Made by a program: the position numbers and the translations under genes | Shown: positions 1 to 64,000 of the stretch, piece after piece | Layout: each line of letters starts with the position of its first letter | How positions within the stretch are numbered: position 1 is the stretch's first letter | Origin: Pseudomonadota bacterium | GTDB lineage: Archaea; Thermoplasmatota; SW-10-69-26; JACQPN01; JAJPHT01 | Length of the DNA: 64,000 nt | Reading direction: 5' to 3' | Assembly (NCBI GenBank): GCA_021325135.1 | Contig: JAJPHT010000007.1 | Coordinates: 33,776-97,775, forward strand | Notes under the pieces: model-generated | Told to the model about the DNA's origin: nothing | The model's database searches: none | Seen by the model: only the letters and a program-made list of their open reading frames with translations

Positions 1-608
1 GCCAGCACGTTGACCGAGCCGGTTTCGTCCTCGATCTCCAGGAGGCGGTGCCCGTTCTTGGTGGTGCGGATCTCGGTCACGATGCCGATGAGCGGGATTT
101 TCGCGAGCCCCCCCATGCGCGCCCGCGCGATGGGCACCGCGCCGGAGATCTCGCGGCGCTGCTTGAGCATCTTGCGGATCTTGGCGAGCCGGTCGTTGAA
201 GTAGCGCGTGAAGTCGCTGATGGCGCCCTCGCAGGTGGAGTTCCCGGTGACGTCCGCGAGCACCTCGACCTCGTGCGGGTACGCGTCGAGCAGGCGCGGC
301 CGCGGCGGGAGCGGGCCGCCCACGACGCGCGCCTTGGGCGCCGGCACCGCGGGCTCGTCCAGGAGCGCGCCGCGCGTGTCGGGCGTGAAGGGGGGCGGCG
401 CCGGGGGCTCGGGCGGGGCCGCGGGGAGCACGGGCGTCTCGGGCGGACGCGGGACCGCGCGCTCCAGCTCGTCCACGGTGATGAGGAGCGGAAGCTCGCT
501 CCGCGCGAGGAGCGCTTCGCCCAGCGCGGGCTCCTTCTCCAGGCGGGCCGCGGCGTCGGGCGCCACGAAGGCCCCGCGCTTCAGAAGCTCCGCGACGAGG
601 GCCTGCAC
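1..608 (-). CDS. DNA polymerase D small subunit DP1, N-terminal part (runs off window start)
   Basis: Not in the ORF track. Manual minus-strand translation gives STCEG..DFTRYFNDRLAKIRKML and LIGIVTEIRTTKNGHRLLEIEDETGSVNVL, typical of the DP1 OB-fold region; GTG start at 608. Confidence 0.85.
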   Translation of the reverse strand, partial: MQALVAELLKRGAFVAPDAAARLEKEPALGEALLARSELPLLITVDELERAVPRPPETPVLPAAPPEPPAPPPFTPDTRGALLDEPAVPAPKARVVGGPLPPRPRLLDAYPHEVEVLADVTGNSTCEGAISDFTRYFNDRLAKIRKMLKQRREISGAVPIARARMGGLAKIPLIGIVTEIRTTKNGHRLLEIEDETGSVNVL

Positions 609-690
609 GCCTCGGCCGAGGCCGCCGGAGGCCAAAAGGGTACGCCTCGGGCCGCCGGACGCGCCGCGGCCCGGGTGCGCTTCGCCTGGA

Positions 691-1812
691 TCAGGCGAGC
701 CCGGCGCACACGAAGGCGACGCAGAGGCCCGCGTCCACCTCGCGCGTCGCGGGCGTCGCGCCGGCGTCGAGGCAGACGGGCGCCAGGTAGTCGCCTCCGC
801 AGACGTGGGCGACGCCCCCCGTGGGGTGGAAGACGAGGCCCGCCTGGAGGTCCGCGATGAGCGTGTAGCCGCCCTGGTTGAGGGAGACGGAAGCGCCTGA
901 GGAGGACGCGTCGGCGCCGACGCCGAAGCCCTGCCCGCCCGCGTCCTCGCGCACCGCCGCGCCCGCGCCGGGGAGCGCGTGGCAGCTCGTCCACTCCGCG
1001 CCCGCCGCGAAGCCCATGGCCTGGTCGCAGGACGCCACGACGCCGATGCCATCCACGTCGGCCCCGACCACCTCGGTCACGGACTGCGCATCGTCGCCGG
1101 GCACGACGTCGAGGCGGTGCTGGACGCGGGCCACGAGGCGCACCTCGCCCACGGCCCCGAGGCGGCTCCACGGGACGGAGACGTGCGCGGTGGCCCCAGG
1201 CGCGAGGTCGATCTGCCCGGAGAAGAGCGTCTGGCTCCCCTGGGTGGCCTCCTCGACGAGGGTCACGGCGGCGCCGTCCGCGGAGGCCGGGCCGAGGTTG
1301 GCCACGTCGAAGCCCACGACGCGGGGCTGGAACGCCGGGAGCGCGCCCGCGCCCGTCTCCACGGTGAGGTTCGTCACCTGCAGGTCGGTCGCGGGCTCCA
1401 GCGAGACGGTGAACGCATACGAGGTCGGGTTGGACGACCAGTCGTCGTAGAGCACCCACGACACCGGGCTGGGGCCAGGGAGCGTGAGGGCGACGTCGCC
1501 GCCCTGGACCGGTCCGCGGTAGAGGAGGTTCCCGTCAAGGATGACGGCGATGGAGAGGAAGTCGCCCGACGCGACCGACGAGGTCAGGTGGAGGATGGAG
1601 GGCTGGCCGAAGGCCAGGGAGTACCAGTCCTCGCGGTCGCCGGAGGAGACGTCGAGCGCGCCCTGGTAGGTGCCCACGGAGAGGGGCATCGGAGGGAAGC
1701 CGTCGTTGGGCGCGTCGCCCCCCGAGCCGGCGTCGTCCTGGTCCGCGGCGGACGCCAGGGGGATCGCCAGGAGCGCGACAGGGATCAGGATCGTGAGAAG
1801 CTTCCTCGCCAT
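691..1812 (-). CDS. Secreted protein with PPC-like and CARDB-like domains
   Basis: Signal peptide; QDDAGSGGDA and DREDWY motifs; TDLQV...VANLGPA..L.PG CARDB-like segment. Confidence 0.65.
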   Translation of the reverse strand: MARKLLTILIPVALLAIPLASAADQDDAGSGGDAPNDGFPPMPLSVGTYQGALDVSSGDREDWYSLAFGQPSILHLTSSVASGDFLSIAVILDGNLLYRGPVQGGDVALTLPGPSPVSWVLYDDWSSNPTSYAFTVSLEPATDLQVTNLTVETGAGALPAFQPRVVGFDVANLGPASADGAAVTLVEEATQGSQTLFSGQIDLAPGATAHVSVPWSRLGAVGEVRLVARVQHRLDVVPGDDAQSVTEVVGADVDGIGVVASCDQAMGFAAGAEWTSCHALPGAGAAVREDAGGQGFGVGADASSSGASVSLNQGGYTLIADLQAGLVFHPTGGVAHVCGGDYLAPVCLDAGATPATREVDAGLCVAFVCAGLA

Positions 1813-1872
1813 GCCGGCGGGACAAAGGGTCCCGGACGTAACACTTCTCGCGAGGGCGTATGCGGAACGCCC

Positions 1873-2058
1873 TCAGAAGCGGCCGCGGACGCTGAGGCGG
1901 AAGGCCTCAAGGTCGTTGGTCGTGCGGAACTGCTTGGGCTCCCCGACGTTGCCGCAGTGGAGGCACTCCACGGAGGCCTCCTCGTAGGCGAACTCCCCGC
2001 CCTCGTGGTCCACGTGCTGGAGGAGGGTGCTTCCGCACCGCGCGCAGGCGCCGGGCAT
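1873..2058 (-). CDS. Small zinc-finger protein
   Basis: 61 aa with two CxxC motifs (CARC, CLHC). Confidence 0.7.
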   Translation of the reverse strand: MPGACARCGSTLLQHVDHEGGEFAYEEASVECLHCGNVGEPKQFRTTNDLEAFRLSVRGRF

Positions 2059-2222
2059 GAAGGTCGAGTGGCGTCGGAGGATGCAAAACCCTTCCGCCAG
2101 GCCGGTTTGCGTCCGCGGTGCCTGCCCGCTCCCCCTTCCCTGATTCCGTCGTCAGGGGTGGCGCAATCCTCAAAAAGCAGGGGGCGGCTAGCGCCGCATC
2201 TCCCCTTGAGGAAGTGCACCCT

Positions 2223-4442
2223 TTGGCGAAGGAAGTCACGCTCAAAGTGTCCGAGGCGGTCCAGGAGGACGTGGCGAAGGGCCGCGTCCGCGTGGACGCC
2301 GCGACCCGTCTCGATCTCCACCTCACCGTCGGCGACGTGGTGGAGATCATCGGCAAGAAGTCCACCGCGGCCATTGTCTGGCGCGCCCACCCCGACGACG
2401 AGGGGAAGGGCCTCATCCGCATGGACGGCCTCATCCGCGACAACGCGGGCGTGGGCATCGGCGACAAGGTCAGGATCCGGAAGGTCGAGGTCAACCCGGC
2501 CAACCGCATCACCCTCGCCCCCGTGATCGAAGAGGGGCAGAAGCTCCAGTTCGGCAGCGGCATCGAGGGCGTCGTCAAGCGCGGCCTCTTCAAGCGCCCC
2601 GTCACCAAGGGCGACACCGTCATCGTCCCGGGCATCGCCCTCATCGGGCGCGCGCTCCCCTTCATCGTGGTGGAGATCAGCCCCGCCGGCATCGTGCAGA
2701 TCACCGAGGGCACCGAGGTCAACATCCGCGAGGAGGCCATCTCGGAGTCCGAGCTTGCGGCCCCCAAGGTCACCTACGAGGACGTGGGCGGCCTCAAGGA
2801 CGAGCTGACCAAGGTCCGCGAGATGATCGAGCTTCCCCTGAAGCACCCGGAGCTGTTCGACCGCCTGGGCATCGAGCCCCCCAAGGGCGTGCTCCTCCAG
2901 GGCCCCCCCGGCACCGGCAAGACGCTCATCGCCAAGGCCGTCGCCAACGAGTCGGGCGCCAACTTCTACTCCATCCAGGGCCCCGAGATCATGAGCAAGT
3001 TCTACGGCGAGTCCGAGGCGAGGCTGCGCGAGGTCTTCGAGGAGGCCGAGCAGAACGCTCCCGCCATCATCTTCATCGACGAGATCGACTCCATCGCGTC
3101 CAAGCGCGAGGACACGCAGGGCGAGGTGGAGCGCCGCGTCGTCGCGCAGCTGCTCACGCTCATGGACGGCCTCAAGGGCCGCGGCAAGGTCGTCGTCATC
3201 GGCGCCACGAACCGCGTCGACGCCGTCGACCCCGCGCTGCGCCGCCCGGGCCGCTTCGACCGCGAGATCGAGATCGGCGTGCCCAGCCGCGAAGGCCGCA
3301 AGGAGATCATGCAGATCCACACGCGCTCGATGCCGCTGGACAACAGCTTCGACATCGACTACCTCGTGGACAACAGCCACGGCTTCGTGGGCGCGGACCT
3401 CGCCGCGCTGGCGAAGGAAGGCGCCATGAAGGCGCTGCGCCGCTACCTCCCCGAGATCGACCTGGACAAGCCCATCCCCACCGAGATGCTGGAGAAGATG
3501 GTCATCCGCATGGACGACTTCAAGGACGCGCTGCGCGAGATCGAGCCCAGCGCGCTGCGCGAGGTCCTGATCGAGATCCCCCGCACCACGTGGGAGGACG
3601 TCGGCGGCCTGGGCGAGCTGAAGCAGCAGCTCCGCGAGGCCGTCGAGTGGCCCCTCAACAGCCCCGAGGTGTTCAAGCGCATGGGCATCAAGCCCCCGCG
3701 CGGCATCCTGCTCTACGGCCCCCCCGGCACCGGCAAGACGCTGCTGGCCAAGGCCGTCGCCAACGAGAGCCGCGCCAACTTCATCTCGGTGAAGGGCCCC
3801 GAAGTGCTCTCCAAGTGGGTCGGCGAGTCCGAGAAGGCCATCAGGGAGATTTTCAAGAAGGCGAAGCAGGCCAGCCCGTGCATCGTCTTCATGGACGAGA
3901 TCGACAGCATCGCGCCCCGGCGCAGCATGGGCTCGTCGGACAGCCACGTCACGGAGCGCATGGTCAACCAGCTTCTCACCAGCATCGACGGCATGGAGGC
4001 GCTGGAGGGCATCGTCGTCATCGCGGCGACGAACCGCCCCGACATCCTCGACCCCGCGTTGCTGCGTGCCGGCCGCTTCGACCGCCTGCTCCAGGCGCCG
4101 CCCCCCGACAAGGACGCGCGCAAGAAGATCCTGGAGATCCACGCCCAGGGCATGCCCCTCAAGGACGTGGACCTGGAGGAGCTTGCCAACCGCACCGGGG
4201 GCTACGTGGGCGCGGACCTGCAGTCCCTCTGCCGCGAGGCCGCCATGCTCGCCCTGCGCGAGAACATGAAGGCCGAGGTCGTGACGATGAAGAACTTCGA
4301 GCAGGCGCTGGCGCAGGTGCGCCCCTCGGTCGACGAGAACACGACCGAGTACTACAAGAAGATCGCCTCCGAGCTCGAAGGCGGCATCATCCGCAAGCAG
4401 AAGGAAGCGCGCAACACGCAGAAGGGCGTCGAGTACCTGTAG
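2223..4442 (+). CDS. cdc48: CDC48/VCP (VAT) AAA+ ATPase
   Basis: N-domain plus two AAA modules (GPPGTGKT twice, DEID, RPGRFD); C-terminal hydrophobic-Tyr-X tail; TTG start inferred. Confidence 0.97.
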
Positions 4443-4493
4443 GCGAAGCGTTCTTCGGGGTGCGCCTCGTTCCGCGGGAGCGAGGCTGACCCC

Positions 4494-4733
4494 TTGCGAA
4501 CGCTCCTCCTCGCCCTCCTGCTCGTGCCCGCGACCTTCGTCCTCGCCGCCCCCGCGTCCGCGGAGGGCTCGCTGCCCTGCCAGGTGACGTACCACCAGGT
4601 CTACCTCGACATGGACCACCCCACCAACGTGCCCGACGGCGTGCAGTGCGAGTCGTGCCACGTCACCTACCACCAGGTGTACCTGGACATGGACCACGCG
4701 ACGAACGTCTCCGACGGCGTCGAGTGCGCCTGA
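4494..4733 (+). CDS. Small secreted Cys-loop peptide with two tandem repeats
   Basis: Signal peptide followed by two copies of CxVTYHQVYLDMDHxTNVxDGVxC. Confidence 0.75.
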   Translation: MRTLLLALLLVPATFVLAAPASAEGSLPCQVTYHQVYLDMDHPTNVPDGVQCESCHVTYHQVYLDMDHATNVSDGVECA

Positions 4734-4736
4734 GCG

Positions 4737-5045
4737 TCACGCGACCCTGTCGTTCTCGCACGCGATGAGCGCGCCGCGGTAGGAGAACACCGAGGCGCCC
4801 GCGCACCCCAGGATCGTCCGCGCCGCGTCCAGGTCGGCGGGGGAGAGGTCCAGCGTCACGTTCCGCCCGTCGTGCGCCGCCTCGATGCCGCCGCGCAGCG
4901 GAGCTGAGAGCCGCTGGAACTGCTCGTCGGTGAGCGACGCGACGGCGTTGGAGCCTGGCGGCGCAGGGTGGAGACGGATCGAGCCGCCGTAGCTCGACGC
5001 GCAGCCCGCGACGAGCAGGCACGCGACGAGGAGAAGCGCCCGCAC
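4737..5045 (-). CDS. Putative lipoprotein
   Basis: Hydrophobic leader with lipobox VAGC; GTG start inferred. Confidence 0.6.
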   Translation of the reverse strand: MRALLLVACLLVAGCASSYGGSIRLHPAPPGSNAVASLTDEQFQRLSAPLRGGIEAAHDGRNVTLDLSPADLDAARTILGCAGASVFSYRGALIACENDRVA

Positions 5046-5103
5046 GGCCAGGCATGGACGCGACGGAGCGAAGGCTTTGCGCCACGAGGGCCCTTGGGTC
5101 CGC

Positions 5104-5535
5104 GTGGCGAAGCGCATCTGGACCCTCGGCTACGAGGGCCGCGACCCCAATGGGTTCGTGGCCGCGCTGCGCGAGGCGGACGTGCAGCGCGTCGTCGACG
5201 TGCGCGAGCTTCCCCTCTCGCGCAAGGTGGGCTTCAGCAAGGCCTCCCTCGCGCGCGGGCTGGAGGCCGCGGGCATCGCGTACACGCACCTGCGCGCGCT
5301 GGGGACTCCCCGGCCCATCCGCCACGCGCTGAAGTCCGGCGGCGACCCCGAGACGTTCCGCCGCGACTACCGCGCCTACGCCGAGACGCAGCCCGAGGCC
5401 TTGGCCCAACTGGAGGATCTCGCGCGGCGCGAGCGCGTCGCCATGCTCTGCGTCGAGGCCACGGCCGACGTGTGCCACCGCGGCGTCCTGGGGGAGATGC
5501 TGAAGGAGCGCGGCTGGCGCGTCACGCACCTCTGA
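5104..5535 (+). CDS. DUF488 family protein
   Basis: IWTLGYEG, VVDVRELPLSRKVGFSK, LCVE....CHR motifs. Confidence 0.9.
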   Translation: MAKRIWTLGYEGRDPNGFVAALREADVQRVVDVRELPLSRKVGFSKASLARGLEAAGIAYTHLRALGTPRPIRHALKSGGDPETFRRDYRAYAETQPEALAQLEDLARRERVAMLCVEATADVCHRGVLGEMLKERGWRVTHL

Positions 5536-5588
5536 GCCGCCTAGGCTCTCCGGAGAACGCTTGAGCCTGCGCGGCGCGATGCCGCCGC

Positions 5589-6434
5589 ATGCGCGCCCCC
5601 GCGCTCATCACCGCCCTTCTTCTCGCGCTCCCCTTGGCGGGGGCCTCCATCCTGCCCCCGTCGGACCTGCCGGTGCTCGTCCACGCGGAGGGGGACGGCC
5701 ACGGCTGGATGTCCATGCGCGTCCGCACCGACGGCAGCCCCTTCGTCGTGGAGATCGAAGGCCTCGGCGCCCAAGCCCCCGTGCTCGTGATCATGGACAT
5801 GCTCGACGGGAGCGGCGCGAGCCTGGGCCACGGCCTCACCGGCGGCTTCTCCGGCTGGCAGGGCGCCTACGTCACCGGCAGCCTCGCGGGCCAGGACGCG
5901 CGCGTGGAGCAGATGTCCGGCCAGGGCAGCCTGGGCTTCGGCCTCAACGCGCTGTTCAACGACCCCGCCGCCCCCGGGCCCCGGCTCGTGGGCACCTACG
6001 CCTTCGTCATGTGGGTGGGCGGCGAGACGCGGTCGTGGGACGGCGACGTGCGCGGCGGCCCCGGCATCGAGGTGCTTGGCGTCGACCACGGCGAGCGCAC
6101 GATGCTCGCCAGCGCGCGCAGCTTCCAGGCGACCGCCAACGCGGGCGCGACCGCCTTGGGCCTCAGCGCCCACGCGGTGGTGGACGGCACGGTGCGGTTC
6201 CACGCGGAGGACCACCCCTTCGGCCTCTACGAGCCGTGGCTTCCCGGCGCGTGGACGACCACGACCATGGACACCCCTGCCGGCACGCAGGCGTGCGCGT
6301 GCGAGCGGTTCGACGCGTCGGGGCCTGGCGCGCTGGGGCCCGGCGACTACGCGTTCCACCTCACGGGCGCCAGCGCGGGGCTGGAAGGGCCCGACGACGT
6401 GTTCCTCACCTTCGCCGACGCGCGCGTCCCGTGA
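5589..6434 (+). CDS. Secreted hypothetical protein
   Basis: Signal peptide, beta-rich body, host-like codon use. Confidence 0.65.
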   Translation: MRAPALITALLLALPLAGASILPPSDLPVLVHAEGDGHGWMSMRVRTDGSPFVVEIEGLGAQAPVLVIMDMLDGSGASLGHGLTGGFSGWQGAYVTGSLAGQDARVEQMSGQGSLGFGLNALFNDPAAPGPRLVGTYAFVMWVGGETRSWDGDVRGGPGIEVLGVDHGERTMLASARSFQATANAGATALGLSAHAVVDGTVRFHAEDHPFGLYEPWLPGAWTTTTMDTPAGTQACACERFDASGPGALGPGDYAFHLTGASAGLEGPDDVFLTFADARVP

Positions 6435-6511
6435 GGGCTTGACCCGTTCGCGGAGCCCGGCGCGTGCGCGGGCGAAACGCATGTGCGCCCACCCGCGGCT
6501 GCACGCCGCGC

Positions 6512-6694
6512 ATGAAGGCTGCCCTCCTCGCTCTCTGCGCGCTCTCGCTTCTGGTCGTCGTGGCGCCCGCCGTCGACGCCTCGCCCGGCACCATCACCCG
6601 CTGCGAGCTGAAGTACACCGACCTGGACACGATCTTCGCGCCCCAGGGCCAGGACCTCCCCTCCGTGCCCACCGGCGTCCAGTGCTACTACTGA
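6512..6694 (+). CDS. Small secreted Cys-loop peptide
   Basis: Signal peptide plus CELKY...VPTGVQC. Confidence 0.7.
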   Translation: MKAALLALCALSLLVVVAPAVDASPGTITRCELKYTDLDTIFAPQGQDLPSVPTGVQCYY

Positions 6695-6703
6695 GGCGAG
6701 ACG

Positions 6704-6895
6704 ATGCGCGCGTTCCTCCTCTCCCTTCTCCTCGTGGGCGCCTGCGTGGCGCTCGTCCCCGCCGCCAGCGCGACGTGCGTCGAGGGCGTGTGCGCTCCCA
6801 CCTGCCACTTGACGTACTCCGAGAAGATCACCATCTACAACGTGGACGGCCGCCCCACGGTCGTGCCCGTCCCCAACGGCTACCAGTGCTCGTGA
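6704..6895 (+). CDS. Small secreted Cys-loop peptide
   Basis: Signal peptide plus CHLTY...VPNGYQC. Confidence 0.7.
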   Translation: MRAFLLSLLLVGACVALVPAASATCVEGVCAPTCHLTYSEKITIYNVDGRPTVVPVPNGYQCS

Positions 6896-6899
6896 GCCC

Positions 6900-7118
6900 T
6901 CAGGGCTTCAGCCGCCCGTCGCGGTAGAGGCCCTCATCGTGCATGGCGCCGCCGCGCCAGTAGAACACGTAGGCGAGCAGGCCGCCCACGACCACGACGA
7001 CGATGGCCGCCAGCGCGACCGAGGCCAGGAGGCTGCCGTCCGGGGGCAGCGTGGACTCCTGGGGCGCGCTGGAGTTGGGGGCGAGCAGGAGCGCCAGGAG
7101 AAGCGCGGCGCCGCGCAT
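6900..7118 (-). CDS. Small membrane protein
   Basis: Two hydrophobic segments; starts 1 nt after the upstream gene ends. Confidence 0.55.
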   Translation of the reverse strand: MRGAALLLALLLAPNSSAPQESTLPPDGSLLASVALAAIVVVVVGGLLAYVFYWRGGAMHDEGLYRDGRLKP

Positions 7119-7119
7119 C

Positions 7120-7788
7120 TCAGATCCGGGGCATCCTGCCGTAGCGGTACGCGCGCCTCGGCGTCTCGGAGACGCGGCGCTCCTCTCCGCGCGGGGTGTA
7201 GAGGGCCCCGGAGACCGCGCCCGCGATGCCCGCGGCCAGCAGGCACGCGACGACGTAGATCACGCCGGCAGAGGTGCCGTAGTAGCCGAGGCTCGTCGTC
7301 CAGCCCGGACGCAGGTAGAGCCCGCTGGGCCACGCGACGTTGGCGAGGTCCACGCCCGCCGCGTTGACGCCCATGGCGAAGCCGATGGCGGTGAGGATCG
7401 CCAGCGCGAGGAGCCCGACCAGCGTGCCCACGGCGCCGCCCAGGGCGCCTTGCCCGCCGTCGCGCGTCCTCGTGCCGGCCCAGAAGCCGCCGAACGCGGC
7501 GAGGATCGGGCCCGCCACCAGGGGGAGGAGGCCCACGAGGGAGGCCGCGCCCAGGACGGGGGACTGCGTGGGGTCCGCGAGGTTCACGCCTTTGATCGCA
7601 TAGGCCGAGGAGAAGGCGAGGATGCCTGCCGCGACGCCCAAGGCGACGAAGAGCCCCAGGACGCCCAGCCCGGAGCGCACCCAGTCGAGGGCGTCGCTCG
7701 TGCCGTAGGCCGGCTGGCGGCTGGGGAGCGCGGCCCGCTCCTCTCGGTCGTAAGGCTCGTCGTAGGGGTCTCGACGGTAGACTGCCAT
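7120..7788 (-). CDS. Multi-pass membrane protein
   Basis: Four hydrophobic helices; GGAGG RBS upstream. Confidence 0.7.
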   Translation of the reverse strand: MAVYRRDPYDEPYDREERAALPSRQPAYGTSDALDWVRSGLGVLGLFVALGVAAGILAFSSAYAIKGVNLADPTQSPVLGAASLVGLLPLVAGPILAAFGGFWAGTRTRDGGQGALGGAVGTLVGLLALAILTAIGFAMGVNAAGVDLANVAWPSGLYLRPGWTTSLGYYGTSAGVIYVVACLLAAGIAGAVSGALYTPRGEERRVSETPRRAYRYGRMPRI

Positions 7789-7863
7789 GCCTGCCTCCCG
7801 CGCCTCTCCGGGAAAACGGGTTCTGGCGTTCGCGTCGATGACGCCTGCGGGATGGGGCCCGGC

Positions 7864-8271
7864 TCAGCGCGCCTTCGCGACGGGGGCGAGCTGCGTCCTC
7901 AGGTCGGCGAGCTTGCGCTCCCACTCGGCGAAGACGCCCTTCTCGGCGGCGGGCGACCAGCTGCCCGAGAGCGTGGCCGTGACCAGCGTGCCGCCCGGCA
8001 CGGGCTCCACCTGGATCTGGCTCACGGTGTTGCGCTCGTCCACCACGGTCCACCCTTCGTCCTCGTGGAAGTGCGTGATCTGCGCGCGAAGCTCGCGGCC
8101 GCGGCGCGTGCGCAGGCCCAGCCACGCGCCCTGGAGGTGGTCCTGGCCGCCCACGAGGTGCGCCTCGTCGATGCCGGGCGCGAAGAGGGGCACGTTGCTG
8201 GCGGAGGAGAGGAAGCCGAACACCTCGCCCAGGGGGGCGGGGACGAGGACGCGCGTCTCGCGGGAGGCCAT
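7864..8271 (-). CDS. SRPBCC/START-fold protein
   Basis: VPAPLGEVFGFL...NVPLFAPG pattern. Confidence 0.7.
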   Translation of the reverse strand: MASRETRVLVPAPLGEVFGFLSSASNVPLFAPGIDEAHLVGGQDHLQGAWLGLRTRRGRELRAQITHFHEDEGWTVVDERNTVSQIQVEPVPGGTLVTATLSGSWSPAAEKGVFAEWERKLADLRTQLAPVAKAR

Positions 8272-8372
8272 GCACCCGCCACGCGCCGCGGTGGTGCTTG
8301 AACCTCCTGCTGGCGCCGAAGTGCACAAACGCTTATGCGTTGCCAAGCGGCCGGCGGCTTGGAGGGCTGAGG

Positions 8373-8528
8373 ATGCGCATTCCCGTCTTCGTGGGCGCGC
8401 AGGCGGAATGCCTGACCTGCGGCCGCGAGATCACCGACCCCCTGTCCGCGGAGGAGTGGGGCCGCTACTGCTCCCCCCGCTGCTACTTCGCGCGGGGCCT
8501 GCCGCCCCTGCTGCGCCAGGGCGCGTAG
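8373..8528 (+). CDS. Small Cys-rich zinc-binding protein
   Basis: CLTCG...YCSPRC; GGAGG upstream. Confidence 0.6.
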   Translation: MRIPVFVGAQAECLTCGREITDPLSAEEWGRYCSPRCYFARGLPPLLRQGA

Positions 8529-8823
8529 CGCCCACGTAGGCCTTCCTCAGGCGCCCGTCCTCGCGCCAATACTTGTACGTGTACGGGCCGTGGAGCATCC
8601 CCTCGCGGCACCGGCACCCCTTCTTGCCGCAGCGGACGCGCTCCTGGCGGAAGGTGTAGGTCACGGGCTTCCCGGCCACCTGGGCTTGGAGGGTCGCGAC
8701 GTGGCGCGCCTCGGCCTCCTCGGGCTTGACCAGGATGTCGTGGAGGAACCGGGTCAGGTCCTCCTGGTCCTCCCGGGGGAGGGCGGCGAGGAGGGCCTTC
8801 ACGCGGTCCAGGGGGGCGGCCAT
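8431..8823 (-). CDS. DUF6788-like protein
   Basis: VRCGKKGCRC...HGPYTYKYWREDGRLRKAYVG motif. Confidence 0.7.
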   Translation of the reverse strand: MAAPLDRVKALLAALPREDQEDLTRFLHDILVKPEEAEARHVATLQAQVAGKPVTYTFRQERVRCGKKGCRCREGMLHGPYTYKYWREDGRLRKAYVGATRPGAAGAAGPARSSSGGSSSGPTPPRTGGR

Positions 8824-8937
8824 CTTGGGTAACGCCCCCGGGACGGCCGGCCCATTACCTAAGACTTGCGCCGCGCCCGGGAAGTTCCCCGGTAAGGCAT
8901 CCCTTATTACGATCGCCCGGAAGAGGTGGGGGCCGCG

Positions 8938-9837
<900 letters not shown>

Positions 9838-9841
9838 TCCT

Positions 9842-11632
9842 ATGGGCTCGCTGCGGCGCGTCGGCAACATCGCCCTCGCCGAGGGGTTCCGCACCGGCGG
9901 CTCGTTCAACAAGAAGACCTCGCTGGCGCTCCTCGCCATCGGCGTGCTGACGAGCCTGCTCGTGCCGCAGCTTCTTCACCACGGCCTGGACTTCGACCGC
10001 GGCCTCTACCGCGTCGCCGTCGATCCGGGCTCGCCGCTGCTGCCGGCGGTGGAGGGCTCGCGCCTCTTCCGCGTCGTGGACGCGGACCCGGCCACCGCGC
10101 TGGAGCAGGGCAAGGCCGACCTCGTCATCAGCGTCTCCAGCGCCAGCGCGCTGGACGGCGCGAAGGGGGAGGCCGCGCTGGCCGCCCTCAAGCAGGCCGC
10201 GAAGGACTACACGTTCGCGGAGCTGACGCGCGAGAAGGACCAGGGCGCCGCGTTCCCCGTGCGCGTGGACCTCGCCTACGCGCAGCAGGCCCGCGCGGGG
10301 CAGACCAACGGCCTGCCCACGAGCCTCCCCGAGACACCCACGCCGACGCCCGCCGCGACGGGGGGCTCCACGGGCACCGTGAGCGGGGGCGGCTCCTCGT
10401 CGGGCGGGGCGGTGCCCGCCAACGCGCGCACCAGCGGCTTCGACCTGCTGCCGCCCGAGCGCAGCGTGAACACGCCCGAAACGCTATCACCCCCCTTCCC
10501 CTTCCGCTCGCTCCTCCTCGCGTATGCGTTCCTGATCCCCATGAACTTCGTCGTGCAGGTCTACGCCGGCAGCGCCATCGGCGAGCGGCTCGGCCGCAAG
10601 GGCGAGGCGCTCCTCGCGAGCCCCGCGCGCCCCTGGGAGATCATCGTGGGCAAGGCGCTGCCCTACTTCCTCCTCATGATGGGCGTGTGCGCCGGCATCG
10701 TGCTCTTCATCGGCGGCGGCTGGCTCTCGCTCCTCGCCGTGGCGCCCCTCGCCTACAGCTTCCTCGCGCTGGAGTTCGTCGCCGCGATGTTCGCGCGCAG
10801 CTTCCGCGAATTGACGTTCCTTACCGTCTTCACCAGCGTCCTCCTCACCATCTACGCGTTCCTGCCCGCGGTGTTCACCGAGGTCCACCCCATCGCGCTG
10901 ATCTCGCCCATCTCGCTCGTGGTCATGGACCTGCACCACGACCCGTGGACGTGGGGGCAGGTGCTCTACGCCACCGTGCCCCTCGCCCTCTTCAGCACGA
11001 TCCTCTACGTGCTGGGCGCCGCGCTCTACACCGAGGAGGACCTCTTCCACCAGAAGCCCGTGATGACCAAGGCCGTCGACATGCTCGCGCGCCAGGTGAA
11101 GGGCATGGGGAGCGCGATCAAGGTCCAGGTCATGCTCATCGCGGTGGTGCTCGTCGTCGAGCTTCTCCTCATGACGTTCCTCTTCGCGTGGCCCGTGCGC
11201 GTGGGCACCGTGGGCATCCTGCTGGCCGTCGCGCTCTGCGAGGAGTCGTTCAAGGGCCTGCCCAGCTACGCGGCGACCACGCGCGGCCTGCTGCCCTCCC
11301 GGCGCGCGTGGCTCTTCGGCGCGCTCGTGGGCCTGGGCTTCTTCCTCGCCGAGAAGGGCCTCCTGCTCCTCTCGCTCTCCGGCGTCATGGACATCCCCGC
11401 GGGGCAGGCCGTCTTCGGCACCTCGGGCGGCGCGGTCGCGGGCGCGGCGGGCCTCACGGTCCTGCTGCTCCTCATCGCCCCCCTGCTCCTGCACGTGGGC
11501 ACCGCGAGCCTCACCGGCTGGGGCGCGGGCAAGGGGCGCAGCACGTTCTTCGCCGCGTTCGCCCTCGCGGTCACGATCCACACCGTCTACAACCTCGCCG
11601 TCGTGACGCTCCTGGGAGGTGGCCTCCCATAG
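9842..11632 (+). CDS. ABC-2 permease with C-terminal PrsW-like domain
   Basis: Multiple TM helices; ER..R.GE.LLASP motif; EESFK, GLGFFLAE and H...N motifs of PrsW-like proteases. Confidence 0.8.
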   Translation: MGSLRRVGNIALAEGFRTGGSFNKKTSLALLAIGVLTSLLVPQLLHHGLDFDRGLYRVAVDPGSPLLPAVEGSRLFRVVDADPATALEQGKADLVISVSSASALDGAKGEAALAALKQAAKDYTFAELTREKDQGAAFPVRVDLAYAQQARAGQTNGLPTSLPETPTPTPAATGGSTGTVSGGGSSSGGAVPANARTSGFDLLPPERSVNTPETLSPPFPFRSLLLAYAFLIPMNFVVQVYAGSAIGERLGRKGEALLASPARPWEIIVGKALPYFLLMMGVCAGIVLFIGGGWLSLLAVAPLAYSFLALEFVAAMFARSFRELTFLTVFTSVLLTIYAFLPAVFTEVHPIALISPISLVVMDLHHDPWTWGQVLYATVPLALFSTILYVLGAALYTEEDLFHQKPVMTKAVDMLARQVKGMGSAIKVQVMLIAVVLVVELLLMTFLFAWPVRVGTVGILLAVALCEESFKGLPSYAATTRGLLPSRRAWLFGALVGLGFFLAEKGLLLLSLSGVMDIPAGQAVFGTSGGAVAGAAGLTVLLLLIAPLLLHVGTASLTGWGAGKGRSTFFAAFALAVTIHTVYNLAVVTLLGGGLP

Positions 11633-12723
11633 CCAAGCCCCGCTGGGTCGTCGCAGGCAAGGAGCTCCGCGGCGTCTTCACCGAGCGCACGATCCTCCTG
11701 GCGGTCGTGATCCAGGTCATCGTCGCGGGCTTCAGCAGCTTCCTCGTCGTGGGCCTCTCCGCCCTCGTGGACCCCGCCTCCTTCCCCTCCAGCGCGCAGG
11801 CGACGGTCGCCCTGGGCCCCAGCGCCATGAACGACTCGCTCCTGCGCGCGCACCTCAGCGACGCGGGGCTCGGCTTCGTCCCGGCCCAGAGCGACGCCGA
11901 CGCGCTGGTCATGTTCCGCCAGCACGACGTCGACGGCGCCATTTTGCTATCGCCGCCCGATCCGCCCAATCCCGACGGCACGCTCAACCCCGTGAAGCTC
12001 TCCGTCACGCTCCCCGAGGCGGACATCCGCACCACCATCACGCTCGTCCAGGTGAAGAACGCCCTCGAAGGCTACGAGCGCGACCTGCGCGCGCAGCACC
12101 AGGACCGGCTCCAGTTCGACCCCGTGTACGTGCAGAACGACGCGAAGGCGGGCTCGTACTCGTTCGTCTACTCGCTGCTCATCCCGCTGCTCGTGTTCCT
12201 GCCGGTGATCCTCAGCGGCGCGCTCTGCGCGGACAGCCTCACCGAGGAGGTGCAGCGCAAGACGCTCCCCATCCTCCTGGCGAGCCCCGCGACGCCCGCG
12301 GACGTCGTGGAGGGGAAGCTCCTCGCCAACGTCGCCGTGGCGCCGCTCCTGGCCGCCGCGTGGTTCGTCCTCCTGGGGCTCAACCGCCTCGCCGTGCCGG
12401 TCCTGGGCGCCGTGGGCATCCTGCTCCTCGCCACCGCCATCGCCTACGTCCTGGGCCTCCTCGCGTGCGCCATCGCGCTGGCCACGCGCGACCGCAACAA
12501 GGCGCACGTCACCTACGCCAGCGCGATGTTCCTCCTCCTGGGCCTCTCGCTTGCGCTGCCCGTCTCGCCCGTGAACGCCGTGGCCCTCCTCGCCTCGGGC
12601 AGCGCGGACGCGGGCGCGTGGACGGTGGTGCTGGGCTTCTGCGCCGCGGCCGTGATCGGCAGCCTGGGCCTTCGGCTGGGCCTGCGCCGCAGCGCGCAGT
12701 GGATGGCGGCGGGCACGGCGTAG
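11629..12723 (+). CDS. ABC-2 permease (start appears to be ATA)
   Basis: WVVAGKELR N-terminus; DSLTEEVQRKTL..LLASP..GK; GGAGGTG RBS upstream of ATA at 11629. Confidence 0.8.
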   Translation: MAKPRWVVAGKELRGVFTERTILLAVVIQVIVAGFSSFLVVGLSALVDPASFPSSAQATVALGPSAMNDSLLRAHLSDAGLGFVPAQSDADALVMFRQHDVDGAILLSPPDPPNPDGTLNPVKLSVTLPEADIRTTITLVQVKNALEGYERDLRAQHQDRLQFDPVYVQNDAKAGSYSFVYSLLIPLLVFLPVILSGALCADSLTEEVQRKTLPILLASPATPADVVEGKLLANVAVAPLLAAAWFVLLGLNRLAVPVLGAVGILLLATAIAYVLGLLACAIALATRDRNKAHVTYASAMFLLLGLSLALPVSPVNAVALLASGSADAGAWTVVLGFCAAAVIGSLGLRLGLRRSAQWMAAGTA

Positions 12724-12769
12724 CCGATTCGGGCAAAGCATCAAAACGCTGGAGCCGCGTCTTCCGCGC

Positions 12770-13816
12770 GTGCCCGTCCTGGAAGCCCTCGGCGCGGCGG
12801 TCCCCGCCCACCGCACGCCGCAGGCCGAGGTGAAGGCGAAGGCCGCCGAGGTGCTCAGCGCCCTCGCGCCCGAGCTGGTGGAGAAGCTCTCCGTCTTTGA
12901 TAGCACCGGCATCCGGGAGCGCTTCTTTGTGCGCCCCATGGACTGGTACCTGGAGACGCACGGCTGGGGCGAGCGCGCGGCCGTCTTCCGCGAGGAGGGC
13001 ACCGCCATGCTGGAGCGCGCGACGCGCGAGGCGCTGGACGCGGCGGGCCTGCGCGCCAGCGACGTCGACGGGATCGTCCTCGTCTGCACGACGGGCATCG
13101 CGACGCCCAGCCTGGACGCGCGCCTCGCGAACCGGCTCGGCCTGGACGCGGCCGTGCAGCGCGTCCCCGTCTTCGGCCTGGGCTGCGCGGGCGGCGTCGC
13201 GGGCCTCAACCTCGCCGACGACCTCGCGCGGGCGCACCCCTCGAAGCGCTTCCTGCTCCTCTCGCTGGAGACGTGCAGCCTCGCGTTCAACCTTACCGAC
13301 ATGTCCGTGCGCGCGTTCGTGGCGACGACGCTCTTCGGCGACGGCTGCGCGGCGGCCCTCGTCCGCGGCGACGCGCTGGAGGGCCCCTCGCTGGGCCGGC
13401 TGCGCCGCGGCATGAGCCACCAGTGGCGCGACAGCGAGGACGTCATGGGGTGGGACGTGCTGGACGAGGGCCTGCGCGTCGTCTTCTCCCGCCGCATCCC
13501 CGAGATCGTGCAGACGCAGCTCGCCCCCGTCGTGGAGCGATATCTCAAGCGCGAGGAGGCCGCGCCCGGCCGCTGGGCGCTCCACCCTGGAGGGACGAAG
13601 GTGCTGGAGGCCTACGAGGCCGCGCTCAAGCTCGGGCTCGGCGCGCTGGCGGAGAGCCGCGACGTGCTGCGCGACTTCGGCAACATGTCGAGCCCCACGG
13701 CCCTCTTCGTGCTGCGCGAGTCGCTGCGCCGCCGCGCGCTGGCGCCGGGCGAGACGGCGCTCCTCGCCGCGCTGGGCCCCGGGTTCACCGCGGAGATGGG
13801 CCTCGTCGAGGGGTGA
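12770..13816 (+). CDS. Type III polyketide synthase (BpsA/SrsA-like)
   Basis: Catalytic triad GLGCAGG, HPGG, GNMSS; LFGDG; GPGF. Confidence 0.92.
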   Translation: MPVLEALGAAVPAHRTPQAEVKAKAAEVLSALAPELVEKLSVFDSTGIRERFFVRPMDWYLETHGWGERAAVFREEGTAMLERATREALDAAGLRASDVDGIVLVCTTGIATPSLDARLANRLGLDAAVQRVPVFGLGCAGGVAGLNLADDLARAHPSKRFLLLSLETCSLAFNLTDMSVRAFVATTLFGDGCAAALVRGDALEGPSLGRLRRGMSHQWRDSEDVMGWDVLDEGLRVVFSRRIPEIVQTQLAPVVERYLKREEAAPGRWALHPGGTKVLEAYEAALKLGLGALAESRDVLRDFGNMSSPTALFVLRESLRRRALAPGETALLAALGPGFTAEMGLVEG

Positions 13817-13819
13817 GGC

Positions 13820-14332
13820 GTGCCCTCGCCCCTGCTGGCCGCCGTGCTGCTGCTCCTGGGCGCCGAGCGCCTCGCCGAGCTGGCCCTCCACCGACGCCAC
13901 TCGCGCTGGCTGGCCGCGCACGGCGCGCGCTGGCACCGGCCCGACGGGTTCGGCCTCCTCGTCGCCACGCAGGCCGTCCTCCTGGCGGGGCTCGTCGTGG
14001 AAGGGGGGTTCGCGCCATGGGCCGGCGTGGGGGCTTGGACGTGGCCGCTTCTCGCCGTGGCCCTCCTCGCGCAGGGGCTCCGCTACTGGGCCATCGGCAC
14101 GCTGGGGCCTCGCTGGAGCGTCCGCGTCGTGACCCTCCCCGGCGCCGACCGCATCGTGCGGGGCCCCTACCGCTTCTTCCCGCACCCCAACTACGCCGCC
14201 GTCATGGCGGAGTCCCTGGTCCTCCCCCTGGCGTTCGGCGCGTGGGCGACCGCGATCGTGCTGACCCCCTTGACGCTCCTCGCGCTGGTCCGCCGCATCC
14301 GCCTTGAGGAGGCCGCCCTGTCCGACGCATAG
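13820..14332 (+). CDS. ICMT-family methyltransferase (BpsB/SrsB-like)
   Basis: LRYWAI.TLG..W, GPYRFF.HPNY, RI..EE. Confidence 0.9.
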   Translation: MPSPLLAAVLLLLGAERLAELALHRRHSRWLAAHGARWHRPDGFGLLVATQAVLLAGLVVEGGFAPWAGVGAWTWPLLAVALLAQGLRYWAIGTLGPRWSVRVVTLPGADRIVRGPYRFFPHPNYAAVMAESLVLPLAFGAWATAIVLTPLTLLALVRRIRLEEAALSDA

Positions 14333-14622
14333 GCGGTCACGAAAACCCTGATCTACCCAAGGCCCCCCTTGCGCCCTGGCAACGCGCGACACGCGGATCC
14401 CCCTTGGTCTTGGGAGGCTCGAGGTCCGGACCCGCCGATCCCTCGCCGCGACTGCCCCCGGCCCGCGCTCCTGCGCGGGCCCTTCCTTTCCCGCAGGCCC
14501 CCGGCTGCGCCACCGTGGCCCGCGACGCAACGAGGCGGCCGGGCGCGTCCCGTTTCAAAATGCGAACGGCTAAATCCGACCGCGGCGGATCAGCCCGCAC
14601 CACCAAGGGATGGGTGCACCAG

Positions 14623-14874
14623 ATGAAGCTCCTCGCGACCGATATCCGCGGCAAGACCGTCATGTCCGACGACGGCACGATGCTGGGCCGCCTTCGCAAC
14701 GTCACCGCCAACGAGCGCACCGGCGAGCTCGCCGAGGTCCTCGTCGAGCCCGCCGACGACGTCGACCCCCGCCTCTTCAAGCGCGACAACCGCGGCTACG
14801 TCGTCTTCCCGTTCGAGAACGTCAAGTCGATCCGCGACGTGATCGTCGTCTCGACCTACCAGCCCGGGTTCTGA
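14623..14874 (+). CDS. PRC-barrel protein
   Basis: GKTVMSDDG.MLG.L.NV...TGEL...V.SIRDVIVV. Confidence 0.88.
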   Translation: MKLLATDIRGKTVMSDDGTMLGRLRNVTANERTGELAEVLVEPADDVDPRLFKRDNRGYVVFPFENVKSIRDVIVVSTYQPGF

Positions 14875-15033
14875 GCCCGCTGGATCGCCTTCTGCGCGAC
14901 GCGCCTCCGGGGCGCGCGCAGCGGGCCCCACGTCCGCGCAGCCCGGAGACGGAGCGAACCTCCGGATGACGCGGCGGGGCCCGCCTTCTTCCTTCTCCAG
15001 AAAAGCTATCCTGGGCGCAGCCGCTGGCCCGCC

Positions 15034-15960
15034 ATGCCTTCCCGCCGCGCCATCGTGCTTGACGAGATCGAGCGCTGGCGCGCCGAAGGGCTCCTGGACG
15101 AGGCAACGTATGACCGGCTGCGCTGGCGCGCCTCCGGCATGCCCGAGGAGCCTGAGGAGGACCGCGCCTCCTTCGGCCTCCAGGCGCTCCAGCTCGTGGG
15201 CGGCCTGCTCCTGGGCGCCGCGGCCGTCGCGCTGATGCTGGTCCTGCACTACCAGCGCGACGCGGGCGCCATCCTCCTCGACGGCATCGCCGCGGCCGCC
15301 CTCGCGGGCGGGCTCGCGCTCCAGCGCGCGGGCGGCGAGCGGCAGACGGGCCTCGCGGACGCCGCCTGCGCGGCGGGCCTCGTGGCGGCGGGCGTCGCGG
15401 CGTTCTTCCCCGACGAGCGCGTCACCTGGGCCGCGTGGGTGGGCGCCGCGCTGGCCCTCGTCGCGACGTTCGCCTCCCGCGGCCGCACGCCCGTCGTGGC
15501 GCTGGCCTCGGTCGCGTTCGCCGTGGCCACCGGCCGCGCGACGATGCCCTTCGACGCGAGCCTGCTCCACGCCGCGTGGTGGGTCGCCAGCGCGGCCTAC
15601 GTCGGCCTGCTCCTCTCCCTGTGGCGCCACGAAGGGTGGACCAGCGTGGCCCTCGCCGCGCAGGTCGTCCCCCTCACCATCTCGGTGATGCGGCTCCTGG
15701 ACGACGCGGGCGTCCACGGCTCGGTCTCCACGGAGCTTGGCGTGGGCGCGTTCCTCGCGCTGGTCCTGGGCGTCGGCATCGCCCTGGCGGAGCGCGGCCT
15801 CGTCGCCGGCGCCGCCGCGGGCCTGCTCATCGACGCCATCGTCTTCGCCTTCGACGTGGGCGGCGCCATGACGGCCCTCCTCGTGCTCCTGGCGCTGGGC
15901 GGCCTGCTCGTGTGGCAGGCGCAGGTCCTGAGGGGCTGGTTCAGGCGCCGGGCGGCGTAG
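15034..15960 (+). CDS. DUF2157-like membrane protein
   Basis: EIERWRAEGLLD N-terminus followed by many TM helices. Confidence 0.7.
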   Translation: MPSRRAIVLDEIERWRAEGLLDEATYDRLRWRASGMPEEPEEDRASFGLQALQLVGGLLLGAAAVALMLVLHYQRDAGAILLDGIAAAALAGGLALQRAGGERQTGLADAACAAGLVAAGVAAFFPDERVTWAAWVGAALALVATFASRGRTPVVALASVAFAVATGRATMPFDASLLHAAWWVASAAYVGLLLSLWRHEGWTSVALAAQVVPLTISVMRLLDDAGVHGSVSTELGVGAFLALVLGVGIALAERGLVAGAAAGLLIDAIVFAFDVGGAMTALLVLLALGGLLVWQAQVLRGWFRRRAA

Positions 15961-15998
15961 GCGAAGCGCTTTCTCCACGGAGCGCCCATCGCCAGGCG

Positions 15999-17459
15999 TT
16001 GCGCCGCAAGGCCCTGCTCCTGACGAGCCGCCCCGACACGGCCGAGATGGAGGAGCTCATCTTCGCGCTGGGCGCCGACCTCGCCGGCACCGTGCTCCAG
16101 AAGCGACCCCAGCCCGACCCCCAGCTCTACCTGGGCCGCGGCAAGGTGGAGGAAGCCGCGCAGGCGTTCGTGGGCCTGGGCGCCGACCTCGTGGTGGTCA
16201 ACGCCGCGCTCAAGCCCAGCCAGATCTTCAACCTCCAGCAGGCCTTCACCGACGAGGCGCGCTCGCGCGGCAAGACCGACGTGGAGCGCGTCGACGTCTA
16301 CGACCGCACGCGGCTCATCCTGGAGATCTTCCGTGAGCGGGCGCGCAGCCCCGAGGCGCGCCTCCAGGTGGAGCTGGCCACGCTCCAGTACGAGATGCCC
16401 CTCGTCAAGGAGGCCATCAACCTGGAAAAGAAGGGCGAGCGCCAGGCGGCCATGTTCGGCGGCGGCCAGTACGGCGTCAACGAGTACCACGACATGATGA
16501 AGCGCCGCATGGTGCGCATCCGCCGCGACCTGGACAAGATGCGCGGCGAGCGCGCGCTGCGCCGCAAGCACCGCCGCCGCGGCGGCTTCCACCTCGTCTC
16601 CCTCGCGGGCTACACCAACGCGGGCAAGTCCAGCCTGCTCAAGGCGCTCTCGCAGCGGCACACGCTCGTGGAGAACCGCTACTTCTCCACGCTCTCCACG
16701 AAGACGTCCCGCGCGCAGAGCGAGAAGCGCGAGATCCTCGTCACCGACACGGTGGGCTTCATCGAGGACCTTCCCCCCTGGATGGTGGAGGCGTTCCACT
16801 CCACGCTGGAGGAGATCGCGCTGGCGGACGTGATCCTGCTCGTGGTGGACGCCAGCGACCCCGTGGACGAGATGGCCCGCCGCCTGCGCAGCAGCCTGCG
16901 CATCCTCTGGGAGTTCGGGGGCGAAGGCGGCGGGGAGACGGCCGCCGTGGCGTCGCCCGGCGCGAACGCCCCCCTGGCGCTGCCGTTCCGACGCGGCCTG
17001 GCGCCCATCGTCGTCGCCCTCAACAAGGCGGACAAGGTCGAGCCCGCCGAGGCCCAGGCCAAGGAGGATGCGCTTCGCGAGATGGGCCTGCTGGACCCCG
17101 CGAGGACGGTGCGCGTCTCGGCGCGGACGCGCGAAGGCCTGGACGCCCTCTACGCGCGCCTCTACGAGCTCATCCCCGACTACGACGAGTACGAGGTGGC
17201 GCTGCCCGCTTCGCCAGAGTCCGAGTCGCTCATCGCCTGGATCCACGACCGCGCCGACGTGCTGGACCTCACGCGCGGCAGCGAGGTGCACCTCCACTTC
17301 GAGGCCAAGCGCAGCCTGAGGAGCACGCTGCTGGCCCGCATCTCGGCCGCCGGCGGAGCGCCTCTGCGCGAGGTCCAGCGGCTGGGCTTCGGGGGCGAGG
17401 AGGCCGATCCCCCCTCGAAGGACGCCGGGTCCTCGGATGCCCCGAGTGGCGGGACCTGA
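15999..17459 (+). CDS. hflX: GTPase HflX
   Basis: LG.GK.EE, LILEIF..RA, GYTNAGKSS, DTVGFI, NKAD; TTG start inferred. Confidence 0.93.
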   Translation: MRRKALLLTSRPDTAEMEELIFALGADLAGTVLQKRPQPDPQLYLGRGKVEEAAQAFVGLGADLVVVNAALKPSQIFNLQQAFTDEARSRGKTDVERVDVYDRTRLILEIFRERARSPEARLQVELATLQYEMPLVKEAINLEKKGERQAAMFGGGQYGVNEYHDMMKRRMVRIRRDLDKMRGERALRRKHRRRGGFHLVSLAGYTNAGKSSLLKALSQRHTLVENRYFSTLSTKTSRAQSEKREILVTDTVGFIEDLPPWMVEAFHSTLEEIALADVILLVVDASDPVDEMARRLRSSLRILWEFGGEGGGETAAVASPGANAPLALPFRRGLAPIVVALNKADKVEPAEAQAKEDALREMGLLDPARTVRVSARTREGLDALYARLYELIPDYDEYEVALPASPESESLIAWIHDRADVLDLTRGSEVHLHFEAKRSLRSTLLARISAAGGAPLREVQRLGFGGEEADPPSKDAGSSDAPSGGT

Positions 17460-17811
17460 GACGCCGCCTCTCGCCTGAGCGCACCCTCCAGGACCCCAAC
17501 CCCTTGGCTTCGGCTGGAGGGAGTGGAGAGGGCGCTCGAAGCCGGTTCGCGAGGTCCGCGACTTCGATGGAGGAACTGGATCGGGGAAGCTTGCCGCCCT
17601 GGCCCGCCGATCCTCGCGACCTTTTCTCCAGGCCCGGCATGTCAGGTCGTCACCCGTCGTGACCATACGTGCTGAGCATCGTCGATTCGCCTCGCATGCT
17701 TCGGAATCATCAAGTATCATGAGTTGCTTAGCTTCAATGGCTTTCTTTCGAGGTGGGAGAAGGAGACAGGAGGTCTCCTCTTCCGATCCCCCTTCCAACC
17801 GAAGCCAGGGG

Positions 17812-18033
17812 GTGGGGGTCCTGGGTGGTGAGGAGGCCTCGCCTCCCGGGGCTCACGGGTCGAGGGTTTCTCTTGCGATCCTTGGCAAGGCACCAGCAAC
17901 AGGATTGCTGCTTGCCCAAGGAGCGATCCATGCTTCCCCTGGGGGTGGCGCGTAAGCGCAGGCTCCTGGCTGCAGGGCAAGGTTCCCCGGGCGGCGGCCG
18001 CGGGGAGGGCGTGGCCTAGACCCCACGCTTTTT
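17812..18033 (+). ncRNA. Candidate structured RNA (unassigned)
   Basis: 5' GTGGGGGTCCTGGG complementary to 3' CCTAGACCCCAC followed by T5; long internal hairpin; no credible ORF. Confidence 0.4.
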
Positions 18034-18092
18034 GTCGGGGAACGCCTCATCCTCCATGCTGGGCGTTTGAGCCTGGGGCATTTGGAATCCTC

Positions 18093-18830
18093 ATGCGCGT
18101 CGCGATCCTTTCCGACCTCCACGCCAACATGGAGGCGCTCACCGCCACGCTCAAGGACGTCGGCGAGCGGCGCACCGACGAGGTCTGGTGCCTCGGCGAC
18201 CTGGTGGGCTACGGCGGCGCGCCCCAGGCCGTCTTGGACGCCATCGAGGCGCGCACGCGCACCATCGTCAAGGGCAACCACGACCACGCCGTCGCCACCG
18301 GCGAGGTGGACGGCTTCAACCCCATGGCGGCATCGGCCGCGCGCCTGCACGCGCAGATGCTCACGCCCCCCGAGCGGGCCCGCCTCTACGCGCTGCCCAC
18401 CACGCTCACGCGCCACGTCGGCGCGGTCGAGGTGCTTCTCGCGCACGGCAGCCCCGACGACCCCATCCACGAGTACGTGAGGCCCGAGGACGCGCCCGAA
18501 GGGCAGCGGCGCTGGACCGGCCTCGCGGACGTCATCCTCCTGGGCCACACGCACCTGCCCTTCGCGGCGCTCCCTCGCGGCGGCGCGTGGAAGGCGGAGG
18601 GGTTCGCCGAGGGCCGGCCCGGAGCCCCCGAGGCCCCCCTCGTCGTGAACCCGGGCTCCGTGGGCCAGCCGCGCGACGGCGACTCCCGCGCCTCCTACGC
18701 CGTGCTGGACTTCGCGCGCCGCACCGTCGAGCTGCATCGCGTCGCCTACGACGTGGAGAGCGCCGCGCAGGCCATCCGCCGCGCGGGCCTCGACCACGCG
18801 CTCGCGCTGCGCCTCTTCCGCGGCCGGTGA
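18093..18830 (+). CDS. Metallophosphoesterase
   Basis: DLHAN, GDLVGYG, GNHD, GHTH, NPGSVGQPRDG. Confidence 0.93.
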   Translation: MRVAILSDLHANMEALTATLKDVGERRTDEVWCLGDLVGYGGAPQAVLDAIEARTRTIVKGNHDHAVATGEVDGFNPMAASAARLHAQMLTPPERARLYALPTTLTRHVGAVEVLLAHGSPDDPIHEYVRPEDAPEGQRRWTGLADVILLGHTHLPFAALPRGGAWKAEGFAEGRPGAPEAPLVVNPGSVGQPRDGDSRASYAVLDFARRTVELHRVAYDVESAAQAIRRAGLDHALALRLFRGR

Positions 18831-18831
18831 G

Positions 18832-19050
18832 CTACCAGTCGTTGTTCATCCGCGGATCGCGCGCCCGCGCCTGCTGCCGCCTCCGCGCGGCGCGCGTGGC
18901 CTTCTCCTCCGGGCTGGCCTCCCCGCGCGCCTGGGGCATGCTCCGCACGGCGGCCGCCGCGAGCGCGCGCTCCCGGTGGGGCGCGGCGCCCACGCAGGGT
19001 TCGCCCGCCGCGGCGCGGCAGCGGGGGCAGGTCACGCCAAGGGGCTCCAT
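18832..19050 (-). CDS. Small zinc-finger protein
   Basis: CPRC.A..GEPC...H..R motif. Confidence 0.6.
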   Translation of the reverse strand: MEPLGVTCPRCRAAAGEPCVGAAPHRERALAAAAVRSMPQARGEASPEEKATRAARRRQQARARDPRMNNDW

Positions 19051-19080
19051 GGGAACGCTCCGCTAGAGGAAAGGGGAGTG

Positions 19081-19330
19081 AAAAAAGGGACGGCGCGCGG
19101 AGGCGCGCCGGTACCCGCACGCGCGAGCGCGCGCGGGATGCCAAGGAACGAGGGCCGTGGGACGAGCTTCGAGAGCCCGCCCGGACCGATCACCAGTTGG
19201 TGCTGACGGAAGCGGGCGGCCTCAGGCGGGGTCGAAGCGGCCCCGATTGTAGCGGCTTTCCTTGGCGGGTCGAGTCAGGGTACGATTGTCGTCGTGCAGT
19301 TCGCCACCTCCAGAAGTATCCGATCCGTCG
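19081..19330 (-). ncRNA. Candidate rod-like structured RNA
   Basis: Nested complementary segments across the whole interval; T6 at the 3' end; AT-rich box upstream. Confidence 0.5.
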
Positions 19331-19426
19331 GACGGACCGATTGTGGCGCGGATGGATATTGAAGGTTCTGCTTGTGGCGGGCGACCCGGAAGCTCCAAGA
19401 CCCCGCGCCGCGCCTTCGCGCTCGCC

Positions 19427-20116
19427 ATGCGCCTCTTCATGGTCCGCCACGGCGAGACCGACCACAACGTGCAGCGCCGCATCCAGGGGCCGCTCCTGGA
19501 CGACTCGCTCAACCCGCGCGGGCGCTCGCAGGCCAAGGCGCTGGAGGCGCGCTTCGCGGCGGAGCGCGCGAAGGGCCTGGAGATCGCGGCCGTCTACGCG
19601 AGCCCGCTGAAGCGCGCGTGGGAGACGGCGGAGGGAGTCGCGCGCGGCGCACACGCCAAGGAGCTTCGCCCCGCGCCGTGGCTCATCGAGTTCTCGTGGG
19701 GCGTCTACCTGGGCAAGACCGAGGAGGGCGAGACGCTGGAGGCCATGAAGGAGATGCACCGCCAGTGGACCGCGGGCCGCGTGGACCTGGCGGTGCCCGG
19801 CGGCGAGTCGCCGCGCCTCGCGTGGGAGCGCGCGAGCAAGGGGCTGTTCGCGGCGCTCGACGCGCACCGCGGGCAGACCGTCACGACGGTGGCGCACGGC
19901 CGCATCAACAAGATCCTCCTCGCGGGCCTGCTGCACCGCGACCTCGCCAGGATGGACGCCTTCGGGCAAGGCAACACGTCCGTCACGCTCCTGGAGCACG
20001 AGGACGACGCGCCGTGGAGCGAGGGCTGGCGCGCGGTCTACCTCAACGACAAGTCGCACCTGGCGGGCGTGGGCGAAGGCACGCAGTCCGTGGAGGGCGG
20101 CGGGCCGCTGGTCTAG
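19427..20116 (+). CDS. Histidine phosphatase family protein
   Basis: RHGET, SPL.RA.ETA, PGGES, VAHG. Confidence 0.93.
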   Translation: MRLFMVRHGETDHNVQRRIQGPLLDDSLNPRGRSQAKALEARFAAERAKGLEIAAVYASPLKRAWETAEGVARGAHAKELRPAPWLIEFSWGVYLGKTEEGETLEAMKEMHRQWTAGRVDLAVPGGESPRLAWERASKGLFAALDAHRGQTVTTVAHGRINKILLAGLLHRDLARMDAFGQGNTSVTLLEHEDDAPWSEGWRAVYLNDKSHLAGVGEGTQSVEGGGPLV

Positions 20117-20586
20117 GCGGCGCGCGCTGGACCAAGCAGCGACTCCACGTCGCCCAGCCGGAAGACGCTCCCCGCCACGAGCACCGCCCCCACGGGATAG
20201 AGCCACGACACGACCAGCGCGCGCAGCCCATAGGGCGCCGAGAAGAGCCAGCGCCCGTCAAGGAAGAACGCCAGGTCGAGCCACGCGAGGCCGAGCACGA
20301 GCAGCCACAGCAGGCGGCCCGAGACGGCGCGCACGCGCGGCTGCCGCCCCACGCGCACCATGACGACGCTGCCCGCCACGTCCAGCGCCAGCGTGAGGAC
20401 CAGCAGCGCCTCGCGCCACGCGACCCGGTACCCCAGGTCGAAGTCCGGCGGCGCGGCGCCCGGCCCCGCCACCGCGTCGCGCGCCTCCTGCTCACGCTCC
20501 TTCGCCAGCTCCTGGAGCGCCATGAGCGGGCCCGCCAGCATGGCAAGCCCGCAGAGCACGAGCACCACGACGTCCAGGCGGCGCAC
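20113..20586 (-). CDS. Membrane protein
   Basis: Four hydrophobic helices; GTG start inferred. Confidence 0.6.
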   Translation of the reverse strand: MRRLDVVVLVLCGLAMLAGPLMALQELAKEREQEARDAVAGPGAAPPDFDLGYRVAWREALLVLTLALDVAGSVVMVRVGRQPRVRAVSGRLLWLLVLGLAWLDLAFFLDGRWLFSAPYGLRALVVSWLYPVGAVLVAGSVFRLGDVESLLGPARAA

Positions 20587-20627
20587 AACGGAGACGAGGC
20601 GTCCGAGGTTGAAAAAGGTCGCCAAAA

Positions 20628-20696
20628 GCGGGGGGTTCGGGGGGCGGAACCGGGGGCGGGCACTCGTGCCGGAACGACGCGGCACCCGTGCCGGAA
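20628..20696. other. attL: half REP arm, core and GGCAC-N2-GTGCC palindromes
   Basis: GCGGGGGGTTCGGGGGGCG then GGCACTCGTGCC (20659) and GGCACCCGTGCC (20681). Confidence 0.75.
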
Positions 20697-20793
20697 AGGT
20701 CGCCCGGTGGGTCCAACGGCCCCGGTTGACCTGTCGGCACGAGGCAGGGCCGCGCCCTTCGAGGGGTCCCGTGGAACCGACACGGTGACCCCG

Positions 20794-21249
20794 ATGGACG
20801 CGAAGACCGAGACGATCCAGACCCACCCCCCGACCCTGCTGCCGGTGAAGAGGAGCCGCGCGGCCTACCAGGCCGGGCGCAGGAAGCACAGCTACCCCCT
20901 GGCGTTCAAGGACGAGACGGAGAAGGCGCGCTTCGAGGCCATGGCGGCCCAGGCGGGGTACGTCAGCTTCAACGCCTATCTCCTCCAGCAGTTGAGGAAC
21001 GCCACGTCGGGCGCGATCTACCCGCCCGAGTATGTGGACGGGCTTCGGAAGGAGGTGGAGAAGCTTCGCGCCTGGTTGGACCAGGCGCGGGAGGAGGCGG
21101 GGGAGCTTCGGAAGGACGGGAAGCTCCTGGCCGCGGAGAAGGAGACCCTGGTGTTCCTCATCAATGCCACCAAGGACGGGAAGGACACTCTGGCCGACTT
21201 CGAGCGGATGCACGGCAAGAAGGCCCACCGCGCAGGGGTGCTCGCGTGA
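20794..21249 (+). CDS. RHH-like DNA-binding plus coiled-coil protein (DUF5805-like integrase partner)
   Basis: EKARFEAMAAQAGYVSFNAYL then coiled coil; GTGA overlap with the integrase start. Confidence 0.6.
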   Translation: MDAKTETIQTHPPTLLPVKRSRAAYQAGRRKHSYPLAFKDETEKARFEAMAAQAGYVSFNAYLLQQLRNATSGAIYPPEYVDGLRKEVEKLRAWLDQAREEAGELRKDGKLLAAEKETLVFLINATKDGKDTLADFERMHGKKAHRAGVLA

Positions 21250-22856
21250 TCGACCCGAGGAGCCGCCAGCGCGTCCAGACCGTGACGGTCAAGCCCACTC
21301 TGGACAAGGCCCTGAGCAACGCGGCCCTGGTGGAGATGTGGGAAAGCGCCTGGGGCGGGGACCGCATGGGCCGCAAGGTCTTCTCCCGCTACAAGCGCGT
21401 GGTCCTCGACGCCATCGGCTACTTCCGCCACCCGGACGGGCGCGAAATCCCGGCCCGCGAGTGGACCAAGGAAGGCGTGTGGGACTACCTCCAGTTTGTC
21501 GAGAAGAACTACTGCGCGGCCTTCAAGACCGTCACGTTCGACCGTCCGACACCTCAAGGCGCGTGCGACAAAGGCCAATGGACGGGGCTCATGGACGCCG
21601 CGGAGGCGCTTCAGGCGAAGTGCGCCGCGTGCCCCCTGTTCGTGCGCCCCGGCGTCGAGCACCGCGTCAACGGCCTAGCCCACTGGTTCCGGCACCTCTC
21701 GATCCTGGGGGCGATCCCGTTCAACATCATGCTGGAGGTCCGCGACGCCAGGAAGGGGCAGGAGGTCGCGGCGCCCGCGGGCGAGCGCAGGCGCAACCCC
21801 ACGCCCGACGAGATGAAGAAGCTCGTCAACGAGACGGCGCACCCCGCGCGCCGCGCGTTCTACGCGATCAGCGCGAAGTGCTACTACCGGCCCAACGAGA
21901 TGATGGCCCTCGACCGGTACGCGAGCTTCGGGCTCACGATGCCCAAGGACGTGCCCCTGCCGCCGGGGTTCGACACCGGCTTTCCCTCGCATCCCGAGGT
22001 CGCGCCCTTCGACCAGGGCGGCGACATGGTGTACGTGCCCCGCAAGGTCACGCCAGAGGGCGTCGAACTCAAGGACAAGCGCCGGGGGAACCGGTGGATG
22101 GTCGTGGACGCGGAACTGCGGCCCATCGTGGAGCAGTTGTTCGCCTGGTGGGAGGCCAACGTCGCGCGCGACGAGAAGGGCAGACCGTTGACGACGAAGC
22201 TTTGGCTCAACTACCGCGGCTTCGCCTTGGAGCAAGATGACCTGTATTATTCGTTCTTCTACGACGACTGCTTGCGCCTGGGCTTGATGACGGAGGCGGA
22301 CCAAAAGGACCCCTTGCGCGTGTGGACGGCTCACTGTCAGCGCCACTTCGCGGAACGTCTGTCAGTGGAGTTGAACTTCCCGGACATTTGGGCGCACCAC
22401 TTCCGGGGAGACAAGATCGGCAGCGCGCGAGGCAAATACTACCAGCCCGAGCCCCTTGCCGTGCGGAAGGCCTACCACGAGTGGATGCCACGCCTCGGAT
22501 TCCTGCCCTTGGCGGAGGCGCCCAAGGCGCGAGAGGCCAGCGAGGAGGAAGTGCATCGGATGGTCCTCCGATCCATGCTGATGCGCGTCACGAAGCGGCC
22601 CGGGCACGCGGGGGAGAGCCACGTCGTCCACCGCCTCCGCGTGGAAGGCACGGAGTGGATCGTCCCGGCGAAGGTGCTCAGCAGCGTGCTCTACGCGCTC
22701 CGCAAGGCGGGCATGGTCGAGCCGAGCGTGGAGAAGGCCGACGGGCAGGCGCGGGAGTACGTGCCCCGTGCGGTCCTCGTGGCCCTTTGTGAGCGGGCGT
22801 TGGGCCTCCTTGATGCGCAGAGTCCGGCCCAGGGGGCGTGCGTGATGGTGGCCTAG
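21246..22856 (+). CDS. Divergent tyrosine recombinase/integrase
   Basis: YYRPNE (R), KRRGNR (K), HCQRH, FRGD, KYY; resembles the haloarchaeal RGD-type integrases. Confidence 0.82.
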   Translation: MIDPRSRQRVQTVTVKPTLDKALSNAALVEMWESAWGGDRMGRKVFSRYKRVVLDAIGYFRHPDGREIPAREWTKEGVWDYLQFVEKNYCAAFKTVTFDRPTPQGACDKGQWTGLMDAAEALQAKCAACPLFVRPGVEHRVNGLAHWFRHLSILGAIPFNIMLEVRDARKGQEVAAPAGERRRNPTPDEMKKLVNETAHPARRAFYAISAKCYYRPNEMMALDRYASFGLTMPKDVPLPPGFDTGFPSHPEVAPFDQGGDMVYVPRKVTPEGVELKDKRRGNRWMVVDAELRPIVEQLFAWWEANVARDEKGRPLTTKLWLNYRGFALEQDDLYYSFFYDDCLRLGLMTEADQKDPLRVWTAHCQRHFAERLSVELNFPDIWAHHFRGDKIGSARGKYYQPEPLAVRKAYHEWMPRLGFLPLAEAPKAREASEEEVHRMVLRSMLMRVTKRPGHAGESHVVHRLRVEGTEWIVPAKVLSSVLYALRKAGMVEPSVEKADGQAREYVPRAVLVALCERALGLLDAQSPAQGACVMVA

Positions 22857-23171
22857 ATCGCCGAGGGTGGCAGGTGGCCGGGCCCTTGTGCGCGCTCTCC
22901 GGGTTGGGCCTAGGCGTTCATTCTGAAAATACGCCTCGGAGGCGCGCTTGCTTACGCCCGCAGAGCGGAGCCTAGGGGCTTGCCGCAGTTGGGGCAGGCT
23001 CCGTCCAGGCGGGGGGTGGTGTAGGCTCCGCAGGTGCGGCAGGTTCGGCGGGGTCGGGCGTGGGGTCCCGCGATGGGTCGGGCCGCGGGTGGGTCGGGCA
23101 CGACGCAGAGACCACGGGCGCGAGGATAAACGCCTCGGTTCCTCTGCCCGGGGTGCTCACGGTTCGTGGGC

Positions 23172-23450
23172 CTAGGAGGGGCGGCCCAGGAGCGATTGTG
23201 CGCGTTCCACGAATCGTTCCGCCTCTTGCATCTCGGCCTCCGCTTCAGTCAAGGCGGCCTCCACGTTCTGTCCAGTGCGCCAGGCGTCTTGGAGGGTGAA
23301 GACGGCGCGGGCGGCTTCCGCCACGGCGCGGGCGGCAGCATCGCACGCCTCCAGGTTCTGGGCGAGGCGGGCCATGCGGGCGGCGAGGTCGGCGCGCGTG
23401 ACGAGCTCTTCGGCGGCGGGGAGGCGTGCGTGGGCTCGCTCCGGGCTCAT
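23172..23450 (-). CDS. Small helical hypothetical protein
   Basis: Coiled-coil-like; ATGA coupling to the upstream mini-ORF. Confidence 0.55.
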   Translation of the reverse strand: MSPERAHARLPAAEELVTRADLAARMARLAQNLEACDAAARAVAEAARAVFTLQDAWRTGQNVEAALTEAEAEMQEAERFVERAQSLLGRPS

Positions 23451-23540
23451 CGCGCCTTCACGGCTCGTGAAGGTCTTAAAGCGGTGGAGGGCGCACGCGG
23501 GCTGCTGCAAGCCCTGGCGGGGCCCGGGCCGGCGGTGGAG

Positions 23541-23696
23541 TCAGCCATGTGCTGGCTGCTCCTCCGGTTCGTGGTCGAGCTTCGCGCGTTCGATTCCCTG
23601 CCAGTCGAGGTATCGAAGCGCGGCTTCGCGCGTCATGGTCTTGTGCACGAAGACCGCGCGCCTGAGGTGGCGCAGGATGGCGGCCTCGTCAGCCAA
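23541..23696 (-). CDS. Small hypothetical protein (51 aa)
   Basis: TTG start with AAGGAGG RBS; LADEAAILRHLRRAVFVHKTMTREAALRYLDWQG; not in the ORF track. Confidence 0.55.
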   Translation of the reverse strand: MADEAAILRHLRRAVFVHKTMTREAALRYLDWQGIERAKLDHEPEEQPAHG

Positions 23697-24024
23697 GGGC
23701 GCGGGCCTCCTTGCGCGGCGCAGAGGTCGAGGCGATGGCTGCGCGTTCGTTCGCGTAGGCGCGCAGCGCGCCCGCGATGCGGGGCGCTTCCTCGTCCAGC
23801 ACGTCCAAGGCGTGCAGGACGCGCGCCGCGTCGTCCGGGTCCGTGGGCCAGGGTGCGAGGCCTAAGAGGATGGGCAGCGGGTGGAGGGCGTTGCCGAAGC
23901 TGACGCGCGAGCGGCGCCGCGTCGCCATGAACTCGCGGGCCTCCAGCTGGAGGCCGAAGGCTTCGAGGGCTTCGCGAGAGTCCCCGCGAAGCCACTTGTG
24001 GTTCCGCTCATCCGCCACGAGCAC
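23689..24024 (-). CDS. Hypothetical protein
   Basis: Protein-like composition; overlaps the next small gene. Confidence 0.55.
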   Translation of the reverse strand: MLVADERNHKWLRGDSREALEAFGLQLEAREFMATRRRSRVSFGNALHPLPILLGLAPWPTDPDDAARVLHALDVLDEEAPRIAGALRAYANERAAIASTSAPRKEARALG

Positions 24025-24901
24025 ACCCCCCGGGCACCAAACGCAAGCCGGGTTGTGTCGTCGTGTGGATCATCGCGCGGAGGGCGAGGCGGGAGGGCGC
24101 GGGGCGGGGCATGTGGCTTTGAGTCTCGCGGGCTTCTTGGCGTTTTAGAAGGAAGGGAGGGAACGCGTCCCCCTTCCTCCCACCCTCCGGTTTCGTGGAG
24201 GGGTGGTCTTCAAGAGGCCGAGGCCGCGCCAGGCCGGCAATGTGGGTCGGATGGGGGGTGGGTTTTTCCCCACCCACCCATGGGTGCCGCGCGTGGTCCT
24301 CGTGCGGCACGCTGGCCGTGTGGTGCTCGTGCGCGTGCTCGTCGTCCTGGGCGCGGCGCGCGTCGTCGTGGCCGTGGGGTCGGCGGCGAGGGGGCAGGAG
24401 GGCGAGGAGGAGCAGGGCGAGGCCAAGGGCAGCCGCCAGCTTCGCCAAGGAGTCCGCGCTGGGCGCGGGCGGGATCGTGAGCATGAGGCTCGCCAGCGCG
24501 AAGCTGGCGGCCTTCTGCGGGATCGTGGCGAGCGTGGGGGGCGCGGCGGGGGACGCGGCCGTCGTCGCGGGCCTCGTGCTGCGCGTCGTCCTGGGCGTGG
24601 AGATCCTCGCGACGGGGACAGGGTCCGCGTCGGCAGGGGGCGCGAGGGTCGCCCGGAGCGCGCGGGAGGCGTCCGGGCGGGGCGTGGGCGCGCGCTCGTG
24701 CGTCGTCACGGCGCCCGGGTCTTGGGAGAGGTCGGGCGCGTGCAGCGTGGGCAGGAGTGCGGCGAGGATGGCGGGCGGGGGGTCGCGGGGGTTCCAGGCG
24801 GCGGGGGCGCGCATCGGAGCGGGGCTGCTGCGGGCTCCAGATTTTGAGGAATGAGGGTACGTCCCCAACGGCTCGCGTCGAGCCTGGGACGTGGCATCGG
24901 G

Positions 24902-25223
24902 TTCCTGGGATTCGCTCCACCGCGCGCTGTATGTCCGAAGTAATGCCCTCCAGTAGGGGGCATTACATAGGGACCTCCAGCGGCGGTGCGAGACTCCAGG
25001 GAATCGAGCCGGGTAGGGAGTCAAGGATGCGGGCCTACCCGGCTCTTGAGCCTCGTGCAGATCGTGGCGGTTGGGGAGGCTGCGTCCGCCTTGGTGGTGC
25101 ATTTCCTGGCGTCGGCTGCCTTGAAATCGCTCCACCGCCCGTTGCATTTCCGAAGTAGTATTCCTAGGCGGAATACTACATACGAATGCAACGAAGGCGG
25201 TGCGAGACATCAAGGCAAGACGC
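24902..25223. repeat. Two tandem copies of a conserved structured motif
   Basis: TCGCTCCACCGC..TCCGAAGTA..TACATA..GCGGTGCGAGAC at 24912-24994 and 25127-25208, with different but base-paired stems. Confidence 0.85.
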
Positions 25224-26330
25224 AGACAAGGAGTCAAGGATGAGGCCTTGTCCGCGTCCGAGGGAGGTGCCAACGCGCTTCGCGCCGGTCGCCAGATCGT
25301 GACGCGCAGGGCCTTCAGCGCGTGCAGGGCCGGGCGTGCGGTCGTGCAGATCGAGGCGAGGAGCGCGCGGGTGAGGGCCGCGGCGCTCTGGAGCGTGACG
25401 GTGAACTCCTCACGGGCGAGCCAGATGGCGAGCATCGCTCGCAAGGTCGCTGGCGAGGCCATGAAGGCGACGTGGCGTCGTTGCGTGGGCGCGCGTGGAG
25501 CTGGGCGCCGTCACGGTGACGGAACTCGGGGTGCGCGTGGTTGGCCTCGTTGTTCCGAGTCGTTGAAAAAATTCTGAGTTGAAATTCGAGTTGCAGGAAG
25601 GGCAGGGCACGATCCCCTTGGCCTGGTGATCTTGCGGGCAGGGGCGCCTCCTCGGGCCTTCCGATTGTTCTTCAGAATACACTACTGGCCTTCGTAAACT
25701 ACGGCGTAGTGTATTCCGGGAACAACCGGGTCCCGAGGGCTCCTCCCCGCCGATCCCCGCCAAGGATTTTCCTTGCCTGCTCAAAAGAGGTCAAGATAGG
25801 CGGCTTTTGAGAGCGGGCGACCCGTCGAGGCGAGGGCGGCGCGCTCTGCACACTGGAGGCCGCGCAGGGGGCCCACCGGCAACAGGCCCAAGAAGACGGG
25901 AAGGGCGGAGCCGAGGGCGAGGAGGAGTCGGAGCGCGGGCGCCTGGTGAACGTCCATGCGCCCGAGGTAGGCCGTGGTCCAATGTCAAGGGTTTCGGTGA
26001 ACCATTCCACCCGACCATGCCCCGGAGCCATGTCCGGGAGCATGGTCAAGGAGGGCGCGTCAGGGAGGCCCGAGGCCAGCGCTTCCACGCACGGTCCGCC
26101 GGGGACACCGAAGTGGCACATTCCATAGGCATTCCCTTTGGGAAGGGGAATGCCTCTGGAGGCGCTTCGTCTGTCCCGGCGGTGCGTGGGCGATTGGCGC
26201 CTCTTTCCAAGTCAAGATGTGGGCCGGAACTTCGGCGCGTGCCAAGCGCCCACGCAAGGCCAAGCGAAGAGGAGCCACCGGGTGGGGGGTGGGAATGCCC
26301 CTTTGATATCTGCCTGGGTGTCGTGGGTGG

Positions 26331-27545
26331 CTACGTGGGGGCAACGTCCAAGAAAGTCGGGCGCTGGTCGCGGTGGTCGGCGGTGGCGAGGACGAGGGCT
26401 TGCACCGCTTCGCGCAACACGGCGTCCCTGGCGTGCTCGCCGTTGAACTTGGTGAGCCAGGGGCCGGCGTAGGCGGCGTCGGCGGCCTCTTGGGCGGTGA
26501 GATTCCCCGCGGTCGCCCGGACCCATGCCTGCTCGATGACGCTATCGGGGGTGGGGGTGTAGTTGGCGAGGTATCCCTTGTGGATTTCCAGGACGACGGC
26601 CCGGGTGGAGTTGGCGCGGAAGGCGGCCTCCAGCGCGCCTTCCGTCCAGCCCCGGTCGAGGGTTTGGTTGATGACGTAGGGGAAGAAGTTGTGCGCGAGT
26701 CCGTAGAAGAAGGAGTCGTCGGCGCCTCCGCGCTCGTATGTCACGGTCTGGGAGTCCGCGCGGACGTGCTCGATGTAGGCCAGCCCGGCGGGTCCCACCG
26801 TGATGACCTGCGAGGTCTGATTTGCCGCGGCGTCCTCGGCGGCGCGCGCCTCGGAGAGCCAGAAATCCGCCGTGGTGAGCCGGCGATCGGCGCGGCCAAG
26901 GGCGGTACCATCCGTGGCGTATGACTTCCCGTCGTCGTTTGGGTACGGCTCGGGGCCCGGCTTGGCGCTGGAGATTTGCGCGGGCCAGTCCACGTCCAGG
27001 ACCGCTCGGGCCTCTTCGGCAGCCAATTCCGCCAAAGCTAGGGCGTTGATTGCCTGCACGCTATGAGCCTTCGGTCGAAATGCCGTGATGTTCGCCTCCA
27101 TGGCGGCCGTCGCGTTGCGCACCTCGCCGGGAGCGTTCTTCCATGTCTGAATTTGAGTCTCGCGGTCGGGGGATGCGAACCCACGCGAGAGGGCGAATGC
27201 ATCTTCGTAGGCAAGTTCCGTGTCGTCGATGGCGAGTGTGATATTGTGGTCTTGGGCGTAGAACTTGGCAAACGTTGTCCCTGCGTAATCCCGAGTCCAA
27301 GCAGCAGTTTCGCCGCTAACATTCATCGCCGATGCGTTGAGACGGTCGGTCGCCGTGACCTCCCAGTCGAACTGACGCTCCAGGAACGGGGAGGTCGCGT
27401 CGACGGTGTGCAAGGGAGACAGAGGCGTCGGGGCGGAGAACGTGGGAGTTGCCGGCCCACCCAGATGCCCTGTTTCCAAGATGAGCACGATGGCCAAGAG
27501 AATCCCGAGGAGGCCGAGAGCTTCGGGAGGTACACGTCGACGCAT
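26331..27545 (-). CDS. Membrane-anchored/secreted hypothetical protein
   Basis: N-terminal hydrophobic helix; GGAGG RBS; lies directly after the 27555-29858 gene. Confidence 0.75.
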   Translation of the reverse strand: MRRRVPPEALGLLGILLAIVLILETGHLGGPATPTFSAPTPLSPLHTVDATSPFLERQFDWEVTATDRLNASAMNVSGETAAWTRDYAGTTFAKFYAQDHNITLAIDDTELAYEDAFALSRGFASPDRETQIQTWKNAPGEVRNATAAMEANITAFRPKAHSVQAINALALAELAAEEARAVLDVDWPAQISSAKPGPEPYPNDDGKSYATDGTALGRADRRLTTADFWLSEARAAEDAAANQTSQVITVGPAGLAYIEHVRADSQTVTYERGGADDSFFYGLAHNFFPYVINQTLDRGWTEGALEAAFRANSTRAVVLEIHKGYLANYTPTPDSVIEQAWVRATAGNLTAQEAADAAYAGPWLTKFNGEHARDAVLREAVQALVLATADHRDQRPTFLDVAPT

Positions 27546-27554
27546 GCTAACCTC

Positions 27555-29858
27555 CTAGCCGTGCCTGATTTCGAGGGTCTTGGCGAGGTCGATCCAGTTC
27601 CACCACTCGTCGGTCACGGCATAGAGCCCGTTGAAGTTTTGCTCGATCGAGTGCAGGGCCTTGACCCCTCCGTGGAAGGTGCTTTGGCTCGTGCATGAGC
27701 CGCCGGTTCCGGGGATGGCGGCGCATCCCCATTGGACGTTGAGGTCCATGCCCTCGTCGTGGCCGTAGATGTCCGTCTTTTGGAAGTAGACGTAATCCTG
27801 AGCCTGCGGGGACGTGCTGACGTCGTTCTGGACGACGTAGTCGGAGCATGCCGTTCCTTGGCAGGAGAAGAGTTGGGCCACGGCGGGGAGCCACTGGCCG
27901 TCCGGCACGAGCGCCAGGAAGTTGATCAGGTCCTGAATGGAGGGCCCGATTGCGGGAGCTTGCGATGCGCTCGCGCCGTCCCGGCTGAAGTCCGCGATCC
28001 CGTTGGGCGTCGTCTTCCAGAACTGGCTGCTCTGGGTGATGTCTCCCCGGATGATGCCAATCTCCGGGTTCTGGGTCCGGTAACACATGACCTGGACCCA
28101 ACTGGAGTCGAGCGGATGGCACATCGAGACGCCCGACGACCAGGCGTTGTTGCTAGACACGCCGTGGCCGGTCGTCATGGTGTACGTCTGCTGGTTCCCA
28201 GTGAGGGCGTTCTTGCCATAGAACTCGTAGTCGAAGCTCCACGCGGCGGGCTGGTCGATCGAGCGGTGTCCCGCGCAGTCGACCACGCCGCGGTCCACGC
28301 GCGAGAACTTGAAGAGGCCCCGGTCGTAGGCCTGGAAGTCGGAGACGGTCCGCGTGTTGTTGTCGCCGCCGTCCGTGTACGAAACCGGCGAGGGCGAGTT
28401 GCTACCGCAGGGAATCCAGTTGCGCGTGAAGCAGGCCTTCACCGTGCCAGGCAGCGGGTCGCCGAAGGCGCTCGTGGTGCAGGAAATGCTGCCGGAGACG
28501 CCGTCGCGCCAGTAGAACCGTCCGTTCGCGCCGAAGGCCACGTCTCTCGTGCCGCTGAAGCTGCACGTCCCGCTCTCGTTGGCGCAGAAGGCGTACCCCA
28601 TGGGACCCGTGGGCAGGGCGCTGGTCTTGGTGAAACACGCCTTCACGATCCCGTAGAGCGGGTCGCCGAAGAGGTCGTTGTTGCAGTCGATCCCCAGGTT
28701 GACGCCGTTGAGGTAGGTGAACGTCCCTTGCGCTCCGTAGGCAACGTCGCTCTTGCCCGAATAGCTGCAACGGTTGTTCTCCGAGGCGCAGTAGGAGTAC
28801 CCGGGGGGACCTGCAATGCGCGTGTAACACGCCTTGCCGACCCCGTAGAGGGGATCGCCGAAGACTGTGTTCGTGCAGTCGGTCCCGCCCGAGAGCGTGA
28901 GGCTGTTGAACGTCCCGTCGGCGCCATACTTCACGTCCGCGGGCCCCGTGAAGGTGCAGTGCTGGGGCTCGGGCACGCAGTAGGTGAAGCCCGCGGGCTC
29001 CCCGCTTCCGTCGGTGGCCTTCGTGTAACAGGCGTTGGTCGTCCCGGAGTTGGGATCGCCGAACACGTCGTTGCGGCAGCTTACGAAGTGGTCCACGCTG
29101 TGCTTGTAGAGGAAAGACGAGCCGGCGCCGTAGGCCACGTCCTTGAGGCCCGTGAACGTGCAGTCCGCGCCCTGGTCCGCGCAGTATGTGTAGCCGCTGG
29201 GCCCCGTGGGCGTCATGGGCGACGCGGTGGTGCGGTTCGTCCCGTTCCCAGCCGCGTCGTTGACCACGATGGTGTCGTTCTGCGGGGCTCGGCTCGTCGC
29301 GGCCACCGAGGAGAGCACCGCGGCCCCGAGCCCGGTTCCTGCGGCGGACGGTGCGAGCGCCGCAGGAGGGGCCAGGTCAAGGGGCGTGATGGGGAACTCG
29401 GCGACCGTGGCGCCGCTGAGCGGGTCGACAAGCTGCCAGAGCCCGGCCTGGTCGGGAATGACGTGCCAGAAGAGGTAGTAGTGGTCCGGCGCGTTCGACG
29501 CCCGCGTGTCGGTGAACTCGACGCCCGTCCTGCCCACGATTTGTCCGAGAGGGTTCACGAGTTGGAGGCTCTGGCGGGCGGGCGCCCCGTAGACGGCGAA
29601 GCTCTGCGCCTCCGAGAGAGAGTAGCCCACGAACTGAGGGCGTTCGCCGCCGAGGATCATGGTGGCGATGTGCCCCGAGTAGTGAAGCCCATCCGGCGCG
29701 TCGGGCGCGGCGTCTCGCGCGGGCGCCCCTGAGGCGCCCGTGGCGGGCGCGGGCTCCGCCGCGAGGGCCAGCGTCGGGGCCAGGAGGAGAAGGACGCTGA
29801 CGAGCGCCAGACGGGTCGTTCGCGGGCGTGTGCTGGATCGCGTAGTTGGCTCTTGCAT
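27555..29858 (-). CDS. Secreted protein with four Cys-rich FGDP repeats
   Basis: Signal peptide; four copies of GY.YCA.E...C.F.G..DVAYGA.G.F........C.N..FGDP..G..KAC. Confidence 0.85.
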   Translation of the reverse strand: MQEPTTRSSTRPRTTRLALVSVLLLLAPTLALAAEPAPATGASGAPARDAAPDAPDGLHYSGHIATMILGGERPQFVGYSLSEAQSFAVYGAPARQSLQLVNPLGQIVGRTGVEFTDTRASNAPDHYYLFWHVIPDQAGLWQLVDPLSGATVAEFPITPLDLAPPAALAPSAAGTGLGAAVLSSVAATSRAPQNDTIVVNDAAGNGTNRTTASPMTPTGPSGYTYCADQGADCTFTGLKDVAYGAGSSFLYKHSVDHFVSCRNDVFGDPNSGTTNACYTKATDGSGEPAGFTYCVPEPQHCTFTGPADVKYGADGTFNSLTLSGGTDCTNTVFGDPLYGVGKACYTRIAGPPGYSYCASENNRCSYSGKSDVAYGAQGTFTYLNGVNLGIDCNNDLFGDPLYGIVKACFTKTSALPTGPMGYAFCANESGTCSFSGTRDVAFGANGRFYWRDGVSGSISCTTSAFGDPLPGTVKACFTRNWIPCGSNSPSPVSYTDGGDNNTRTVSDFQAYDRGLFKFSRVDRGVVDCAGHRSIDQPAAWSFDYEFYGKNALTGNQQTYTMTTGHGVSSNNAWSSGVSMCHPLDSSWVQVMCYRTQNPEIGIIRGDITQSSQFWKTTPNGIADFSRDGASASQAPAIGPSIQDLINFLALVPDGQWLPAVAQLFSCQGTACSDYVVQNDVSTSPQAQDYVYFQKTDIYGHDEGMDLNVQWGCAAIPGTGGSCTSQSTFHGGVKALHSIEQNFNGLYAVTDEWWNWIDLAKTLEIRHG

Positions 29859-30189
29859 GGTGTTCGCCTCGGTGGTGAAGGCGAGTCCGCACAAACGCCC
29901 CATTGCGCGACTCCCCCAATCTCATAACAGAATGGGGGAGAGAAAGGTTCCGGAGAATTGTTGTGAAACCCCTGTGAAGTTGCGCGGCAATGGTTAGCAT
30001 GCCGCAGGCGAGTTTGGGGCGTGGCCGAGGCGAACTTGAGGCTTCCCCTCGGCGTTGTTTCCCCCTCGCTGGGGCGGCATGAATTCGCGCGGCCCGGGAG
30101 AAGGCCGCGGGGATGGCGCGGTGGCCCCTAGGTGCGGCTGGCTCCTCAGGGCCTGCGGGTGGGGCACCTCCAGGGTGTTAGGAGGTCCG

Positions 30190-30792
30190 TCAAGATGGGG
30201 CCTCTGTGAGGGTGAGGTTGCCTTGGAGGTGGTAGGGTTGATCCAGGGTGGCAGAGGCGTAGGCGGGAGGGGACGCGAGGTTGGCCTTCTCGATGAGCAG
30301 GACGAGCCCGCTCTTGGGGTCGTGGGGCGGAATCGCGCATTGGAGATGGAGCGGGCTGGGCCCCTTGGCGGAAATCCCGAGGAAGTGCCAATGCTCTGTC
30401 CCGTCAGAATCGGTGGTTCGGTTGAGGATGCCCGCCACGAGCGTTTGGCTCGTGGTGGACGTGGCGGTCCAGGAGAAGGTCAGATCGGCCCAGGTGTAGT
30501 TGCCCGGCGGGAAGAACGTGGTCGAGTAGTATTCTGTGGACGGGTAGTTCGCGCAGGGGAGGTTGGAGCCCAGGTCGGGGCAGAAGCTTGCGCTCTGGGG
30601 CACGGTGCCGTCGTGCGTGAGGTTGAGGTTGCGCTGCACAGGTGTCGCGGCGCCCGCGGCGGGGCGGTCCAGGGCCAAGCTCGCGGGCGCACGGGCGGGC
30701 TTCACGGGCGGCGTGGCGGGCGGGGTGAGGCAGCCCGCCATGAGGAGGGCGACGAGGAGGGCACAGAGGCGCAGGGTTCGGGATGGGATCAT
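30190..30792 (-). CDS. Putative lipoprotein
   Basis: LCALLVALLMAGC lipobox. Confidence 0.7.
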   Translation of the reverse strand: MIPSRTLRLCALLVALLMAGCLTPPATPPVKPARAPASLALDRPAAGAATPVQRNLNLTHDGTVPQSASFCPDLGSNLPCANYPSTEYYSTTFFPPGNYTWADLTFSWTATSTTSQTLVAGILNRTTDSDGTEHWHFLGISAKGPSPLHLQCAIPPHDPKSGLVLLIEKANLASPPAYASATLDQPYHLQGNLTLTEAPS

Positions 30793-31134
30793 GGGGTGGG
30801 TTCTCCGGGGAGTGAGAGCACGCGAAGCGAGGCCCCGAGGAAGGTGGCCGGGCGCCCCCTTGGTCGTCGCCCGGTCCCCGAGCATGAATGGACTCGGGGT
30901 GGTTCGGGGCCTCGCTTCGCTTTGGGTCATGGGGAGCCTCCGCGCCGTTCGCGGCGGCGTTGCGCGCGCTCCAGGGGCGAGGAGCCCCGCGGGCCTGGGG
31001 GGAGGCGGGCGCGTCGGCCGGGCGGCGGGATCGCGCGCTGGAGGCGTTCGTGGCGCGGAGCGTGGGGCAGGCGGAGCTGGGGGTGGCGACGAGCTGCGCA
31101 ACGACCGAACCCCCACACCACGCTTCACCAACCA

Positions 31135-31164
31135 CCGCATATGCGGTTTCTTCCGTATATGCGG
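31135..31164. promoter_or_regulatory. Tandem palindromic operator
   Basis: CCGCATATGCGG-TTTCTT-CCGTATATGCGG between divergent genes, upstream of the wHTH gene. Confidence 0.6.
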
Positions 31165-31177
31165 CGATAGCCGTCCT

Positions 31178-31555
31178 ATGAGCAAAAGCGTTTCGGGTGC
31201 CTTGCGAAGCAGCGCGCGGCGGGGCCAAACCGTGGTGGACGTGGAGGATGTTCTCAGCAAGGCCGCTTACGTCAAGGCGATCCTCGTCCATCGCGAGCAG
31301 CACCCCGAGCCCATGAGTGGCGGAAACTTCGCGGAGCGGATGGACTACAACAAGGAGGATGCCGGCAAGCGCCGCCGCGAACTGGAGGCCTTGGGCGTCC
31401 TTGTCCTGTGGAACGAAGACCTGGGCGACAACCGCATCCCCACGCTTCTTTCCCGCCTCACGCCCGAAGGTGTGCGCATTGGGGACGCGCTTCTCCAAGC
31501 CAACGAGGAGGCCGCGAAGGCGCGCAAGCGCAAGGAGCGCGAGAAGCACCGCTAA
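31178..31555 (+). CDS. Winged-helix (MarR-like) regulator
   Basis: HTH-like FAERMDYNKEDAGKRRRELEALGV, wing region, LTPEG. Confidence 0.6.
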   Translation: MSKSVSGALRSSARRGQTVVDVEDVLSKAAYVKAILVHREQHPEPMSGGNFAERMDYNKEDAGKRRRELEALGVLVLWNEDLGDNRIPTLLSRLTPEGVRIGDALLQANEEAAKARKRKEREKHR

Positions 31556-33048
31556 TAGTCGAAGTCCCGCGGCCACCCAAGCGTGGCCTGGCGCGCGAGC
31601 GCCGCGCGCAACGGCTCCGCCACGGCGGGCCAGGCGCGCAGGGGCGCAAAGCGCGGCTCCGTCGCGATCCACGCCAACACGCGCGGGTCCAACTGGCTCT
31701 TGCCCAACGCGAGGACGACCCAGCGCGCCGCGTCGTCCACCTCGCCCAACTGGAGCGCGCAGTCGGCCGCCTTCATCTCCGCCTCCCCGTCCACGAGGCC
31801 CCGCGAGGCGAGCGCAAAGCAGTCCCGCGCCTCGGCAGGCGATCCCAGGGCCTTCAGGAGCAAGCCCTCCTCGAAGTGGTACGCGCCCGACGAGACGAGC
31901 GCCAACGCGCGGCGGATGTGCTTCAACGCCTCCGCCAAGCTGCCCTCCTCCCGCGCATCCTGCGCCAACGCGGCGTGCTGCGCCGCGCGCCGGACGCGCC
32001 GCGGGCGCGGATGCACGCGCGCCCGACGCCGCCCAAGGACCGCCACCGCGCCGCCGGAGGCCACGACGGCGCCCGCGACGGCCAGCCCGATCCAGGCGGG
32101 GAGGCCCGCGAGGGCGGGGCCCGCGACAGGCGCGGGCCGGGCCAAGAGCGAGGTGGCGCGCACGTCGCCTTCGACATGGAGCGCCGCGGCGCGGCCATCC
32201 GGCGTCGTGACCGTGCCCGCCAACGCGCCCGCAACGGTCGCCACCTCCCCTGGCTGGGCAACGTAGCGCGCGCCGGGCGTGTCCATCTCGCCGCCCGTGG
32301 GCACGAACGCGAGGCTGGAGGAGGTAAAGCTGGCCGAGTCGCGGGCGGCCAGTTGCAACGCGGGCGAAGCGTCCAGCGCGAAGCGGCCCACGTCCCACGA
32401 GAGGTACACCCACCGGAGCGTTTCCTGCGCGGGGCCCGTGGGCTCGGCCCCGGTGTCAAACTCCGTCGTGTTCTCCGCCGCCACGATGCGGACGCGCGCG
32501 CCCAAGACCTTCAACGCGCCCGCCCCGTCGAACAGCACGCTACCGGCACCGTCGATATCGAAGTGCGGGCCCGTCACTCGTGCGTAATAGAACGGTTGGT
32601 CGGGCGCGTCCGTGCCCGCCCGCCCGTTCGGGATCATCGTGAGCGTGTTCGGGTGCAGGTTGGCCGAGCCCGAGGGCGTCATCGTCATGCGGCCGGCCGC
32701 ATCAGGGTAGAGCCCCGTCCAACCCCCGCGCAAGCTGGTGAGGGTCACGCTTGCGTCGTGGACCGTGAAGCTGCGTTGCTTGAGGGGGCCGACCTGCGCG
32801 CTGGTGGGGGGCAAGGGTCCAACGCTGAAGGCTGCGTCCTGCTGTTCGTAGGAGGTCACGCGCAGCAGGGGTGCCGAGAGGTTCGCGGGGTCGTGGCTGT
32901 CGGTGTAAAGGGCCTGGGCCGAGAAACCGAGCGTGGCTCTCGCGGAGAACGAGAGGTCGCCCGTCGTGGAGAAGTCGCCTCGCGCGCTGCTCGCGCTGGC
33001 CAGCGGCGCCAGCATGATCCCAACCAAGAGCAGCCCCCACGCCCGCAT
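31552..33048 (-). CDS. Single-pass membrane protein with extracellular beta domain and cytoplasmic TPR region
   Basis: Signal peptide, TM helix then basic stop-transfer, TPR-like helices (A..H...AL, EA..CF..A). Confidence 0.7.
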   Translation of the reverse strand: MRAWGLLLVGIMLAPLASASSARGDFSTTGDLSFSARATLGFSAQALYTDSHDPANLSAPLLRVTSYEQQDAAFSVGPLPPTSAQVGPLKQRSFTVHDASVTLTSLRGGWTGLYPDAAGRMTMTPSGSANLHPNTLTMIPNGRAGTDAPDQPFYYARVTGPHFDIDGAGSVLFDGAGALKVLGARVRIVAAENTTEFDTGAEPTGPAQETLRWVYLSWDVGRFALDASPALQLAARDSASFTSSSLAFVPTGGEMDTPGARYVAQPGEVATVAGALAGTVTTPDGRAAALHVEGDVRATSLLARPAPVAGPALAGLPAWIGLAVAGAVVASGGAVAVLGRRRARVHPRPRRVRRAAQHAALAQDAREEGSLAEALKHIRRALALVSSGAYHFEEGLLLKALGSPAEARDCFALASRGLVDGEAEMKAADCALQLGEVDDAARWVVLALGKSQLDPRVLAWIATEPRFAPLRAWPAVAEPLRAALARQATLGWPRDFDY

Positions 33049-33189
33049 GCTGTCGCTTGCCGCAGCGGTGCCTAACATGAAACCCTTTCCGTGCTTCTCA
33101 TGGAGATTTCCTGTGAAAGCGCGGCGGTCCGCGCTAACCCTGGGAATATGCTTATCTCCGCTCCTCTGAGTTCCAGCCCGAGGCTTCCC

Positions 33190-33639
33190 ATGATTCGCCC
33201 CGCAGTTCTCTTCGCCGCCATGCTGGCGTTGGTCGCGCCCAGCGCCAACGGCCTGGGCGCCCAGCCCTACGCCCCCACGGCGGTCTCGGCCGCCCTCGCG
33301 CAGAACGGCGCCGAGTTCGTCGCCTGGGCGCCCGGCTCTGCCCTGCCCGACTCTTTCAACGTGTACGGTATCGCGCAGAACGGCGCCCTGACCCTCCTCT
33401 TGACAGGCGTGGAGCAGCCCTCGGCCGCCGTGCCCCCGGGTTTCTTCACCTACGGCGTGGCCGGCGTGAAGGGGGGCGTGGAAAGTCAGGTCGTGCTCCC
33501 GACGGACGCCTGCATCCATATCAATACCGACCCGCCCGGCGCCGGAATCACGGACTGCCCGAAGTCTGCCGAAGGCAAGACCCGCCTGGGCACAATGCTC
33601 CCCCTTCCGTCAGGGCTTACGCCGCGGACTCCAGCGTGA
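33190..33639 (+). CDS. Secreted protein, FN3-like
   Basis: Signal peptide; P..V.A......V.W......FNVYG...YGVAGV.GGVES. Confidence 0.65.
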   Translation: MIRPAVLFAAMLALVAPSANGLGAQPYAPTAVSAALAQNGAEFVAWAPGSALPDSFNVYGIAQNGALTLLLTGVEQPSAAVPPGFFTYGVAGVKGGVESQVVLPTDACIHINTDPPGAGITDCPKSAEGKTRLGTMLPLPSGLTPRTPA

Positions 33640-33645
33640 CGCCGA

Positions 33646-34465
33646 GGGCGCTGCCCCCGGACCCCTGACCAGATGCAGGCCGAGTGGCAGGCGGCGCGCG
33701 AGGCCTATTGGCCTTGAGTCTCGTCGTGGGCACCCAAAGACAGGGCGAGTGCGTCTAGTCCCCCTCTCGACCGTTCCACGTGCGTCCAAGTCGAGAGGAC
33801 TCCGGGCCCGACGACGGACGAGCCGACCCCGAGCGGGGCTCTGCCCAGCACCCCGCCGGGGCTCACGCCCCGGACCCCACCACGATGGCGAGGGGCGCTG
33901 CCCCTCGCGCTCCCCGCCCAGGCGCTGCCGCCCTGGGAACCCGGCGGAGTCAACCCTCTGTCAGGCCGGCGAGGCCCGATGGGAGATGGGCCGGCGGAGG
34001 GAGGCCCGCCCTCCTCCACACGACGCCCGCCCCACTCAACGAGGCCGCGCAGGCAGAGGGGGGCGCGCTTGGTGGGGCCCAGAGCGGGGCTCCCGTCCTC
34101 GGACCCGGGGCCGGAACCGGAGGGGGAGGAGCCCGCGAGGCGGCTCCCCCTTCGGGGTGGGAGTCCAGCGGGGGCGGAGCCCCCGCGGGTGCGAGGAGAC
34201 GACCGGGGGCAAGGGAGAGGACGGGGGAAGGGACCTGCCCCCGAAGAAGGGCGGCATTCACGCGCACCGCGCGCACGCGCGCCGCGCACGCGCACGCGAG
34301 AAGCACGCGGAGCCGCCCGAAGCGGGGGCAGGAGCCCCCGCACCCCCACCGCCAGGAGGCGGAGCCTCCCGAACCCTCCACCACGCAGGGACCGGAGGCC
34401 CCCGCTCTCCCCCACCACTCAGGGGGAGGGCGCTCGGCGCCCCTCCCCTCCGACCCCCCCCCCGC
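33646..34465. repeat. Array of degenerate GGGGC-N-GCCCC-N-ACCCC palindromes
   Basis: Units near 33646, 33835, 33858, 33892, 34170, 34324, 34355, 34388; non-coding. Confidence 0.7.
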
Positions 34466-34630
34466 CCCCGTTTTCTCTGCAAGGGTCCCAGCCGGGCGCG
34501 GATTGGCAGGGCGACCGCGCGGGGAACGGCCCGAGCCACACGAGAATGCCAAGATCTCCACGAGGAAAACGGCGGGTCGATGGAATTATCTAGGCAGGAA
34601 GCATACGGGGGGATAGCACGGGGCAACTCC

Positions 34631-34679
34631 CCGGCACTAGTGCCTTTTCCCGGCTCCGGGGGCGCAGCCCCCTGACGTC
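34631..34679. other. attR: GGCAC-N2-GTGCC palindrome, core and half REP arm
   Basis: CCGGCACTAGTGCC TTTT CCCGGCTCC GGGGGCG CAGCCCCCTGACGTC. Confidence 0.75.
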
Positions 34680-34685
34680 GTCTCG

Positions 34686-34838
34686 TCGTTCGGCCGCGCC
34701 GCAGCGCGGCCAAAATGGGGGGTTTCAGGGGAGCTCGCCCCCTGACGTGAAGGAGAAGTCCAGCAGACGACCGAGACGTCAGGGGGCTGCGCCCCCCGAA
34801 CCCCCCGCGGGTAGCGGCGCTGCGGCGCCGCCGAACGA
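34686..34838. repeat. REP-like palindromic dyad, copy 1
   Basis: Two inverted arms around a CCAGCAGACG spacer; homologous to 47351-47467. Confidence 0.85.
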
Positions 34839-34846
34839 TGGGGGCC

Positions 34847-36070
34847 TCAGAACAAACGGGCCTGCTTCTTCGGCGAGAACCCCACGATGGGCTCCAGGAC
34901 GGGGTCCTCGCGGAGCACCGCCTTGGTCTCGTCCAGGGGCACGCTCATCTGGATCTCCTTGGTGCGGCCGTAGCGCCCCTTGGAGATGACGCGCGCCTGG
35001 AGGATGCCCAGCATGTCCAGCTCCGAGATGAGGTCCGTCACGCGGCGCTGCGTGAGCACGTCCATGTGGGCGGCTTGGCAGAGCTCCCGGTAGGTGTCGT
35101 AGACCTCGCCGGTGGTGAGCCCCTTCGTGCCGTCCTCCTCTCCGAGGATGGTGGCGAGGAGCACGAGCTTGCTCTGCGTGGGCAGCGTGCGCACGACCTC
35201 GGTGACGCGGTCCAGCTCGATCTTGTTCTGCGCCTTGCGGACGTACTTCTCCGAGATGGTCTTCTGGCCCTCGCGCTCCGCCAGCTCGGCGGCGACGCGC
35301 AGCAGGTCCAGCGCGCGGCGGGCGTCGCCGTGCTCCTGGGCCGCCAGCGCGGCGCACAGGGGGATGACGCTGGCCTCCAGCGAGTCCTCCTTGAACGCGA
35401 CGGCGGCGCGCTGGCGCAGGATGTCCTGCAGCTGCACGGCGTCGTAGGGCGGGAAGATCACTTCCTCCTCGCCCAGGCTGCTCTTCACGCGCGGGTCGAG
35501 GAACTCGGTGAACTTCAGGTCGTTCGAGATGCCGATGACGCTGACCTTGGCGCGCTTCAGGTCGTCGTTGATGCGGCTCAGGTTGTAGAGCACGTCGTCG
35601 CCGGCCTTGAACACCAGCTTGTCGATCTCGTCGAGGACGATGATGCAGGCGCCGTCCTTCTCGTCGATCTTCTTCTTCAGCTTGTCATAGACTTCGTCGG
35701 TGGGCCAGCCCGTGAAGGGGATGCGGTCGTTCCAGTCCTCGATGAAGTGGTTGGCGATGTGCGTCAGCACGCGGTACTGCGTGTCGACCAGCTCGCAGTT
35801 GATGTAGATGAAGAAGACCGCGCGGTCCTTCTCCTGGCCCGTGCGCTGGAGCTCCTTGCCCACGAAGCGCGTCACGGCGGTCTTCCCGGTGCCCGTCTTG
35901 CCGTAGATGAACACGTTGCTGGGCGTCTCGCCGCGCAGCGCCGCGACCAGGATGGTCGCCAGCTGGTTGATCTGCGCCTGGCGGTGAGGCAGCTCTTCCG
36001 GCGTGTAGCTCGGGCGGAGCACCTCCTTGTTCCTGAACATTGGCTCCGATCGGAGCAGCGAATCGAACAA
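34847..36070 (-). CDS. cdc6: Orc1/Cdc6 replication initiator
   Basis: Y.PEELPHR, GKTGTGKT, LDEIDKL, F.PY, GDARRAL, C-terminal wHTH with SKGRYGRT; start uncertain. Confidence 0.97.
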   Translation of the reverse strand: MFDSLLRSEPMFRNKEVLRPSYTPEELPHRQAQINQLATILVAALRGETPSNVFIYGKTGTGKTAVTRFVGKELQRTGQEKDRAVFFIYINCELVDTQYRVLTHIANHFIEDWNDRIPFTGWPTDEVYDKLKKKIDEKDGACIIVLDEIDKLVFKAGDDVLYNLSRINDDLKRAKVSVIGISNDLKFTEFLDPRVKSSLGEEEVIFPPYDAVQLQDILRQRAAVAFKEDSLEASVIPLCAALAAQEHGDARRALDLLRVAAELAEREGQKTISEKYVRKAQNKIELDRVTEVVRTLPTQSKLVLLATILGEEDGTKGLTTGEVYDTYRELCQAAHMDVLTQRRVTDLISELDMLGILQARVISKGRYGRTKEIQMSVPLDETKAVLREDPVLEPIVGFSPKKQARLF

Positions 36071-36199
36071 CCCATCCCTTGTCGTAGTCGGTCCCTCCAG
36101 TCTCCATCCCGCTCAGCGGGGCATCCCATCCGCGCAGAGCGTCCGCTCGGCGACAGAATGCAAGAAGCGGGCACGCACCCCGCGGACCCCGTCCGCGGT

Positions 36200-36445
36200 T
36201 CCTCCCCCAGGAGGCACGCAACCGTTTCAGTGGTTGCACCAGTACCACAGGGTCATGTAAATAGATTTCGAGCTTCCACGGAGAATGCGGTTTTCCCCGA
36301 GAAAATTCGAGCCCGACCCCCCCATTTCCACTCGACGCTCCGAGTAGGCCGCGCCGGAACGTGACAGGTACGCCTCGCGCGGCGAGAATGCGCGCGCCGC
36401 CGCTCGCCTGCGCACACGCTTTGCCCATTTCCACAGCAACCGCGC
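36200..36445. other. Putative replication origin (ORB/mini-ORB boxes)
   Basis: Minus strand GTCGAGTGGAAATGGGGG and GTTGCTGTGGAAATGGGC, CCACTGAAACGG; plus strand TTCCACGGAGAATG; AT-rich core; upstream of cdc6. Confidence 0.65.
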
Positions 36446-36480
36446 TTCCCGGTTGCGAGTACGTTCGGGGCGCATCGCGC

Positions 36481-37506
36481 TCAGGGCCGCGGCGCGGTGG
36501 CGCGCGCCGCCTCCTCGGCCGCCTTCGCGGCCTTGCGGCGCTCCTTCGCGCGCTGCCTGCGGGCCCGCTCCTCGTTGCGGGCGAGCCGGGCCGCCGCCCG
36601 CGACTCGCGCCCGTCGCGCCAGAGGCGGATCGTGTCCAGCGCGAAGGGGACCGCGATGACGACGCCCAGCGTGGCGAAGAAGCACGTCCACAGCTCCAGC
36701 GGCGCGAAGGCGTTCCCCACGCGGTAGTAGCCCGGGACGTCGGGGTTCGTGGCGCCCACCTGGAGCGCGAGCTTGGCGAGGCCCATCCAGGGCACCTCGC
36801 CGTAGGCCTTGGCGTCCACCCACGAAGGGTCGACGATGCGCGAGATGCCGATCGCCTGGTCGGGCGCGGGGTTCGTGAACGCGTTGTCCCCCTTGGTGAT
36901 GAAGCCCGAGTAGGCGGGGCGGTAGCCGTCCGTGGGCGTGAAGCCGAAGCGCTCGTCGAAGCCCAGGTCGGGGAGGTAGACGCCCGTGTCGCCGAAGACG
37001 CGCACCTGGTGGTCGATCCACTTGACGCGGTACTGCGTCGAGCCGTTGGGCAGGCGCACGACGTCGATCCAGGTGATGGCGCGGTGGACGATGGTGGTGT
37101 TGCCGCGATCGCCATCCTGCGCGTAGGCGATGACGTCCCCCGGCCGCCCGTAGTGGCTGGGCCCGCCGTCGACCCAAAGCTGCACGTCGGATGCGGAATG
37201 CACCGAGCGGACGAACACGATGTCGCCCACGTCGACGGTCCCCAGCCGGCCGTAGGGCGACTCGTGGGGCGCGTCGTGCATCATGGACTCGGACTCGATG
37301 ACGAGGAAGGGGGGCCACGTGCCGCCGGCGGCGGCCGCGAGCGCGCCCACGACGAGGACGACGAGGAGGAGCGCGCCCACCACGTCGCGCAGCAGCCGGA
37401 AGCGCGAGCCGGCGCGGCGCACGCGGCGCCACGCGCGGAGGGCCAGCGGCGCTCCCCCTGGCGCGTCGCGGTGGGCTTCCTTGCGCTGGCGCAGCCGGAG
37501 GCGCAT
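36481..37506 (-). CDS. S26 signal peptidase (Sec11-like)
   Basis: IESESMMH, GDIV, IVHRA, FITKGDN, PWMG. Confidence 0.88.
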   Translation of the reverse strand: MRLRLRQRKEAHRDAPGGAPLALRAWRRVRRAGSRFRLLRDVVGALLLVVLVVGALAAAAGGTWPPFLVIESESMMHDAPHESPYGRLGTVDVGDIVFVRSVHSASDVQLWVDGGPSHYGRPGDVIAYAQDGDRGNTTIVHRAITWIDVVRLPNGSTQYRVKWIDHQVRVFGDTGVYLPDLGFDERFGFTPTDGYRPAYSGFITKGDNAFTNPAPDQAIGISRIVDPSWVDAKAYGEVPWMGLAKLALQVGATNPDVPGYYRVGNAFAPLELWTCFFATLGVVIAVPFALDTIRLWRDGRESRAAARLARNEERARRQRAKERRKAAKAAEEAARATAPRP

Positions 37507-37563
37507 GCTGGCTCGCGCCTCGCCAGGAGGTATATTAACGGTTCTTGAACGGGGCTGGACCGT

Positions 37564-38358
37564 CTAGGCGCGTTGCCCTTGCCGCGAGAGCGCCTGCTCC
37601 AGCGTCATCTCGCCCAGCGCGACGCCCAGGGCGAGGTCGCGCCCGATGGTGAAGCGTCCCCGGCTCGCCAGCCGGCTCTTGCGCTGGATGTCGCGAAGCT
37701 CGCCCGCGGTGGGGACGACGGGGCCCACGCTGGCGGGGTCGATGGCGGCGCCAGGCGTGAGCGCAATGTTGGTGGCCGCCGCGGTGTCGCGCTCCGCGCT
37801 GCCGTGATAGCCCGAGGGGGGTGTCGAGCGCGTCTCGTCGACGAGCTCCATGGCGGCCTCCAAGCCGATGAGCGCGCGCAGGATGCGGTCGCGGTGCGTG
37901 GGCGCGCCGTTGCCGATGCGCACGAGGAAGCGGCCCGCGGGGCACTCCGAGAGCGCGGACTCGACGGCGGGGCGCACGGCCTCGGGGCTCGCGGCGTGGA
38001 TGAGCCGCACGACCTTGCCGTCCGCGAGCACCGCGACGCCGGGGCGCTCGCCCGGGTCGACGCCGATCACGCACTGGCGGAACGCCTCGTGCCCTTCCAG
38101 CAGCCGCAGCGCCTCCTCCACCGAGGACTCGGGCGTCGTGTAGACGACGACGCGGCCGTGCGTGACGCGGGGCGCCTCGGCGGCGGTCGTGAGGACGACC
38201 GCGACGTGCAGGGGGATCTCGTCGTCGGCGTCCAGGGGGATGAACGGGACGCCGCGGCTCCGGAGGGCCTGGACGAGATCGTAGTACACCGAGAAGTCCG
38301 ACGTCTGGACGCCGAGGCTCTTCAAAGGCTTCGTCAGGATTTCTGCATGGATTCCCAT
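37564..38358 (-). CDS. Conserved archaeal protein with RNase H/YqgF-like domain
   Basis: IGVDPGERPGVAV, RIGNG, VDETRST, D..AA.NIA. Confidence 0.7.
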   Translation of the reverse strand: MGIHAEILTKPLKSLGVQTSDFSVYYDLVQALRSRGVPFIPLDADDEIPLHVAVVLTTAAEAPRVTHGRVVVYTTPESSVEEALRLLEGHEAFRQCVIGVDPGERPGVAVLADGKVVRLIHAASPEAVRPAVESALSECPAGRFLVRIGNGAPTHRDRILRALIGLEAAMELVDETRSTPPSGYHGSAERDTAAATNIALTPGAAIDPASVGPVVPTAGELRDIQRKSRLASRGRFTIGRDLALGVALGEMTLEQALSRQGQRA

Positions 38359-38485
38359 GAAGCTTCCCCCTGGATGGACGAATTGGACGGCCTGGCGGCG
38401 TGGGGGCTGCCTGCGGGCGTCGCCGCGCGCCGTTTCGGTGGCCTTATGAGACCCCCCATCGAGTCCCGTCCGGGATGCACTAGGT

Positions 38486-40426
38486 ATGGCGCCTTTCCTC
38501 CGCGACGAGGGGCCGCCGGTGTCGCAGCAGACGATCCAGCGTGCCCGAGAATCGCTTCCCCTTGAGTTCGGCAACCAGATCGTCAACGAGACCGGGCGCG
38601 AGGTCCTTCTCGTCCGCGTGCCGAAGGCGAAGCCCGACTACCTCCACGACCTTGGCGACGTGGCGTTCTACGTCAGCCTCGACACGATCAAGGCCACGAA
38701 GGACGTCCTCCTCATCGGCCACGAGAAGACGGCCCGCCTGGAGCCGCAGCAGCTTCGCGACTACATCCGCGCCCAGCAGCGCGAGGACGTGGGCGTCGTG
38801 GACGGCATCCGCCGCGGCGTGGACCGCCAGTACGGCTTCGCCACGGTCCAGTCGCCCAGCAACCACCTGCACGTCGCGCTGGCGATGCGCATTCCCCGCG
38901 AGAGCGTCGCGGAGATCTCGCCCGAGGACGTGAACGCCCTCCGCGCGGTCCTCAGCAACGCGAAGAAGGCCGTCGACGGCTGCCAGTACGCGTACATCGT
39001 GGCCAACCGCGACCACGAGCGCCTGGGCCGCCGCGTCCTCCTCGATCTCCTGGGCCTCGCGCAGCAGGCCGCGCCCCCCGCGGCCCCCGCGCCCGAGCCC
39101 GCTCCTGCCCCCGTAGCGCCCGCGGCTCCTGTCGCGTTCCCCCGCGGGCCCAGCAATGCGCCCCCCGCCGCGGCGGCTCCAGCCCCCGTGATGAGCGGCC
39201 CCTTCGCGTCGCTCGCCCAGGCGGCCCCCGCGCCGGCCCCGGTCGCGCCCGCGCCCCCTCCAGCGCCCGTCGCCGCGGCGCCCGCAGAGCCCCCGGCTCC
39301 CGCGGCCCCTCCGCAGAAGGAGGTCCACGAGGAGTACGAGATCGTCTCCAAGCCCAAGGCGCCCGCCGCGCCGAAGCCGGCGCCCGCGCCCCTCGCGCTC
39401 TCCGCGGACCCCGCCGCCTCGCACGAGACGCACGACGAGTACGAGATCGTGAGCAAGCCGAAGCCGGCCGAGCCCGCCCCCGCGGCCGCCGTGCCCGAGG
39501 CGGAGCACCACGACCCCGAGAAGAAGGTCATCCACGCCAGCGAGGAGTTCGAGGTATTCACGTCGAAGCCCAAGCCGCGCGAGAAGCCCCCCATCACGCC
39601 CCCGGGCCAGGGCGGCTTCGCGGCCGCGTTCGACATGGCCGCCGCCGGCGCGCCCAAGAAGAGCAAGGAGTACAGTATCATGGACGGCGGCTCCTCGCGG
39701 CCGCCCCAATCGCTGGGCAAGCTCCCTGCGCCCGCCGCCGCGCAGCCGGCCGCGCCCCCCACGGGCTTCGCCGCCGCGATCCAGGCCGCCGCCCACGCGC
39801 AGGCGCCCCCGATGCCCTCCAGCGCGCAGAGCGCCACCGCGCACCCGCAGGCGTTCCACGGCTCGCCCACGGCGGCCGCGCCCGGCGCGGTCGTGAACCT
39901 GGCGGCGCTGGGCATCCCCGCCCCCGCGCCCCACGCGGCCGAGCCCGTCGCGGCCCCCGCGGTGGCGCCTCCGGCGATCCAGCTTCCGCACCTCTCGCAC
40001 GCCGCAGTGCAGGCGACGCCTCCGCCCGCGGCGCCCGACGACCCGCGCGCCATCGCGCCGCGCTCGGTGCCCGCCCCCGCGGCGGACTCCGGCGCGGTGG
40101 TCGTGGCCGCGGTCGCGCCCGCTCCCGAGGCCCTCCTCGCGCAGCGCTTCAAGGAGTGCGGCTACGAGGTCGTCGAGGGGCTCAAGGCGCAGGGCCACCA
40201 GTTCGCCTTCGCCGCGCACAAGCCCGGCGGCCGCCGCGTGCTGGTGAAGCGCGCGGCCACCTTCGCGGTGGAGGACGCGGCCGCGCTCTCGCAGCTGGTC
40301 ACGGCGCTGGGCGCGGACGTCGCGCTCGTCGTCGCGGACCGGCCCGCGGCGGGCGTGCGCCTCGCGACGTGGGGCACGCGCATCGAGGTCGTGTCGCCCG
40401 ATGCCGTCTCCGGCATGACGTTCTGA
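38486..40426 (+). CDS. Protein with long Pro/Ala linker and C-terminal restriction-endonuclease-like domain
   Basis: Globular N-terminus, low-complexity middle, LAQRFKECGYEV...G.....FAA.....VLVK. Confidence 0.7.
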   Translation: MAPFLRDEGPPVSQQTIQRARESLPLEFGNQIVNETGREVLLVRVPKAKPDYLHDLGDVAFYVSLDTIKATKDVLLIGHEKTARLEPQQLRDYIRAQQREDVGVVDGIRRGVDRQYGFATVQSPSNHLHVALAMRIPRESVAEISPEDVNALRAVLSNAKKAVDGCQYAYIVANRDHERLGRRVLLDLLGLAQQAAPPAAPAPEPAPAPVAPAAPVAFPRGPSNAPPAAAAPAPVMSGPFASLAQAAPAPAPVAPAPPPAPVAAAPAEPPAPAAPPQKEVHEEYEIVSKPKAPAAPKPAPAPLALSADPAASHETHDEYEIVSKPKPAEPAPAAAVPEAEHHDPEKKVIHASEEFEVFTSKPKPREKPPITPPGQGGFAAAFDMAAAGAPKKSKEYSIMDGGSSRPPQSLGKLPAPAAAQPAAPPTGFAAAIQAAAHAQAPPMPSSAQSATAHPQAFHGSPTAAAPGAVVNLAALGIPAPAPHAAEPVAAPAVAPPAIQLPHLSHAAVQATPPPAAPDDPRAIAPRSVPAPAADSGAVVVAAVAPAPEALLAQRFKECGYEVVEGLKAQGHQFAFAAHKPGGRRVLVKRAATFAVEDAAALSQLVTALGADVALVVADRPAAGVRLATWGTRIEVVSPDAVSGMTF

Positions 40427-40463
40427 GCGCAAGCCCTTTCCACGCCCGGCCGATCCTCCGGGC

Positions 40464-41105
40464 ATGGACCCCGATCTCCTCCCGCCCGAGGCCAGCCGCT
40501 ACCTCGACTCGCTGCTCCCCAGGGCCTCGCCGGTCATGGCGCGCCTGCACCGCGAGGCCCAGGCCGAGGGCCAGCCCGCCGTCAACCCGCAGACGGGCGC
40601 CCTGCTGCGCGTGCTCGCCGCCGCGACGGGCGGCCGCCGCGTGCTGGAGGTGGGCACGAACCTCGGCTACGGCGCGCTCTGGCTCCTCAGCGGCATGCCC
40701 GACTCGGGGCACTTGGACACCATCGAGATCGACCCCGAGATGGTGCGCCGCGCGCGGGCCAGCTTCCAGGAGGCGGGCGTCGCGAAGCGCGTCACCGTCC
40801 ACGAGGGCGCGGCGCTCGACGTGTTGCCGCGCCTCGCGCCCGGCTACGACCTGGTCTTCCTCGACTGCGTGAAGGAGGAGTACCCGCGATATCTCGACCA
40901 CGCGCGCCGCCTGCTGCGCCCCGGCGGCGTCGTCGCGGCGGACAACCTCCTCTGGCACGGCCACGCGTGGGACCCCCGCGACAAGGACGCGAGCACGCTG
41001 GCGCTGCGCGCCTACGCGGCCGCCGCGCGCGACGACCCGAAGCTCGTCTCGACGGTGGTGCCCACGGGGGACGGGCTGGGAATCAGCGTGCTGCGGGGCG
41101 CGTGA
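40464..41105 (+). CDS. O-methyltransferase (CCoAOMT-like)
   Basis: LEVGT.LGY, DLVFLD..KEEY, LRPGG...DN, GDG. Confidence 0.92.
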   Translation: MDPDLLPPEASRYLDSLLPRASPVMARLHREAQAEGQPAVNPQTGALLRVLAAATGGRRVLEVGTNLGYGALWLLSGMPDSGHLDTIEIDPEMVRRARASFQEAGVAKRVTVHEGAALDVLPRLAPGYDLVFLDCVKEEYPRYLDHARRLLRPGGVVAADNLLWHGHAWDPRDKDASTLALRAYAAAARDDPKLVSTVVPTGDGLGISVLRGA

Positions 41106-41108
41106 GGC

Positions 41109-42164
41109 TCAGAGGCACGCGAGGTACACGCCGTAGCCGGCCCGCCCCGTGTCCGCGCGCACGTCCACGACGCGGTTCCCCCAGGCGTCTACGCGCGAAT
41201 CGAGGAACCCTTGCGCGACGTGCCGCGTCTCGCCCGTGATGAGGTTCCGCGCCAGGAGGTCCGCCTGCGCGCTGGGCGGGTATTCGAGCCAGACGAGCCA
41301 GGGCCCGTGCACCGCGGGGGCCTGCTGGATGCGCGAGCCCCCCTCGTCGGTCGCGATGGGCGAGGCCTGCTGCGTCGTGAGGTTGAACGAGTAGACGTCC
41401 CACGTCGCGCTGGGCGTGCCGTCCGAGGTGCGCATGTAGTAGATGCCGTCGCCTTGGATCGCGGGCTTGTCGATCCCCAGCGCGCTGTGGAGCGCGATGC
41501 GCGTCTCCCCCGTGCGGACGTCGTGCAGGATGAGGTCCCAACCGCCCGCGGAGGACTTGGCCACCCACACGATGCGGCCCTGGTCCATGGAGGCGCCCTG
41601 GAGCGCCGCCTCGGTGAGGCGCGTGGCCGTGCCGTTCGCCAGGTCGAAGTCGAAGGCCCCCTCCGCGCCCTGGGCCGGCGTCGCCTCGACGACGAGGTGC
41701 CCCTCGCGCAGCAGGAGCGGGACGAGGTTTGTCGCTGGCGTGGGCCACTCGAGGGGCTGCGTCGTGCCCCGGACGAAGTCGTGGACCATGACGCGGACCT
41801 GGTGCGTCGAGAGGTCCTCGTCGCGCCACGCGGCCTGCGTCTCGTCGATCACGGGCCCCGCCTGCAGGCCTGGGCCGCCCGCCAGCGTGGTGGCCCTCCC
41901 GGTGGCGAGGTCGTAGAGCATGACGTCGCTGTCGAAGCCCGGCGATCCCGAGGCCGGCGTGCGCGCCTCCCAGACGACGCGGTCGCCCGCGACCTGCGCA
42001 GAGCCCAGGTCGTGGGGCGAGGCGTACACCTCGGTGGTGCCCGAGCACGTCGTCGCGCGCGCCTCCGGGCCCTTCGGAAGAAGCGAAGGGCCCAGGAAGA
42101 GGAGCAGGGCGATGGCGACCGCGCCCACGGCCGCCACCGCGATCCACGCCGGGCGCGGGGTCAT
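41109..42164 (-). CDS. Membrane-anchored beta-propeller (TolB-like repeats)
   Basis: N-terminal TM helix; repeated P.I.G...VW...YDL.TG motifs. Confidence 0.8.
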   Translation of the reverse strand: MTPRPAWIAVAAVGAVAIALLLFLGPSLLPKGPEARATTCSGTTEVYASPHDLGSAQVAGDRVVWEARTPASGSPGFDSDVMLYDLATGRATTLAGGPGLQAGPVIDETQAAWRDEDLSTHQVRVMVHDFVRGTTQPLEWPTPATNLVPLLLREGHLVVEATPAQGAEGAFDFDLANGTATRLTEAALQGASMDQGRIVWVAKSSAGGWDLILHDVRTGETRIALHSALGIDKPAIQGDGIYYMRTSDGTPSATWDVYSFNLTTQQASPIATDEGGSRIQQAPAVHGPWLVWLEYPPSAQADLLARNLITGETRHVAQGFLDSRVDAWGNRVVDVRADTGRAGYGVYLACL

Positions 42165-42174
42165 GCTGCAGCTC

Positions 42175-45100
42175 CTAGCACGTCAGCTCGTTCATACCTT
42201 GCGCATACCGGATCATGATCGAGGCCGCTGCCGCCGAGCTTCCGGTCTCCGGGCACGAGCCGCGGAAGAGGCTCAGCCCGAAGGCGAGGTACGCGCTGTA
42301 GCCGGGGTTGCCGCCGACCTTCTGCGCCGCGGTGTTCAGCAGGGAGTACGGGTTCTGCCAGCTGAACACGTTGCCGCACGTGTACCCGTCGGCGAGGCTC
42401 GCGATGCCCGCTGCGTCCTGGCTGCCGATGGTGGACCAGCTCATGGCGATGCGGTCGAAGTCCCTTGTGTCCGTGCCGATGGTCGTCACGGTGTCGCTGA
42501 GGCTGGCGCAGCGGCGCGTGGTCACCGTGGGGCAGTCGTCCGACTGCCACCCCCAGTACCACGGCGCGGCCGTGGCGAGCTTCGTCGTGCTGTTCGTGCC
42601 GCGGGCGAGGTTGCGCACGTGCTGGAGCGCCGACCAGGCGAAGGCCGCGTTGAACGCGGACTCCGATGCCTTCTCGCTGGAGACCAGGGCGCCGCCCTCC
42701 TCCAGGCTGCGCACGACCTCGAGCATCTGCTGCTCCACGTAGATGGGCGCGCCCTCCGCCTGGGGCGGGAGGCCCGACTCGGCGTCCTGCGTGTAGAGGA
42801 AGACGGCTGTCACGTTGCGGTCCTTCTCTCGCGCGGGCTGGTGCTGCACCGGAGGGTAGGAGTCCAGCCAGGAGGAGCCCACCGATCCGGCCATCATCTT
42901 GGCGTAGAGATCCAGCAGGACCTCGGCCGAGATCACGGTGGGCGTGGCGACGTTCACCTCGATGGGGAAGAGGTCGATGTCGGCGATCTCGCCGCCCACG
43001 ACGTGGATCTCGATGAGCGTGAGCGTGCCGTCGAGCACGCCCTTCATGGCGATCTCCGTGAGCGTCTCGGAGATGTGCACCGTCGTGACGGAGACGGGGT
43101 CTGAGAGGTTCACGCTGTCGATGTAGTTGAGGAGCGAAGCCGCGCTGGGCCAGAAGTGCCCGTGCTCGGCGAAGATGCGCGTCCACCCGAACCTCGCGTT
43201 GCCCGTCATGAGGTCGAAGTCCAGGCCGTCCAGGTGCGTCGTCCCCAGGTAGTAGGGGTTCGAGCGCCCCGTGCCGGTGGAGCCCATGTTGATGGCGTTG
43301 TCCTGCGCGGCGCCGTTGCTCCCGATCGTGGTCTGGTGCAGGATGAACTCGTTGGAGATGTAGGTCCCCAGCTGCCATCCCACGTAGGCGGCGCCCACGG
43401 TGACGGCCGCGACGGCGACCACGCCGGTGGCCGTGGCGACGGCGGAGCCGAAGGCCACGTCGGCGCTCCCGCCCACGACGGCGCCACCCAGCACGAACGA
43501 CATCGACGTGAGCGAGTTCTGAGGCTTGTTGTTCTGGAACGTCAGGTTCGCCGTGTACGTGAGCCGGTTCTGGTTGACGTCTTCGACGACGATGGTGAAG
43601 TGGTGCACGGTCACGCTGGTGGGCCAGGAACCCGTGAACGTCGTGCCGTTCGTGCTCTTCGAGAGCGTGATCGGGTACGCGGCGTTCGACGACGTGTAGG
43701 CCGTGACGGTGGGGTCCGGCCCCATGGCGTCGTTGTCGGAGACCTGGAAGTTGAGGCCCGCGCGGAAGTCGGGCCCCTTGTGCGGGTCCGGCAGCCCCTG
43801 CAGATTCAGGATCTGCGGGTAGACGTCCTCGACCCACGGGCGCGCGTCGAAGCCGTCGGGCAGGTTGTCGTCGTCGATGTCCTGCGTCGTCGGGCTCGAC
43901 ACGTCGGTGAGCATCTCCTCGCCGTCGGTGGCGAAGTCGTGGTCCGTGTCGCTAAGGAGGCTGCTGGTCTGGCTGTCGAGGACCATCGTGAAGCTGGACG
44001 CGGTGCCCGTGCTCCCGGAGACGGTGTCGTTGAGCTGGACCCGCCACTTCTGGTGGTGGGTGAACGTCTGGGGCGAGTAGCCGCACTGGCTGAGCAGCGG
44101 GACCGTGATGGTGCCTGCGCCCGAGGCCGCGCCGTGGCTCCAGAGCGTGCACCAGCCGCTCACGTCCCCCACGAGGGAGACGACGAGGTCGCTCCAGCGC
44201 GGGTGGTTCACGTCCACCGTCACGTAGCCGTCGTAGAGCCCGAAGCGATCCAGGCCGGGAATGGTGAGGTTCGTCGAGCCCAGGTCGGGGATCGCCTTGG
44301 CGTCGCCGGACGTGGAGACGAGCTCCCACGTCGACGTGTCCTCCATGTAGTCGGGCAGCGAGTCGCGGTCCGTGTCGTCCGAGATGGCGATGTCGTCGAT
44401 GAACCATCCAGCGTGGTTGTTGTTGGCCGCGTCGGCGGCGAAGCTGAAGCGCACGAGGACGGTCGACCCGGCGTAGGGCGTCAGGTTGACGACGCGCGGC
44501 GCCCACCACTGGTAGTCGCGCGGGCCGCTGACCTGGTCCACGAGCGTCCAGGTGCTCCCGCCGTTCGTGCTCACCTCGACCTTCTTGGTGTCCTTGAGGG
44601 TGCCCTGGTCCTCCGTGTCGTACCAGCTTGCGTAGGAGAGGCCGATGACGCCCGTGGCCCCCGAAAGGTCGATGGGCGGGGACGTGAGCGTGCCGGAGGG
44701 CTGGCTCGGGTCCGCGTAGTTCCCGGTGGAATCGTTGCCGTAGTACCACGAGTAGAAGCCGCTGAACGGGTTGGCGAGGCTGCGGTGCCATTGCCCGGTG
44801 GCCTGCCATCCGGCGGAGGCGGACTCGGCGTCGTCGGAGAAGTACACCTCGTCGGTGACGTTGGGGCCCGGGATCAGCGGAGTCTGGAGCAGCGAGCCGT
44901 TCTGGAGCAGCGCGAAGAAGCGGTACGAGTGGTTCCCCGCACCCAACGTGGTGTTGTAGACGTAGCACTTGCAGTCGACGGTGTTGGTGTCCGAGGGATC
45001 GAGCTCGCTCATGGTGGAGTTGACGCCGTCGATTTCGGCGCGCACGTAGACGGGGAACTCGCTCCGCTCATGGGAGAAGCCCACCGTGTACGTGTAGCGC

Positions 45101-46659
45101 TGGCCGGTCTTGCCCGTATCCGGGAGGACCTTGGCCCGCGTGAGGTTCGCCGAGACCGTGGGGTTGGGCGTGACGTTGATGGTGTCCACCCACGCGTAGG
45201 TCAGGGGCTCGTTGACGCCGCACCAGATCTGGATGCCCTCGGTGGCGATGCCCAGGTAGGTCAGGTTGTTGAAGCCGTCCGTGGCGTTGGCGGCGATGAG
45301 GTAGTACGAGGACGCGAGGCGGTTGTCGCTCGCGTCGCGGATCTCGAAGCTGAGGTTGCGCGACCCGGCGTCGTAGCCGATGAAGAAGTGGTACTCCACG
45401 TTCACGACCGCGTCGAACCCGGCGCTCAGCCGCGCGGTGCCGTTGCGGTCGTGGTACTGCATGTAGTACTGGGGGTTCTGGTGGAGGTTGCTGTCGCGGG
45501 AGTAGTAGTAGATGCCCAGGAAGTTCGTGGCGGCAAGGTTGTCCGCGTCTCCCGTCGAGAAGTAGAGGGGCCAGCCGCTTTGCCAGTTGCCCTGCTGGGT
45601 GGTCTGCCACTTGACCGTCGCCGTGAAGGAGCCGTTCATGGAGAGGTTCACGGGCGTCGCGTGGCGATAGTGCTCGTCCGTGCAGTCCGCGCGCTGGGCG
45701 GCGTAGGCGACCCGGTGGTTCGCGGAGTCCCAGACGATGTAGCTCTGTGGGGTGTCGTTGTAGGTCTGGAACCCTTCGTTTGACGTGTCGAAGGTGTAGA
45801 TGATCGAGAAGTGGGCGGGTTGGAGGAGCCATCCTTCCGCCGTCTCCTGGCTCGGGATGGGGGCGCCGTCCTGGTGGGCGAAGCGCGGGGCCCGGATGCC
45901 CATGGAGGCCAGCCACGCGCGGCTGATGAAGACGGGCTGGCCGTCGTGGCGCGTCCCCTCGAAGGAGAGGGCGAGGTCGGGGATCACCTTGGTTTCCGTG
46001 ACGTTCGTCGTGCCGTTGGGAGTCGCGAGCTGGCGCGTGACGTTGGTCGTGCCGGGCGTCTCCACGATGCCGATCTTCATGGGGCGCGACTGGAGGCGGA
46101 CGCTGCTCTGGTCACCCAGCGTATAGAGCGCGGCGTCGCCCAGCGTCGCGGGAACGAACCCCACGGAGGCGCCAGGGGCCATGGCCACGTGGACGAAAGA
46201 GTGGCCCCCCAGCGTGACGACCTCGAACTCGGCCGCCGAGCCGAACGTGCCCAACTGGGCGTCAAGCCACGGCAGGTCCACGTAGGCGTCGTCGCCCCCG
46301 GGGTCCGAGGCAGCGACAATGAGGGCGCCGGCCGGCGTGAGCGCGGCCTCGGAGCGCGAGGCCGCGCGAAGGGCGCCGCCGGCCGCGGCCTGGATGCTGA
46401 CGTGCCGAGAGGGGGAGCCTTCGTCTCCGTCGTCCGGGATGGCCAGGACGGTGCCGTTCGCCATGCGGACGCTGGCGGTCTGGGGGTACCTCACTTTGTC
46501 CTTGGGCAGCGCCTTCTGCAGGTGGTGAGAGGAGGAGGCGCCGGTCGCAGCGTCGGGTTTCGCGTCGACGGGATCGGGAGCGGCGGGGGCGGCGCCCGGG
46601 AGGGCGACGGTGGAAAGCAGGACGACGAGGGAGACGGCGGCGGCCACGGAGCGTACCAT
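42175..46659 (-). CDS. Large secreted multidomain protein
   Basis: Signal peptide; MAM/immune-inhibitor-like domain (GWFIDD), P-domain-like segment, Asp-rich Ca loops (DTDRDSLPD), hydrophobic segment, unknown C-terminal domains. Confidence 0.85.
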   Translation of the reverse strand: MVRSVAAAVSLVVLLSTVALPGAAPAAPDPVDAKPDAATGASSSHHLQKALPKDKVRYPQTASVRMANGTVLAIPDDGDEGSPSRHVSIQAAAGGALRAASRSEAALTPAGALIVAASDPGGDDAYVDLPWLDAQLGTFGSAAEFEVVTLGGHSFVHVAMAPGASVGFVPATLGDAALYTLGDQSSVRLQSRPMKIGIVETPGTTNVTRQLATPNGTTNVTETKVIPDLALSFEGTRHDGQPVFISRAWLASMGIRAPRFAHQDGAPIPSQETAEGWLLQPAHFSIIYTFDTSNEGFQTYNDTPQSYIVWDSANHRVAYAAQRADCTDEHYRHATPVNLSMNGSFTATVKWQTTQQGNWQSGWPLYFSTGDADNLAATNFLGIYYYSRDSNLHQNPQYYMQYHDRNGTARLSAGFDAVVNVEYHFFIGYDAGSRNLSFEIRDASDNRLASSYYLIAANATDGFNNLTYLGIATEGIQIWCGVNEPLTYAWVDTINVTPNPTVSANLTRAKVLPDTGKTGQRYTYTVGFSHERSEFPVYVRAEIDGVNSTMSELDPSDTNTVDCKCYVYNTTLGAGNHSYRFFALLQNGSLLQTPLIPGPNVTDEVYFSDDAESASAGWQATGQWHRSLANPFSGFYSWYYGNDSTGNYADPSQPSGTLTSPPIDLSGATGVIGLSYASWYDTEDQGTLKDTKKVEVSTNGGSTWTLVDQVSGPRDYQWWAPRVVNLTPYAGSTVLVRFSFAADAANNNHAGWFIDDIAISDDTDRDSLPDYMEDTSTWELVSTSGDAKAIPDLGSTNLTIPGLDRFGLYDGYVTVDVNHPRWSDLVVSLVGDVSGWCTLWSHGAASGAGTITVPLLSQCGYSPQTFTHHQKWRVQLNDTVSGSTGTASSFTMVLDSQTSSLLSDTDHDFATDGEEMLTDVSSPTTQDIDDDNLPDGFDARPWVEDVYPQILNLQGLPDPHKGPDFRAGLNFQVSDNDAMGPDPTVTAYTSSNAAYPITLSKSTNGTTFTGSWPTSVTVHHFTIVVEDVNQNRLTYTANLTFQNNKPQNSLTSMSFVLGGAVVGGSADVAFGSAVATATGVVAVAAVTVGAAYVGWQLGTYISNEFILHQTTIGSNGAAQDNAINMGSTGTGRSNPYYLGTTHLDGLDFDLMTGNARFGWTRIFAEHGHFWPSAASLLNYIDSVNLSDPVSVTTVHISETLTEIAMKGVLDGTLTLIEIHVVGGEIADIDLFPIEVNVATPTVISAEVLLDLYAKMMAGSVGSSWLDSYPPVQHQPAREKDRNVTAVFLYTQDAESGLPPQAEGAPIYVEQQMLEVVRSLEEGGALVSSEKASESAFNAAFAWSALQHVRNLARGTNSTTKLATAAPWYWGWQSDDCPTVTTRRCASLSDTVTTIGTDTRDFDRIAMSWSTIGSQDAAGIASLADGYTCGNVFSWQNPYSLLNTAAQKVGGNPGYSAYLAFGLSLFRGSCPETGSSAAAASIMIRYAQGMNELTC

Positions 46660-46844
46660 GCGCGATCGGGCCGGACTAACATCGCGTGGGTGGGATGTAA
46701 CTGGCGCCGAGCCGAACGCGTCACTTCGGGAGAACCAGAATGATGACTCTCCCCCTTTCGCAAACACCCCCGCACGAACGTCGTGGTGGGTGGCTACCCA
46801 TTCCCGGGAGCAATCCTTACGCCCTCCACCCCCCATCCGCGCGC

Positions 46845-47339
46845 GTGGCCTTCTGCGGCGACGGCGGCGCGTGCCTCACGCTTCTTACGCTCCATCTCCT
46901 GGGCGTCGCGGTGTTCCTGGGCGGGCTTCTGCTCGCGCTCTACTGGAAGCTCGCGGCGGACCGCAGCAACGACCCCGCCTTCGCGGCCGCGGTGCACGAG
47001 CGCCTCAGGAAGGCCGACGCGCAGGTCGTGGGCCCCGGCGCGCTGGTCACGTTCGCGGCGGGGTACGCCATGGTGCGCTTCTTCGGGCACCGCATCGCGG
47101 AGACGCCCTTCGCGCTCTGGGGCCTGATCCTCCTCTTCCTCGCGCTGGGGCTGTGGTACTTCGGCATGCGGCGCATCGGCGATCGCCTCCTGGACGAGGC
47201 GCGGGCCTCGCGCGACAACCGGCAGCCGCTCTCCAAGGACTACGCGGCGCGCAGCGTGGCGTGGCTCGCGTGCGCGTTCGGCGCGCTGGGGCTCGTCGCC
47301 CTCACGGCCGTGTTCATGGTGTTCCACTTTCCGGGCTAG
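46845..47339 (+). CDS. DUF2269-like membrane protein
   Basis: LHLLG...FLG N-terminus, four TM helices, MVFHF tail. Confidence 0.7.
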   Translation: MAFCGDGGACLTLLTLHLLGVAVFLGGLLLALYWKLAADRSNDPAFAAAVHERLRKADAQVVGPGALVTFAAGYAMVRFFGHRIAETPFALWGLILLFLALGLWYFGMRRIGDRLLDEARASRDNRQPLSKDYAARSVAWLACAFGALGLVALTAVFMVFHFPG

Positions 47340-47350
47340 TGTCAGTTTCG

Positions 47351-47467
47351 CCGCGCCGCAGCGCGGCTACCCGCGGGGGGTTCAGGGGGCGAGGCCCCCT
47401 GACGTGATATCCCGGCCAGCAGACGCTCAAGACTTCAGGGGGCTTCGCCCCCCGAACCCCCCTCGGG
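47351..47467. repeat. REP-like palindromic dyad, copy 2
   Basis: GGGGTTCAGGGGGCGAGGCCCCCTGACGT...CAGGGGGCTTCGCCCCCCGAACCCC between convergent genes. Confidence 0.85.
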
Positions 47468-47942
47468 CCGCCTTCTCCAGGGCCGCGATGTCGATCTTCC
47501 CCATCTTGAGCATCGCCTTCATGGCGCGCTGCGCGACCTCGGGGTCCTTGTGGCCCAGAAGCTCCGGGAGGCGCGTGGGGATGATCTGCCACGAGAGGCC
47601 GAAGCGGTCGACGAGCCAGCCGCAGCGGCTCTTCTCGCCCCCCTTGGAGAGCGTCTCCCAGAGATGGTCGACCTCCTTCTGCGTCTTGACGGTCACGAAC
47701 ACCGAGAAGGCCGGCGTGAGCTTGAACACGGGGCCGCCGTTGAGGGCGTAGAAGTCCTGCCCTGCGAGGTTGAACTCCACGGACATGGGGCTCGCGCTCA
47801 CGATCTTCGAGTCCTTGAAGAGGGAGACGTAGAAGCGCGCGGCCTCCTCGGCGTCGTCGTCGAACCAGAGGAAGGGCGTGATGCCCTGCACGGCGATCTT
47901 GGCCGGGGCCTTGGCGGCGCGCTTGGCGGTCTTGGCTGCCAT
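47427..47942 (-). CDS. VOC/PhnB-like protein
   Basis: ITPFLWFD..AEEAA.FY, LNGGP, CGWL.DRFG.SWQI. Confidence 0.92.
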   Translation of the reverse strand: MAAKTAKRAAKAPAKIAVQGITPFLWFDDDAEEAARFYVSLFKDSKIVSASPMSVEFNLAGQDFYALNGGPVFKLTPAFSVFVTVKTQKEVDHLWETLSKGGEKSRCGWLVDRFGLSWQIIPTRLPELLGHKDPEVAQRAMKAMLKMGKIDIAALEKAARGGFGGRSPLKS

Positions 47943-47967
47943 GGCCGCGCCATCCCGTCGCGGAGGA

Positions 47968-48708
47968 TCAAGCTTCGGGCCTGAGGTCCACGATCTCGTC
48001 CTCGCCCAGGAGCCGCGCCCGCGGGAACGCCTCCGCGGCGGCCTGCACGTGGTCCGCGGCGGGGACGCCGTGATAGCGATGCGAGAGGAGCAGCGCGCCG
48101 GCCTTCGCGTCGCGGGCGAGCCGGGCCGCCGCGGCGGCGGTGCTGTGGATGCGGTGGTGCGGCTGGTCCGGCGGCAGGTCGGGCAGCAGCGCGTGCATGA
48201 GGAGCGCGTCGCCGGGCCGCACGAGGCGCCGCAGCCCCTCGCAGGGCGCGGTGTCGCTGGCGTACGCCAGCGCGGCGCCCCGCTCCTCCAGCCGCGTCGC
48301 CATGCTGGGCGCCGAGTGCTGCGTGGGGGCGAAGGAGAGGGCGATCCCGCCGACGCGGCCCTCCGAGGCGCCCTCGTGGACGGGCCCCGGGAGGTCGAAG
48401 GCGCCTTCGAAGACGAACGCCTGCGCCATGGCGTCCAGGCGCTTGCGCTCGCCGGCGGGGAGGAAGAGCTGCGTGCGCGCGTCCAGCGCGTCGCGGATCG
48501 TCACGAGGTCCAGCGCGTGGTCGTGGTGGAAGTGCGAGATCACGACGGCGTCGAGGCGCGAGACGCCCGCGCGGACGAGCCCCTCGCGGACGCCCCCGCC
48601 GCAGTCCAGGAGGATGCGCTCGCCGGCCTCGCCTTCCACGAGGTAGCCCGACCCGCCCGAGAGGGGGGCGAGGTAGCGGCCGGGGTTGCCCAGGACGCGG
48701 AGGCGCAC
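47968..48708 (-). CDS. MBL-fold hydrolase (RNase Z-like)
   Basis: LDCG, SHFHHDH, SDT, LSH. Confidence 0.88.
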   Translation of the reverse strand: MRLRVLGNPGRYLAPLSGGSGYLVEGEAGERILLDCGGGVREGLVRAGVSRLDAVVISHFHHDHALDLVTIRDALDARTQLFLPAGERKRLDAMAQAFVFEGAFDLPGPVHEGASEGRVGGIALSFAPTQHSAPSMATRLEERGAALAYASDTAPCEGLRRLVRPGDALLMHALLPDLPPDQPHHRIHSTAAAAARLARDAKAGALLLSHRYHGVPAADHVQAAAEAFPRARLLGEDEIVDLRPEA

Positions 48709-48746
48709 GCTCCCCCAGCCGCCCTCCGCGCGAAATCCCTTTGCCC

Positions 48747-49778
48747 ATGGACCCGCTGGCCCCGTCGTCCATGCGCCTCATGGTCGAGCTTTCGGCCGAG
48801 CACCCCACGCTGCCGGCAGCGGAGCTTGCCGCCCTGGCCGCCATGGTGGAGGGGCGCCTGGAGGAGCGCGACGGCTCCGTGGCGCTGGTAGACGTGCCCG
48901 ACCTCGCGGAGGCGGCCCGCTTCATCGGCTCGCGCGCAGCGCTGACGCACACGCTGAGCGCCCACTGGTGGACGACCGCCGCGACGCCGCGCGTCATGGT
49001 GCCCCCCTTCGGCCGCATCGACCTCAAAGGGCAGACCTTCGCCGTGCGCGCGCGGCGCCTTGAGGGCCACCACCCCGAGGTCCCGCTTTCGGACACCGTG
49101 CGCGCCATCGGCGCGATCCTCGCAGCCTCCGGCAAGGTGGACCTGGAGCGCCCGCAGGTGGACGTCCGGCTGCTGCTCTCCGAGGAGGCGCATGCGGGCG
49201 CGCTGCTGCGCGAGGTGGACCGCAAGGCGCTGGAGGGGCGGCACGTGAAGCACCGCGCGCACTTCGCGCCCGTCTCGCTCCACCCGCGCTGGGCGCGCTG
49301 CCTCGTGAACCTCGCGCGGGTGAAGGCCGGCGAGCGCGTCGCGGACCCGTTCTGCGGCACGGGCGGCCTTCTCATCGAGGCGGGCCTCGTGGGCGCGAAG
49401 GTCTTCGGCAGCGACCTCGACCCGCGCATGGTGGCCGGCACCCGCGCGACGCTGGAGAAGTTCGGCGTCGAGGGCGCCGTGGTGGACACGCGCGACGTGG
49501 GCGAGCTTCCCGAGTTCGCGGGGCCCCTGGACGTGGTCCTCAGCGACCCGCCCTACGGGCAGAGCAGCACCACCAACATGGAGGAGCGCACCGCGCTCTA
49601 CGAGCGCTTCTTCCACGCCGCCAAGGAGGCGCTTCGCCCCGGCGGCCGGCTCGCGCTGATCTCGCCCTCGGCGGACCTCCGCGAGCGCGCGGGCCGGCAC
49701 TTCGCCCTCGTGGAGGCGCACGACCAGCGCGTCCACCGCAGCATGACGCGGCACTACGGGCTCTTCCGGAAGGAGTGA
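48747..49778 (+). CDS. tRNA m2G10 methyltransferase (Trm-G10/Trm11)
   Basis: THUMP-like region, DPFCGTGG, DPPYG, VHRSMTR. Confidence 0.88.
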   Translation: MDPLAPSSMRLMVELSAEHPTLPAAELAALAAMVEGRLEERDGSVALVDVPDLAEAARFIGSRAALTHTLSAHWWTTAATPRVMVPPFGRIDLKGQTFAVRARRLEGHHPEVPLSDTVRAIGAILAASGKVDLERPQVDVRLLLSEEAHAGALLREVDRKALEGRHVKHRAHFAPVSLHPRWARCLVNLARVKAGERVADPFCGTGGLLIEAGLVGAKVFGSDLDPRMVAGTRATLEKFGVEGAVVDTRDVGELPEFAGPLDVVLSDPPYGQSSTTNMEERTALYERFFHAAKEALRPGGRLALISPSADLRERAGRHFALVEAHDQRVHRSMTRHYGLFRKE

Positions 49779-49808
49779 CGGGGCGGCCCTGTCTGGGGGC
49801 CCAGCCGG

Positions 49809-50714
49809 TCACAGCCGGACCCGGCTGTTGTTGCCCAGGTAGCCAAGCCCCGCGTGCAGCTTCCCGGGGAAGACGGCCTGCGCCTCGCGCAGCGCGGTGA
49901 CCGCCTCGGCGGGCGGGAGCGCCTTCCCTTCGCCATAGCGCGCCACGCGCCCGTCCCACGCGTACCGGCTCCAGTCCACGGGGCGCGTCACGAGCGGCCG
50001 CAGCAGCATCTCCAGCGCGCGGGGGCCTTCCAGGGACACTCGCAGGGGCTGTTCCTCGGCGCCCGACCTGCGCAGAAGCGCGCGCGCTTCGGGTCCGATG
50101 GTGCGCGACCGGGAGCGCCCCTGCGAGTCCAGCGGCTCCCCGAAGAGCTTGCCCAGCGCAGCCTGCCACCGGGCCGGGAGATCGGACGCCAGCGGCGTGG
50201 GCGGGAGGACCTTCAACTTGCCCGCGTCGTGCACCGCGTCGAGGAGGATGACGTGCAGCCGGGGGCGCCACGCCGGCCACGGCCGGTCCTTGGCGGAGCC
50301 CACGAGATCCCAGATGCGCACCGCGCCCAGGGAGGACCACGCCTTCCGCACGGGCGTGCCCGGAAGCGCGGCCTTCGCCACGATGGCCTGCGCGGCGCCC
50401 AGCGGGCCTTTCCACCACGAGGCAAGCCCCTTGGCGTCCTGCGCCTGGGCAAGCTGCCAGAGCTGGTCCTTCGACGCGCTGGCCGGCAGATCGAACGCGA
50501 AATGGTGGACGCGGAAGTCCACCGCCGCGAGCACCTCCTCAAGGCGCTTCTGCCACTCGTAGGCGCGCGACTCGCCCTCGACGCGCGTGCACGGCGGGCA
50601 CCACCCCTCGCGCTCGCACGGGAATTTCCCGCCCGCCCCGCGACGCGCGCAGGCTCCCAGGGCGAACGCCGTCGCCCCCAGGTGGTCCTCGATGGCCTCC
50701 AGGCCGCGCTGCAT
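49809..50714 (-). CDS. Degenerate IS91-like (HUH/Y2) transposase-fold protein
   Basis: C....CPPC, HFAFDLP, WRPRLHVIL, GYLGN appear in IS91 motif order; catalytic residues altered. Confidence 0.6.
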   Translation of the reverse strand: MQRGLEAIEDHLGATAFALGACARRGAGGKFPCEREGWCPPCTRVEGESRAYEWQKRLEEVLAAVDFRVHHFAFDLPASASKDQLWQLAQAQDAKGLASWWKGPLGAAQAIVAKAALPGTPVRKAWSSLGAVRIWDLVGSAKDRPWPAWRPRLHVILLDAVHDAGKLKVLPPTPLASDLPARWQAALGKLFGEPLDSQGRSRSRTIGPEARALLRRSGAEEQPLRVSLEGPRALEMLLRPLVTRPVDWSRYAWDGRVARYGEGKALPPAEAVTALREAQAVFPGKLHAGLGYLGNNSRVRL

Positions 50715-50855
50715 TCAAAACCCGACACTAATCCCTTACATAATAACCTAGTCTTCCCTAGGGATTGTCCGTTAGGTCTGTTGGAAGGGGATGGGGTCGG
50801 CGCGCGAACGCACGGCGCGGAAATGATATCGTGTTTGCGCGCGCCACCACCGTCG

Positions 50856-51245
50856 ATGTCGCCCGACGACCTCTCCCGACCGCGCGTCGTCCTCTTCGTC
50901 ATGACGGCCGCCGACTACGTTTCCCTCGTGGCGTTGCACCCGGAGCCTTGGCGCTCCAGTTTTGCCCCCAGGTGGGATGCCGCCTTCTCCTTCACGTCCA
51001 CCGGCTTCTGGTTCGCCAAGTCCCCCGGACGCACGGTCGGGTACGACCCCTTCACGGACGTGCGGCTCGAGGGCGGGCCCCTCGCCGCTGCGTGCGCGGA
51101 GGGGCGCCGCCTGAGCCCCTCCGGAGGGCGCCTCTACGTGGACCGCACGGGAGTCTTCCTCGCCGACGGCGGGTTCCGCCGCGTCGTGACATTCATCCTG
51201 ACTGGACCCGGCGCGGAGCCCTCCGAGGACGCGGGGATCGCGTAG
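50856..51245 (+). CDS. Hypothetical protein
   Basis: Protein-like composition; divergent from the IS91-like gene across an AT-rich spacer. Confidence 0.6.
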   Translation: MSPDDLSRPRVVLFVMTAADYVSLVALHPEPWRSSFAPRWDAAFSFTSTGFWFAKSPGRTVGYDPFTDVRLEGGPLAAACAEGRRLSPSGGRLYVDRTGVFLADGGFRRVVTFILTGPGAEPSEDAGIA

Positions 51246-51247
51246 GC

Positions 51248-52507
51248 CTACTCCGAGCCGAACTCCCTCAGCGTCCTCTGCACGCGCGCCTCCCGCGGCA
51301 GCGCGGCAATCCTCAGCCACTCCCTGTCCCGCGAGCGGCGCAGCATGTGGCGCACGGCGCTTTCCACGTCGCCGAAGACGAGCCCCTTCGACTCCATGGC
51401 GGCCTTCACGGCCTCGCGGATGACCCACACGCCCAGGGGCGCCCAGTATTCGTCGGTGATCTCGCGGTGGACGAAGACGGCGGCCTGCTTGCGGACGCGG
51501 CGCAGGTGCTCCAGCACGGGAAGGCGCGCCGCGTAGTAGCCGCCCGCGATGTTGTCCGCGTAGGCGGTGCGGCCGCGATGTCCTTCCGCGTCGTGGCCCA
51601 TGCCCCAGCGGCCGTCCTCCCCCTGCCAGGCCTCGATCATCTCGTAGCTCCACGGCCGCGGCAGCAGGAGGATCTGGAAGTAGTTCCCGAACAGGTCGCC
51701 CGAGTGGACGACGGGCGCATCGAGGATGCCCAGCTCCTTGACCTCCTCGATCATCTGCTTGGCGAGGATGTCGTCCGTCGCCGTGATGCTCCAGCGCGTG
51801 GGGACGAGGCGGCGGCGCGTGCCTTCGCCCAGGAGGCCCACCGAGAGGAGGCGCTGGACGTGGTGCGTCGGGATGCCCGCCCCATAGAGCTCGCCCACGG
51901 CAGTCGCGGCGTCGGCGTGCACGTCCGAGACGAGGGCGTCCACCTTGCGCGGGACGCTGGGGTTCGACAGCACGCGGGCGTCCACGACGTCGACGCTGGG
52001 CCCCATGGGCGCGGCGAATGCATCCACCTGGGCGTCGGGCGCCACGCGCAGCGGCTTCTTGAGCGTGACCTCGGCGTCGACGGGGCGCGCGGCCATGGCC
52101 AGCTCGCGCGAGGCGTCCAGCGCGCGGCTCGCGGCCGCGACGTCCACGCGCACGGGGCTCTTGCTGCGGTAGAGCCGCGCGCGCAGGGCGAGGATCGTCG
52201 CGATGTCGAGCCCTTTCCACTCCGAGGGCGAGTCCGAGAGGACGGGCGCGGACTCGGGCGTCGCGGGAAGGAGCGGCCCCATGGCCACCTCGGGGTAGCC
52301 GTGCCGCCCCACGAACACGCTGGGCGGCGAGGGGCCGTGAAGCTCCAGCCCCTTGACCTTGGGCGCCGCGAAGCCCAGCACCTTCTCCACGAGCGGGCAG
52401 CCGGGCACGCTGCACAGCGGCGCGCTGCCGCGCATCGCCTCGCGCGAGGCGCCCTGCCTCAGCGTGAGGAGGGTGCGACCGCACTTCGCGCACGGCTCGT
52501 GGAGCAC
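51248..52507 (-). CDS. nreA: Nre family DNA repair protein
   Basis: SPPSVFVGR.GYP, LVPTRWSITATDD, GGYYAARL, LGVWVIRE, C-terminal PIP box QRTLREF. Confidence 0.93.
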   Translation of the reverse strand: MLHEPCAKCGRTLLTLRQGASREAMRGSAPLCSVPGCPLVEKVLGFAAPKVKGLELHGPSPPSVFVGRHGYPEVAMGPLLPATPESAPVLSDSPSEWKGLDIATILALRARLYRSKSPVRVDVAAASRALDASRELAMAARPVDAEVTLKKPLRVAPDAQVDAFAAPMGPSVDVVDARVLSNPSVPRKVDALVSDVHADAATAVGELYGAGIPTHHVQRLLSVGLLGEGTRRRLVPTRWSITATDDILAKQMIEEVKELGILDAPVVHSGDLFGNYFQILLLPRPWSYEMIEAWQGEDGRWGMGHDAEGHRGRTAYADNIAGGYYAARLPVLEHLRRVRKQAAVFVHREITDEYWAPLGVWVIREAVKAAMESKGLVFGDVESAVRHMLRRSRDREWLRIAALPREARVQRTLREFGSE

Positions 52508-52538
52508 GGGGTGCTAGAGGGTCGCCCTCCGGAAGAGC

Positions 52539-52940
52539 CTATGCCGCCCGGCGGATCACGATGGCGTCGCCCTGCCGGCCGACCTCCACCTCGTCCCCCG
52601 CGACGGCGCCGCCCAGCGCCTCGGCCAAGAGCGTGGGGTCCAGCGTGACGACGGTGGAGGTGCCGCTGCGCTGGAGCTTGCGCCTCCGGGGGCCCTCGAT
52701 GCCGTAGAGGCCCAGGCGGCGCGCGACCTGCTGCGCGTCGGCCACCTGCTCGGCGGCGAGGTCCTCCTCGCCGCAGGCGGGGCAGCGCCACCCCTTGACG
52801 GGCAGCTTGCCCGCGGGGAAGTGCAGGTCGAGGATCGCGCGCTCCATGGGGGCGGCGGGCTGGTGGCGCCTGCAGGTGGGCTCAAAGGCTCCGCGTGGCG
52901 CTGACGGTCTTGACGTGGATATGGTCCTCATGCTCCTCAT
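52539..52940 (-). CDS. Antitoxin: YgiT-type Zn finger fused to AbrB-like domain (start uncertain)
   Basis: WRCPACGE; RKLQRSGTS.VVTL...GDEVEV. Confidence 0.75.
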   Translation of the reverse strand: MRSMRTISTSRPSAPRGAFEPTCRRHQPAAPMERAILDLHFPAGKLPVKGWRCPACGEEDLAAEQVADAQQVARRLGLYGIEGPRRRKLQRSGTSTVVTLDPTLLAEALGGAVAGDEVEVGRQGDAIVIRRAA

Positions 52941-53121
52941 ACCGGACGATCACGACGCGGCGTCCGGACCGCTTGCGCGCCCCCGCAAGGGCGCCATCCT
53001 GCTCGGGCTCGTCCAGGGCGCGGAGCACCTCGTCCACCTCGATGGGCGGGCGCTCGCACGCCATGGCCTGGACGGCGTGCTTGGTGAAGAGGACGGGCTT
53101 CCCGCGGGCGGTCAGCCACAT
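52882..53121 (-). CDS. DUF4258/RelE-like toxin
   Basis: FTKHAVQAM...EV..AL..P...I.V.TV. Confidence 0.72.
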   Translation of the reverse strand: MWLTARGKPVLFTKHAVQAMACERPPIEVDEVLRALDEPEQDGALAGARKRSGRRVVIVRYEEHEDHIHVKTVSATRSL

Positions 53122-53237
53122 CGCTCACACCATCCATGTGTCATCCTGATTGCATAAGGGTTTCGTCGGCGGCTCAAGGTTCACCGCCAGCCGGAGAGGC
53201 GGAGGACGTTTTCATCCCTCTCCGGGAATCACGCCAC

Positions 53238-53930
53238 GTGGAGTTCCCGCCGGGGACGTTCGAGGCGCGCTTCCTGCGGCGGCCCAACCGTTACCTCACC
53301 TTCTGCGAGGCGCCCGACGGGACCGAGCTTCGCTGCTTCTGCCCCGACCCGGGGCGCCTCACGGAGTTCGTGACGCCCGGTCGCCGCGTTCTCGTGGCCC
53401 CCGCCCCGGCCGACGCGGAGGGGCGCCGCACGACGCACACGCAGGTCGCGTTCCATCACGGGGGCGAGTGGGTGAGCATCCTCACGGCGAAGGCCAACGT
53501 CCTGGCGCGCGAGGCCTCGCAGCGCGGGCTCCTCCCGGAGCTGCCCCCGTCCGAGGGGTGGCGCGCCGAGGTGAGGCACGGCGAGAGCCGCCTCGACTTC
53601 CTCGCGGGCGAGACGCTGGTGGAGGTCAAGTCCGTGACCCTCGTCGTGGAGGGCGAGGCGCGATTCCCCGACGCGCCCACGCTGCGCGGCGCGCGGCACG
53701 TCCGCGGGCTGGCGGCCCACGCCCGCGACGGGGGCCGCGCCATGCTCCTCTTCGTCCAGCAGCGGGAGGCCGGGCGGCTCGTGCGGGCGAACGCGGCCAC
53801 CGACCCCGACTTCGCCGCCGCGCTGCGCGACGCGGCGGGGGCCGGGGTCGCCTTGGCGGCCGTCGCCTGCCGGGTCGACGCGGGGGGTGTCGTTCCGGTG
53901 AGACGCGTTCCGGTCGCGGTGGATCGTTGA
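53238..53930 (+). CDS. sfsA: DNA/RNA nuclease SfsA
   Basis: RPNRY, SRLDF, VEVKSVTL, FPDAPT.RG.RH, DP.FA. Confidence 0.92.
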   Translation: MEFPPGTFEARFLRRPNRYLTFCEAPDGTELRCFCPDPGRLTEFVTPGRRVLVAPAPADAEGRRTTHTQVAFHHGGEWVSILTAKANVLAREASQRGLLPELPPSEGWRAEVRHGESRLDFLAGETLVEVKSVTLVVEGEARFPDAPTLRGARHVRGLAAHARDGGRAMLLFVQQREAGRLVRANAATDPDFAAALRDAAGAGVALAAVACRVDAGGVVPVRRVPVAVDR

Positions 53931-53987
53931 GGTCTGTCGAAGGACCTCTCCACAATCCTCAAGAGCGGCCCCCCGGGATGGGAAGGC

Positions 53988-55178
53988 GTGGCCGTCCGCC
54001 GCTTCGCCGCCTGGGCCGTGCTGGCCCTCGTCGTCCCCGCCTTCGCGGGCTGCGCCTCCAAGGACGCGCCCGCGGCCACCGGGCCCGACGTCAGCGGCGG
54101 CACCGTGGGCGGCAGCGCGCCCACCGGCTCCTCGGCCACCGCCGCGCCCGCGCCGCAGCCGGCCCCCATCAGCGGGACGAGCGCGCGCTGGCACTTCCAC
54201 GACTACTGGCACGGCAACCCCACCATCGTCCTCTTCGACGCGCACGTGAACCTCTCGGCCGGCGCCGGCGGCCTCTCCGCCCTCGTCGACCTGCCCCAGG
54301 GCGTCATCGTGCCCCCGGAGACGGGCTTCCTCCTGGTGAACGTCTCGTGGCCCGCCTCGCCCGCGGGCTCCACGGCGGGGCTGGTCAACGTGACGTACCG
54401 CCCCGCGGACTCCAACGACTTCTTCCCCATCAAGGACGCCGCGAACGGCAAGGCCATCGTGATCCCCACCACCGAGAGCATGTGCGATGTGCCCCACCGG
54501 CAGAAGTCGCTCTGGGCGTTCAACCTCACCGCCGCCCCCTCCAGCGACGTGCCCCCGGGCCTTCCCGGCACCGAGCTGCACGTCGTCGTGAGCGCCACCA
54601 TCGGGCGCCCCCTCTTCATCGACCCGCCGCACTTCAACTGGTGGAGCGGCAGCGACGTGCTCGACCTCGTGAAGACGACGCAGGGCGCCATCGCGACCGC
54701 GGGCACGCCCCAGGGCAACGCCACGCTGCCGGACGCGTCGGGCCTCCTCGCGGGCGGCGCGCCGCCCAGCCCCGACCGCGTCTCCTCCACGGCGGCCTCC
54801 GCGAACCGCTCCGTCACCGTCCCCGCCACCGCGGGGCGCATCGTGCCCGAAGGCGCCACCAACGTCGTCGCGGTCCTCAACTGGTCGCCCGACGAGCCCA
54901 CGATGCCCCGGCTCAAGCTCACCTACGAGGAGCAGAACTACCCCTCCTCGGGCGCGCTCCAGACCGCCGTCGACGGCGCCACGAGCCGCGTGTTCATCCT
55001 GCCCGTGCAGCCGGGCCAGACGGACACCACCTACTCCAACCGCACGACGTGGCAGTTCCACGTGGTGCCCGAAGGGGACAGCGCGGCCGCGTTCAAGGGG
55101 GGCTTCACCCTGACCGTGTGGGTCACGCGCCTGCCCTACGCCGACGCCGTGAAGATGGCGCAGGGCGGCAAGGCGTAA
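53988..55178 (+). CDS. Lipoprotein, paralogue A
   Basis: FAGC lipobox; HFHDYW, D.PH...SLW.F. Confidence 0.8.
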   Translation: MAVRRFAAWAVLALVVPAFAGCASKDAPAATGPDVSGGTVGGSAPTGSSATAAPAPQPAPISGTSARWHFHDYWHGNPTIVLFDAHVNLSAGAGGLSALVDLPQGVIVPPETGFLLVNVSWPASPAGSTAGLVNVTYRPADSNDFFPIKDAANGKAIVIPTTESMCDVPHRQKSLWAFNLTAAPSSDVPPGLPGTELHVVVSATIGRPLFIDPPHFNWWSGSDVLDLVKTTQGAIATAGTPQGNATLPDASGLLAGGAPPSPDRVSSTAASANRSVTVPATAGRIVPEGATNVVAVLNWSPDEPTMPRLKLTYEEQNYPSSGALQTAVDGATSRVFILPVQPGQTDTTYSNRTTWQFHVVPEGDSAAAFKGGFTLTVWVTRLPYADAVKMAQGGKA

Positions 55179-55301
55179 GGATTGCCTCCTTCTCGCGCTT
55201 CACGATGCAACCCGCACCAACGAACCAAGGGTAAGATCGTGGGTCGTTGGTTCGGGTTGCATCGAGGAGCGGGACCGGAGCGACAAACCCTCGGGAGCCC
55301 C

Positions 55302-56498
55302 TCACATCACCATGCCGGCCGCGTCCTTGGTGTGCATTGCGATCACGGTCAGGTCGTATTCGATGTCGTAGCTGAAGCACCCGGGGCAGAGGCCGTTCGC
55401 GACGGGGTTGTCCGGAAGCTCGGCGTACGTCGCCATGACGCGGAAGCCCCACCGGCTCGCGGGCTGGTAGGGGCTGTCCATGCCGGCGCCATCCACGGGC
55501 ACCTCGAACTCGTAGTGCTTCAGGTCGTTCTTCTTGTCCTTGTCCCCGTAGCGGTCGCCGAACTCCACCTCGGGGCCGATGATGGTCGCGTTGTGGACCT
55601 CCAGGAAGAAGCCCGTGGGCGACTGGCCCGTCTGCGTCACGGCGCTGCTGACGTTGACGATGACCAGGAGCTTGCCCGTGCCGTAGCTGATGAGCTTGTC
55701 CGGCGAGGCCCACGTGCCGCCCTGGTCGTAGAGCTCCGCCTCGGCAGCGCCCGACATGTGCGTCTTCACGTGCTTGTTCTGCGCGACGACGCGCACGTCC
55801 GAGTCCGCGTAGAAGTCGGGGTGGCCAGGCCAGTTGACGACCTCGCGCCCCTTGTGCGTGACGATGGTGAGGTTGACGCTGCTCAGGCTGGGGTTGTCCG
55901 TCGTGACGCGGAACACCCAGAGCGAGAGCACGCTGTGGGGCATGTCCGTCTCCTTGGGCTGGACGGGGATCTTGGTGGGCGACCCGAAGGCGAGGTCGCC
56001 CGCATCGCGCCACGAGGAGTCGGCGGCGCTGCGGTACTCCAGGTGGAGCTTGGGTGGCGCGGCGTCCGGCGCGCAGGGGAGCGTGGGGTCGAGGCACGCC
56101 TGGCCCTGCTTCGCGTTGAGCGTCACGAGGTCGGAGCCTTCGAAGACGAACGACGTGTTGGGGAGCTTCACGTAGGCGACGCTCTTGGGCTGCGAGCCCT
56201 GCCCGTCGGGGAAGAGCGGCGTGGGGAAGAACGAGACGTCGCCCGAGAAGATCGTCACGGACTCGGCCCCCTTCCAGTAGTCGTGCTTGTGCTGCTGGCC
56301 GCCGGTGCCATTCTCGGTCTTGTTGGTCTCCAGGTTGCCCAGCGACTCGCCGCGCCCGTCGGGAAGGACCGCGGTCTGGTTCGTGGTGTTGTTGGCGGCG
56401 TTGAGCGCGGCGGGCTTCACGCCCTTGTCCTTGGGTCCGATGCATCCGGACAGAAGGACGAGCGTGGCAAGGACGACGACCGCGGCGCGGGCGACCAT
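55302..56498 (-). CDS. Lipoprotein, paralogue B
   Basis: LSGC lipobox; HKHDYW, D.PH...SLW.F. Confidence 0.8.
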   Translation of the reverse strand: MVARAAVVVLATLVLLSGCIGPKDKGVKPAALNAANNTTNQTAVLPDGRGESLGNLETNKTENGTGGQQHKHDYWKGAESVTIFSGDVSFFPTPLFPDGQGSQPKSVAYVKLPNTSFVFEGSDLVTLNAKQGQACLDPTLPCAPDAAPPKLHLEYRSAADSSWRDAGDLAFGSPTKIPVQPKETDMPHSVLSLWVFRVTTDNPSLSSVNLTIVTHKGREVVNWPGHPDFYADSDVRVVAQNKHVKTHMSGAAEAELYDQGGTWASPDKLISYGTGKLLVIVNVSSAVTQTGQSPTGFFLEVHNATIIGPEVEFGDRYGDKDKKNDLKHYEFEVPVDGAGMDSPYQPASRWGFRVMATYAELPDNPVANGLCPGCFSYDIEYDLTVIAMHTKDAAGMVM

Positions 56499-56632
56499 GG
56501 GCGCCGCACGGCGGGGAAGCCCTCTTCAGCTTTGTTGGGGTGGTCTCTTCAGTTCGTGGCTCGGGATTGGACATGTCCGGGGGCGTCGGCCCCGTGCGAA
56601 AGCCCCAAGGGGACGCTGGCGTCTGCCTCCGC

Positions 56633-57412
56633 ATGGTGGGAGACCTCCACGGCAAGGTCGCCGTCGTGACCGGCGCGGGAACGGGCATCGGGCGCGCGAC
56701 GGCCCTCGCGCTGGCCGAGGCGGGCGCGAACGTCGTCGTCCACTACTCGCGCTCGAAGAAGGACGCGGAGATCGTGGCGGGCCTCGCGCGCGACCTGGGG
56801 CGGCAGGCCGTCGCGCTGCAGGCGGACTTCCGCGACCGCGAGGCCGTCGCGTCCTTCGCCGAGGCCGCCGAGTCGCACTGGGGGCACGTCGACGTGCTCG
56901 TCAACAACGCGGGCACGATGGAGAAGGCCATGGACCCGCGCACCGAAGGGGGCGACTTCGGCCAGCATCTTCCCCTGTGGGACGAGGTGATGGACGTCAA
57001 CCTCCGCGCGCCCTACGAGCTGACGTGGCGCCTCGCCCAGGGGATGCGGCAGCGCAAGGCGGGCGTCGTCGTCAACGTCGCCTCCGTGGCCGGCATGTAT
57101 GCCATCACCGACGCGCCGCTCTACTCCCTCTCGAAGGCCGCGCTCCTGCACTTCACGCGGCAGGCCGCCATGATGTACGCCCCGCACGTGCGCGTCAACG
57201 CCGTGGCGCCCGGCTGGACGGAGACGGGCTTCGGGCCGACGCACCACATCCTGGACCCGGAGTTCCAGAAATCCATCGTGCGCCACATCCCGCTGCGCCG
57301 CCTCGCGAGCCCCGAGGAGATGGCCGACGCGATCCTCTCCCTGGTGCGGCAGCCCTACGTCACGGGCCACGCGCTGGTGGTGGACGGGGGGATGGTGGCG
57401 GAGCTGCGCTGA
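56633..57412 (+). CDS. SDR family oxidoreductase
   Basis: TGAGTGIG, NNAG, YSLSK, VNAVAPG. Confidence 0.95.
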   Translation: MVGDLHGKVAVVTGAGTGIGRATALALAEAGANVVVHYSRSKKDAEIVAGLARDLGRQAVALQADFRDREAVASFAEAAESHWGHVDVLVNNAGTMEKAMDPRTEGGDFGQHLPLWDEVMDVNLRAPYELTWRLAQGMRQRKAGVVVNVASVAGMYAITDAPLYSLSKAALLHFTRQAAMMYAPHVRVNAVAPGWTETGFGPTHHILDPEFQKSIVRHIPLRRLASPEEMADAILSLVRQPYVTGHALVVDGGMVAELR

Positions 57413-57552
57413 GCTCCATCGCCATAAGCCGGGGCCCGAAGGCTGGGGCCGCCCCTGGAGAAATTGAACGCGCTTCGAACACGTTTGCACGCCAGTTCCA
57501 AAATTGTTAAATGCGGGCCGCGGATGGGAAGGCGCCTTCGGAGGCAACCCTC

Positions 57553-58218
57553 ATGCGCAGCAGCCTGCCCCTCCTCGCCCTCGCCGCGATCCTTCTTGCC
57601 GCTCCCCTCGCGTCCGCGCACGCCAGCATGTACACGTCGGATGGCAGGTTCAAGGTCACCTTCGGCTTCCTCAACGAGCCGGCCACCACCTGGACCAAGA
57701 CCGGCCTCGACCTCATCATCACCGACAACGCCACCGGCGGCCCCGTGGACGGCGCCGACAAGACGCTCAACGCGACGCTCGTCTACAACGACCAGAGCCA
57801 CGACTTCAAGCTCTCGCCCCAGTTCGGCACGCACGGCCGCTACACCGACGTCATCACCATGACGCGCCCCGGCCTCTACAAGCTCCACGTCACGGGCACG
57901 ATCAACGGCAGCGCGGTCGACCTCCTCATCCCCGCCAAGGAGGCCACGCCCGACATCAACGACACGTACTTCCCCGACGCCATCGGCACGCCCCTGGACG
58001 TGAAGGCCCAGATGGCCGCCATGCAGTCGGAGATCGACGCGCTGAAGGCCCAGATCAAGACGCAGGCGTCCACGCCCGCGACGGTCATCAGCCAGACGCC
58101 CGACGCCTCCACGCCCGCGTCCTCCTCGCCCGCGAAGCCCGCGCCCGGCTTCGAGCCCGCCCTGGCCGTGGGCGTCCTCGCCGTCGTCGCGCTCGTCGTG
58201 CTGCGCCGCCGCGGCTGA
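57553..58218 (+). CDS. Secreted protein with PGF-CTERM sorting signal
   Basis: Signal peptide ending ASA-H; C-terminal PGF + TM helix + RRR. Confidence 0.8.
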   Translation: MRSSLPLLALAAILLAAPLASAHASMYTSDGRFKVTFGFLNEPATTWTKTGLDLIITDNATGGPVDGADKTLNATLVYNDQSHDFKLSPQFGTHGRYTDVITMTRPGLYKLHVTGTINGSAVDLLIPAKEATPDINDTYFPDAIGTPLDVKAQMAAMQSEIDALKAQIKTQASTPATVISQTPDASTPASSSPAKPAPGFEPALAVGVLAVVALVVLRRRG

Positions 58219-58251
58219 GGCGTTTTTCCGCCCGCACGCGCCTCCTGGGCC

Positions 58252-58833
58252 GTGCGGGTCCTCTTCCTTGACGCGTCGCGGGGCGTCTCCGCGCGCGGCC
58301 TCGCCGACGCCCTCTCCGGCATGGGCGCCGCGTCGCGCGTCGCGGAGGCCGTCGCCTCGCTGGGCCTGCCCGACGATCCGCTCTCGGGCGCGCTGGTGGG
58401 CCCGCGCGACGTGACCGCGCTCCTGGCGCGCGCCGACCTGGGCGAGCCCGCGCGGCGCCTCGCGGCCGACGCCATGGGGCGGCTCCTCCTGGCCGAGGCC
58501 ATGCGCACGCGGGAGGCCCGCCGCGCGGACGCCGCGCTGGAGGGGCGCGCCCTGATCTCCTTCGTGGGCGTCGCGGCCGCGCTGGAGGCGCTTGGCGTCG
58601 AGCGAGCCGTGGTGTCGCGCGTCGGCGTGGCCGCCGCGCCGCCCCCCGTCGTGGCCGAGCTGCTGGCGGACTGGAGCGGCGTCGTCGACCTGGGCGCTGG
58701 CGAGACGGACGCGCCCGGCGCGGCGCTCCTGCGCGCGCTCGTGGACGAGCGCTCCGCGGGGCGCCCCGAGCCGGCCTGGACGGGCACGCCCGTCCGGGGC
58801 CAGGGCGCTCTCCTGGGGAACGTGGCGCCCTAG
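58252..58833 (+). CDS. Degenerate LarC N-terminal-like protein
   Basis: LFLDASRGVS and ETDAPGAALL resemble LarC motifs; HFHE motif absent. Confidence 0.55.
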   Translation: MRVLFLDASRGVSARGLADALSGMGAASRVAEAVASLGLPDDPLSGALVGPRDVTALLARADLGEPARRLAADAMGRLLLAEAMRTREARRADAALEGRALISFVGVAAALEALGVERAVVSRVGVAAAPPPVVAELLADWSGVVDLGAGETDAPGAALLRALVDERSAGRPEPAWTGTPVRGQGALLGNVAP

Positions 58834-60170
58834 TGCGCGCTGGCCTCGCCCTCTTCGCCTTCGGGCATGGGCGCCTTGTGCTTCACGACGCGGACGCGGA
58901 GGATGCGCCGGTTCGTGACCTTCTCGATGACGATGTCGAAGCCCGGGCCGTGGACGACCTCGCCCTCCTTGCCCAGGCGGCCAAGCTCGTGGTAGATGTA
59001 GCCGGCCACCGTGTCGTACCCCTCCTCCTCGGGGATGACGATGTCCAGCGCGTCGTTCACGTCCGCGACGTGGGTCTTGGCGTCGACGACGGCGGTCAGC
59101 TCGTCGAGCTTGCGGATGGGGTCGGTGCGCAGGTCGTACTCGTCGAAGATGTCGCCCACGACCTCCTCGACGATGTCCTCCAGCGTGACGAGGCCCGCGG
59201 TGCCGCCGAACTCCTCGATGACGACGGCCATGTGCATGCGCTTCTCGCGCATCTCGGCGAGCAGGTCGTCGAGCTTCTTGGACTCGGGCACGAAGTAGGC
59301 CTCGCGCATGAGGTCGCGCATGGGGACGCTGCCCGGCTTCTTCTCGATGAGGTGGAGCAGGAGGTCCTTGACGTAGAGGATGCCCACGACGTTGTCCACC
59401 GTGCCCTGATAGACCGGGATGCGGGAGAAGCCGCTGTCCAGGACGAAGGCCTTGATGTGGTCCACCGTGGCGTCGGCGGGCACGGCGGTCATGTCGATGC
59501 GCGGGACCATGATCTCGCGCGCCGTCGTCTCGCCGAACTCGATGACGGAGTGGAGCATGTCCTCCTCCTTCTCCTCCAGCACGCCCTCCTCGGTGCCGAC
59601 GCTGATGAGCGTCTTGATCTCCTCTTCCGACCGGAACGTGGCGCGGGCGTGGGGGTCGCGGCCGCCCATGCGCAGGAGCTTGTGCATCAGCCGCTCGTAG
59701 ACCCAGACGAAGGGGAAGAGGATCTTCTGGAGCGCGAGGAAGACGGGCGCCACGCGCAGGCCCCACTTCTCGGTGTGGTTGGCCGCGAACGCCTTCGGGA
59801 TAATCTCGCCGAAGGTGAGCATGACGAACGTGACGAGGCCCGTGGAGATGGCGACGACGTAGTTGTCGAACACCTCCTCGGCGAACGAGGTGACGATGGC
59901 CGCGGCCCCGATGTTGACCACGGTGTTGAGCAGGAGCACCGTGATGAGGAAGCGCTCCGTGTTGGACATCAGCCGCTCGACGGCGCCGACGCGAGGGTGG
60001 CCCTCCTCGACGAGCTGGCGGCGGCGCAGGCGCGAGAAGCCGATGAGCGCCGTCTCGCTGCCGCTCATGAAGGCGGAGACCGCGACGAGGACCGCGAAGA
60101 TGAGCGCCTCGGTGAGGATGGTGCCCGTGGATGGGATCGTCGGGCGGATCAGCGCGAGGCTCGGTCCCAT
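58830..60170 (-). CDS. Hemolysin/CNNM (DUF21-CBS-CorC) protein
   Basis: SGSETA, GEIIPK, IMVPR, FSRIPVY, GLVTLEDIVEE. Confidence 0.95.
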   Translation of the reverse strand: MGPSLALIRPTIPSTGTILTEALIFAVLVAVSAFMSGSETALIGFSRLRRRQLVEEGHPRVGAVERLMSNTERFLITVLLLNTVVNIGAAAIVTSFAEEVFDNYVVAISTGLVTFVMLTFGEIIPKAFAANHTEKWGLRVAPVFLALQKILFPFVWVYERLMHKLLRMGGRDPHARATFRSEEEIKTLISVGTEEGVLEEKEEDMLHSVIEFGETTAREIMVPRIDMTAVPADATVDHIKAFVLDSGFSRIPVYQGTVDNVVGILYVKDLLLHLIEKKPGSVPMRDLMREAYFVPESKKLDDLLAEMREKRMHMAVVIEEFGGTAGLVTLEDIVEEVVGDIFDEYDLRTDPIRKLDELTAVVDAKTHVADVNDALDIVIPEEEGYDTVAGYIYHELGRLGKEGEVVHGPGFDIVIEKVTNRRILRVRVVKHKAPMPEGEEGEASAH

Positions 60171-60278
60171 GGCGGGTCAGTCACCGGACGGGGCGTCCTT
60201 CTTCGCCGAGGGGCCCACGGCGCATAAGCATTCCTCACTCGGGATGCCTAACATGTCCGAATCGTTTGGACGGGAACG

Positions 60279-61178
60279 CTACTTCTCGGTTGCCAGGGCG
60301 CGGACGCGGAGGGCCAGCTGCGAGGCGTCGGGCCCGACGAGGTAGGCCTGCGGCTCGACGCCGAAGGCGCCGGCGTGGTGGAAGACGTCCGGGACGGGCC
60401 CCGCGAAGCGCAGGCTGCCCGGCGCGCGCTCCACGCCCGGGGGCACCTCCTCGATCCTCAGCCCCGCCCGCCGCGCGGCGGCCAGCAGGTCGGGCGCGGG
60501 CGCCAGGTTGAGGCACGCGAGGCGCGTGGGGTCGTGGCGCAGGACGGCGAGGAGCACCTCCGCGACGTGGCGTGAGACGCCAAGCTCGGGGGGCGCCGCG
60601 ACCTTGACCACGCCGCGCGTCTCGAAGAGGCCGCCCGGGATCGCCGCCACCGACGAGACGTCCTCCGCCCCGGGGACCGCCCGCGCGACGTTGGTCCCCA
60701 CGTGGGGCAGCCAGGCGGCCAGGCCCGGCGTCGCCTCCAGGACGCGCACCGCGGCGCGCAGGTCCTGGAGCGCGGCCTGCTCGGGGGCCAGCGTCGAGGC
60801 CCCGACGCGCACGCAGATGTCGCACCCCAGGCCCGCGAGGCTGGGCATCGCCTCCTCGTGGAGCGCGCAGAGGGGCCCCCGGTCCTCCAGCTGGCGCACC
60901 AGGGCCTCGGCCTCCAGGAGCGCCTCGAAGGGGGAGAGCCGCTTGGCCATGATGCCCTCCGCGACGCGCTCGACCGCGGCCTGCACGCGCGCGTCGGCCG
61001 CCAGGCGCGGCTCCAGCGCGAGCTTGCCCTGGAGGTGCTTCGACACCGCGGACTGCGTGACGGAGAGCGCCGCCGCGATCTCCACCTGCGGCAGGCCCCC
61101 CTCGTGGAGCCGCCGCGCGAGCAAGCCCCGCCACGTGGGCACGAAGTGGGCCGCCACGATCTCCTCGGCGAAGAGCAC
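60279..61178 (-). CDS. HTH-ThiN family protein (ThiR-like)
   Basis: HTH (Q.EIA..L.VTQSAVSK) plus ThiN motifs (VAAIPG, G.SRHVA, FGVEP). Confidence 0.85.
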   Translation of the reverse strand: MLFAEEIVAAHFVPTWRGLLARRLHEGGLPQVEIAAALSVTQSAVSKHLQGKLALEPRLAADARVQAAVERVAEGIMAKRLSPFEALLEAEALVRQLEDRGPLCALHEEAMPSLAGLGCDICVRVGASTLAPEQAALQDLRAAVRVLEATPGLAAWLPHVGTNVARAVPGAEDVSSVAAIPGGLFETRGVVKVAAPPELGVSRHVAEVLLAVLRHDPTRLACLNLAPAPDLLAAARRAGLRIEEVPPGVERAPGSLRFAGPVPDVFHHAGAFGVEPQAYLVGPDASQLALRVRALATEK

Positions 61179-61246
61179 GAGCCACGGGAGCCGGCGCGCG
61201 GTGAAAAAGGCAATGGCTTTGCGCCCCTCCGCGAAGCCGGGGCCCG

Positions 61247-61645
61247 ATGCCAGCCCGCACCCTGGTCCCGCTGGATGCGCCCGCCCTCGTCGGCGTGCAT
61301 CACCTCAAGCTCCCGAGCCGCGACCCGCGCGCAGCCGCCGCCTGGTACGCCCGCGTCATGGGCTTCGCCCCCGCGCCCAGCGAGCCCGGCTCCCTCACCC
61401 TGCGCCACGGGGGCACGGGCATGCTCCTCACCCTCGTCGCCGACCCTGGCCGCGCGCAGGCGCTCGCCGGGTGCAACGTCGTGGAGTTCGCCCTCCCCGA
61501 CGGCCACGCCATGGACGCGTGGATCGCGCACCTGGACACCGAGAACGTGCTGCACTCGGGGCTGCGCCGCGGCCGGTCGGGCTGGGGCGTCGCGTTCCAC
61601 GACCTGGACGGCTACGAGGTGCGGCTCCACCTGGACGAGGCGTGA
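61247..61645 (+). CDS. VOC/glyoxalase family protein
   Basis: HHLKL...D......WY..VMGF; F.DLDG.EV. Confidence 0.85.
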   Translation: MPARTLVPLDAPALVGVHHLKLPSRDPRAAAAWYARVMGFAPAPSEPGSLTLRHGGTGMLLTLVADPGRAQALAGCNVVEFALPDGHAMDAWIAHLDTENVLHSGLRRGRSGWGVAFHDLDGYEVRLHLDEA

Positions 61646-62026
61646 TCAGTAGGCGATGGTCCGCGCCGCAGGGAAGTGCCGCGCGTTCGCCGTCACGATG
61701 GGCAGGTCGCCCCGCGCCTTCGCGAAGCCGGCGATCATCACGTCCAGCCAGCCCGGGAAGCGCCCCTGCGCCACGGCGTCGCGGGCGATCTCGGCCGCGG
61801 CCACCGCGTCGGCCGCCGTGAAGTCGCTCACGTCCCCCGCCTCCGAGAGCACAGCAAGGCCGCGGGCGGGCGCCGCGAGGCCGCCCAGGAACTCGGCCGC
61901 GACGATGGAGGGGATCAGCAGCGTCTCCTGGGCCGCGAGGAGCTTCTCCAGCGCCGCGGCCGCGGAGGGCTTGCCCCGGGCGTGGTCGATGAGGAAAGAG
62001 GTGTCCACGACGACGGGCATGCTCAC
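61646..62026 (-). CDS. PIN-domain toxin (VapC)
   Basis: VVDTSFLID, E, D.MIA, T.N.RHF. Confidence 0.9.
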   Translation of the reverse strand: MSMPVVVDTSFLIDHARGKPSAAAALEKLLAAQETLLIPSIVAAEFLGGLAAPARGLAVLSEAGDVSDFTAADAVAAAEIARDAVAQGRFPGWLDVMIAGFAKARGDLPIVTANARHFPAARTIAY

Positions 62027-62256
62027 GACCCCGCGCGGGCCTTCATGCGGCGCTTGTCGGCGGCGTCGCTCGCGCGGCGCAGCGCGGCGGGGTCCCAGCC
62101 GGGGGTCTTCTCCAGGTCCTTCAGCCGACGCAGGGCGAGGACGTTCTTGCGCGACGACGCGAGGCGCATCACGACGTCGCTGAACGACTCGCCGGGGCGC
62201 TTGAGCGCGGCAAGCGTGCGGTACGCCTCGTCGCTGAGCTGCACGGGCTTGGGCAT
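62023..62256 (-). CDS. VapB/DUF217-type antitoxin
   Basis: QLSDEAY..L...K..GESFSDVV.RL; overlaps the toxin start. Confidence 0.9.
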   Translation of the reverse strand: MPKPVQLSDEAYRTLAALKRPGESFSDVVMRLASSRKNVLALRRLKDLEKTPGWDPAALRRASDAADKRRMKARAGS

Positions 62257-62365
62257 GCTATACAGGTGTGTAGTGGGGGTGAATAATGGTTTTGGATTGG
62301 GGGAGTGCGGAAGCACGGACCCCCCATGGCCATCACAAGGCTTGGCCGTTGTCCCGGGATCACCG

Positions 62366-62914
62366 CTAGAAGAGCACGCGCTTCTCTTCCTTCACGGTGT
62401 TGAGGACCAGCTGCGTGCCGGTGCGCTCGACGTGGGGCATCGCCAGGAGGTCCTTCACGAAGTCGTTGAGCTCCTCGCGGTCGCGGAAGCGCGCGAGGAT
62501 CATGCTGTCCCAGTCGCCCGTCACGTCGTAGACGGCGAAGACGCGCGCGAGCTTGGCGATCTTCTGCTGCGTCTCCAGGAGCTTGCCGTGCGCGATCTTC
62601 ACACCGACGACCACCACGAGGTCGAAGCCCAGCTTCTGCGCGTCGATCACGGGGACGTAGCCCGTGACGTAGCCGTGCGACTCCAGGCGCTTCACGCGCG
62701 CGCTCACCGTGGAGAGCGCGAGCTGGAGCTCCTTGGCCAGGTCGCGGTAGCTCTTGCGCGCGTCCTGGTTGAGCGCGCGCAGCAGGGCCACGTCGACGTC
62801 GTCGATCCCCTCCTGCGGCTTGGGGCCGGGCTTGGCGCGGGTGCGGACCGGAGCCTCCAGGAGGAACCCCATCTTGCGGCGGATCCCCGGGTCCGCCTCG
62901 TCGCGCTCGACCAT
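62366..62914 (-). CDS. Lrp/AsnC regulator
   Basis: IDDVD..LL..L..DARKSY..LA; VYDVTGDWD; divergent from glnA. Confidence 0.93.
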   Translation of the reverse strand: MVERDEADPGIRRKMGFLLEAPVRTRAKPGPKPQEGIDDVDVALLRALNQDARKSYRDLAKELQLALSTVSARVKRLESHGYVTGYVPVIDAQKLGFDLVVVVGVKIAHGKLLETQQKIAKLARVFAVYDVTGDWDSMILARFRDREELNDFVKDLLAMPHVERTGTQLVLNTVKEEKRVLF

Positions 62915-63236
62915 CGGAGGCGCGATAGAGGCTTCAGACGCTTGAAATCTCCCCTCGTTGATCGAACGAATGCGCACCGAACATCTGTCTGGGTCGGTCA
63001 GCCACCCGCCGCGGGGGGCAGTTCGTCGGGGACGGACGTTCGGGACTCCGCACGCCAGAGCCCGCTGCAGGCCCCCGACCTGATGCAAGCGGCGGCCTCT
63101 CCATCGGAAATCACGCGCGATCGTTCGGCAATCTCCCCCACGGCTGGCCATTCGTCGTCCCGATTTTCGGAAATCCCTAAGTACCCGGCCCTGCTCGATG
63201 GGCCAACGGCCTGCAAAGGCCGAAGGTGTGCATCCC

Positions 63237-64000
63237 ATGGCCGCTCCTGCCAAGAAGTCCGGCGCCGACACCGTCCGCGGTGAGGTCCTCAAGTCCGCCA
63301 AGGCCGAGAATGTCAAGTTCATCCGCCTGATGTTCAGCGACATCAACGGCACGCCCAAGAACGTCGAGCTCCCCGTGGAGCGCCTCGAGGAGGTCCTCGA
63401 GTCGGGCGTGCAGTTCGACGCCTCCTCCATCGCCGGCTTCGCCGAGATCCAGGAGTCGGACATGATCCTCAAGCCCGACGCCTCCACCTGGGCGGTCCTC
63501 CCCTGGACCTCCGGCAGCGGCCGCGCGGCGCGCCTCATCTGCGACGTGTACCTGCCCGACGGCCGCCGCTACGACGGCGACCCGCGCTACGTGCTCCAGC
63601 GCCAGATCAAGAAGGCCTCGGAGATGGGCTACAACTTCTTCACGGGCCCCGAGTGCGAGTTCTTCTTGTTCAAGCTCGACGCCAACGGCAACCCCACCAA
63701 CACGCCCCACGACCGCGCGGCGTACTTCGACGTGGGCGTGCAGGACTTCGGCGAGGAGGTCCGCAAGGAGACCATCCTCTACCTCGAGCAGATGGGCTTC
63801 AACATCGAGGCGGGCCACCACGAGGTCGCCCCCGGCCAGCACGAGATCGACTTCAACTACGGCGACGGCCTCGTCTCCGCGGACCGCATCCTGACCCTCA
63901 AGTGGGTCACGAAGGTCGTCGCGCAGCAGCACGGCCTCCACGCGTCCTTCATGGCGAAGCCCATCTTCGGCGTGAACGGCAGCGGCATGCACGTCCACCA
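63237..64000 (+). CDS. glnA: Glutamine synthetase type I (partial)
   Basis: Not in the ORF track; translation shows FDASSI.GF, GPECEFFLF, HHEVAPGQHEI, FMAKPIFGVNGSGMHVH. Confidence 0.96.
   Translation, partial: MAAPAKKSGADTVRGEVLKSAKAENVKFIRLMFSDINGTPKNVELPVERLEEVLESGVQFDASSIAGFAEIQESDMILKPDASTWAVLPWTSGSGRAARLICDVYLPDGRRYDGDPRYVLQRQIKKASEMGYNFFTGPECEFFLFKLDANGNPTNTPHDRAAYFDVGVQDFGEEVRKETILYLEQMGFNIEAGHHEVAPGQHEIDFNYGDGLVSADRILTLKWVTKVVAQQHGLHASFMAKPIFGVNGSGMHVH

Follow-up and report, generated by a model that had tools for sequence, protein, structure and literature searches.

The locus described here raises the question of what serves as the chromosomal target of an archaeal element that carries a tyrosine recombinase. 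The window, that is, the whole stretch of 64,000 nucleotides analysed, belongs to the metagenome-assembled genome of a Thermoplasmatota archaeon from soil (G000; 94% complete, 5.6% contamination) and holds an integrated element of 14,018 bp (20646-34663), which splits one arm of a REP-like repeat.

Junctions, termini and host flanks

The following features define the two junctions:

20113..20586, - strand: host gene beside the left junction
20628..20639, + strand: left half, on the host side, of the repeat arm that is split, from sequence comparison
20640..20645, + strand: 6-bp overlap GGGGGC at the integrase-proximal junction, placed by end symmetry and by the same hexamer in the C7 element
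20646..20694, + strand: left element terminus, a 16-bp arm followed by the motif ACTCGT (20662-20667)
20659-20672 and 20681-20694: two copies of a 14-bp near-palindrome in the left terminus
34631..34657, - strand: right end of the element, repeating the left end in inverted orientation; its ACTAGT (34636-34641) lies 16 bp from the overlap
34658..34663, + strand: 6-bp overlap GGGGGC at the distal junction
34664..34835, + strand: the split arm's right half, then the other parts of the REP-like cluster (hairpin, second arm, inverted third arm at 34775-34808, hairpin)
34847..36070, - strand: host cdc6/orc1 beside the right junction, from Pfam (Cdc6_C, 6e-32) and synteny

According to the initial annotation, the flanks 20628-20646 and 34665-34679 join into a 34-nt match to the reverse complement of the intact arm at 34775-34808, and the ends are inverted repeats; both statements hold, at 34/34 positions for the arm and at 22/28 for 20645-20672 against the reverse complement of 34631-34658. 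The reported GGGGGCG is indeed present at both junctions, but it is not a 7-bp core: the symmetry of both ends, together with a second element of the same genome (C7), places a 6-bp overlap, GGGGGC, and the seventh G is common by coincidence. Rejoining the ends in silico restores a whole cluster of three arms, the outer two of which pair over about 40 bp. The left-terminus motif and near-palindromes are probably binding sites for the recombinase or an accessory protein.

An independent assembly of the source run covers the left junction with one 5,956-bp contig at zero differences. The attP joint was not among the assembled contigs of four runs, although contigs cannot show absence; one contig, of single-copy depth, joins 20642 to 34685, but a further copy of the repeat would account for it just as well, so it is no evidence. 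For this strain neither a circular attP form nor an unoccupied attB was observed, which counts against the element's proposed mode of integration. Three mine-metagenome runs contain short near-identical fragments of host and element, none covering a junction, and BLAST searches for long att repeats gave no useful signal in this GC-rich DNA.

In the sister genomes G003 and G004 the flanking genes are adjacent, with orthologues of the left gene lying 85-130 bp from the cdc6 stop, as expected of an empty site. An intact copy of this exact arm does not accompany them, since both genomes bear different hairpins there, so that an empty site with this arm was not seen. Other empty sites were found for the C39 element (in G001 and G002) and for the C7 neighbourhood (in G002 and G003).

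The REP-like repeat

The arm is present about 119 times in G000, its 34-mer being intact 4 times exactly and 64 times at three mismatches or fewer, and a looser search returned 140 arm matches in 94 clusters, including 35 inverted pairs. Clusters are intergenic in 82/87 cases, with 5 between divergent genes. Short, palindromic, multicopy, intergenic and arranged in inverted pairs downstream of genes, the repeat has the traits of REP/BIME sequences; it carries neither the GTAG/CGTC tetranucleotide nor an associated RAYT transposase (no PF01797 match, the RAYT/Y1 family, in the 94%-complete genome), and is thus named REP-like rather than REP.

The hexamer GGGGGC sits at that position of the arm in 119 of its 7,436 occurrences (1.6%), or 3e-5 per base. 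Half-arms are not common genome-wide: 169 loose matches include only two convincing orphan left halves, both at family elements, and the pattern half-arm + GGGGGC + 16 + ACYVG occurs at exactly two places in the genome, the window and C7 elements. The repeat clusters of G000 have ragged borders and no flanking direct repeats, and an ACYRGT motif lies within 120 bp of 0/120 arms.

Integrase, partner gene and cargo

Inside the element the following features were delimited:

20794..21249, + strand: RHH-like/coiled-coil protein of 151 aa, overlapping the integrase start, from alignment
21246..22856, + strand: divergent tyrosine recombinase of 536 aa, from residues, predicted fold and profile search
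23172..24024, - strand: three small ORFs with no assigned function
24892..26230: non-coding tract containing long hairpins, with GTCAAG(G)AT stem-loops at four places (25019, 25232, 25789, 26210)
26331..33639: cargo, with ORFs of 220 aa, 701 aa (Cys-repeat), 183 aa (lipoprotein-like), 107 aa (HTH-like), 487 aa (TM/TPR) and 139 aa

The tyrosine recombinase placed just inside the left end by the initial annotation is confirmed by fold, catalytic residues and profile links. A Pfam search of the ORF gave no integrase match and a PDB sequence search found nothing, while a profile search connects it to PF00589 proteins. Foldseek aligned its predicted structure (pLDDT 86) with those of XerA, Cre, lambda Int and Tn1549 Int (prob 1.0, best E 1e-5), tyrosine recombinases making up 50/50 of the matches listed and Tn1549 Int reaching the top TM scores (0.61 by target). 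In the family alignment R215, E218, K278, R366 and Y398 are invariant and H363 is conserved in at least 90%, giving a canonical H363-x-x-R366 motif; the His/Trp-III position is held by an invariant R387 (RGD), and the protein has an invariant Cys4 insert (C90, C107, C126, C129) and a C-terminal extension of about 130 aa. Catalysis is predicted from these residues.

An RHH-like gene lies upstream of every family member with upstream DNA to examine. Its product, modelled as a strand-like segment, two helices and a long helix, has weak NikA/MatP-RHH matches only and is probably an accessory or directionality factor. A search of viral contigs found no relative, and the family is best explained as a Thermoplasmatota-restricted one defined by the coupling of an RHH gene to a divergent tyrosine recombinase.

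Part of the hairpin tract is 84% identical to DNA that directly precedes a Rep-like gene of the C39 element, and its stem-loops may be remnants of a rolling-circle origin. A role as RNA guide is unsupported, the motif being missing from C7 and showing no target-specific pattern, and an ORF at 24008-24814 was rejected as probably spurious. Pfam and PHROG searches detected no Rep, capsid, packaging, spike or conjugation gene in the window element, and an Rfam search gave no match of note. The window element thus shows none of the Rep, spike and packaging NTPase genes by which a pleolipovirus-like provirus would be recognised; encoded in the C7 and C39 elements are large membrane proteins, an ATPase-like ORF, Prim-Pol and ArdC.

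Related elements and their targets

The C7 paralogue (25,871 bp; integrase 41% identical to that of the window) cuts the same base of another arm copy, in the opposite orientation, and its junction is carried by a separate 285-kb contig. GCGCGC was rejected as its core, these bases being outer arms of the host repeat, which is intact at many places. The overlap is 11 bp at the C39 element, and hexamers match at both ends in three of three complete elements (window, C7, C39); a search for the far end of the C46 paralogue did not find it. The free tree does not place the window and C7 integrases as sisters, a point against the reading proposed below, although a single clade was not rejected (AU p=0.14).

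One end rule is common to the family: the 6-bp overlap is followed, after 16 bp, by an ACYRGT-like motif. It describes both ends of the three complete elements and proximal ends in G001, G002, G003, L061 and L064. In G003, 4/19 distinct copies of a different repeat have the motif at +16 (background in G000, 0.13% per position), and an identical element end lies beside two different repeat copies with differing host flanks, a case that comes from metagenome assembly and could reflect two strains. The many landing sites proposed earlier are seen for this sister lineage in G003 only and not for the window integrase; each G000 integrase was found at one site only, which counts against the reading proposed below.

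One CACTY-CGTGCC repeat module is split by both G001:C105 and G003:C148, and close relatives have a common target (C39, G002 and L061; the G003 clade). The use of the same base by the window and C7 elements, and of their own repeats by sister-species relatives, indicates that the family often uses multicopy repeats and not the usual single tRNA gene. Family-wide, targeting is not restricted to REP-like sequences: a promoter-like motif, tRNA T-arms or coding sequence serve other clades. Against repeat targeting counts L052, whose end sequence is nearest to that of the window element and which is inserted in a protein-coding gene. Half-site conservation is weak.

Proposed mechanism and alternatives

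The proposal that the repeat arm is attB of the window element is supported by every sequence test applied (rejoining, orphan halves, flank adjacency and C7 at the same base). We consider it likely that this is an integrative element using a REP-like arm as host site, within a family that switches among recurrent motifs. A circular form would carry an attP made of two inverted ends flanking the 6-bp overlap, and would recombine conservatively with a host site having the same overlap between degenerate half-sites, which for the window and C7 elements would be the GGGGGC stem of the arm. With about 119 copies, nearly always between genes, the arm would offer many equivalent, gene-sparing sites; the integrase would presumably read it directly and insertion would be neutral. 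The family would readily change targets among roughly symmetric recurrent motifs, such as repeat families, a promoter-like motif, tRNA T-arms and occasionally coding sequence.

That a repeat-induced misjoin or a random insertion split the arm is very improbable and already largely refuted: repeats do break assemblies and the genome is contaminated to the extent given above, but the independent contig through the left junction, the separate C7 contig, the empty-site synteny and the base struck twice all oppose it. A Tn916-like low specificity, with weak sequence preference, repeats hit because they are accessible, bendable or hairpin-extruding, and matching hexamers inherited from the previous site, would accommodate the diverse targets (coding sequence included), the weak half-site conservation, the top TM scores of Tn1549 Int and one site common to distant integrases. 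Coupling sequences of Tn916-type elements are usually unlike, whereas the hexamers here are identical at both ends in every complete element; this, the same base struck by two independent elements and the shared targets of close relatives make such low specificity unlikely.

The repeats could instead be non-autonomous mini-elements or end relics spread by the integrase family, and landed in as old att sites. In G001 an arm-containing module of about 110 bp lies between CGTGCC/CGTGAC direct repeats at 4 loci, is missing from otherwise similar clusters and terminates in ACCAGT + 16(17) + CGTGCC, which is the element-end architecture, at a site that full elements use as well; one G003 palindrome has two such ends, and no Y1/RAYT transposase was found in G000. 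The G000 clusters, with their ragged borders and lack of direct repeats and nearby ACYRGT, do not fit, and the G001 module, with the signature at a single end, may have been spread by a larger composite that contained it; we give this origin a low probability. Similarly doubtful is a combination in which the integrase family both targets and builds the transposase-free palindromic repeats of the genus, modules being inserted serially at the same 6-bp overlap in a cassette-like manner; if true, the elements seed their own landing sites.

Comparison with known systems

With a short direct repeat at both ends and an empty site in relatives, the window element is a site-specific integrative element. 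Its closest parallels in targeting are the REP-targeting insertion sequences (ISPpu9, ISPpu10, ISPa11, ISRm19, IS621, ISPsy8, ISRm22), which split REP at a fixed position, rejoining restoring the repeat (PMC1525189). Both have a fixed split and many intergenic sites, but those are small and bacterial with IS110/IS3/IS4 transposases, while here archaeal cargo elements of 14-26 kb carry a recombinase whose fold is of the tyrosine and not the DEDD/DDE type. The Neisseria filamentous prophage Nf1/MDA targets dRS3, an intergenic repeat of about 300 copies (PMC3898611). It is likewise a larger element with a multicopy intergenic repeat as chromosomal target; unlike the archaeal, tyrosine-type window element, it is a bacterial inovirus without a tyrosine recombinase. 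The Nf1/MDA recombinase is Piv/IS110-like.

Archaeal tyrosine integrases of the SSV, pNOB8, pTN3 and SNJ2 types use tRNA genes or single intra- or intergenic sites, mostly with 14-50 bp of identity (PMC8371274, PMC5861418). The window integrase shares tyrosine chemistry and Arg at His/Trp-III with SSV1, pNOB8 and pTN3, and the small co-transcribed accessory gene of SNJ2 is likened to the RHH gene; it differs in the 6-bp overlap (11 bp at C39), multicopy targets, intact gene, canonical HxxR, Cys4 insert and C-terminal extension. It is not of the suicidal SSV type (att inside int, KxxR), its intact 536-aa ORF lying about 600 bp from the end with HxxR, nor of the pNOB8 type (YxxR, tRNA target), given HxxR and no tRNA in the window, nor of the SNJ2 type (Glu/Asp-I to Gly/Ala, His/Trp-III to Ala/Val, tRNA target), given E218 and R387. 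Tn916/Tn1549 (PDB 6EMY-6EN2) also have inverted ends around a crossover region of about 6 bp, many targets and an accessory protein; here, by contrast, no conjugation module or arm-binding domain was detected, overlaps match at both ends instead of being unlike coupling sequences, and targets are GC-rich repeats. The tRNA-dependent lysogeny described elsewhere (PMC10865867) resembles the tRNA-splitting sister clade (L069, L071, L072), in which insertion leaves a broken tRNA and another tRNA, intact and with the same anticodon, lies further along (proximal ends read), and is inapplicable to the window element.

At least one att-mapping tool discards multicopy cores (PMC12884075), and standard pipelines would miss this family because Pfam is blind to the integrase, the two ends have a core of just 6 bp in common and multicopy cores are filtered. 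Multicopy targets would explain four such elements in one genome and predict repeat-to-repeat rearrangements, and an integrase that combines many sites with a 6-bp overlap could be useful as a tool. One end architecture kept while targets vary offers a natural series on how site-specific recombinases change targets. The initial annotation knew of no such archaeal system, and literature searches, covering mainly papers available without subscription, likewise found no tyrosine-integrase or archaeal precedent for REP targeting. Repeat targeting was already known for transposases; what is new is that a family of tyrosine integrases makes recurrent use of multicopy repeats.

Genomic setting and the repeat arm

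The insertion of this integrase family's elements in repeats is real and recurrent. The genome that carries the window (G000, contig C45) is 3.77 Mb long with 71% GC and was recovered from a soil metagenome; its same-genus relatives are Thermoplasmatota MAGs. The 27-nt pattern of the arm, the unit of a palindromic repeat, has 106 matches in G000, 9 in the closest relative and 0 in 59 other genomes. Arm clusters are mostly inverted pairs or single arms, and by the gene calls made in this analysis 82 of the 87 clusters are intergenic, with only 5 between divergent genes. Because no RAYT-type transposase was found in G000, the repeat is termed REP-like and is not shown to be a REP. The arm is a hairpin by itself, the overlap GGGGGC forming its 5' stem, and it offers a quasi-symmetric site.

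The same arm is found in two viral contigs of 2.76 kb each (L131:2471-2497 and L132:251-277), near a CRESS-like CAGTATTAC stem-loop, which points either to a connection with origins of single-stranded DNA or to GNA hairpins that arose convergently.

The window element and its recombinase

The initial annotation joined the flanks of the 14,018-bp window element into an intact arm and described a duplicated core and ends inverted at 22 of 28 positions, all of which were reproduced exactly. The left junction is crossed by an independent assembly. An empty site had been predicted, and cdc6 and the 20113-20586 gene are indeed neighbours in the relatives G004 (130 bp) and G003 (85 bp), where the gap carries other small hairpins. 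The cdc6-downstream site, which may be a hotspot, holds in the relative G002 an unrelated 1.3-kb insert (L038:7486-8900) with a NUDIX-like gene and a membrane gene.

ORF 21246-22856, just inside the left end, has no integrase match in Pfam or PHROG; its reading as a tyrosine recombinase was borne out by conserved residues (R, E, K, HxxR, RGD and Y in a 32-homologue alignment, with four invariant Cys), by a model (pLDDT 86) that matches XerA, Cre, lambda Int and Tn1549 Int, and by a profile search from the family that reaches ordinary PF00589 proteins. The family is small (40 homologues of near-equal length), and an RHH-like/coiled-coil gene lies 5' of the integrase in all loci with upstream DNA.

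The cargo consists mainly of membrane or secreted proteins lacking family matches, and since a search of it for replication, virion and transfer genes turned up none, the window element is probably non-autonomous or degenerate. One such protein (27555-29660, 701 aa, no family match) has four Cys-rich repeats of ~65 aa. Four GTCAAG(G)AT stem-loops, which resemble rolling-circle nick sites, lie among long hairpins at 24892-26230 and recur in the C39, L041 and L065 elements. The segment 34122-34478, with many small hairpins, shares 90% identity with G000 C26:11-363, where a further island begins that has another integrase along with an RHH-like gene.

Targets across the family

G000 holds three further homologues of the integrase, on contigs C7, C39 and C46. 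The C7 integrase (41% identity) bounds a 25.9-kb element. This element cuts a second arm at the very base where the window element cuts its own, with the integrase facing the opposite way relative to the arm. Half-arms, whose abundance would have told against targeting, number only two convincing cases in a census, at the window and C7 elements, and a junction pattern search in G000 matches only these two sites. Only 1.6% of GGGGGC hexamers in G000 occupy this arm position, so overlap identity alone is insufficient to explain the targeting. The two integrases are non-sisters in a free tree, yet a single clade is not rejected, and shared ancestry and convergence are thus inseparable.

When the ends of the window, C7 and C39 elements are set equal, both ends show a 6-bp overlap, 16 bp and an ACYRGT-like motif, a spacing that places proximal ends in other genomes. 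In G003, four of 19 distinct copies of a different repeat continue into such ends, two of the four belonging to integrase loci, and one end sequence adjoins two different copies with differing host flanks. A third repeat type has one module that is split by the elements on both G001:C105 and G003:C148, and the G003:C42 end sits just beyond a related arm.

The expectation that homologues' boundaries also fall in repeats held for sub-lineages; other members lie at an upstream motif, tRNA T-arms or a coding gene. Repeat use thus recurs across three or more species and three or more repeat types, but as a trait of sub-lineages and not of the whole family. Targets were assigned for loci other than L059, L062, L065 and C46.

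Coordinates of the C39 element and of the tRNA-clade loci
C39 element: G000 C39:17722-48041 (L170, L171), paralogous element
L069: split tRNA ~9360-9420; intact tRNA 16872-16945
L071: split tRNA ~9050-9105; intact tRNA 14807-14880
L072: split tRNA ~9390-9445; intact tRNA 18179-18253, minus strand

The C39 element (30.3 kb) has at its two ends an 11-bp direct repeat, a 17-copy motif ~40 bp upstream of start codons that may be a promoter element specific to the lineage. In G001 and G002 the empty site of this element is contiguous, and the G002:C22 and L061 elements share the motif. The C39 element encodes Prim-Pol and ArdC and has a Rep-like ORF; the C7 element has an ATPase-like gene and encodes large membrane proteins. 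One well-supported clade is located at tRNA T-arms, and the L052 element breaks what reads as a flavin-reductase gene.

In L069, L071 and L072, tRNA-Pro or tRNA-Glu is broken at the T-loop, and an intact, different tRNA with the same anticodon lies 6-9 kb beyond, a pattern that looks like tRNA-dependent lysogeny in archaea. The C46 paralogue (L010) heads a lower-GC tract from ~156400 towards position 1 (at least 155 kb), encoding very large low-complexity secreted proteins; no far end was found in this tract, which runs to the contig end.

Mechanism and alternatives

Most probably, to judge from the junctions compared, attP (the junction of the circular form) and the arm would recombine conservatively with matched overlaps, the arm being read as sequence or as structure. 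A Tn916-like low target specificity is an improbable alternative. Scarcely better placed is the proposal that the repeats are mini-elements spread by the integrase, which is compatible with the first reading: in G001 a module that contains an arm is flanked by duplicated hexamers and terminates in the element-end signature, but this signature is absent from G000's own repeats.

The G001 clusters (L101, L105, L109 and L113 versus L128 and L129) look like modules delimited by CACTY-CGTGMC, one being precisely present or absent between clusters, with a terminus resembling an element end. Elsewhere in G001 (C17 25352-26265; L175-L177), the 3' end of a seryl-tRNA synthetase gene is reiterated as tandem fragments downstream of the gene.

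Comparison with known systems

The window integrase differs from the SSV, pNOB8 and SNJ2 integrases, none of whose signatures it shows. Archaeal integrase targets are reviewed as only tRNA genes, single intergenic sites and coding genes (PMC8371274), and the open literature yielded no account of such repeats being used by a tyrosine integrase or by an archaeal element of any kind; the putative combination of tyrosine integrase, archaeal element and multicopy-repeat target is apparently undescribed. In bacteria, Neisseria Nf1 uses dRS3 (PMC3898611), and insertion sequences split REP at a fixed base (PMC1525189), as the window and C7 elements do in the REP-like arm.

Follow-up and report, generated by a model that had tools for sequence, protein, structure and literature searches.

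The intergenic region of f1/M13 and the ssoA origins are compact, non-coding blocks of stacked hairpins, in which a nick-site hairpin is combined with long imperfect hairpins that act only in single-stranded DNA (ssDNA); such blocks are orientation-dependent and adjoin the dso. Rep_1 initiators (pC194/pUB110-type) nick at CTTGATA, i.e., CTTG^ATA (PMC10378824); the pC194 dso is TCTTTCTTATCTTG^ATAATA, some dso of the pC194 family have no hairpin, and the placement of the sso in rolling-circle (RCR) plasmids is given in the same source (PMC5037232). Among archaeal systems, the betapleolipovirus SNJ2 is integrative, carries an SNJ2-type integrase and replicates by RCR after excision, with ssDNA intermediates detected; its origin is a bipartite, hairpin-forming non-coding element adjoining rep, ~60 nt long and downstream of that gene, whose hairpin structure is required, and its initiator RepSNJ2 is a Rep_trans-like DUF7845 protein, not an HUH enzyme (PMC13107129). 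RepA of SNJ1 is an IS91-like HUH initiator (PMC12642351), and Reps of this type occur in the haloarchaeal sphaerolipovirus SNJ1, in euryarchaeal plasmids and in a thaumarchaeal integrated element (PMC12642351, PMC6563490). In the literature searched, we found no described origin for Thermoplasmatota mobile elements and no description of primer synthesis on an archaeal sso.

The window analysed here, i.e., the whole stretch of 64,000 nucleotides (part of contig C45), contains a 14-kb archaeal mobile element that bears an integrase and is rich in envelope proteins, and a 1.5-kb gap inside this element holds an array of at least four units, all on the minus strand. Each unit consists of a short A/T-stemmed hairpin followed by a long folded arm, and the hairpin loops show YATC(C)TTGAC on the minus strand. 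The spaces between the units hold two small ORFs of the minus strand and a promoter-like box; the genes on either side of the units, and those among them, share this strand. The features of the region are as follows.

24859-24892, no strand assigned: small hairpin, rich in GC, that separates unit U1 from the start of the minus-strand gene 24008-24814
24900-25005, minus strand: long folded arm of U1 (type 2), GC-rich at its base (CCACCGC/GCGGTG) and with an AU-rich hairpin at its apex (24940-24966)
25006-25045, minus strand: nick-type hairpin of U1, with a perfect 12-bp stem and the minus-strand loop CCCGCATCCTTGACTC
25117-25217, minus strand: long folded arm of U2 (type 2), with an apex hairpin at 25155-25179
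25219-25258, minus strand: nick-type hairpin of U2, with a 13-14-bp stem and the minus-strand loop CCTCATCCTTGACT
25210-25462, minus strand: doubtful 84-codon ORF where related loci have rep, without a stop of its own, the frame staying open to 24008
25466-25560, minus strand: rep-leader homologue, the segment that lies between AT tract and rep start codon in C39 and G002, with the palindrome CCGTCACGGTGACGG at 25508-25522
25562-25590, no strand assigned: AT-rich tract, the sole strongly AT-rich stretch of the region
25601-25780, minus strand: type-1 folded arm (the rod), with a basal helix P1 (GGCAGGG/CCCTGCC), a helix P2, an internal loop rich in purines, a long arm that varies and a side hairpin that covaries
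25780-25811, minus strand: type-1 nick-type hairpin, with an 8-bp A/T-rich stem and a minus-strand loop CCGCCTATCTTGACCT identical to the C39 and G002 copies
25781-25957, minus strand: 58-codon ORF for a small hydrophobic protein, from the ORF list
25976-26005, minus strand: promoter-like box ATGGTTCACCGAAACCCTTGACATTGGACC, ~19 nt upstream of the ATG of the 58-codon ORF
26013-26047, no strand assigned: hairpin GACCATGC...GCATGGTC, adjoining a GTCAAG word
26118-26265, minus strand: module D, consisting of the hairpin 26127-26155 and a long stem 26184-26255 that encloses CACATCTTGACTTGG (minus strand)

The best-kept unit of the array is the type-1 module at 25601-25811, whose core is near-identical to a copy on contig C39 in the same genome bin. 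In seven other loci (C39, G002:C109, G003:C81, G003:C301, L016, L017 and L018), found by the comparison with related elements that the first-pass annotation had proposed, the homologous module stands directly upstream of a 313-aa gene encoding a Rep 43-91% identical to the protein P0001. At 25614-25761, the core matches the C39 and G002 copies at 97-100% identity, against ~40-77% in its flanks and ~88% between C39 and G002 in their adjacent rep-containing DNA; a core that is kept while flanks and rep DNA diverge counts as support, at the level of sequence comparison, for selection on the type-1 module. In the other five loci, the hairpin upstream of rep is homologous but has a different stem, and its loop reads CC(C)YATCTTGAC(C). 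An AT-rich tract is found at the equivalent place in all eight type-1 modules and may serve as the promoter (TATA) of the downstream gene and/or as an unwinding element. The leader at 25466-25560 is ~70-77% identical to those of C39 and G002 (alignment A1), its homology stopping at the position of the rep ATG, and on the other side C45, C39 and G002 cease to be homologous at the outer foot of the type-1 hairpin. A second Rep subfamily (G004:C108 and G003:C2) likewise has an AT tract, a covarying arm and a 12-13-bp hairpin with the loop CCCCGCCATCTTGACCCC; the 3' base of its arm, GGTGGCGGAACG, resembles that of the type-2 units. Hairpin/arm modules are thereby linked to an HUH Rep gene in nine other loci and two Rep subfamilies, and five more distant Rep relatives (family f30) have no such hairpin within 1.5 kb.

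By its motifs, tyrosines and predicted fold, P0001 is an HUH endonuclease of the Rep_1/IS91 kind. Its family has an invariant Cys cluster and the motifs HxHxD and YSARxxY, with H147, H149, Y225 and Y231 invariant in 10 of 10 sequences. The AF2 model (pLDDT 88.4) has relaxases, AAV Rep, RAYT and IS608 TnpA as its top Foldseek matches, and VIA-align pairs it with TrwC (Z 8.2, rmsd 4.7, 148 residues aligned), MVM NS1 (7.7), TraI (7.4), AAV5 Rep (7.1) and Helitron (6.7). HUH enzymes make up the bulk of both lists, and TrwC is the best match. In the Atlas, features place the protein nearest to Rep_1 (0.97) and structure nearest to IS91 Y2_Tnp (TM 0.67-0.73). Pfam Rep_1 (PF01446) matches three of the ten family members weakly, at best with 13.5 bits (E 0.05) against a gathering threshold of 33.2 bits; P0001 is Rep_1-like, and by Pfam's criterion it is not a member of Rep_1. 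A tblastn search with P0001 gave no match in phage and plasmid collections, and IMG/VR scans for Rep relatives and for the arm base gave no true match. Like SNJ1 RepA, P0001 would be an archaeal HUH rolling-circle initiator related to IS91 transposases, a type present on viruses, plasmids and integrated elements; the likeness is one of shared clan only, with no tblastn similarity to phage-collection records.

The motif TATCTTGAC of the loops agrees at six of seven bases with CTTGATA, the published nick site of Rep_1, and the eight bases TATCTTGA recur in the pC194 dso (PMC10378824, PMC5037232). A CTTG^ATA-type sequence in a single-stranded loop is found in CCGCCTATCTTGACCT, CCCGCATCCTTGACTC, CCTCATCCTTGACT and CACATCTTGACTTGG, as a resemblance of sequence only. 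The architecture, too, resembles the Rep_1 dso in that an HUH/Y initiator, closest to Rep_1 and the IS91 Y2 transposases, is encoded just downstream of the origin-type module, and the core word TATCTTGA is common to the pC194 dso TTATCTTG^ATAA and CTTGATA (PMC5037232, PMC10378824). It differs from that dso in several respects: the Rep family falls below the Pfam threshold, the word, which ends in AC instead of ATA, occupies the loop of a hairpin with an A/T stem, whereas hairpins are dispensed with in some pC194-family dso (PMC5037232), a conserved branched arm of ~190 nt adjoins the nick-type hairpin, and the window has multiple origin-like units without rep. Across the region, GTCAAG on the plus strand (CTTGAC on the minus strand) occurs six times, always on the same strand. 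Because GTCAAG clusters are common in coding DNA genome-wide, GTC-AAG being a common codon pair in this genome, we rejected clustering as a statistic and counted hairpin contexts instead: of 123 ATYCTTGAC-type motifs in the genome, all those with stems of at least 10 bp lie in these units. The word stands in a hairpin loop of every unit, a feature that the first-pass annotation did not mention.

The structures named by the first-pass annotation are all present, among them the perfect 12-bp stem at 25006-25017/25034-25045, and the word GTAGT..ATTC that it saw in both the rod and motif copy 2 lies at the apex of U2 (25155-25179) and at that of the rod (25675-25716). Run against dinucleotide shuffles, as it had proposed, folding gives z-scores of -4 to -11 for four units with RNA and ssDNA parameters. 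The rod, placed by the annotation at ~25593-25780, folds as described, with z-scores of -4.6 (RNA, plus), -5.3 (RNA, minus) and -6.1 (ssDNA, minus). Arm and hairpin together score -6.9 (RNA, plus) and -8.1 (ssDNA, minus) in U1 (24900-25048), and -10.1 and -10.9, respectively, in U2 (25115-25262). Module D reaches -4.2 (RNA) and -4.35 (ssDNA), and its hairpin 26127-26155, which the annotation had listed, also covaries: GGCATTCCC/GGGAATGCC is replaced by TACGCTCCC/GGGAGCGTA and CATCTTGACTTGGRAAGAG is invariant in a homologue on contig C26 (L002:5310-5635, 79% column identity). Two further hairpins on its list fare less well. The one at 24859-24892 reaches only z -2.8, a value equalled by 2 of 200 shuffles; so weak a fold could reflect a minor element or chance. 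The one at 26013-26047 lies within a fold (25960-26062) that scores -3.35 as plus-strand RNA and a non-significant -1.6 as minus-strand ssDNA, and it is not kept in the C26 homologue.

Comparison among copies reveals compensatory change in both types of unit. In an alignment of eight type-1 sequences (A5), 94.2% of cells pair versus 86.4% in shuffles, none of 500 of which reaches 94.2%; nine pairs are changed on both sides, and slid controls pair at 38-52%. U2 repeats U1 directly, at ~71-80% identity and with changes that compensate each other, and the hairpin stems of the two are entirely different in sequence and both perfect. Across U1, U2 and three C26 copies, 17 of 32 consensus pairs are changed on both sides. 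The type-2 covariance model (R1), for which U1 is itself one of the source copies, gives U1 128.9 bits, and across 21 genomes it retrieved the five copies used to train it and no others. Both the type-2 units and module D were found in this genome only, on C45 and C26, and no unit of these two loci adjoins rep.

Covariation combined with conserved loops and internal loops is the usual signature of functional RNA, and it raises the possibility that the units are structured ncRNA genes, transcribed either from the plus strand with GUCAAGRU loops or from the minus strand with YAUCUUGAC loops. They might help the element or regulate it, for example in copy control, packaging or the guiding of a protein, and the linkage to rep could then reflect an RNA cofactor or regulator of Rep. 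The strong z-scores with RNA parameters agree with this reading, as do the termini that pair together in P1, as in many stable RNAs, and an AT-rich tract with TATA-like words 13-25 nt from the basal helix of the arm in all type-1 copies. We nevertheless consider it unlikely. Rfam 15 gives no match in the whole window at gathering thresholds and none at E up to 5 in 24300-26800; the screen of the window also included tRNA and tmRNA genes, of which there are none. The G-U strand asymmetry that the annotation had suggested examining was computed with RNA parameters, and neither strand has a consistent excess. No consistent oligo-T terminator lies beyond the units in either direction, the arm is upstream of the rep coding sequence and not antisense to it, so that it is no classic countertranscript, and the loop motif fits the DNA nick-site consensus of the enzyme family encoded next door. 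The single large ncRNA that the annotation put forward gives way to a mosaic of at least four separately conserved units, interspersed with small ORFs and a promoter-like box. Whether the units act at the DNA level or the RNA level, the data here fit either. With DNA parameters, ssDNA folding favours the Rep-coding strand in seven of eight type-1 copies, or four of five independent lineages with one tie; this preference, which speaks for the origin reading, is modest and confined to type-1 copies, being absent for type-2 units and module D.

The reading we prefer, to which we give about an even chance, is that the array consists of rolling-circle origin-type cis elements that lack a Rep of their own, share one orientation and are served in trans. 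No Rep homologue is found in the 14-kb element or elsewhere in the genome bin except on C39: the element's scanned ORFs have no Pfam or PHROG Rep match and no Rep-Arvir/DUF7845 match, its larger translated minus-strand proteins (P0003, P0004, P0016 and P0017) look secreted or membrane-bound, and no cognate HUH initiator gene, of the kind usually adjacent to a dso, was found on the same replicon. Without such a gene, this element would most likely rely on an enzyme encoded by another element of its cell. C39 and C45 come from a single metagenome bin whose contamination is estimated at 5.6%, so they may not share a cell. Between the elements, tblastx without filtering yields compositional noise only, and filtered blastp among the C45, C39 and C26 loci finds no shared proteins except one weak pair.

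On the origin reading, the hairpin loop YATC(C)TTGAC would be the nick site, cleaved after CTTG if the enzymes of Rep_1 and IS91 are a guide, and the adjoining long arm may serve in initiator recognition and/or as a single-strand origin for priming the complementary strand. We infer that the Rep of the C39 element, or similar Reps, would nick the hairpins of the window in trans; after excision, the element would replicate, or be processed, through ssDNA. Tandem nick sites could act as successive initiation and termination points, and Rep- or hairpin-mediated recombination could have produced the mosaic of modules. The first-pass annotation had offered a single-strand origin or leading region with an ssDNA phase as an alternative to an ncRNA; this alternative receives substantial, if indirect, support, since rod and hairpin are an orphan copy of the module upstream of an HUH rep in seven loci, a second Rep subfamily shares the architecture and the loop motif resembles the Rep_1 nick site, and it is still something we infer. 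The array resembles the f1/M13 and ssoA blocks as a compact set of stacked hairpins with a nick-type hairpin and long imperfect arms, but its arm lies just downstream of the putative nick, not upstream. An ssoA origin has a long imperfect ssDNA hairpin with the conserved elements RSB and CS-6 (TAGCGT); the array has long imperfect hairpins, with strong ssDNA z-scores, and no TAGCGT is seen by eye in the arms. Bacterial sso motifs need not apply to archaea. Like SNJ2, the window's element is integrative and archaeal and has a hairpin-type non-coding block; unlike in SNJ2, the rep-linked module lies upstream of an HUH rep, and DUF7845 was not found among the element's scanned ORFs. The hairpin origin of SNJ2-type integrative viruses (PMC13107129) and the IS91-like RepA of SNJ1 (PMC12642351) are archaeal precedents for the origin reading. 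Several observations count against it: homology breaks at the foot of the hairpin, whereas a nick-mediated junction is expected inside the loop; the likeness to CTTGATA is limited to six of its seven bases; type-2 units and module D come from C45 and C26 only and show no strand preference in folding; no unit of these two loci adjoins rep; and the five family f30 relatives lack such a hairpin.

The mosaic makeup of the region also bears on a less constructive account, in which the array is recombination debris with no present function, namely pieces of origins, a rep leader lacking its gene and the truncated start of another gene. Each module has a different relative, either C39 or one of two places on C26, with sharp breaks of homology, the rep leader ends at an unrelated, stop-less ORF, and the type-2 units were found in no relative. 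That ORF, at 25210-25462, is the only one that the annotation had thought possible. A codon-like periodicity is present, with third-position GC of 0.85-0.88 at 25240-25420 only, but the ORF has no similarity to the Rep family and no Pfam match, and the 58-codon minus-strand ORF at 25781-25957 is present in addition. An open frame across U1 and U2 arises in 63 of 2000 shuffles. A 484-codon minus-strand frame was considered as a disrupted rep and rejected, having no similarity to P0001. The 58-codon ORF (GC1/2/3 ~0.77/0.52/0.77) borrows its C-terminus, i.e., its last 10 codons and stop codon, from the type-1 hairpin, and its N-terminal part and upstream box are 77% identical to C26:10263-10412, a gene start on C26; judged by this alignment, it is probably a truncated or fused gene start. 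The box, which we would read as BRE/TATA, also precedes two different C26 genes, with ATGATATT replacing TTGACATT. Against a debris origin, U1 and U2 are ~71-80% identical and yet retain intact arms and perfect 12-14-bp stems of different sequence, which neutral decay would break, and the type-1 core is 97-100% identical to Rep-linked copies despite its diverged flanks. Debris therefore seems to us a decidedly unlikely explanation of the array.

Gene context allows two other accounts. The structures could be 3'-UTR, terminator or upstream regulatory elements of the flanking minus-strand genes, that is, transcript-stabilising hairpins plus promoters that take no part in replication; the units do sit between minus-strand genes, a T6 run follows the type-1 arm on the minus strand, the hairpin on C39 starts ~30 nt past the stop codon of the upstream gene, and the region contains a promoter-like box. 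We rate this account as very unlikely: the oligo-T after the arm is not kept among the eight type-1 copies, the upstream gene is different or absent in every locus while the downstream rep is constant, and a conserved branched structure of 200 nt with an invariant loop motif far exceeds what an archaeal terminator needs. The other account takes the units as integron-like sites, analogous to attC, at which the element's tyrosine integrase captures small gene cassettes. A tyrosine integrase gene does lie ~2 kb from each of the arrays on C45 and C26, small ORFs of the same strand are scattered among the units, and the hairpins vary in sequence while keeping their shape, as attC sites do. It would be highly surprising if this were so, since eight other loci with integrases of the same family (41-48% identity) have no such hairpins unless rep is present, the integrase of C26 is another protein and shorter, in nine loci it is rep, not the integrase, to which the units are linked, and the conserved word stands in the loop of a separate hairpin, not in paired R'/R'' core sites at the stem base. 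Membership among integron attC sites proper was also considered and rejected: RYYYAAC/GTTRRRY cores at the stem base with an adjacent integron-type integrase are not what the region has.

Returning to origins served in trans, a bolder version holds that the element is an archaeal satellite without Rep, whose tandem origins are matched to the Reps of resident elements (two subfamilies), so that, once induced, a helper would bring about its replication or mobilisation in trans. With nick hairpins arranged in tandem and in one orientation, a round begun at one hairpin and ended at the next would also set free the small genes between them as ssDNA minicircles, comparable, in rolling-circle form, to gene cassettes or to the multipartite genomes of nanoviruses. 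Another option is that the array serves as a decoy that titrates a competitor's Rep. We think this version unlikely to hold as a whole.

The mode of replication is known for only a minority of archaeal integrated elements and viruses, and the locus gives a candidate origin architecture, in which a nick-type hairpin is joined by an AT tract and by a branched arm of ~190 nt. The likely enzyme belongs to a divergent Rep_1/IS91-like HUH family missed by Pfam, PHROGs and BLAST against phages and plasmids, and the window provides the case of an integrase-bearing, envelope-protein-rich element that has several such origins and no initiator. If replication in trans is true, it would amount to helper-satellite dependence between archaeal elements, which we did not find described for archaeal rolling-circle replicons, and minicircles released from tandem nick sites, if they occur, would give gene cassettes a new way of moving. 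In an uncultured lineage, genetic tools could also be built on the module as a replicon.

The bin that contains the window's contig, C45, comprises 3.77 Mb in 51 contigs and is that of an archaeon, as judged from the Cdc6/Orc1, CDC48 and Nre genes within the window. In and around the hairpin-rich region, ~24790-26320 lacks codon periodicity except at 25240-25420, within the sole ORF suspected by the first-pass annotation (~25210-25462); a minus-strand ORF of 58 codons is present as well.

Coding and promoter-like features in and beside the region
24008-24814, minus strand: gene for a proline-rich membrane protein, left neighbour of the region
25781-25957, minus strand: 58-codon ORF, its stop codon and last ten codons supplied by the type-1 hairpin
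25976-26005, minus strand: 30-nt promoter-like box, recurring ahead of two other genes, on contig C26
26331-27545, minus strand: gene for P0003, a secreted/membrane protein, right of the region
27555-29903, minus strand: gene for P0004, a secreted/membrane protein with five Cys-containing repeats, right of the region
beyond P0004 on the same side, minus strand: genes for P0016 and P0017, secreted/membrane proteins

A Pfam and PHROG scan assigned no family to any scanned ORF of the 14-kb integrase-bearing element that holds the region. P0004, a 782-aa secreted protein likewise matching no Pfam or PHROG family, repeats the Cys module C..FTG..DV.YGA..F......C.N..FGDP..G..KACYT five times; it and P0003, P0016 and P0017 together give the impression of an enveloped-virus-like or surface-display element. 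The 30-nt box, ATGGTTSACCGWAACCCWTGAYATTGGACC, precedes three unrelated genes, ~19-25 nt before the ATG (window 25976-26005, minus strand; on C26, L002:5575-5610 and L002:6270-6300); it resembles a BRE/TATA promoter serving leaderless mRNAs, portable and shared by mobile elements. In addition, minus frame 24008-25462 is open over 1455 nt, through both of the folded units U1 and U2, in frame with the start codon at 24814; it may be open by chance: of 2000 dinucleotide shuffles of 24815-25462, 63 leave at least one of six frames open.

All stems listed in the first-pass annotation were found in the sequence, and comparison with dinucleotide shuffles upheld strong folding for four stretches (z -4.2 to -10.9), 24859-24892 and 25960-26062 being weak.

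Folding z-scores (200 dinucleotide shuffles per stretch, RNA and ssDNA parameters)
24900-25048: RNA plus strand -6.9; ssDNA minus strand -8.1
25115-25262: RNA plus strand -10.1; ssDNA minus strand -10.9
25585-25815, central rod: RNA plus strand -4.6; RNA minus strand -5.3
25585-25825, central rod: ssDNA minus strand -6.1
26118-26265: RNA plus strand -4.2; ssDNA minus strand -4.35
24859-24892: RNA plus strand -2.8 (weak)
25960-26062: RNA plus strand -3.35; ssDNA minus strand -1.6 (weak)

Each strong structure consists of a long imperfect arm and an adjacent short hairpin, a pairing overlooked earlier. The arms are GC-rich at the base and AU-rich at the apex, with GUAG/CUAC apex words in four of six, and the short hairpins expose a loop reading R-GTCAAG-R-AT (plus strand) or YATC(C)TTGAC (minus strand). 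The region has six GTCAAG words, all of them on the plus strand; this count is not used as evidence, because GTC-AAG commonly encodes Val-Lys and clusters in many coding regions. Among 123 ATYCTTGAC-type motifs genome-wide, every one with a stem of at least 10 bp lies in one of these units on C45, C26 or C39, contigs of the same bin; the window's central, or type-1, hairpin, with its 8-bp stem, belongs to a class of about seven motifs (8-9-bp stems) whose other members lie mostly outside units. An additional 8-bp hairpin at 30181-30205, with loop CATCTTGAC (minus strand), falls precisely on the stop codon that ends gene 30190-31260; either it is a chance feature or the element may have a fifth nick-type site here.

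The region is a mosaic. Searching its own genome by blastn, 25466-25817 matches C39:35103-35455 (84.5% identity), 25868-26014 matches C26:10263-10412 (77%) and 25966-26219 matches C26:9360-9611 (70%). The two type-2 units, U1 (24900-25045) and U2 (25117-25258), are ~71-80% alike and have three more relatives on C26. Among these copies the stems differ wholly in sequence, yet pairing is kept: GAGCCGGGTAGG, GACGCAGACAAGG, GCCAACTTTGGGG, GGACCCGAGTT and CTCAAAAG all surround one constant loop word, and both sides have changed in 17 of 32 consensus pairs of the five-sequence alignment. When module D (26118-26265) is compared with its homologue on C26, CATCTTGACTTGGRAAGAG is invariant and a hairpin covaries. 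Neither type-2 units nor module D were found outside this genome among 21 searched. Filtered protein comparison of the C45, C39 and C26 loci revealed essentially no common proteins; judged by sequence, what they have in common is the non-coding modules alone. A recombination graveyard would agree with this mosaic, but the preserved pairing speaks against it, and we regard it as improbable. The covariation is equally compatible with structured RNAs, as is the AT-rich tract adjoining the arm, and G-U strand asymmetry, once computed, does not decide between RNA and DNA-origin readings; we consider structured RNAs unlikely, if slightly less so than a graveyard. C26 itself carries a second, longer array (L002, G000:C26:4000-16000, especially 4683-8500), with three type-2 units, one module D, at least one CTTGAC hairpin in inverted orientation and small ORFs in between; a tyrosine integrase (L002:9883-11052; Phage_integrase, E 1.3e-5) is ~2 kb away, with no Rep nearby.

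Copies of the type-1 module (in the window, arm 25601-25780 and hairpin 25780-25811) lie immediately upstream of the gene, rep, for the 313-aa protein P0001 on C39 and on G002:C109 from a second species of the genus, the two proteins being 91% identical. On the gene strand the order is hairpin, arm, AT tract, a leader of ~100-170 nt and ATG. The P0001 family is small (nine homologues in 5.8 billion proteins), with members 43-55% identical to P0001 on three contigs from metagenomes and two from a third species, G003, and the module precedes the P0001 relative in all five of these loci. Their hairpins have differing A/T-rich stems around a CC(C)YATCTTGAC(C) loop; their arms keep the basal helices GGCAGGG/CCCTGCC and GGCGGG/CCGC, a purine-rich internal loop and a covarying side hairpin, with a long apex entirely different yet always paired. 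Across eight type-1 sequences, 94.2% of alignment cells pair, compared with 86.4% in shuffles (0 of 500 as high) and 38-52% in slid controls, with both-side changes in nine pairs; kinship inflates these figures, to which five independent lineages contribute. The core, 25614-25761, is 97-100% identical within C45, C39 and G002, its flanks ~40-77% and the adjacent rep-containing DNA ~88% (C39 versus G002), which argues that the arm is constrained more strongly than the neighbouring protein gene. Gene orientation would also suit UTR or terminator structures, but across loci rep is constant and the upstream gene is not, making such a role quite improbable. Integron-like sites are disfavoured as very improbable, since at eight other loci with related integrases the hairpins are missing except where there is a rep gene.

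The palindrome CCGTCACGGTGACGG or a variant occurs in the leader between AT tract and rep start (window 25508-25522, C39, G002 and L016); it is a candidate operator through which Rep might regulate its own gene or a small DNA-binding protein might act. Together with four large ORFan genes, rep forms a ~10-kb block (G000:C39:35103-45264; G002:C109, L013:1580-11163), 83-88% identical between the two species; the end of the block coincides exactly with the nick-type hairpin's outer foot. A C45-type integrase is found at C39:18234-19784, 15 kb from the block.

P0001 is, by agreement of motifs, model, fold searches and cluster assignments, an HUH enzyme of the Rep_1/IS91 kind. Its alignment has an invariant Cys cluster, HxHxD (H147, H149, D151), an EVYTLPP-type motif and R-Y-S-A-R-x-x-Y. 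Foldseek's best matches to the AlphaFold2 model built on the family alignment (pLDDT 88.4, pTM 0.86) are nearly all HUH proteins (TraI, TrwC, pCU1 TraI, AAV Rep, RAYT, IS608 TnpA; E-values 0.014-0.3, probabilities mostly at least 0.8). A Foldseek-independent search returned Z values that are middling one by one in a consistent list: TrwC 8.2, MVM NS1 7.7, TraI 7.4, AAV5 Rep 7.1, Helitron transposase 6.7, MobM 6.5, vientovirus Rep 6.5 and SIRV ORF119 6.3. The nearest ESM Atlas clusters are Rep_1 by features (score 0.97, 19/30) and IS91 Y2_Tnp/Zn_Tnp_IS91 by structure (TM 0.67-0.73). Pfam matches to Rep_1 (E 0.05) and Zn_Tnp_IS91 are both sub-threshold, P0001 lying outside the Pfam Rep_1 family, and tblastn against phage and plasmid collections gave no match.

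When 401 genomes of the phylum were searched by profile, the P0001 family turned up in this genus only, with more distant relatives besides. Two of these Reps (G004:C108 and G003:C2), a second subfamily, are preceded at ~1 kb, on their own strand, by modules that combine a covarying arm and an AT tract with a hairpin of 12-13 bp and loop CCCCGCCATCTTGACCCC; the 3' arm base, GGTGGCGGAACG, is similar to GGTGGAGCG and GGGTGGAACG of type-2 units. The f30 family, five still more distant Rep matches, has no such hairpin within 1.5 kb. In the second subfamily, G004:C108 has a gene of ~200 codons (L074:690-1305) separating the origin-like module from rep, with a CxxC...CxxC zinc-finger-like motif in its product.

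Folded with DNA parameters, the Rep-coding strand is more stable than its complement by 5-9 kcal/mol in 7 of 8 type-1 copies, which fits folding of a nicked or displaced strand. Rep_1-type initiators recognise the double-strand origin (dso) nick site CTTGATA (PMC10378824), and the pC194 dso, TCTTTCTTATCTTG^ATAATA (PMC5037232; printed as complement), has TATCTTGA in common with the type-1 loop TATCTTGAC; here the word is displayed in a single-stranded loop, the A/T stem closing that loop melts easily, and many rolling-circle origins present the nick site in a hairpin loop (PMC5037232). SNJ2-type integrative archaeal viruses replicate by rolling circle after excision, from a bipartite hairpin origin (PMC13107129), and SNJ1 RepA is an IS91-like HUH initiator (PMC12642351, PMC6563490). 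On the strength of the CTTGATA likeness, the strand bias and the SNJ2/SNJ1 precedents, we read the hairpin as a putative nick site, with the caveat that homology breaks at the hairpin foot, outside the loop. The arm may be an initiator-recognition element and/or single-strand origin, and the AT tract the rep promoter and/or an unwinding element, all three activities being suggested by sequence relationships.

The C45 element carries at least four units in a single orientation and no Rep was found on it; a search of the bin for P0001 homologues gave one match, on C39, and the rep position in the window holds an 84-codon frame unrelated to P0001 and lacking its own stop codon. We think that the units are held by selection rather than decaying, because the U1 and U2 stems are perfect despite divergence and the type-1 core is near-identical to Rep-linked copies. 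The bin to which both C39 and C45 belong has an estimated contamination of 5.6%. The most economical function, in which we place middling confidence, is that the C39 element's Rep, or similar Reps, would serve the C45 units in trans.

Follow-up and report, generated by a model that had tools for sequence, protein, structure and literature searches.

The window analysed here, a 64,000-nt stretch of an archaeal contig, carries an array of four diverged structured units (U1 to U4, 24891-26243) within an integrative island. Judged by sequence and linkage, each unit is very probably a copy of the cis element of a rolling-circle double-strand origin, and the best overall explanation, to which we assign a probability of about 60%, is that such origins are kept here as an array for several helpers. 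In metagenome contigs and in genomes of this Thermoplasmatota genus, the element, composed of two hairpins, was found just upstream, on the coding strand, of 16 distinct genes for IS91-like HUH Reps. Its subtype follows the Rep clade; a rolling-circle double-strand origin is therefore its most likely identity. Comparison alone thereby defined, for an IS91-like Rep family of soil Thermoplasmatota, the origin and its predicted nick site. No description of this Rep family was found in the literature searched, and it is apparently undescribed.

Results

Architecture of the repeat units

A preliminary description of the region had reported two folded units with a spacing of 215 bp, and its observations were reproduced. 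The first shared 12-mer starts at 24912 and 25127 and is followed 22 nt later in both units by a common 9-mer (24934, 25149), by TACATA (24964, 25177) and by a last shared 12-mer (24983, 25197). All of the stems named for the two units were present and pairing (6/6), and the 3-nt bulge and the internal loop exist in both. The unit described was correct in its long hairpin but incomplete, as a second, short hairpin just beyond its coordinates and two further units had been missed. The full unit comprises about 150 nt, with the short hairpin adjoining the long one on the plus-strand 3' side (Table 1). Read on the minus strand, the short hairpin comes first, and its loop ends in CTTG^AC. In U1 and U2 the arms of the short hairpin differ and the loop word is the same; this 13-nt word occurs exactly twice in the 3.77-Mb genome, in which the exact shared words co-occur at U1 and U2 only. 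Folding of the region was compared with shuffled sequences and gave z scores of -7.8 for the plus and -10.6 for the minus strand, with 0/100 shuffles as good. A contig of the source run spans 20500-25630 with zero differences to the window.

Further units were uncovered via blocks shared with contigs C26 and C39 of the same genome. Unit counts are four in the window, four in C26 and one in C39, including two weaker units, and four units were found in L060, a forest-soil contig with the same integrase family. The nearest relative of U2 is U1. A strict genome scan, requiring the loop within a stem, yielded seven hits, all of them in integrase islands and each with an adjoining long hairpin. BLAST of U1 and U2 against 40 relatives returned short chance matches only, because the stems diverge, and exact-motif scans of viral and genome collections gave either nothing or chance matches, which the structure filter removed. 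At 30160-30220, the end of a 356-aa gene, the loop core recurs in a short hairpin that has no clear long hairpin and was missed by both the strict scan and the model. A loose scan further returned, near 59980 of G000:C44, a long hairpin of another kind that contains short internal tandem repeats and lies outside the origin family.

Table 1. Features of the island and of the origin array in window coordinates
Feature	Position	Strand	Remarks
Rep-less integrative island, approximate extent (~14 kb)	20600-34800	.	two flanking host genes adjacent in G003:C36
Small partner gene coupled to integrase	20794-21249	+	each of the four paralogs in the genome is preceded by a partner gene
Tyrosine-recombinase-like integrase	21246-22856	+	conserved R215, K278, H363-x-x-R366, H385, Y398
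Stop-free frame, 484 codons	24008-25462	-	in frame with decayed Rep start, runs through U2 and U1; role unexplained
U1, orphan rolling-circle origin (probable), type B	24891-25045	-	nick hairpin 25006-25045, long hairpin 24904-25000, conserved 3' flank to 24891
Predicted U1 nick, CTTG^AC on minus strand	25021-25022	-	from 22-unit consensus and pGT5 nick site
U2, orphan origin (probable), type B	25107-25258	-	nick hairpin 25219-25258, long hairpin 25117-25217
Predicted U2 nick	25234-25235	-	from 22-unit consensus
Decayed 5' end of clade-A Rep gene, captured with U3	25340-25444	-	~35 codons; 62% nt identity to C39 Rep; 2/500 shuffles score as high
Decayed Rep promoter/leader, AT-rich tract	25445-25600	-	61% identical to C39
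U3, orphan origin (probable), type A	25601-25816	-	94% identical to origin of Rep-bearing element on C39; predicted nick 25792/25791
U4, orphan origin (probable), ends approximate	26075-26243	-	predicted nick 26213/26212; ortholog of unit c in C26 array

Linkage of the element to an HUH Rep family

Four of the 16 Rep loci (L135, L138, L101 and L384) were found after the element model had been fixed. The loop C-T-T-G-A-C is kept in 21-22 of the 22 units, and its consensus CTTG^A agrees with the nick site of the pGT5 initiator Rep75, TATCTTG/ATA (PMC9569500). On C39, the single unit is located 367 nt upstream of the gene for a 313-aa Rep that contains a Zn knuckle, motif I, the His motif and a conserved Tyr. 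Its predicted structure, which had a moderate fold score, matched best to HUH relaxases and viral Reps (TrwC: Z 8.4, rmsd 3.3 over 131 residues), and its features resemble Rep_1 clusters. The same protein matched the IS91 transposase model with an E value of 4e-8 and 32.7 bits against a cutoff of 125; matches of the Rep to NF033538 and PF14319 were weak. That the element is an IS91 end was considered and rejected in view of this score, the internal position of CTTG and the one conserved Tyr. PDB sequence searches were empty, and IMG/VR searches with the integrase and the Rep returned zero relatives.

Two types of the element were distinguished: type A has a branched base, and type B the word GGYGGARCG at the 3' base of the long hairpin. 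These types map onto the Rep tree with one change (branch support 100/100), and only 1/500 shuffles was as low. The 3' flank of U1 is nearly identical to a Rep-linked origin in another genome (L096, G002:C42); compared as whole units, U1 and U2 had no close match among the Rep-linked origins (best z 4-5). Upstream of a distant Rep-like ORF from another genus (L080, G005) and of two Rep homologs without catalytic residues, no origin was found. Among 151 genomes of the phylum searched with the nick-hairpin model, matches were confined to this genus, which is not proof of absence elsewhere. The element family thus has the CTTG^A word, linkage to an HUH Rep on the same strand (the window copies being orphans) and a partner with HUH fold, His motif and Tyr, as in pGT5/pC194-type origins, and it is predicted to work like them.

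At 49809-50714 (minus strand), among host genes, the window encodes a 301-aa protein homologous to the Rep family (E 2e-15) that has kept the Zn knuckle, lacks the catalytic His and Tyr and has no origin upstream of its gene; a similar catalytically dead homolog is present in G007. The 301-aa protein could be a domesticated origin-binding protein.

Orphan arrays and captured origins

A six-frame HMM scan detected no catalytically intact Rep in the window or, within the extent of the contigs, in the islands of C26 and L060. Both types occur together in the window array and in L060, where unit L060b matches type A. U3 allowed the history of one unit to be followed, since its homology to C39 begins at the nick-hairpin base and reaches 35 codons into rep. 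Identity to C39 is 94% in the U3 origin, 61% in the leader and 62% in the Rep start, compared with 94%, 70% and 89% in an intact relative. It therefore appears that the origin was captured with some of its flank and was preserved while the flank decayed. Two variants are shared by U3 with the intact relative and not with C39, making it less likely that U3 is a recent copy of the C39 origin. A misassembly at U3 was rejected, as a contig from an independent study is identical over 25594-25870 and leaves the U3 junction unchanged. A decayed Rep after U1 was likewise considered and was not supported.

No more than three arrays are known, of which those of the window and C26 are related. Their shared ancestry is visible in U4 and its C26 counterpart, unit c, yet they differ in content, which suggests that array content turns over. 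A small signal-peptide-like ORF at 25790-25957 (minus strand) has its stop right after the U3 nick, and its C26 counterpart is the start of a 760-codon frame, so that U3 seems to have split an older gene. A different state was observed at L093:1328-2800 (G003:C36), where a type-B origin precedes a Rep gene interrupted by an internal stop, together with an integrase-partner gene that lacks its integrase; this locus is a decaying autonomous element.

From these sequence comparisons and by analogy with known mimics, the island may well be a Rep-less, non-autonomous hitchhiker whose units would serve as trans-acting origin mimics for several helpers. Alternatively, several Rep-bearing elements might have integrated serially at one hotspot and decayed, with the hairpins outlasting the rest by chance, gene conversion or hairpin-templated repair. 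The decayed promoter and Rep start behind U3 fit such a history, as do a weak AT-rich relic after U1 and the mosaic nature of the islands. It is nevertheless unlikely: the U3 origin is far better kept than the Rep start beside it, U4 and C26c keep their pairing despite divergence, almost nothing is left of the 10-kb module of each helper, and in three islands all four units have the same orientation, towards the integrase.

It was further considered whether chromosomal origins protect the host or the island, either by titrating the Rep of incoming rolling-circle viruses or by releasing tiny nick-to-nick circles (213, 557 and 421 nt) that compete for Rep or packaging. U1 and U2 are tightly packed, at a distance of only about 60 nt, and related islands have AbiEii, Schlafen, SIR2 and OLD-like genes, both of which would be in line with such a defence. 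We regard it as improbable, as the cargo of the window island consists mostly of secreted or membrane proteins and a few chromosomal copies would be a weak sponge unless amplified. Nick-to-nick joints were not found among the contigs, which drop rare forms, so that this result is uninformative. The kept multi-helper array remains our preferred reading of the four units.

Nature of the folded strand

The preliminary description had proposed selection on a folded single strand, and this was supported by arm pairing within units and by covariation above that of shuffles. Nick-hairpin arms formed on average 10.1 of 14 Watson-Crick pairs with their own partner and 6.0 of 14 when swapped between units, and up to four Watson-Crick pair types were found per core position. 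Covariation in the nick hairpin exceeded that of 500/500 shuffles, a figure in which independence is overstated since the units are related. The 27 long hairpins, to which the same reservation on independence applies, contain 1248 Watson-Crick pairs, 35 G-T and 37 A-C oppositions. G-T and A-C are thus rare and symmetric, and there is no RNA-type wobble excess on either strand. On the nicked strand A-G and C-T oppositions stand at 67:23 (p 2e-4, the units not being independent), pointing to the nicked strand as the folded one. These counts fit a folded displaced DNA strand, and the folded single strand is most likely DNA. An apparent plus-strand preference from G-U counts, obtained by free RNA folding, was discarded, as the symmetric count removed the effect.

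Among the options that had been offered for the structure, an ssDNA element thus comes nearest, and the readings as an ncRNA, a processed RNA array or an attC substrate were not supported. As proposed, Rfam was searched, and no family matched at either of two thresholds (only a chance miRNA match with 20 versus 90 bits); a suspected resemblance to ribozymes (hairpin, twister-sister, hatchet, pistol) was dropped for the same lack of an Rfam match. ARAGORN found no tRNA in the region.

The units are also crossed by long open frames. On the nicked strand, stop-free frames run through the last two units in all three arrays, with 484 codons in the window, 760 in C26 and 480 in L060 (outside the window at L054:10320-12600, plus strand, and L060:13620-15062, minus strand). 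Other frames mostly have 5-13 stops, and a shuffle test gave about 0.001 for the window frame. After the units, each long frame encodes a hydrophobic segment rich in Leu. A search with the C-terminal 260 aa of the window frame returned no homolog other than itself, and substitutions between the window and C26 frames are even over codon positions, without a signal of selection at the protein level. One guess is that the frame is kept open as a read-through protecting downstream expression.

These frames bear on the possibility that the long hairpin acts as RNA, be it as leader of the rep operon, as antisense RNA or as part of the mRNA of the open frame, with the nick-like loop being incidental. 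Predicted RNA folding is strong, and of the 12 orphan units 8 are crossed by a stop-free frame, while no such frame longer than 252 codons crosses a Rep-linked unit. We nonetheless consider a function as RNA very unlikely: beside the rarity and symmetry of wobble pairs (35 versus 37 of 1248) and the absence of an Rfam family, the element is located upstream of an AT-rich putative promoter, and its invariant positions are those of the nick word and not of RNA loop motifs.

The island and its integrase

The host is an archaeon with 72% GC; homologous proteins carry the label Thermoplasmatota at NCBI, and the sequencing run that matched best is from a soil metagenome. None of the runs listed as containing the sequence was of RNA. 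The island was delimited (Table 1) by its position between a membrane-protein gene and cdc6, which are neighbours in a relative; no attachment-site repeat was found at its ends. Assignment of the integrase rests on the residue pattern, because the protein had zero Pfam or NCBIfam matches. Three paralogs are encoded elsewhere in the genome. Most of the cargo consists of secreted or membrane proteins without Pfam matches. One of these, a 782-aa secreted protein (27555-29903, minus strand), has internal repeats of about 200 nt at 28426-28886, which encode Cys-containing repeated domains without Pfam match. At the right end of the island, beside cdc6, GC-rich inverted repeats were observed at 34640-34840; contig C26 starts with sequence that has 90% identity to 34122-34478, and 48 nt at 33670-33717 are found again in C39. 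Further integrase islands with runs of membrane-anchored proteins are present at L056:14988-23282 (G000:C7), which has an ATPase-like gene, and at 135043-146629 of G000:C46; neither an origin nor a Rep of this family was detected in them.

Integron attC sites have GTT/AAC core sites at the hairpin base, with one gene per cassette. The hairpins of the window had been likened to such sites, and co-occurrence with the integrase had been suggested as a check; the element was found to partner and track the HUH Rep and not the integrase. That the hairpins are attC-like sites from which the tyrosine recombinase of the island builds a cassette array is therefore largely refuted and hardly credible: the hairpins are long, imperfect, bulged and repeated near an integrase, but the GTT/AAC core is missing from their bases, no gene lies between U1 and U2, arms are never hybrid, at least two distinct integrase types adjoin the element and it was not detected at several loci of this integrase.

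Discussion

In the mechanism that we propose, Rep would nick the loop of the short hairpin and bind the new 5' end via its conserved tyrosine. Strand displacement would then expose the long hairpin first, which could fold as ssDNA and serve as a binding, priming or packaging signal. The island would capture origins from helper elements and keep several specificities. Once excised by the integrase, it could depend on any helper Rep at hand for its replication and perhaps its packaging. The resident C39 Rep would act on U3, and a clade-B Rep, of which this assembly yielded no example, on U1 and U2. A circle with several origins would be shortened if termination at the next nick site were promiscuous, and the model needs arms that are Rep-specific.

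The helpers carry a Rep, an ATPase resembling viral/Zot-type clusters and membrane-anchored proteins, and by this gene content they may be pleolipovirus-like; their operon layout fits such a set (Rep, packaging ATPase, membrane and spike proteins), with weak PHROG matches. A conserved Rep-ATPase-membrane-protein operon, which includes DUF5658 and an 871-aa anchored protein, was observed at L053:5496-10271 (G000:C39) and L063:4152-13905 and is a candidate for a new provirus family. The C39 copy apparently breaks off after the DUF5658 gene, and the island on C39 also has ArdC and prim-pol genes. More tentatively, there might be a class of archaeal Rep-less integrative satellites in which origins of helper viruses are collected and exchanged into ordered arrays, with a frame kept open, and which are spread by several helper clades.

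For a lineage without genetics, the element offers a possible replicon and directly assayable parts. U3 and the C39 Rep would form an enzyme-substrate pair within one genome, for which U1, U2 and U4 could serve as internal controls of specificity.

Among known systems, the element resembles most directly the origins of pGT5 (Rep75) and pC194, with which it shares the nick word TATCTTG/A (PMC9569500), an HUH Rep with Rep_1-like features and nicking of the strand that codes for rep. The pGT5 origin is situated within the 5' coding region, with the SSO 100-200 bp upstream (PMC9569500), whereas the predicted nick of the present element falls in a hairpin loop 0.1-0.85 kb ahead of rep, with a long hairpin immediately 3' of it. 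The base after CTTG^A is C here and T in pGT5, and unlike pGT5 and pC194 the present elements are integrated and also exist as orphan arrays. With Reps of the IS91/SNJ1 type the partner protein shares the Zn knuckle, motif I, the His motif and the weak matches to NF033538 and PF14319, and a precedent for an IS91-like viral Rep is cited in PMC6668415. The IS91 family has CTTG at the cleavage site (PMC13181058). There, however, CTTG is a host target beside oriIS, while in the present case it is part of a hairpin that belongs to the element itself and precedes the gene; one Tyr is conserved across both Rep clades instead of the IS91 pair, no terIS was seen, and the Rep is coupled to an ATPase operon.

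The SNJ2/Rep-Arvir pleolipovirus origin is likewise a bipartite hairpin origin of an integrating archaeal rolling-circle element (PMC13107129), but the Rep in that system is Rep_trans-like and not HUH, and the origin is downstream of rep. The helper dependence proposed for the island recalls that of pSSVx, pSSVi and the SRCEs on a helper virus (10.1101/2025.02.15.638363). In contrast to pSSVx and the SRCEs, which encode their own replication protein, the island encodes none and carries origins only.

The closest parallel for the array itself is found in the oriT mimics of the pWBG749 family in staphylococci, in which carriers without the enzyme hold two or three subtypes that share the nick core, have diverged in their inverted-repeat arms and are used in trans (PMC8136818). 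The island similarly lacks a nicking enzyme and has types A and B in one array, with a shared core and diverged arms. It differs in being archaeal, in having four units per array and in its partner, a replication-type Rep with an ATPase and membrane-protein module instead of a relaxase with a known T4SS, and use in trans is here a proposal. If the arrays do work in trans, they would be an archaeal counterpart of the oriT mimics and would offer seemingly immobile islands a way to move.
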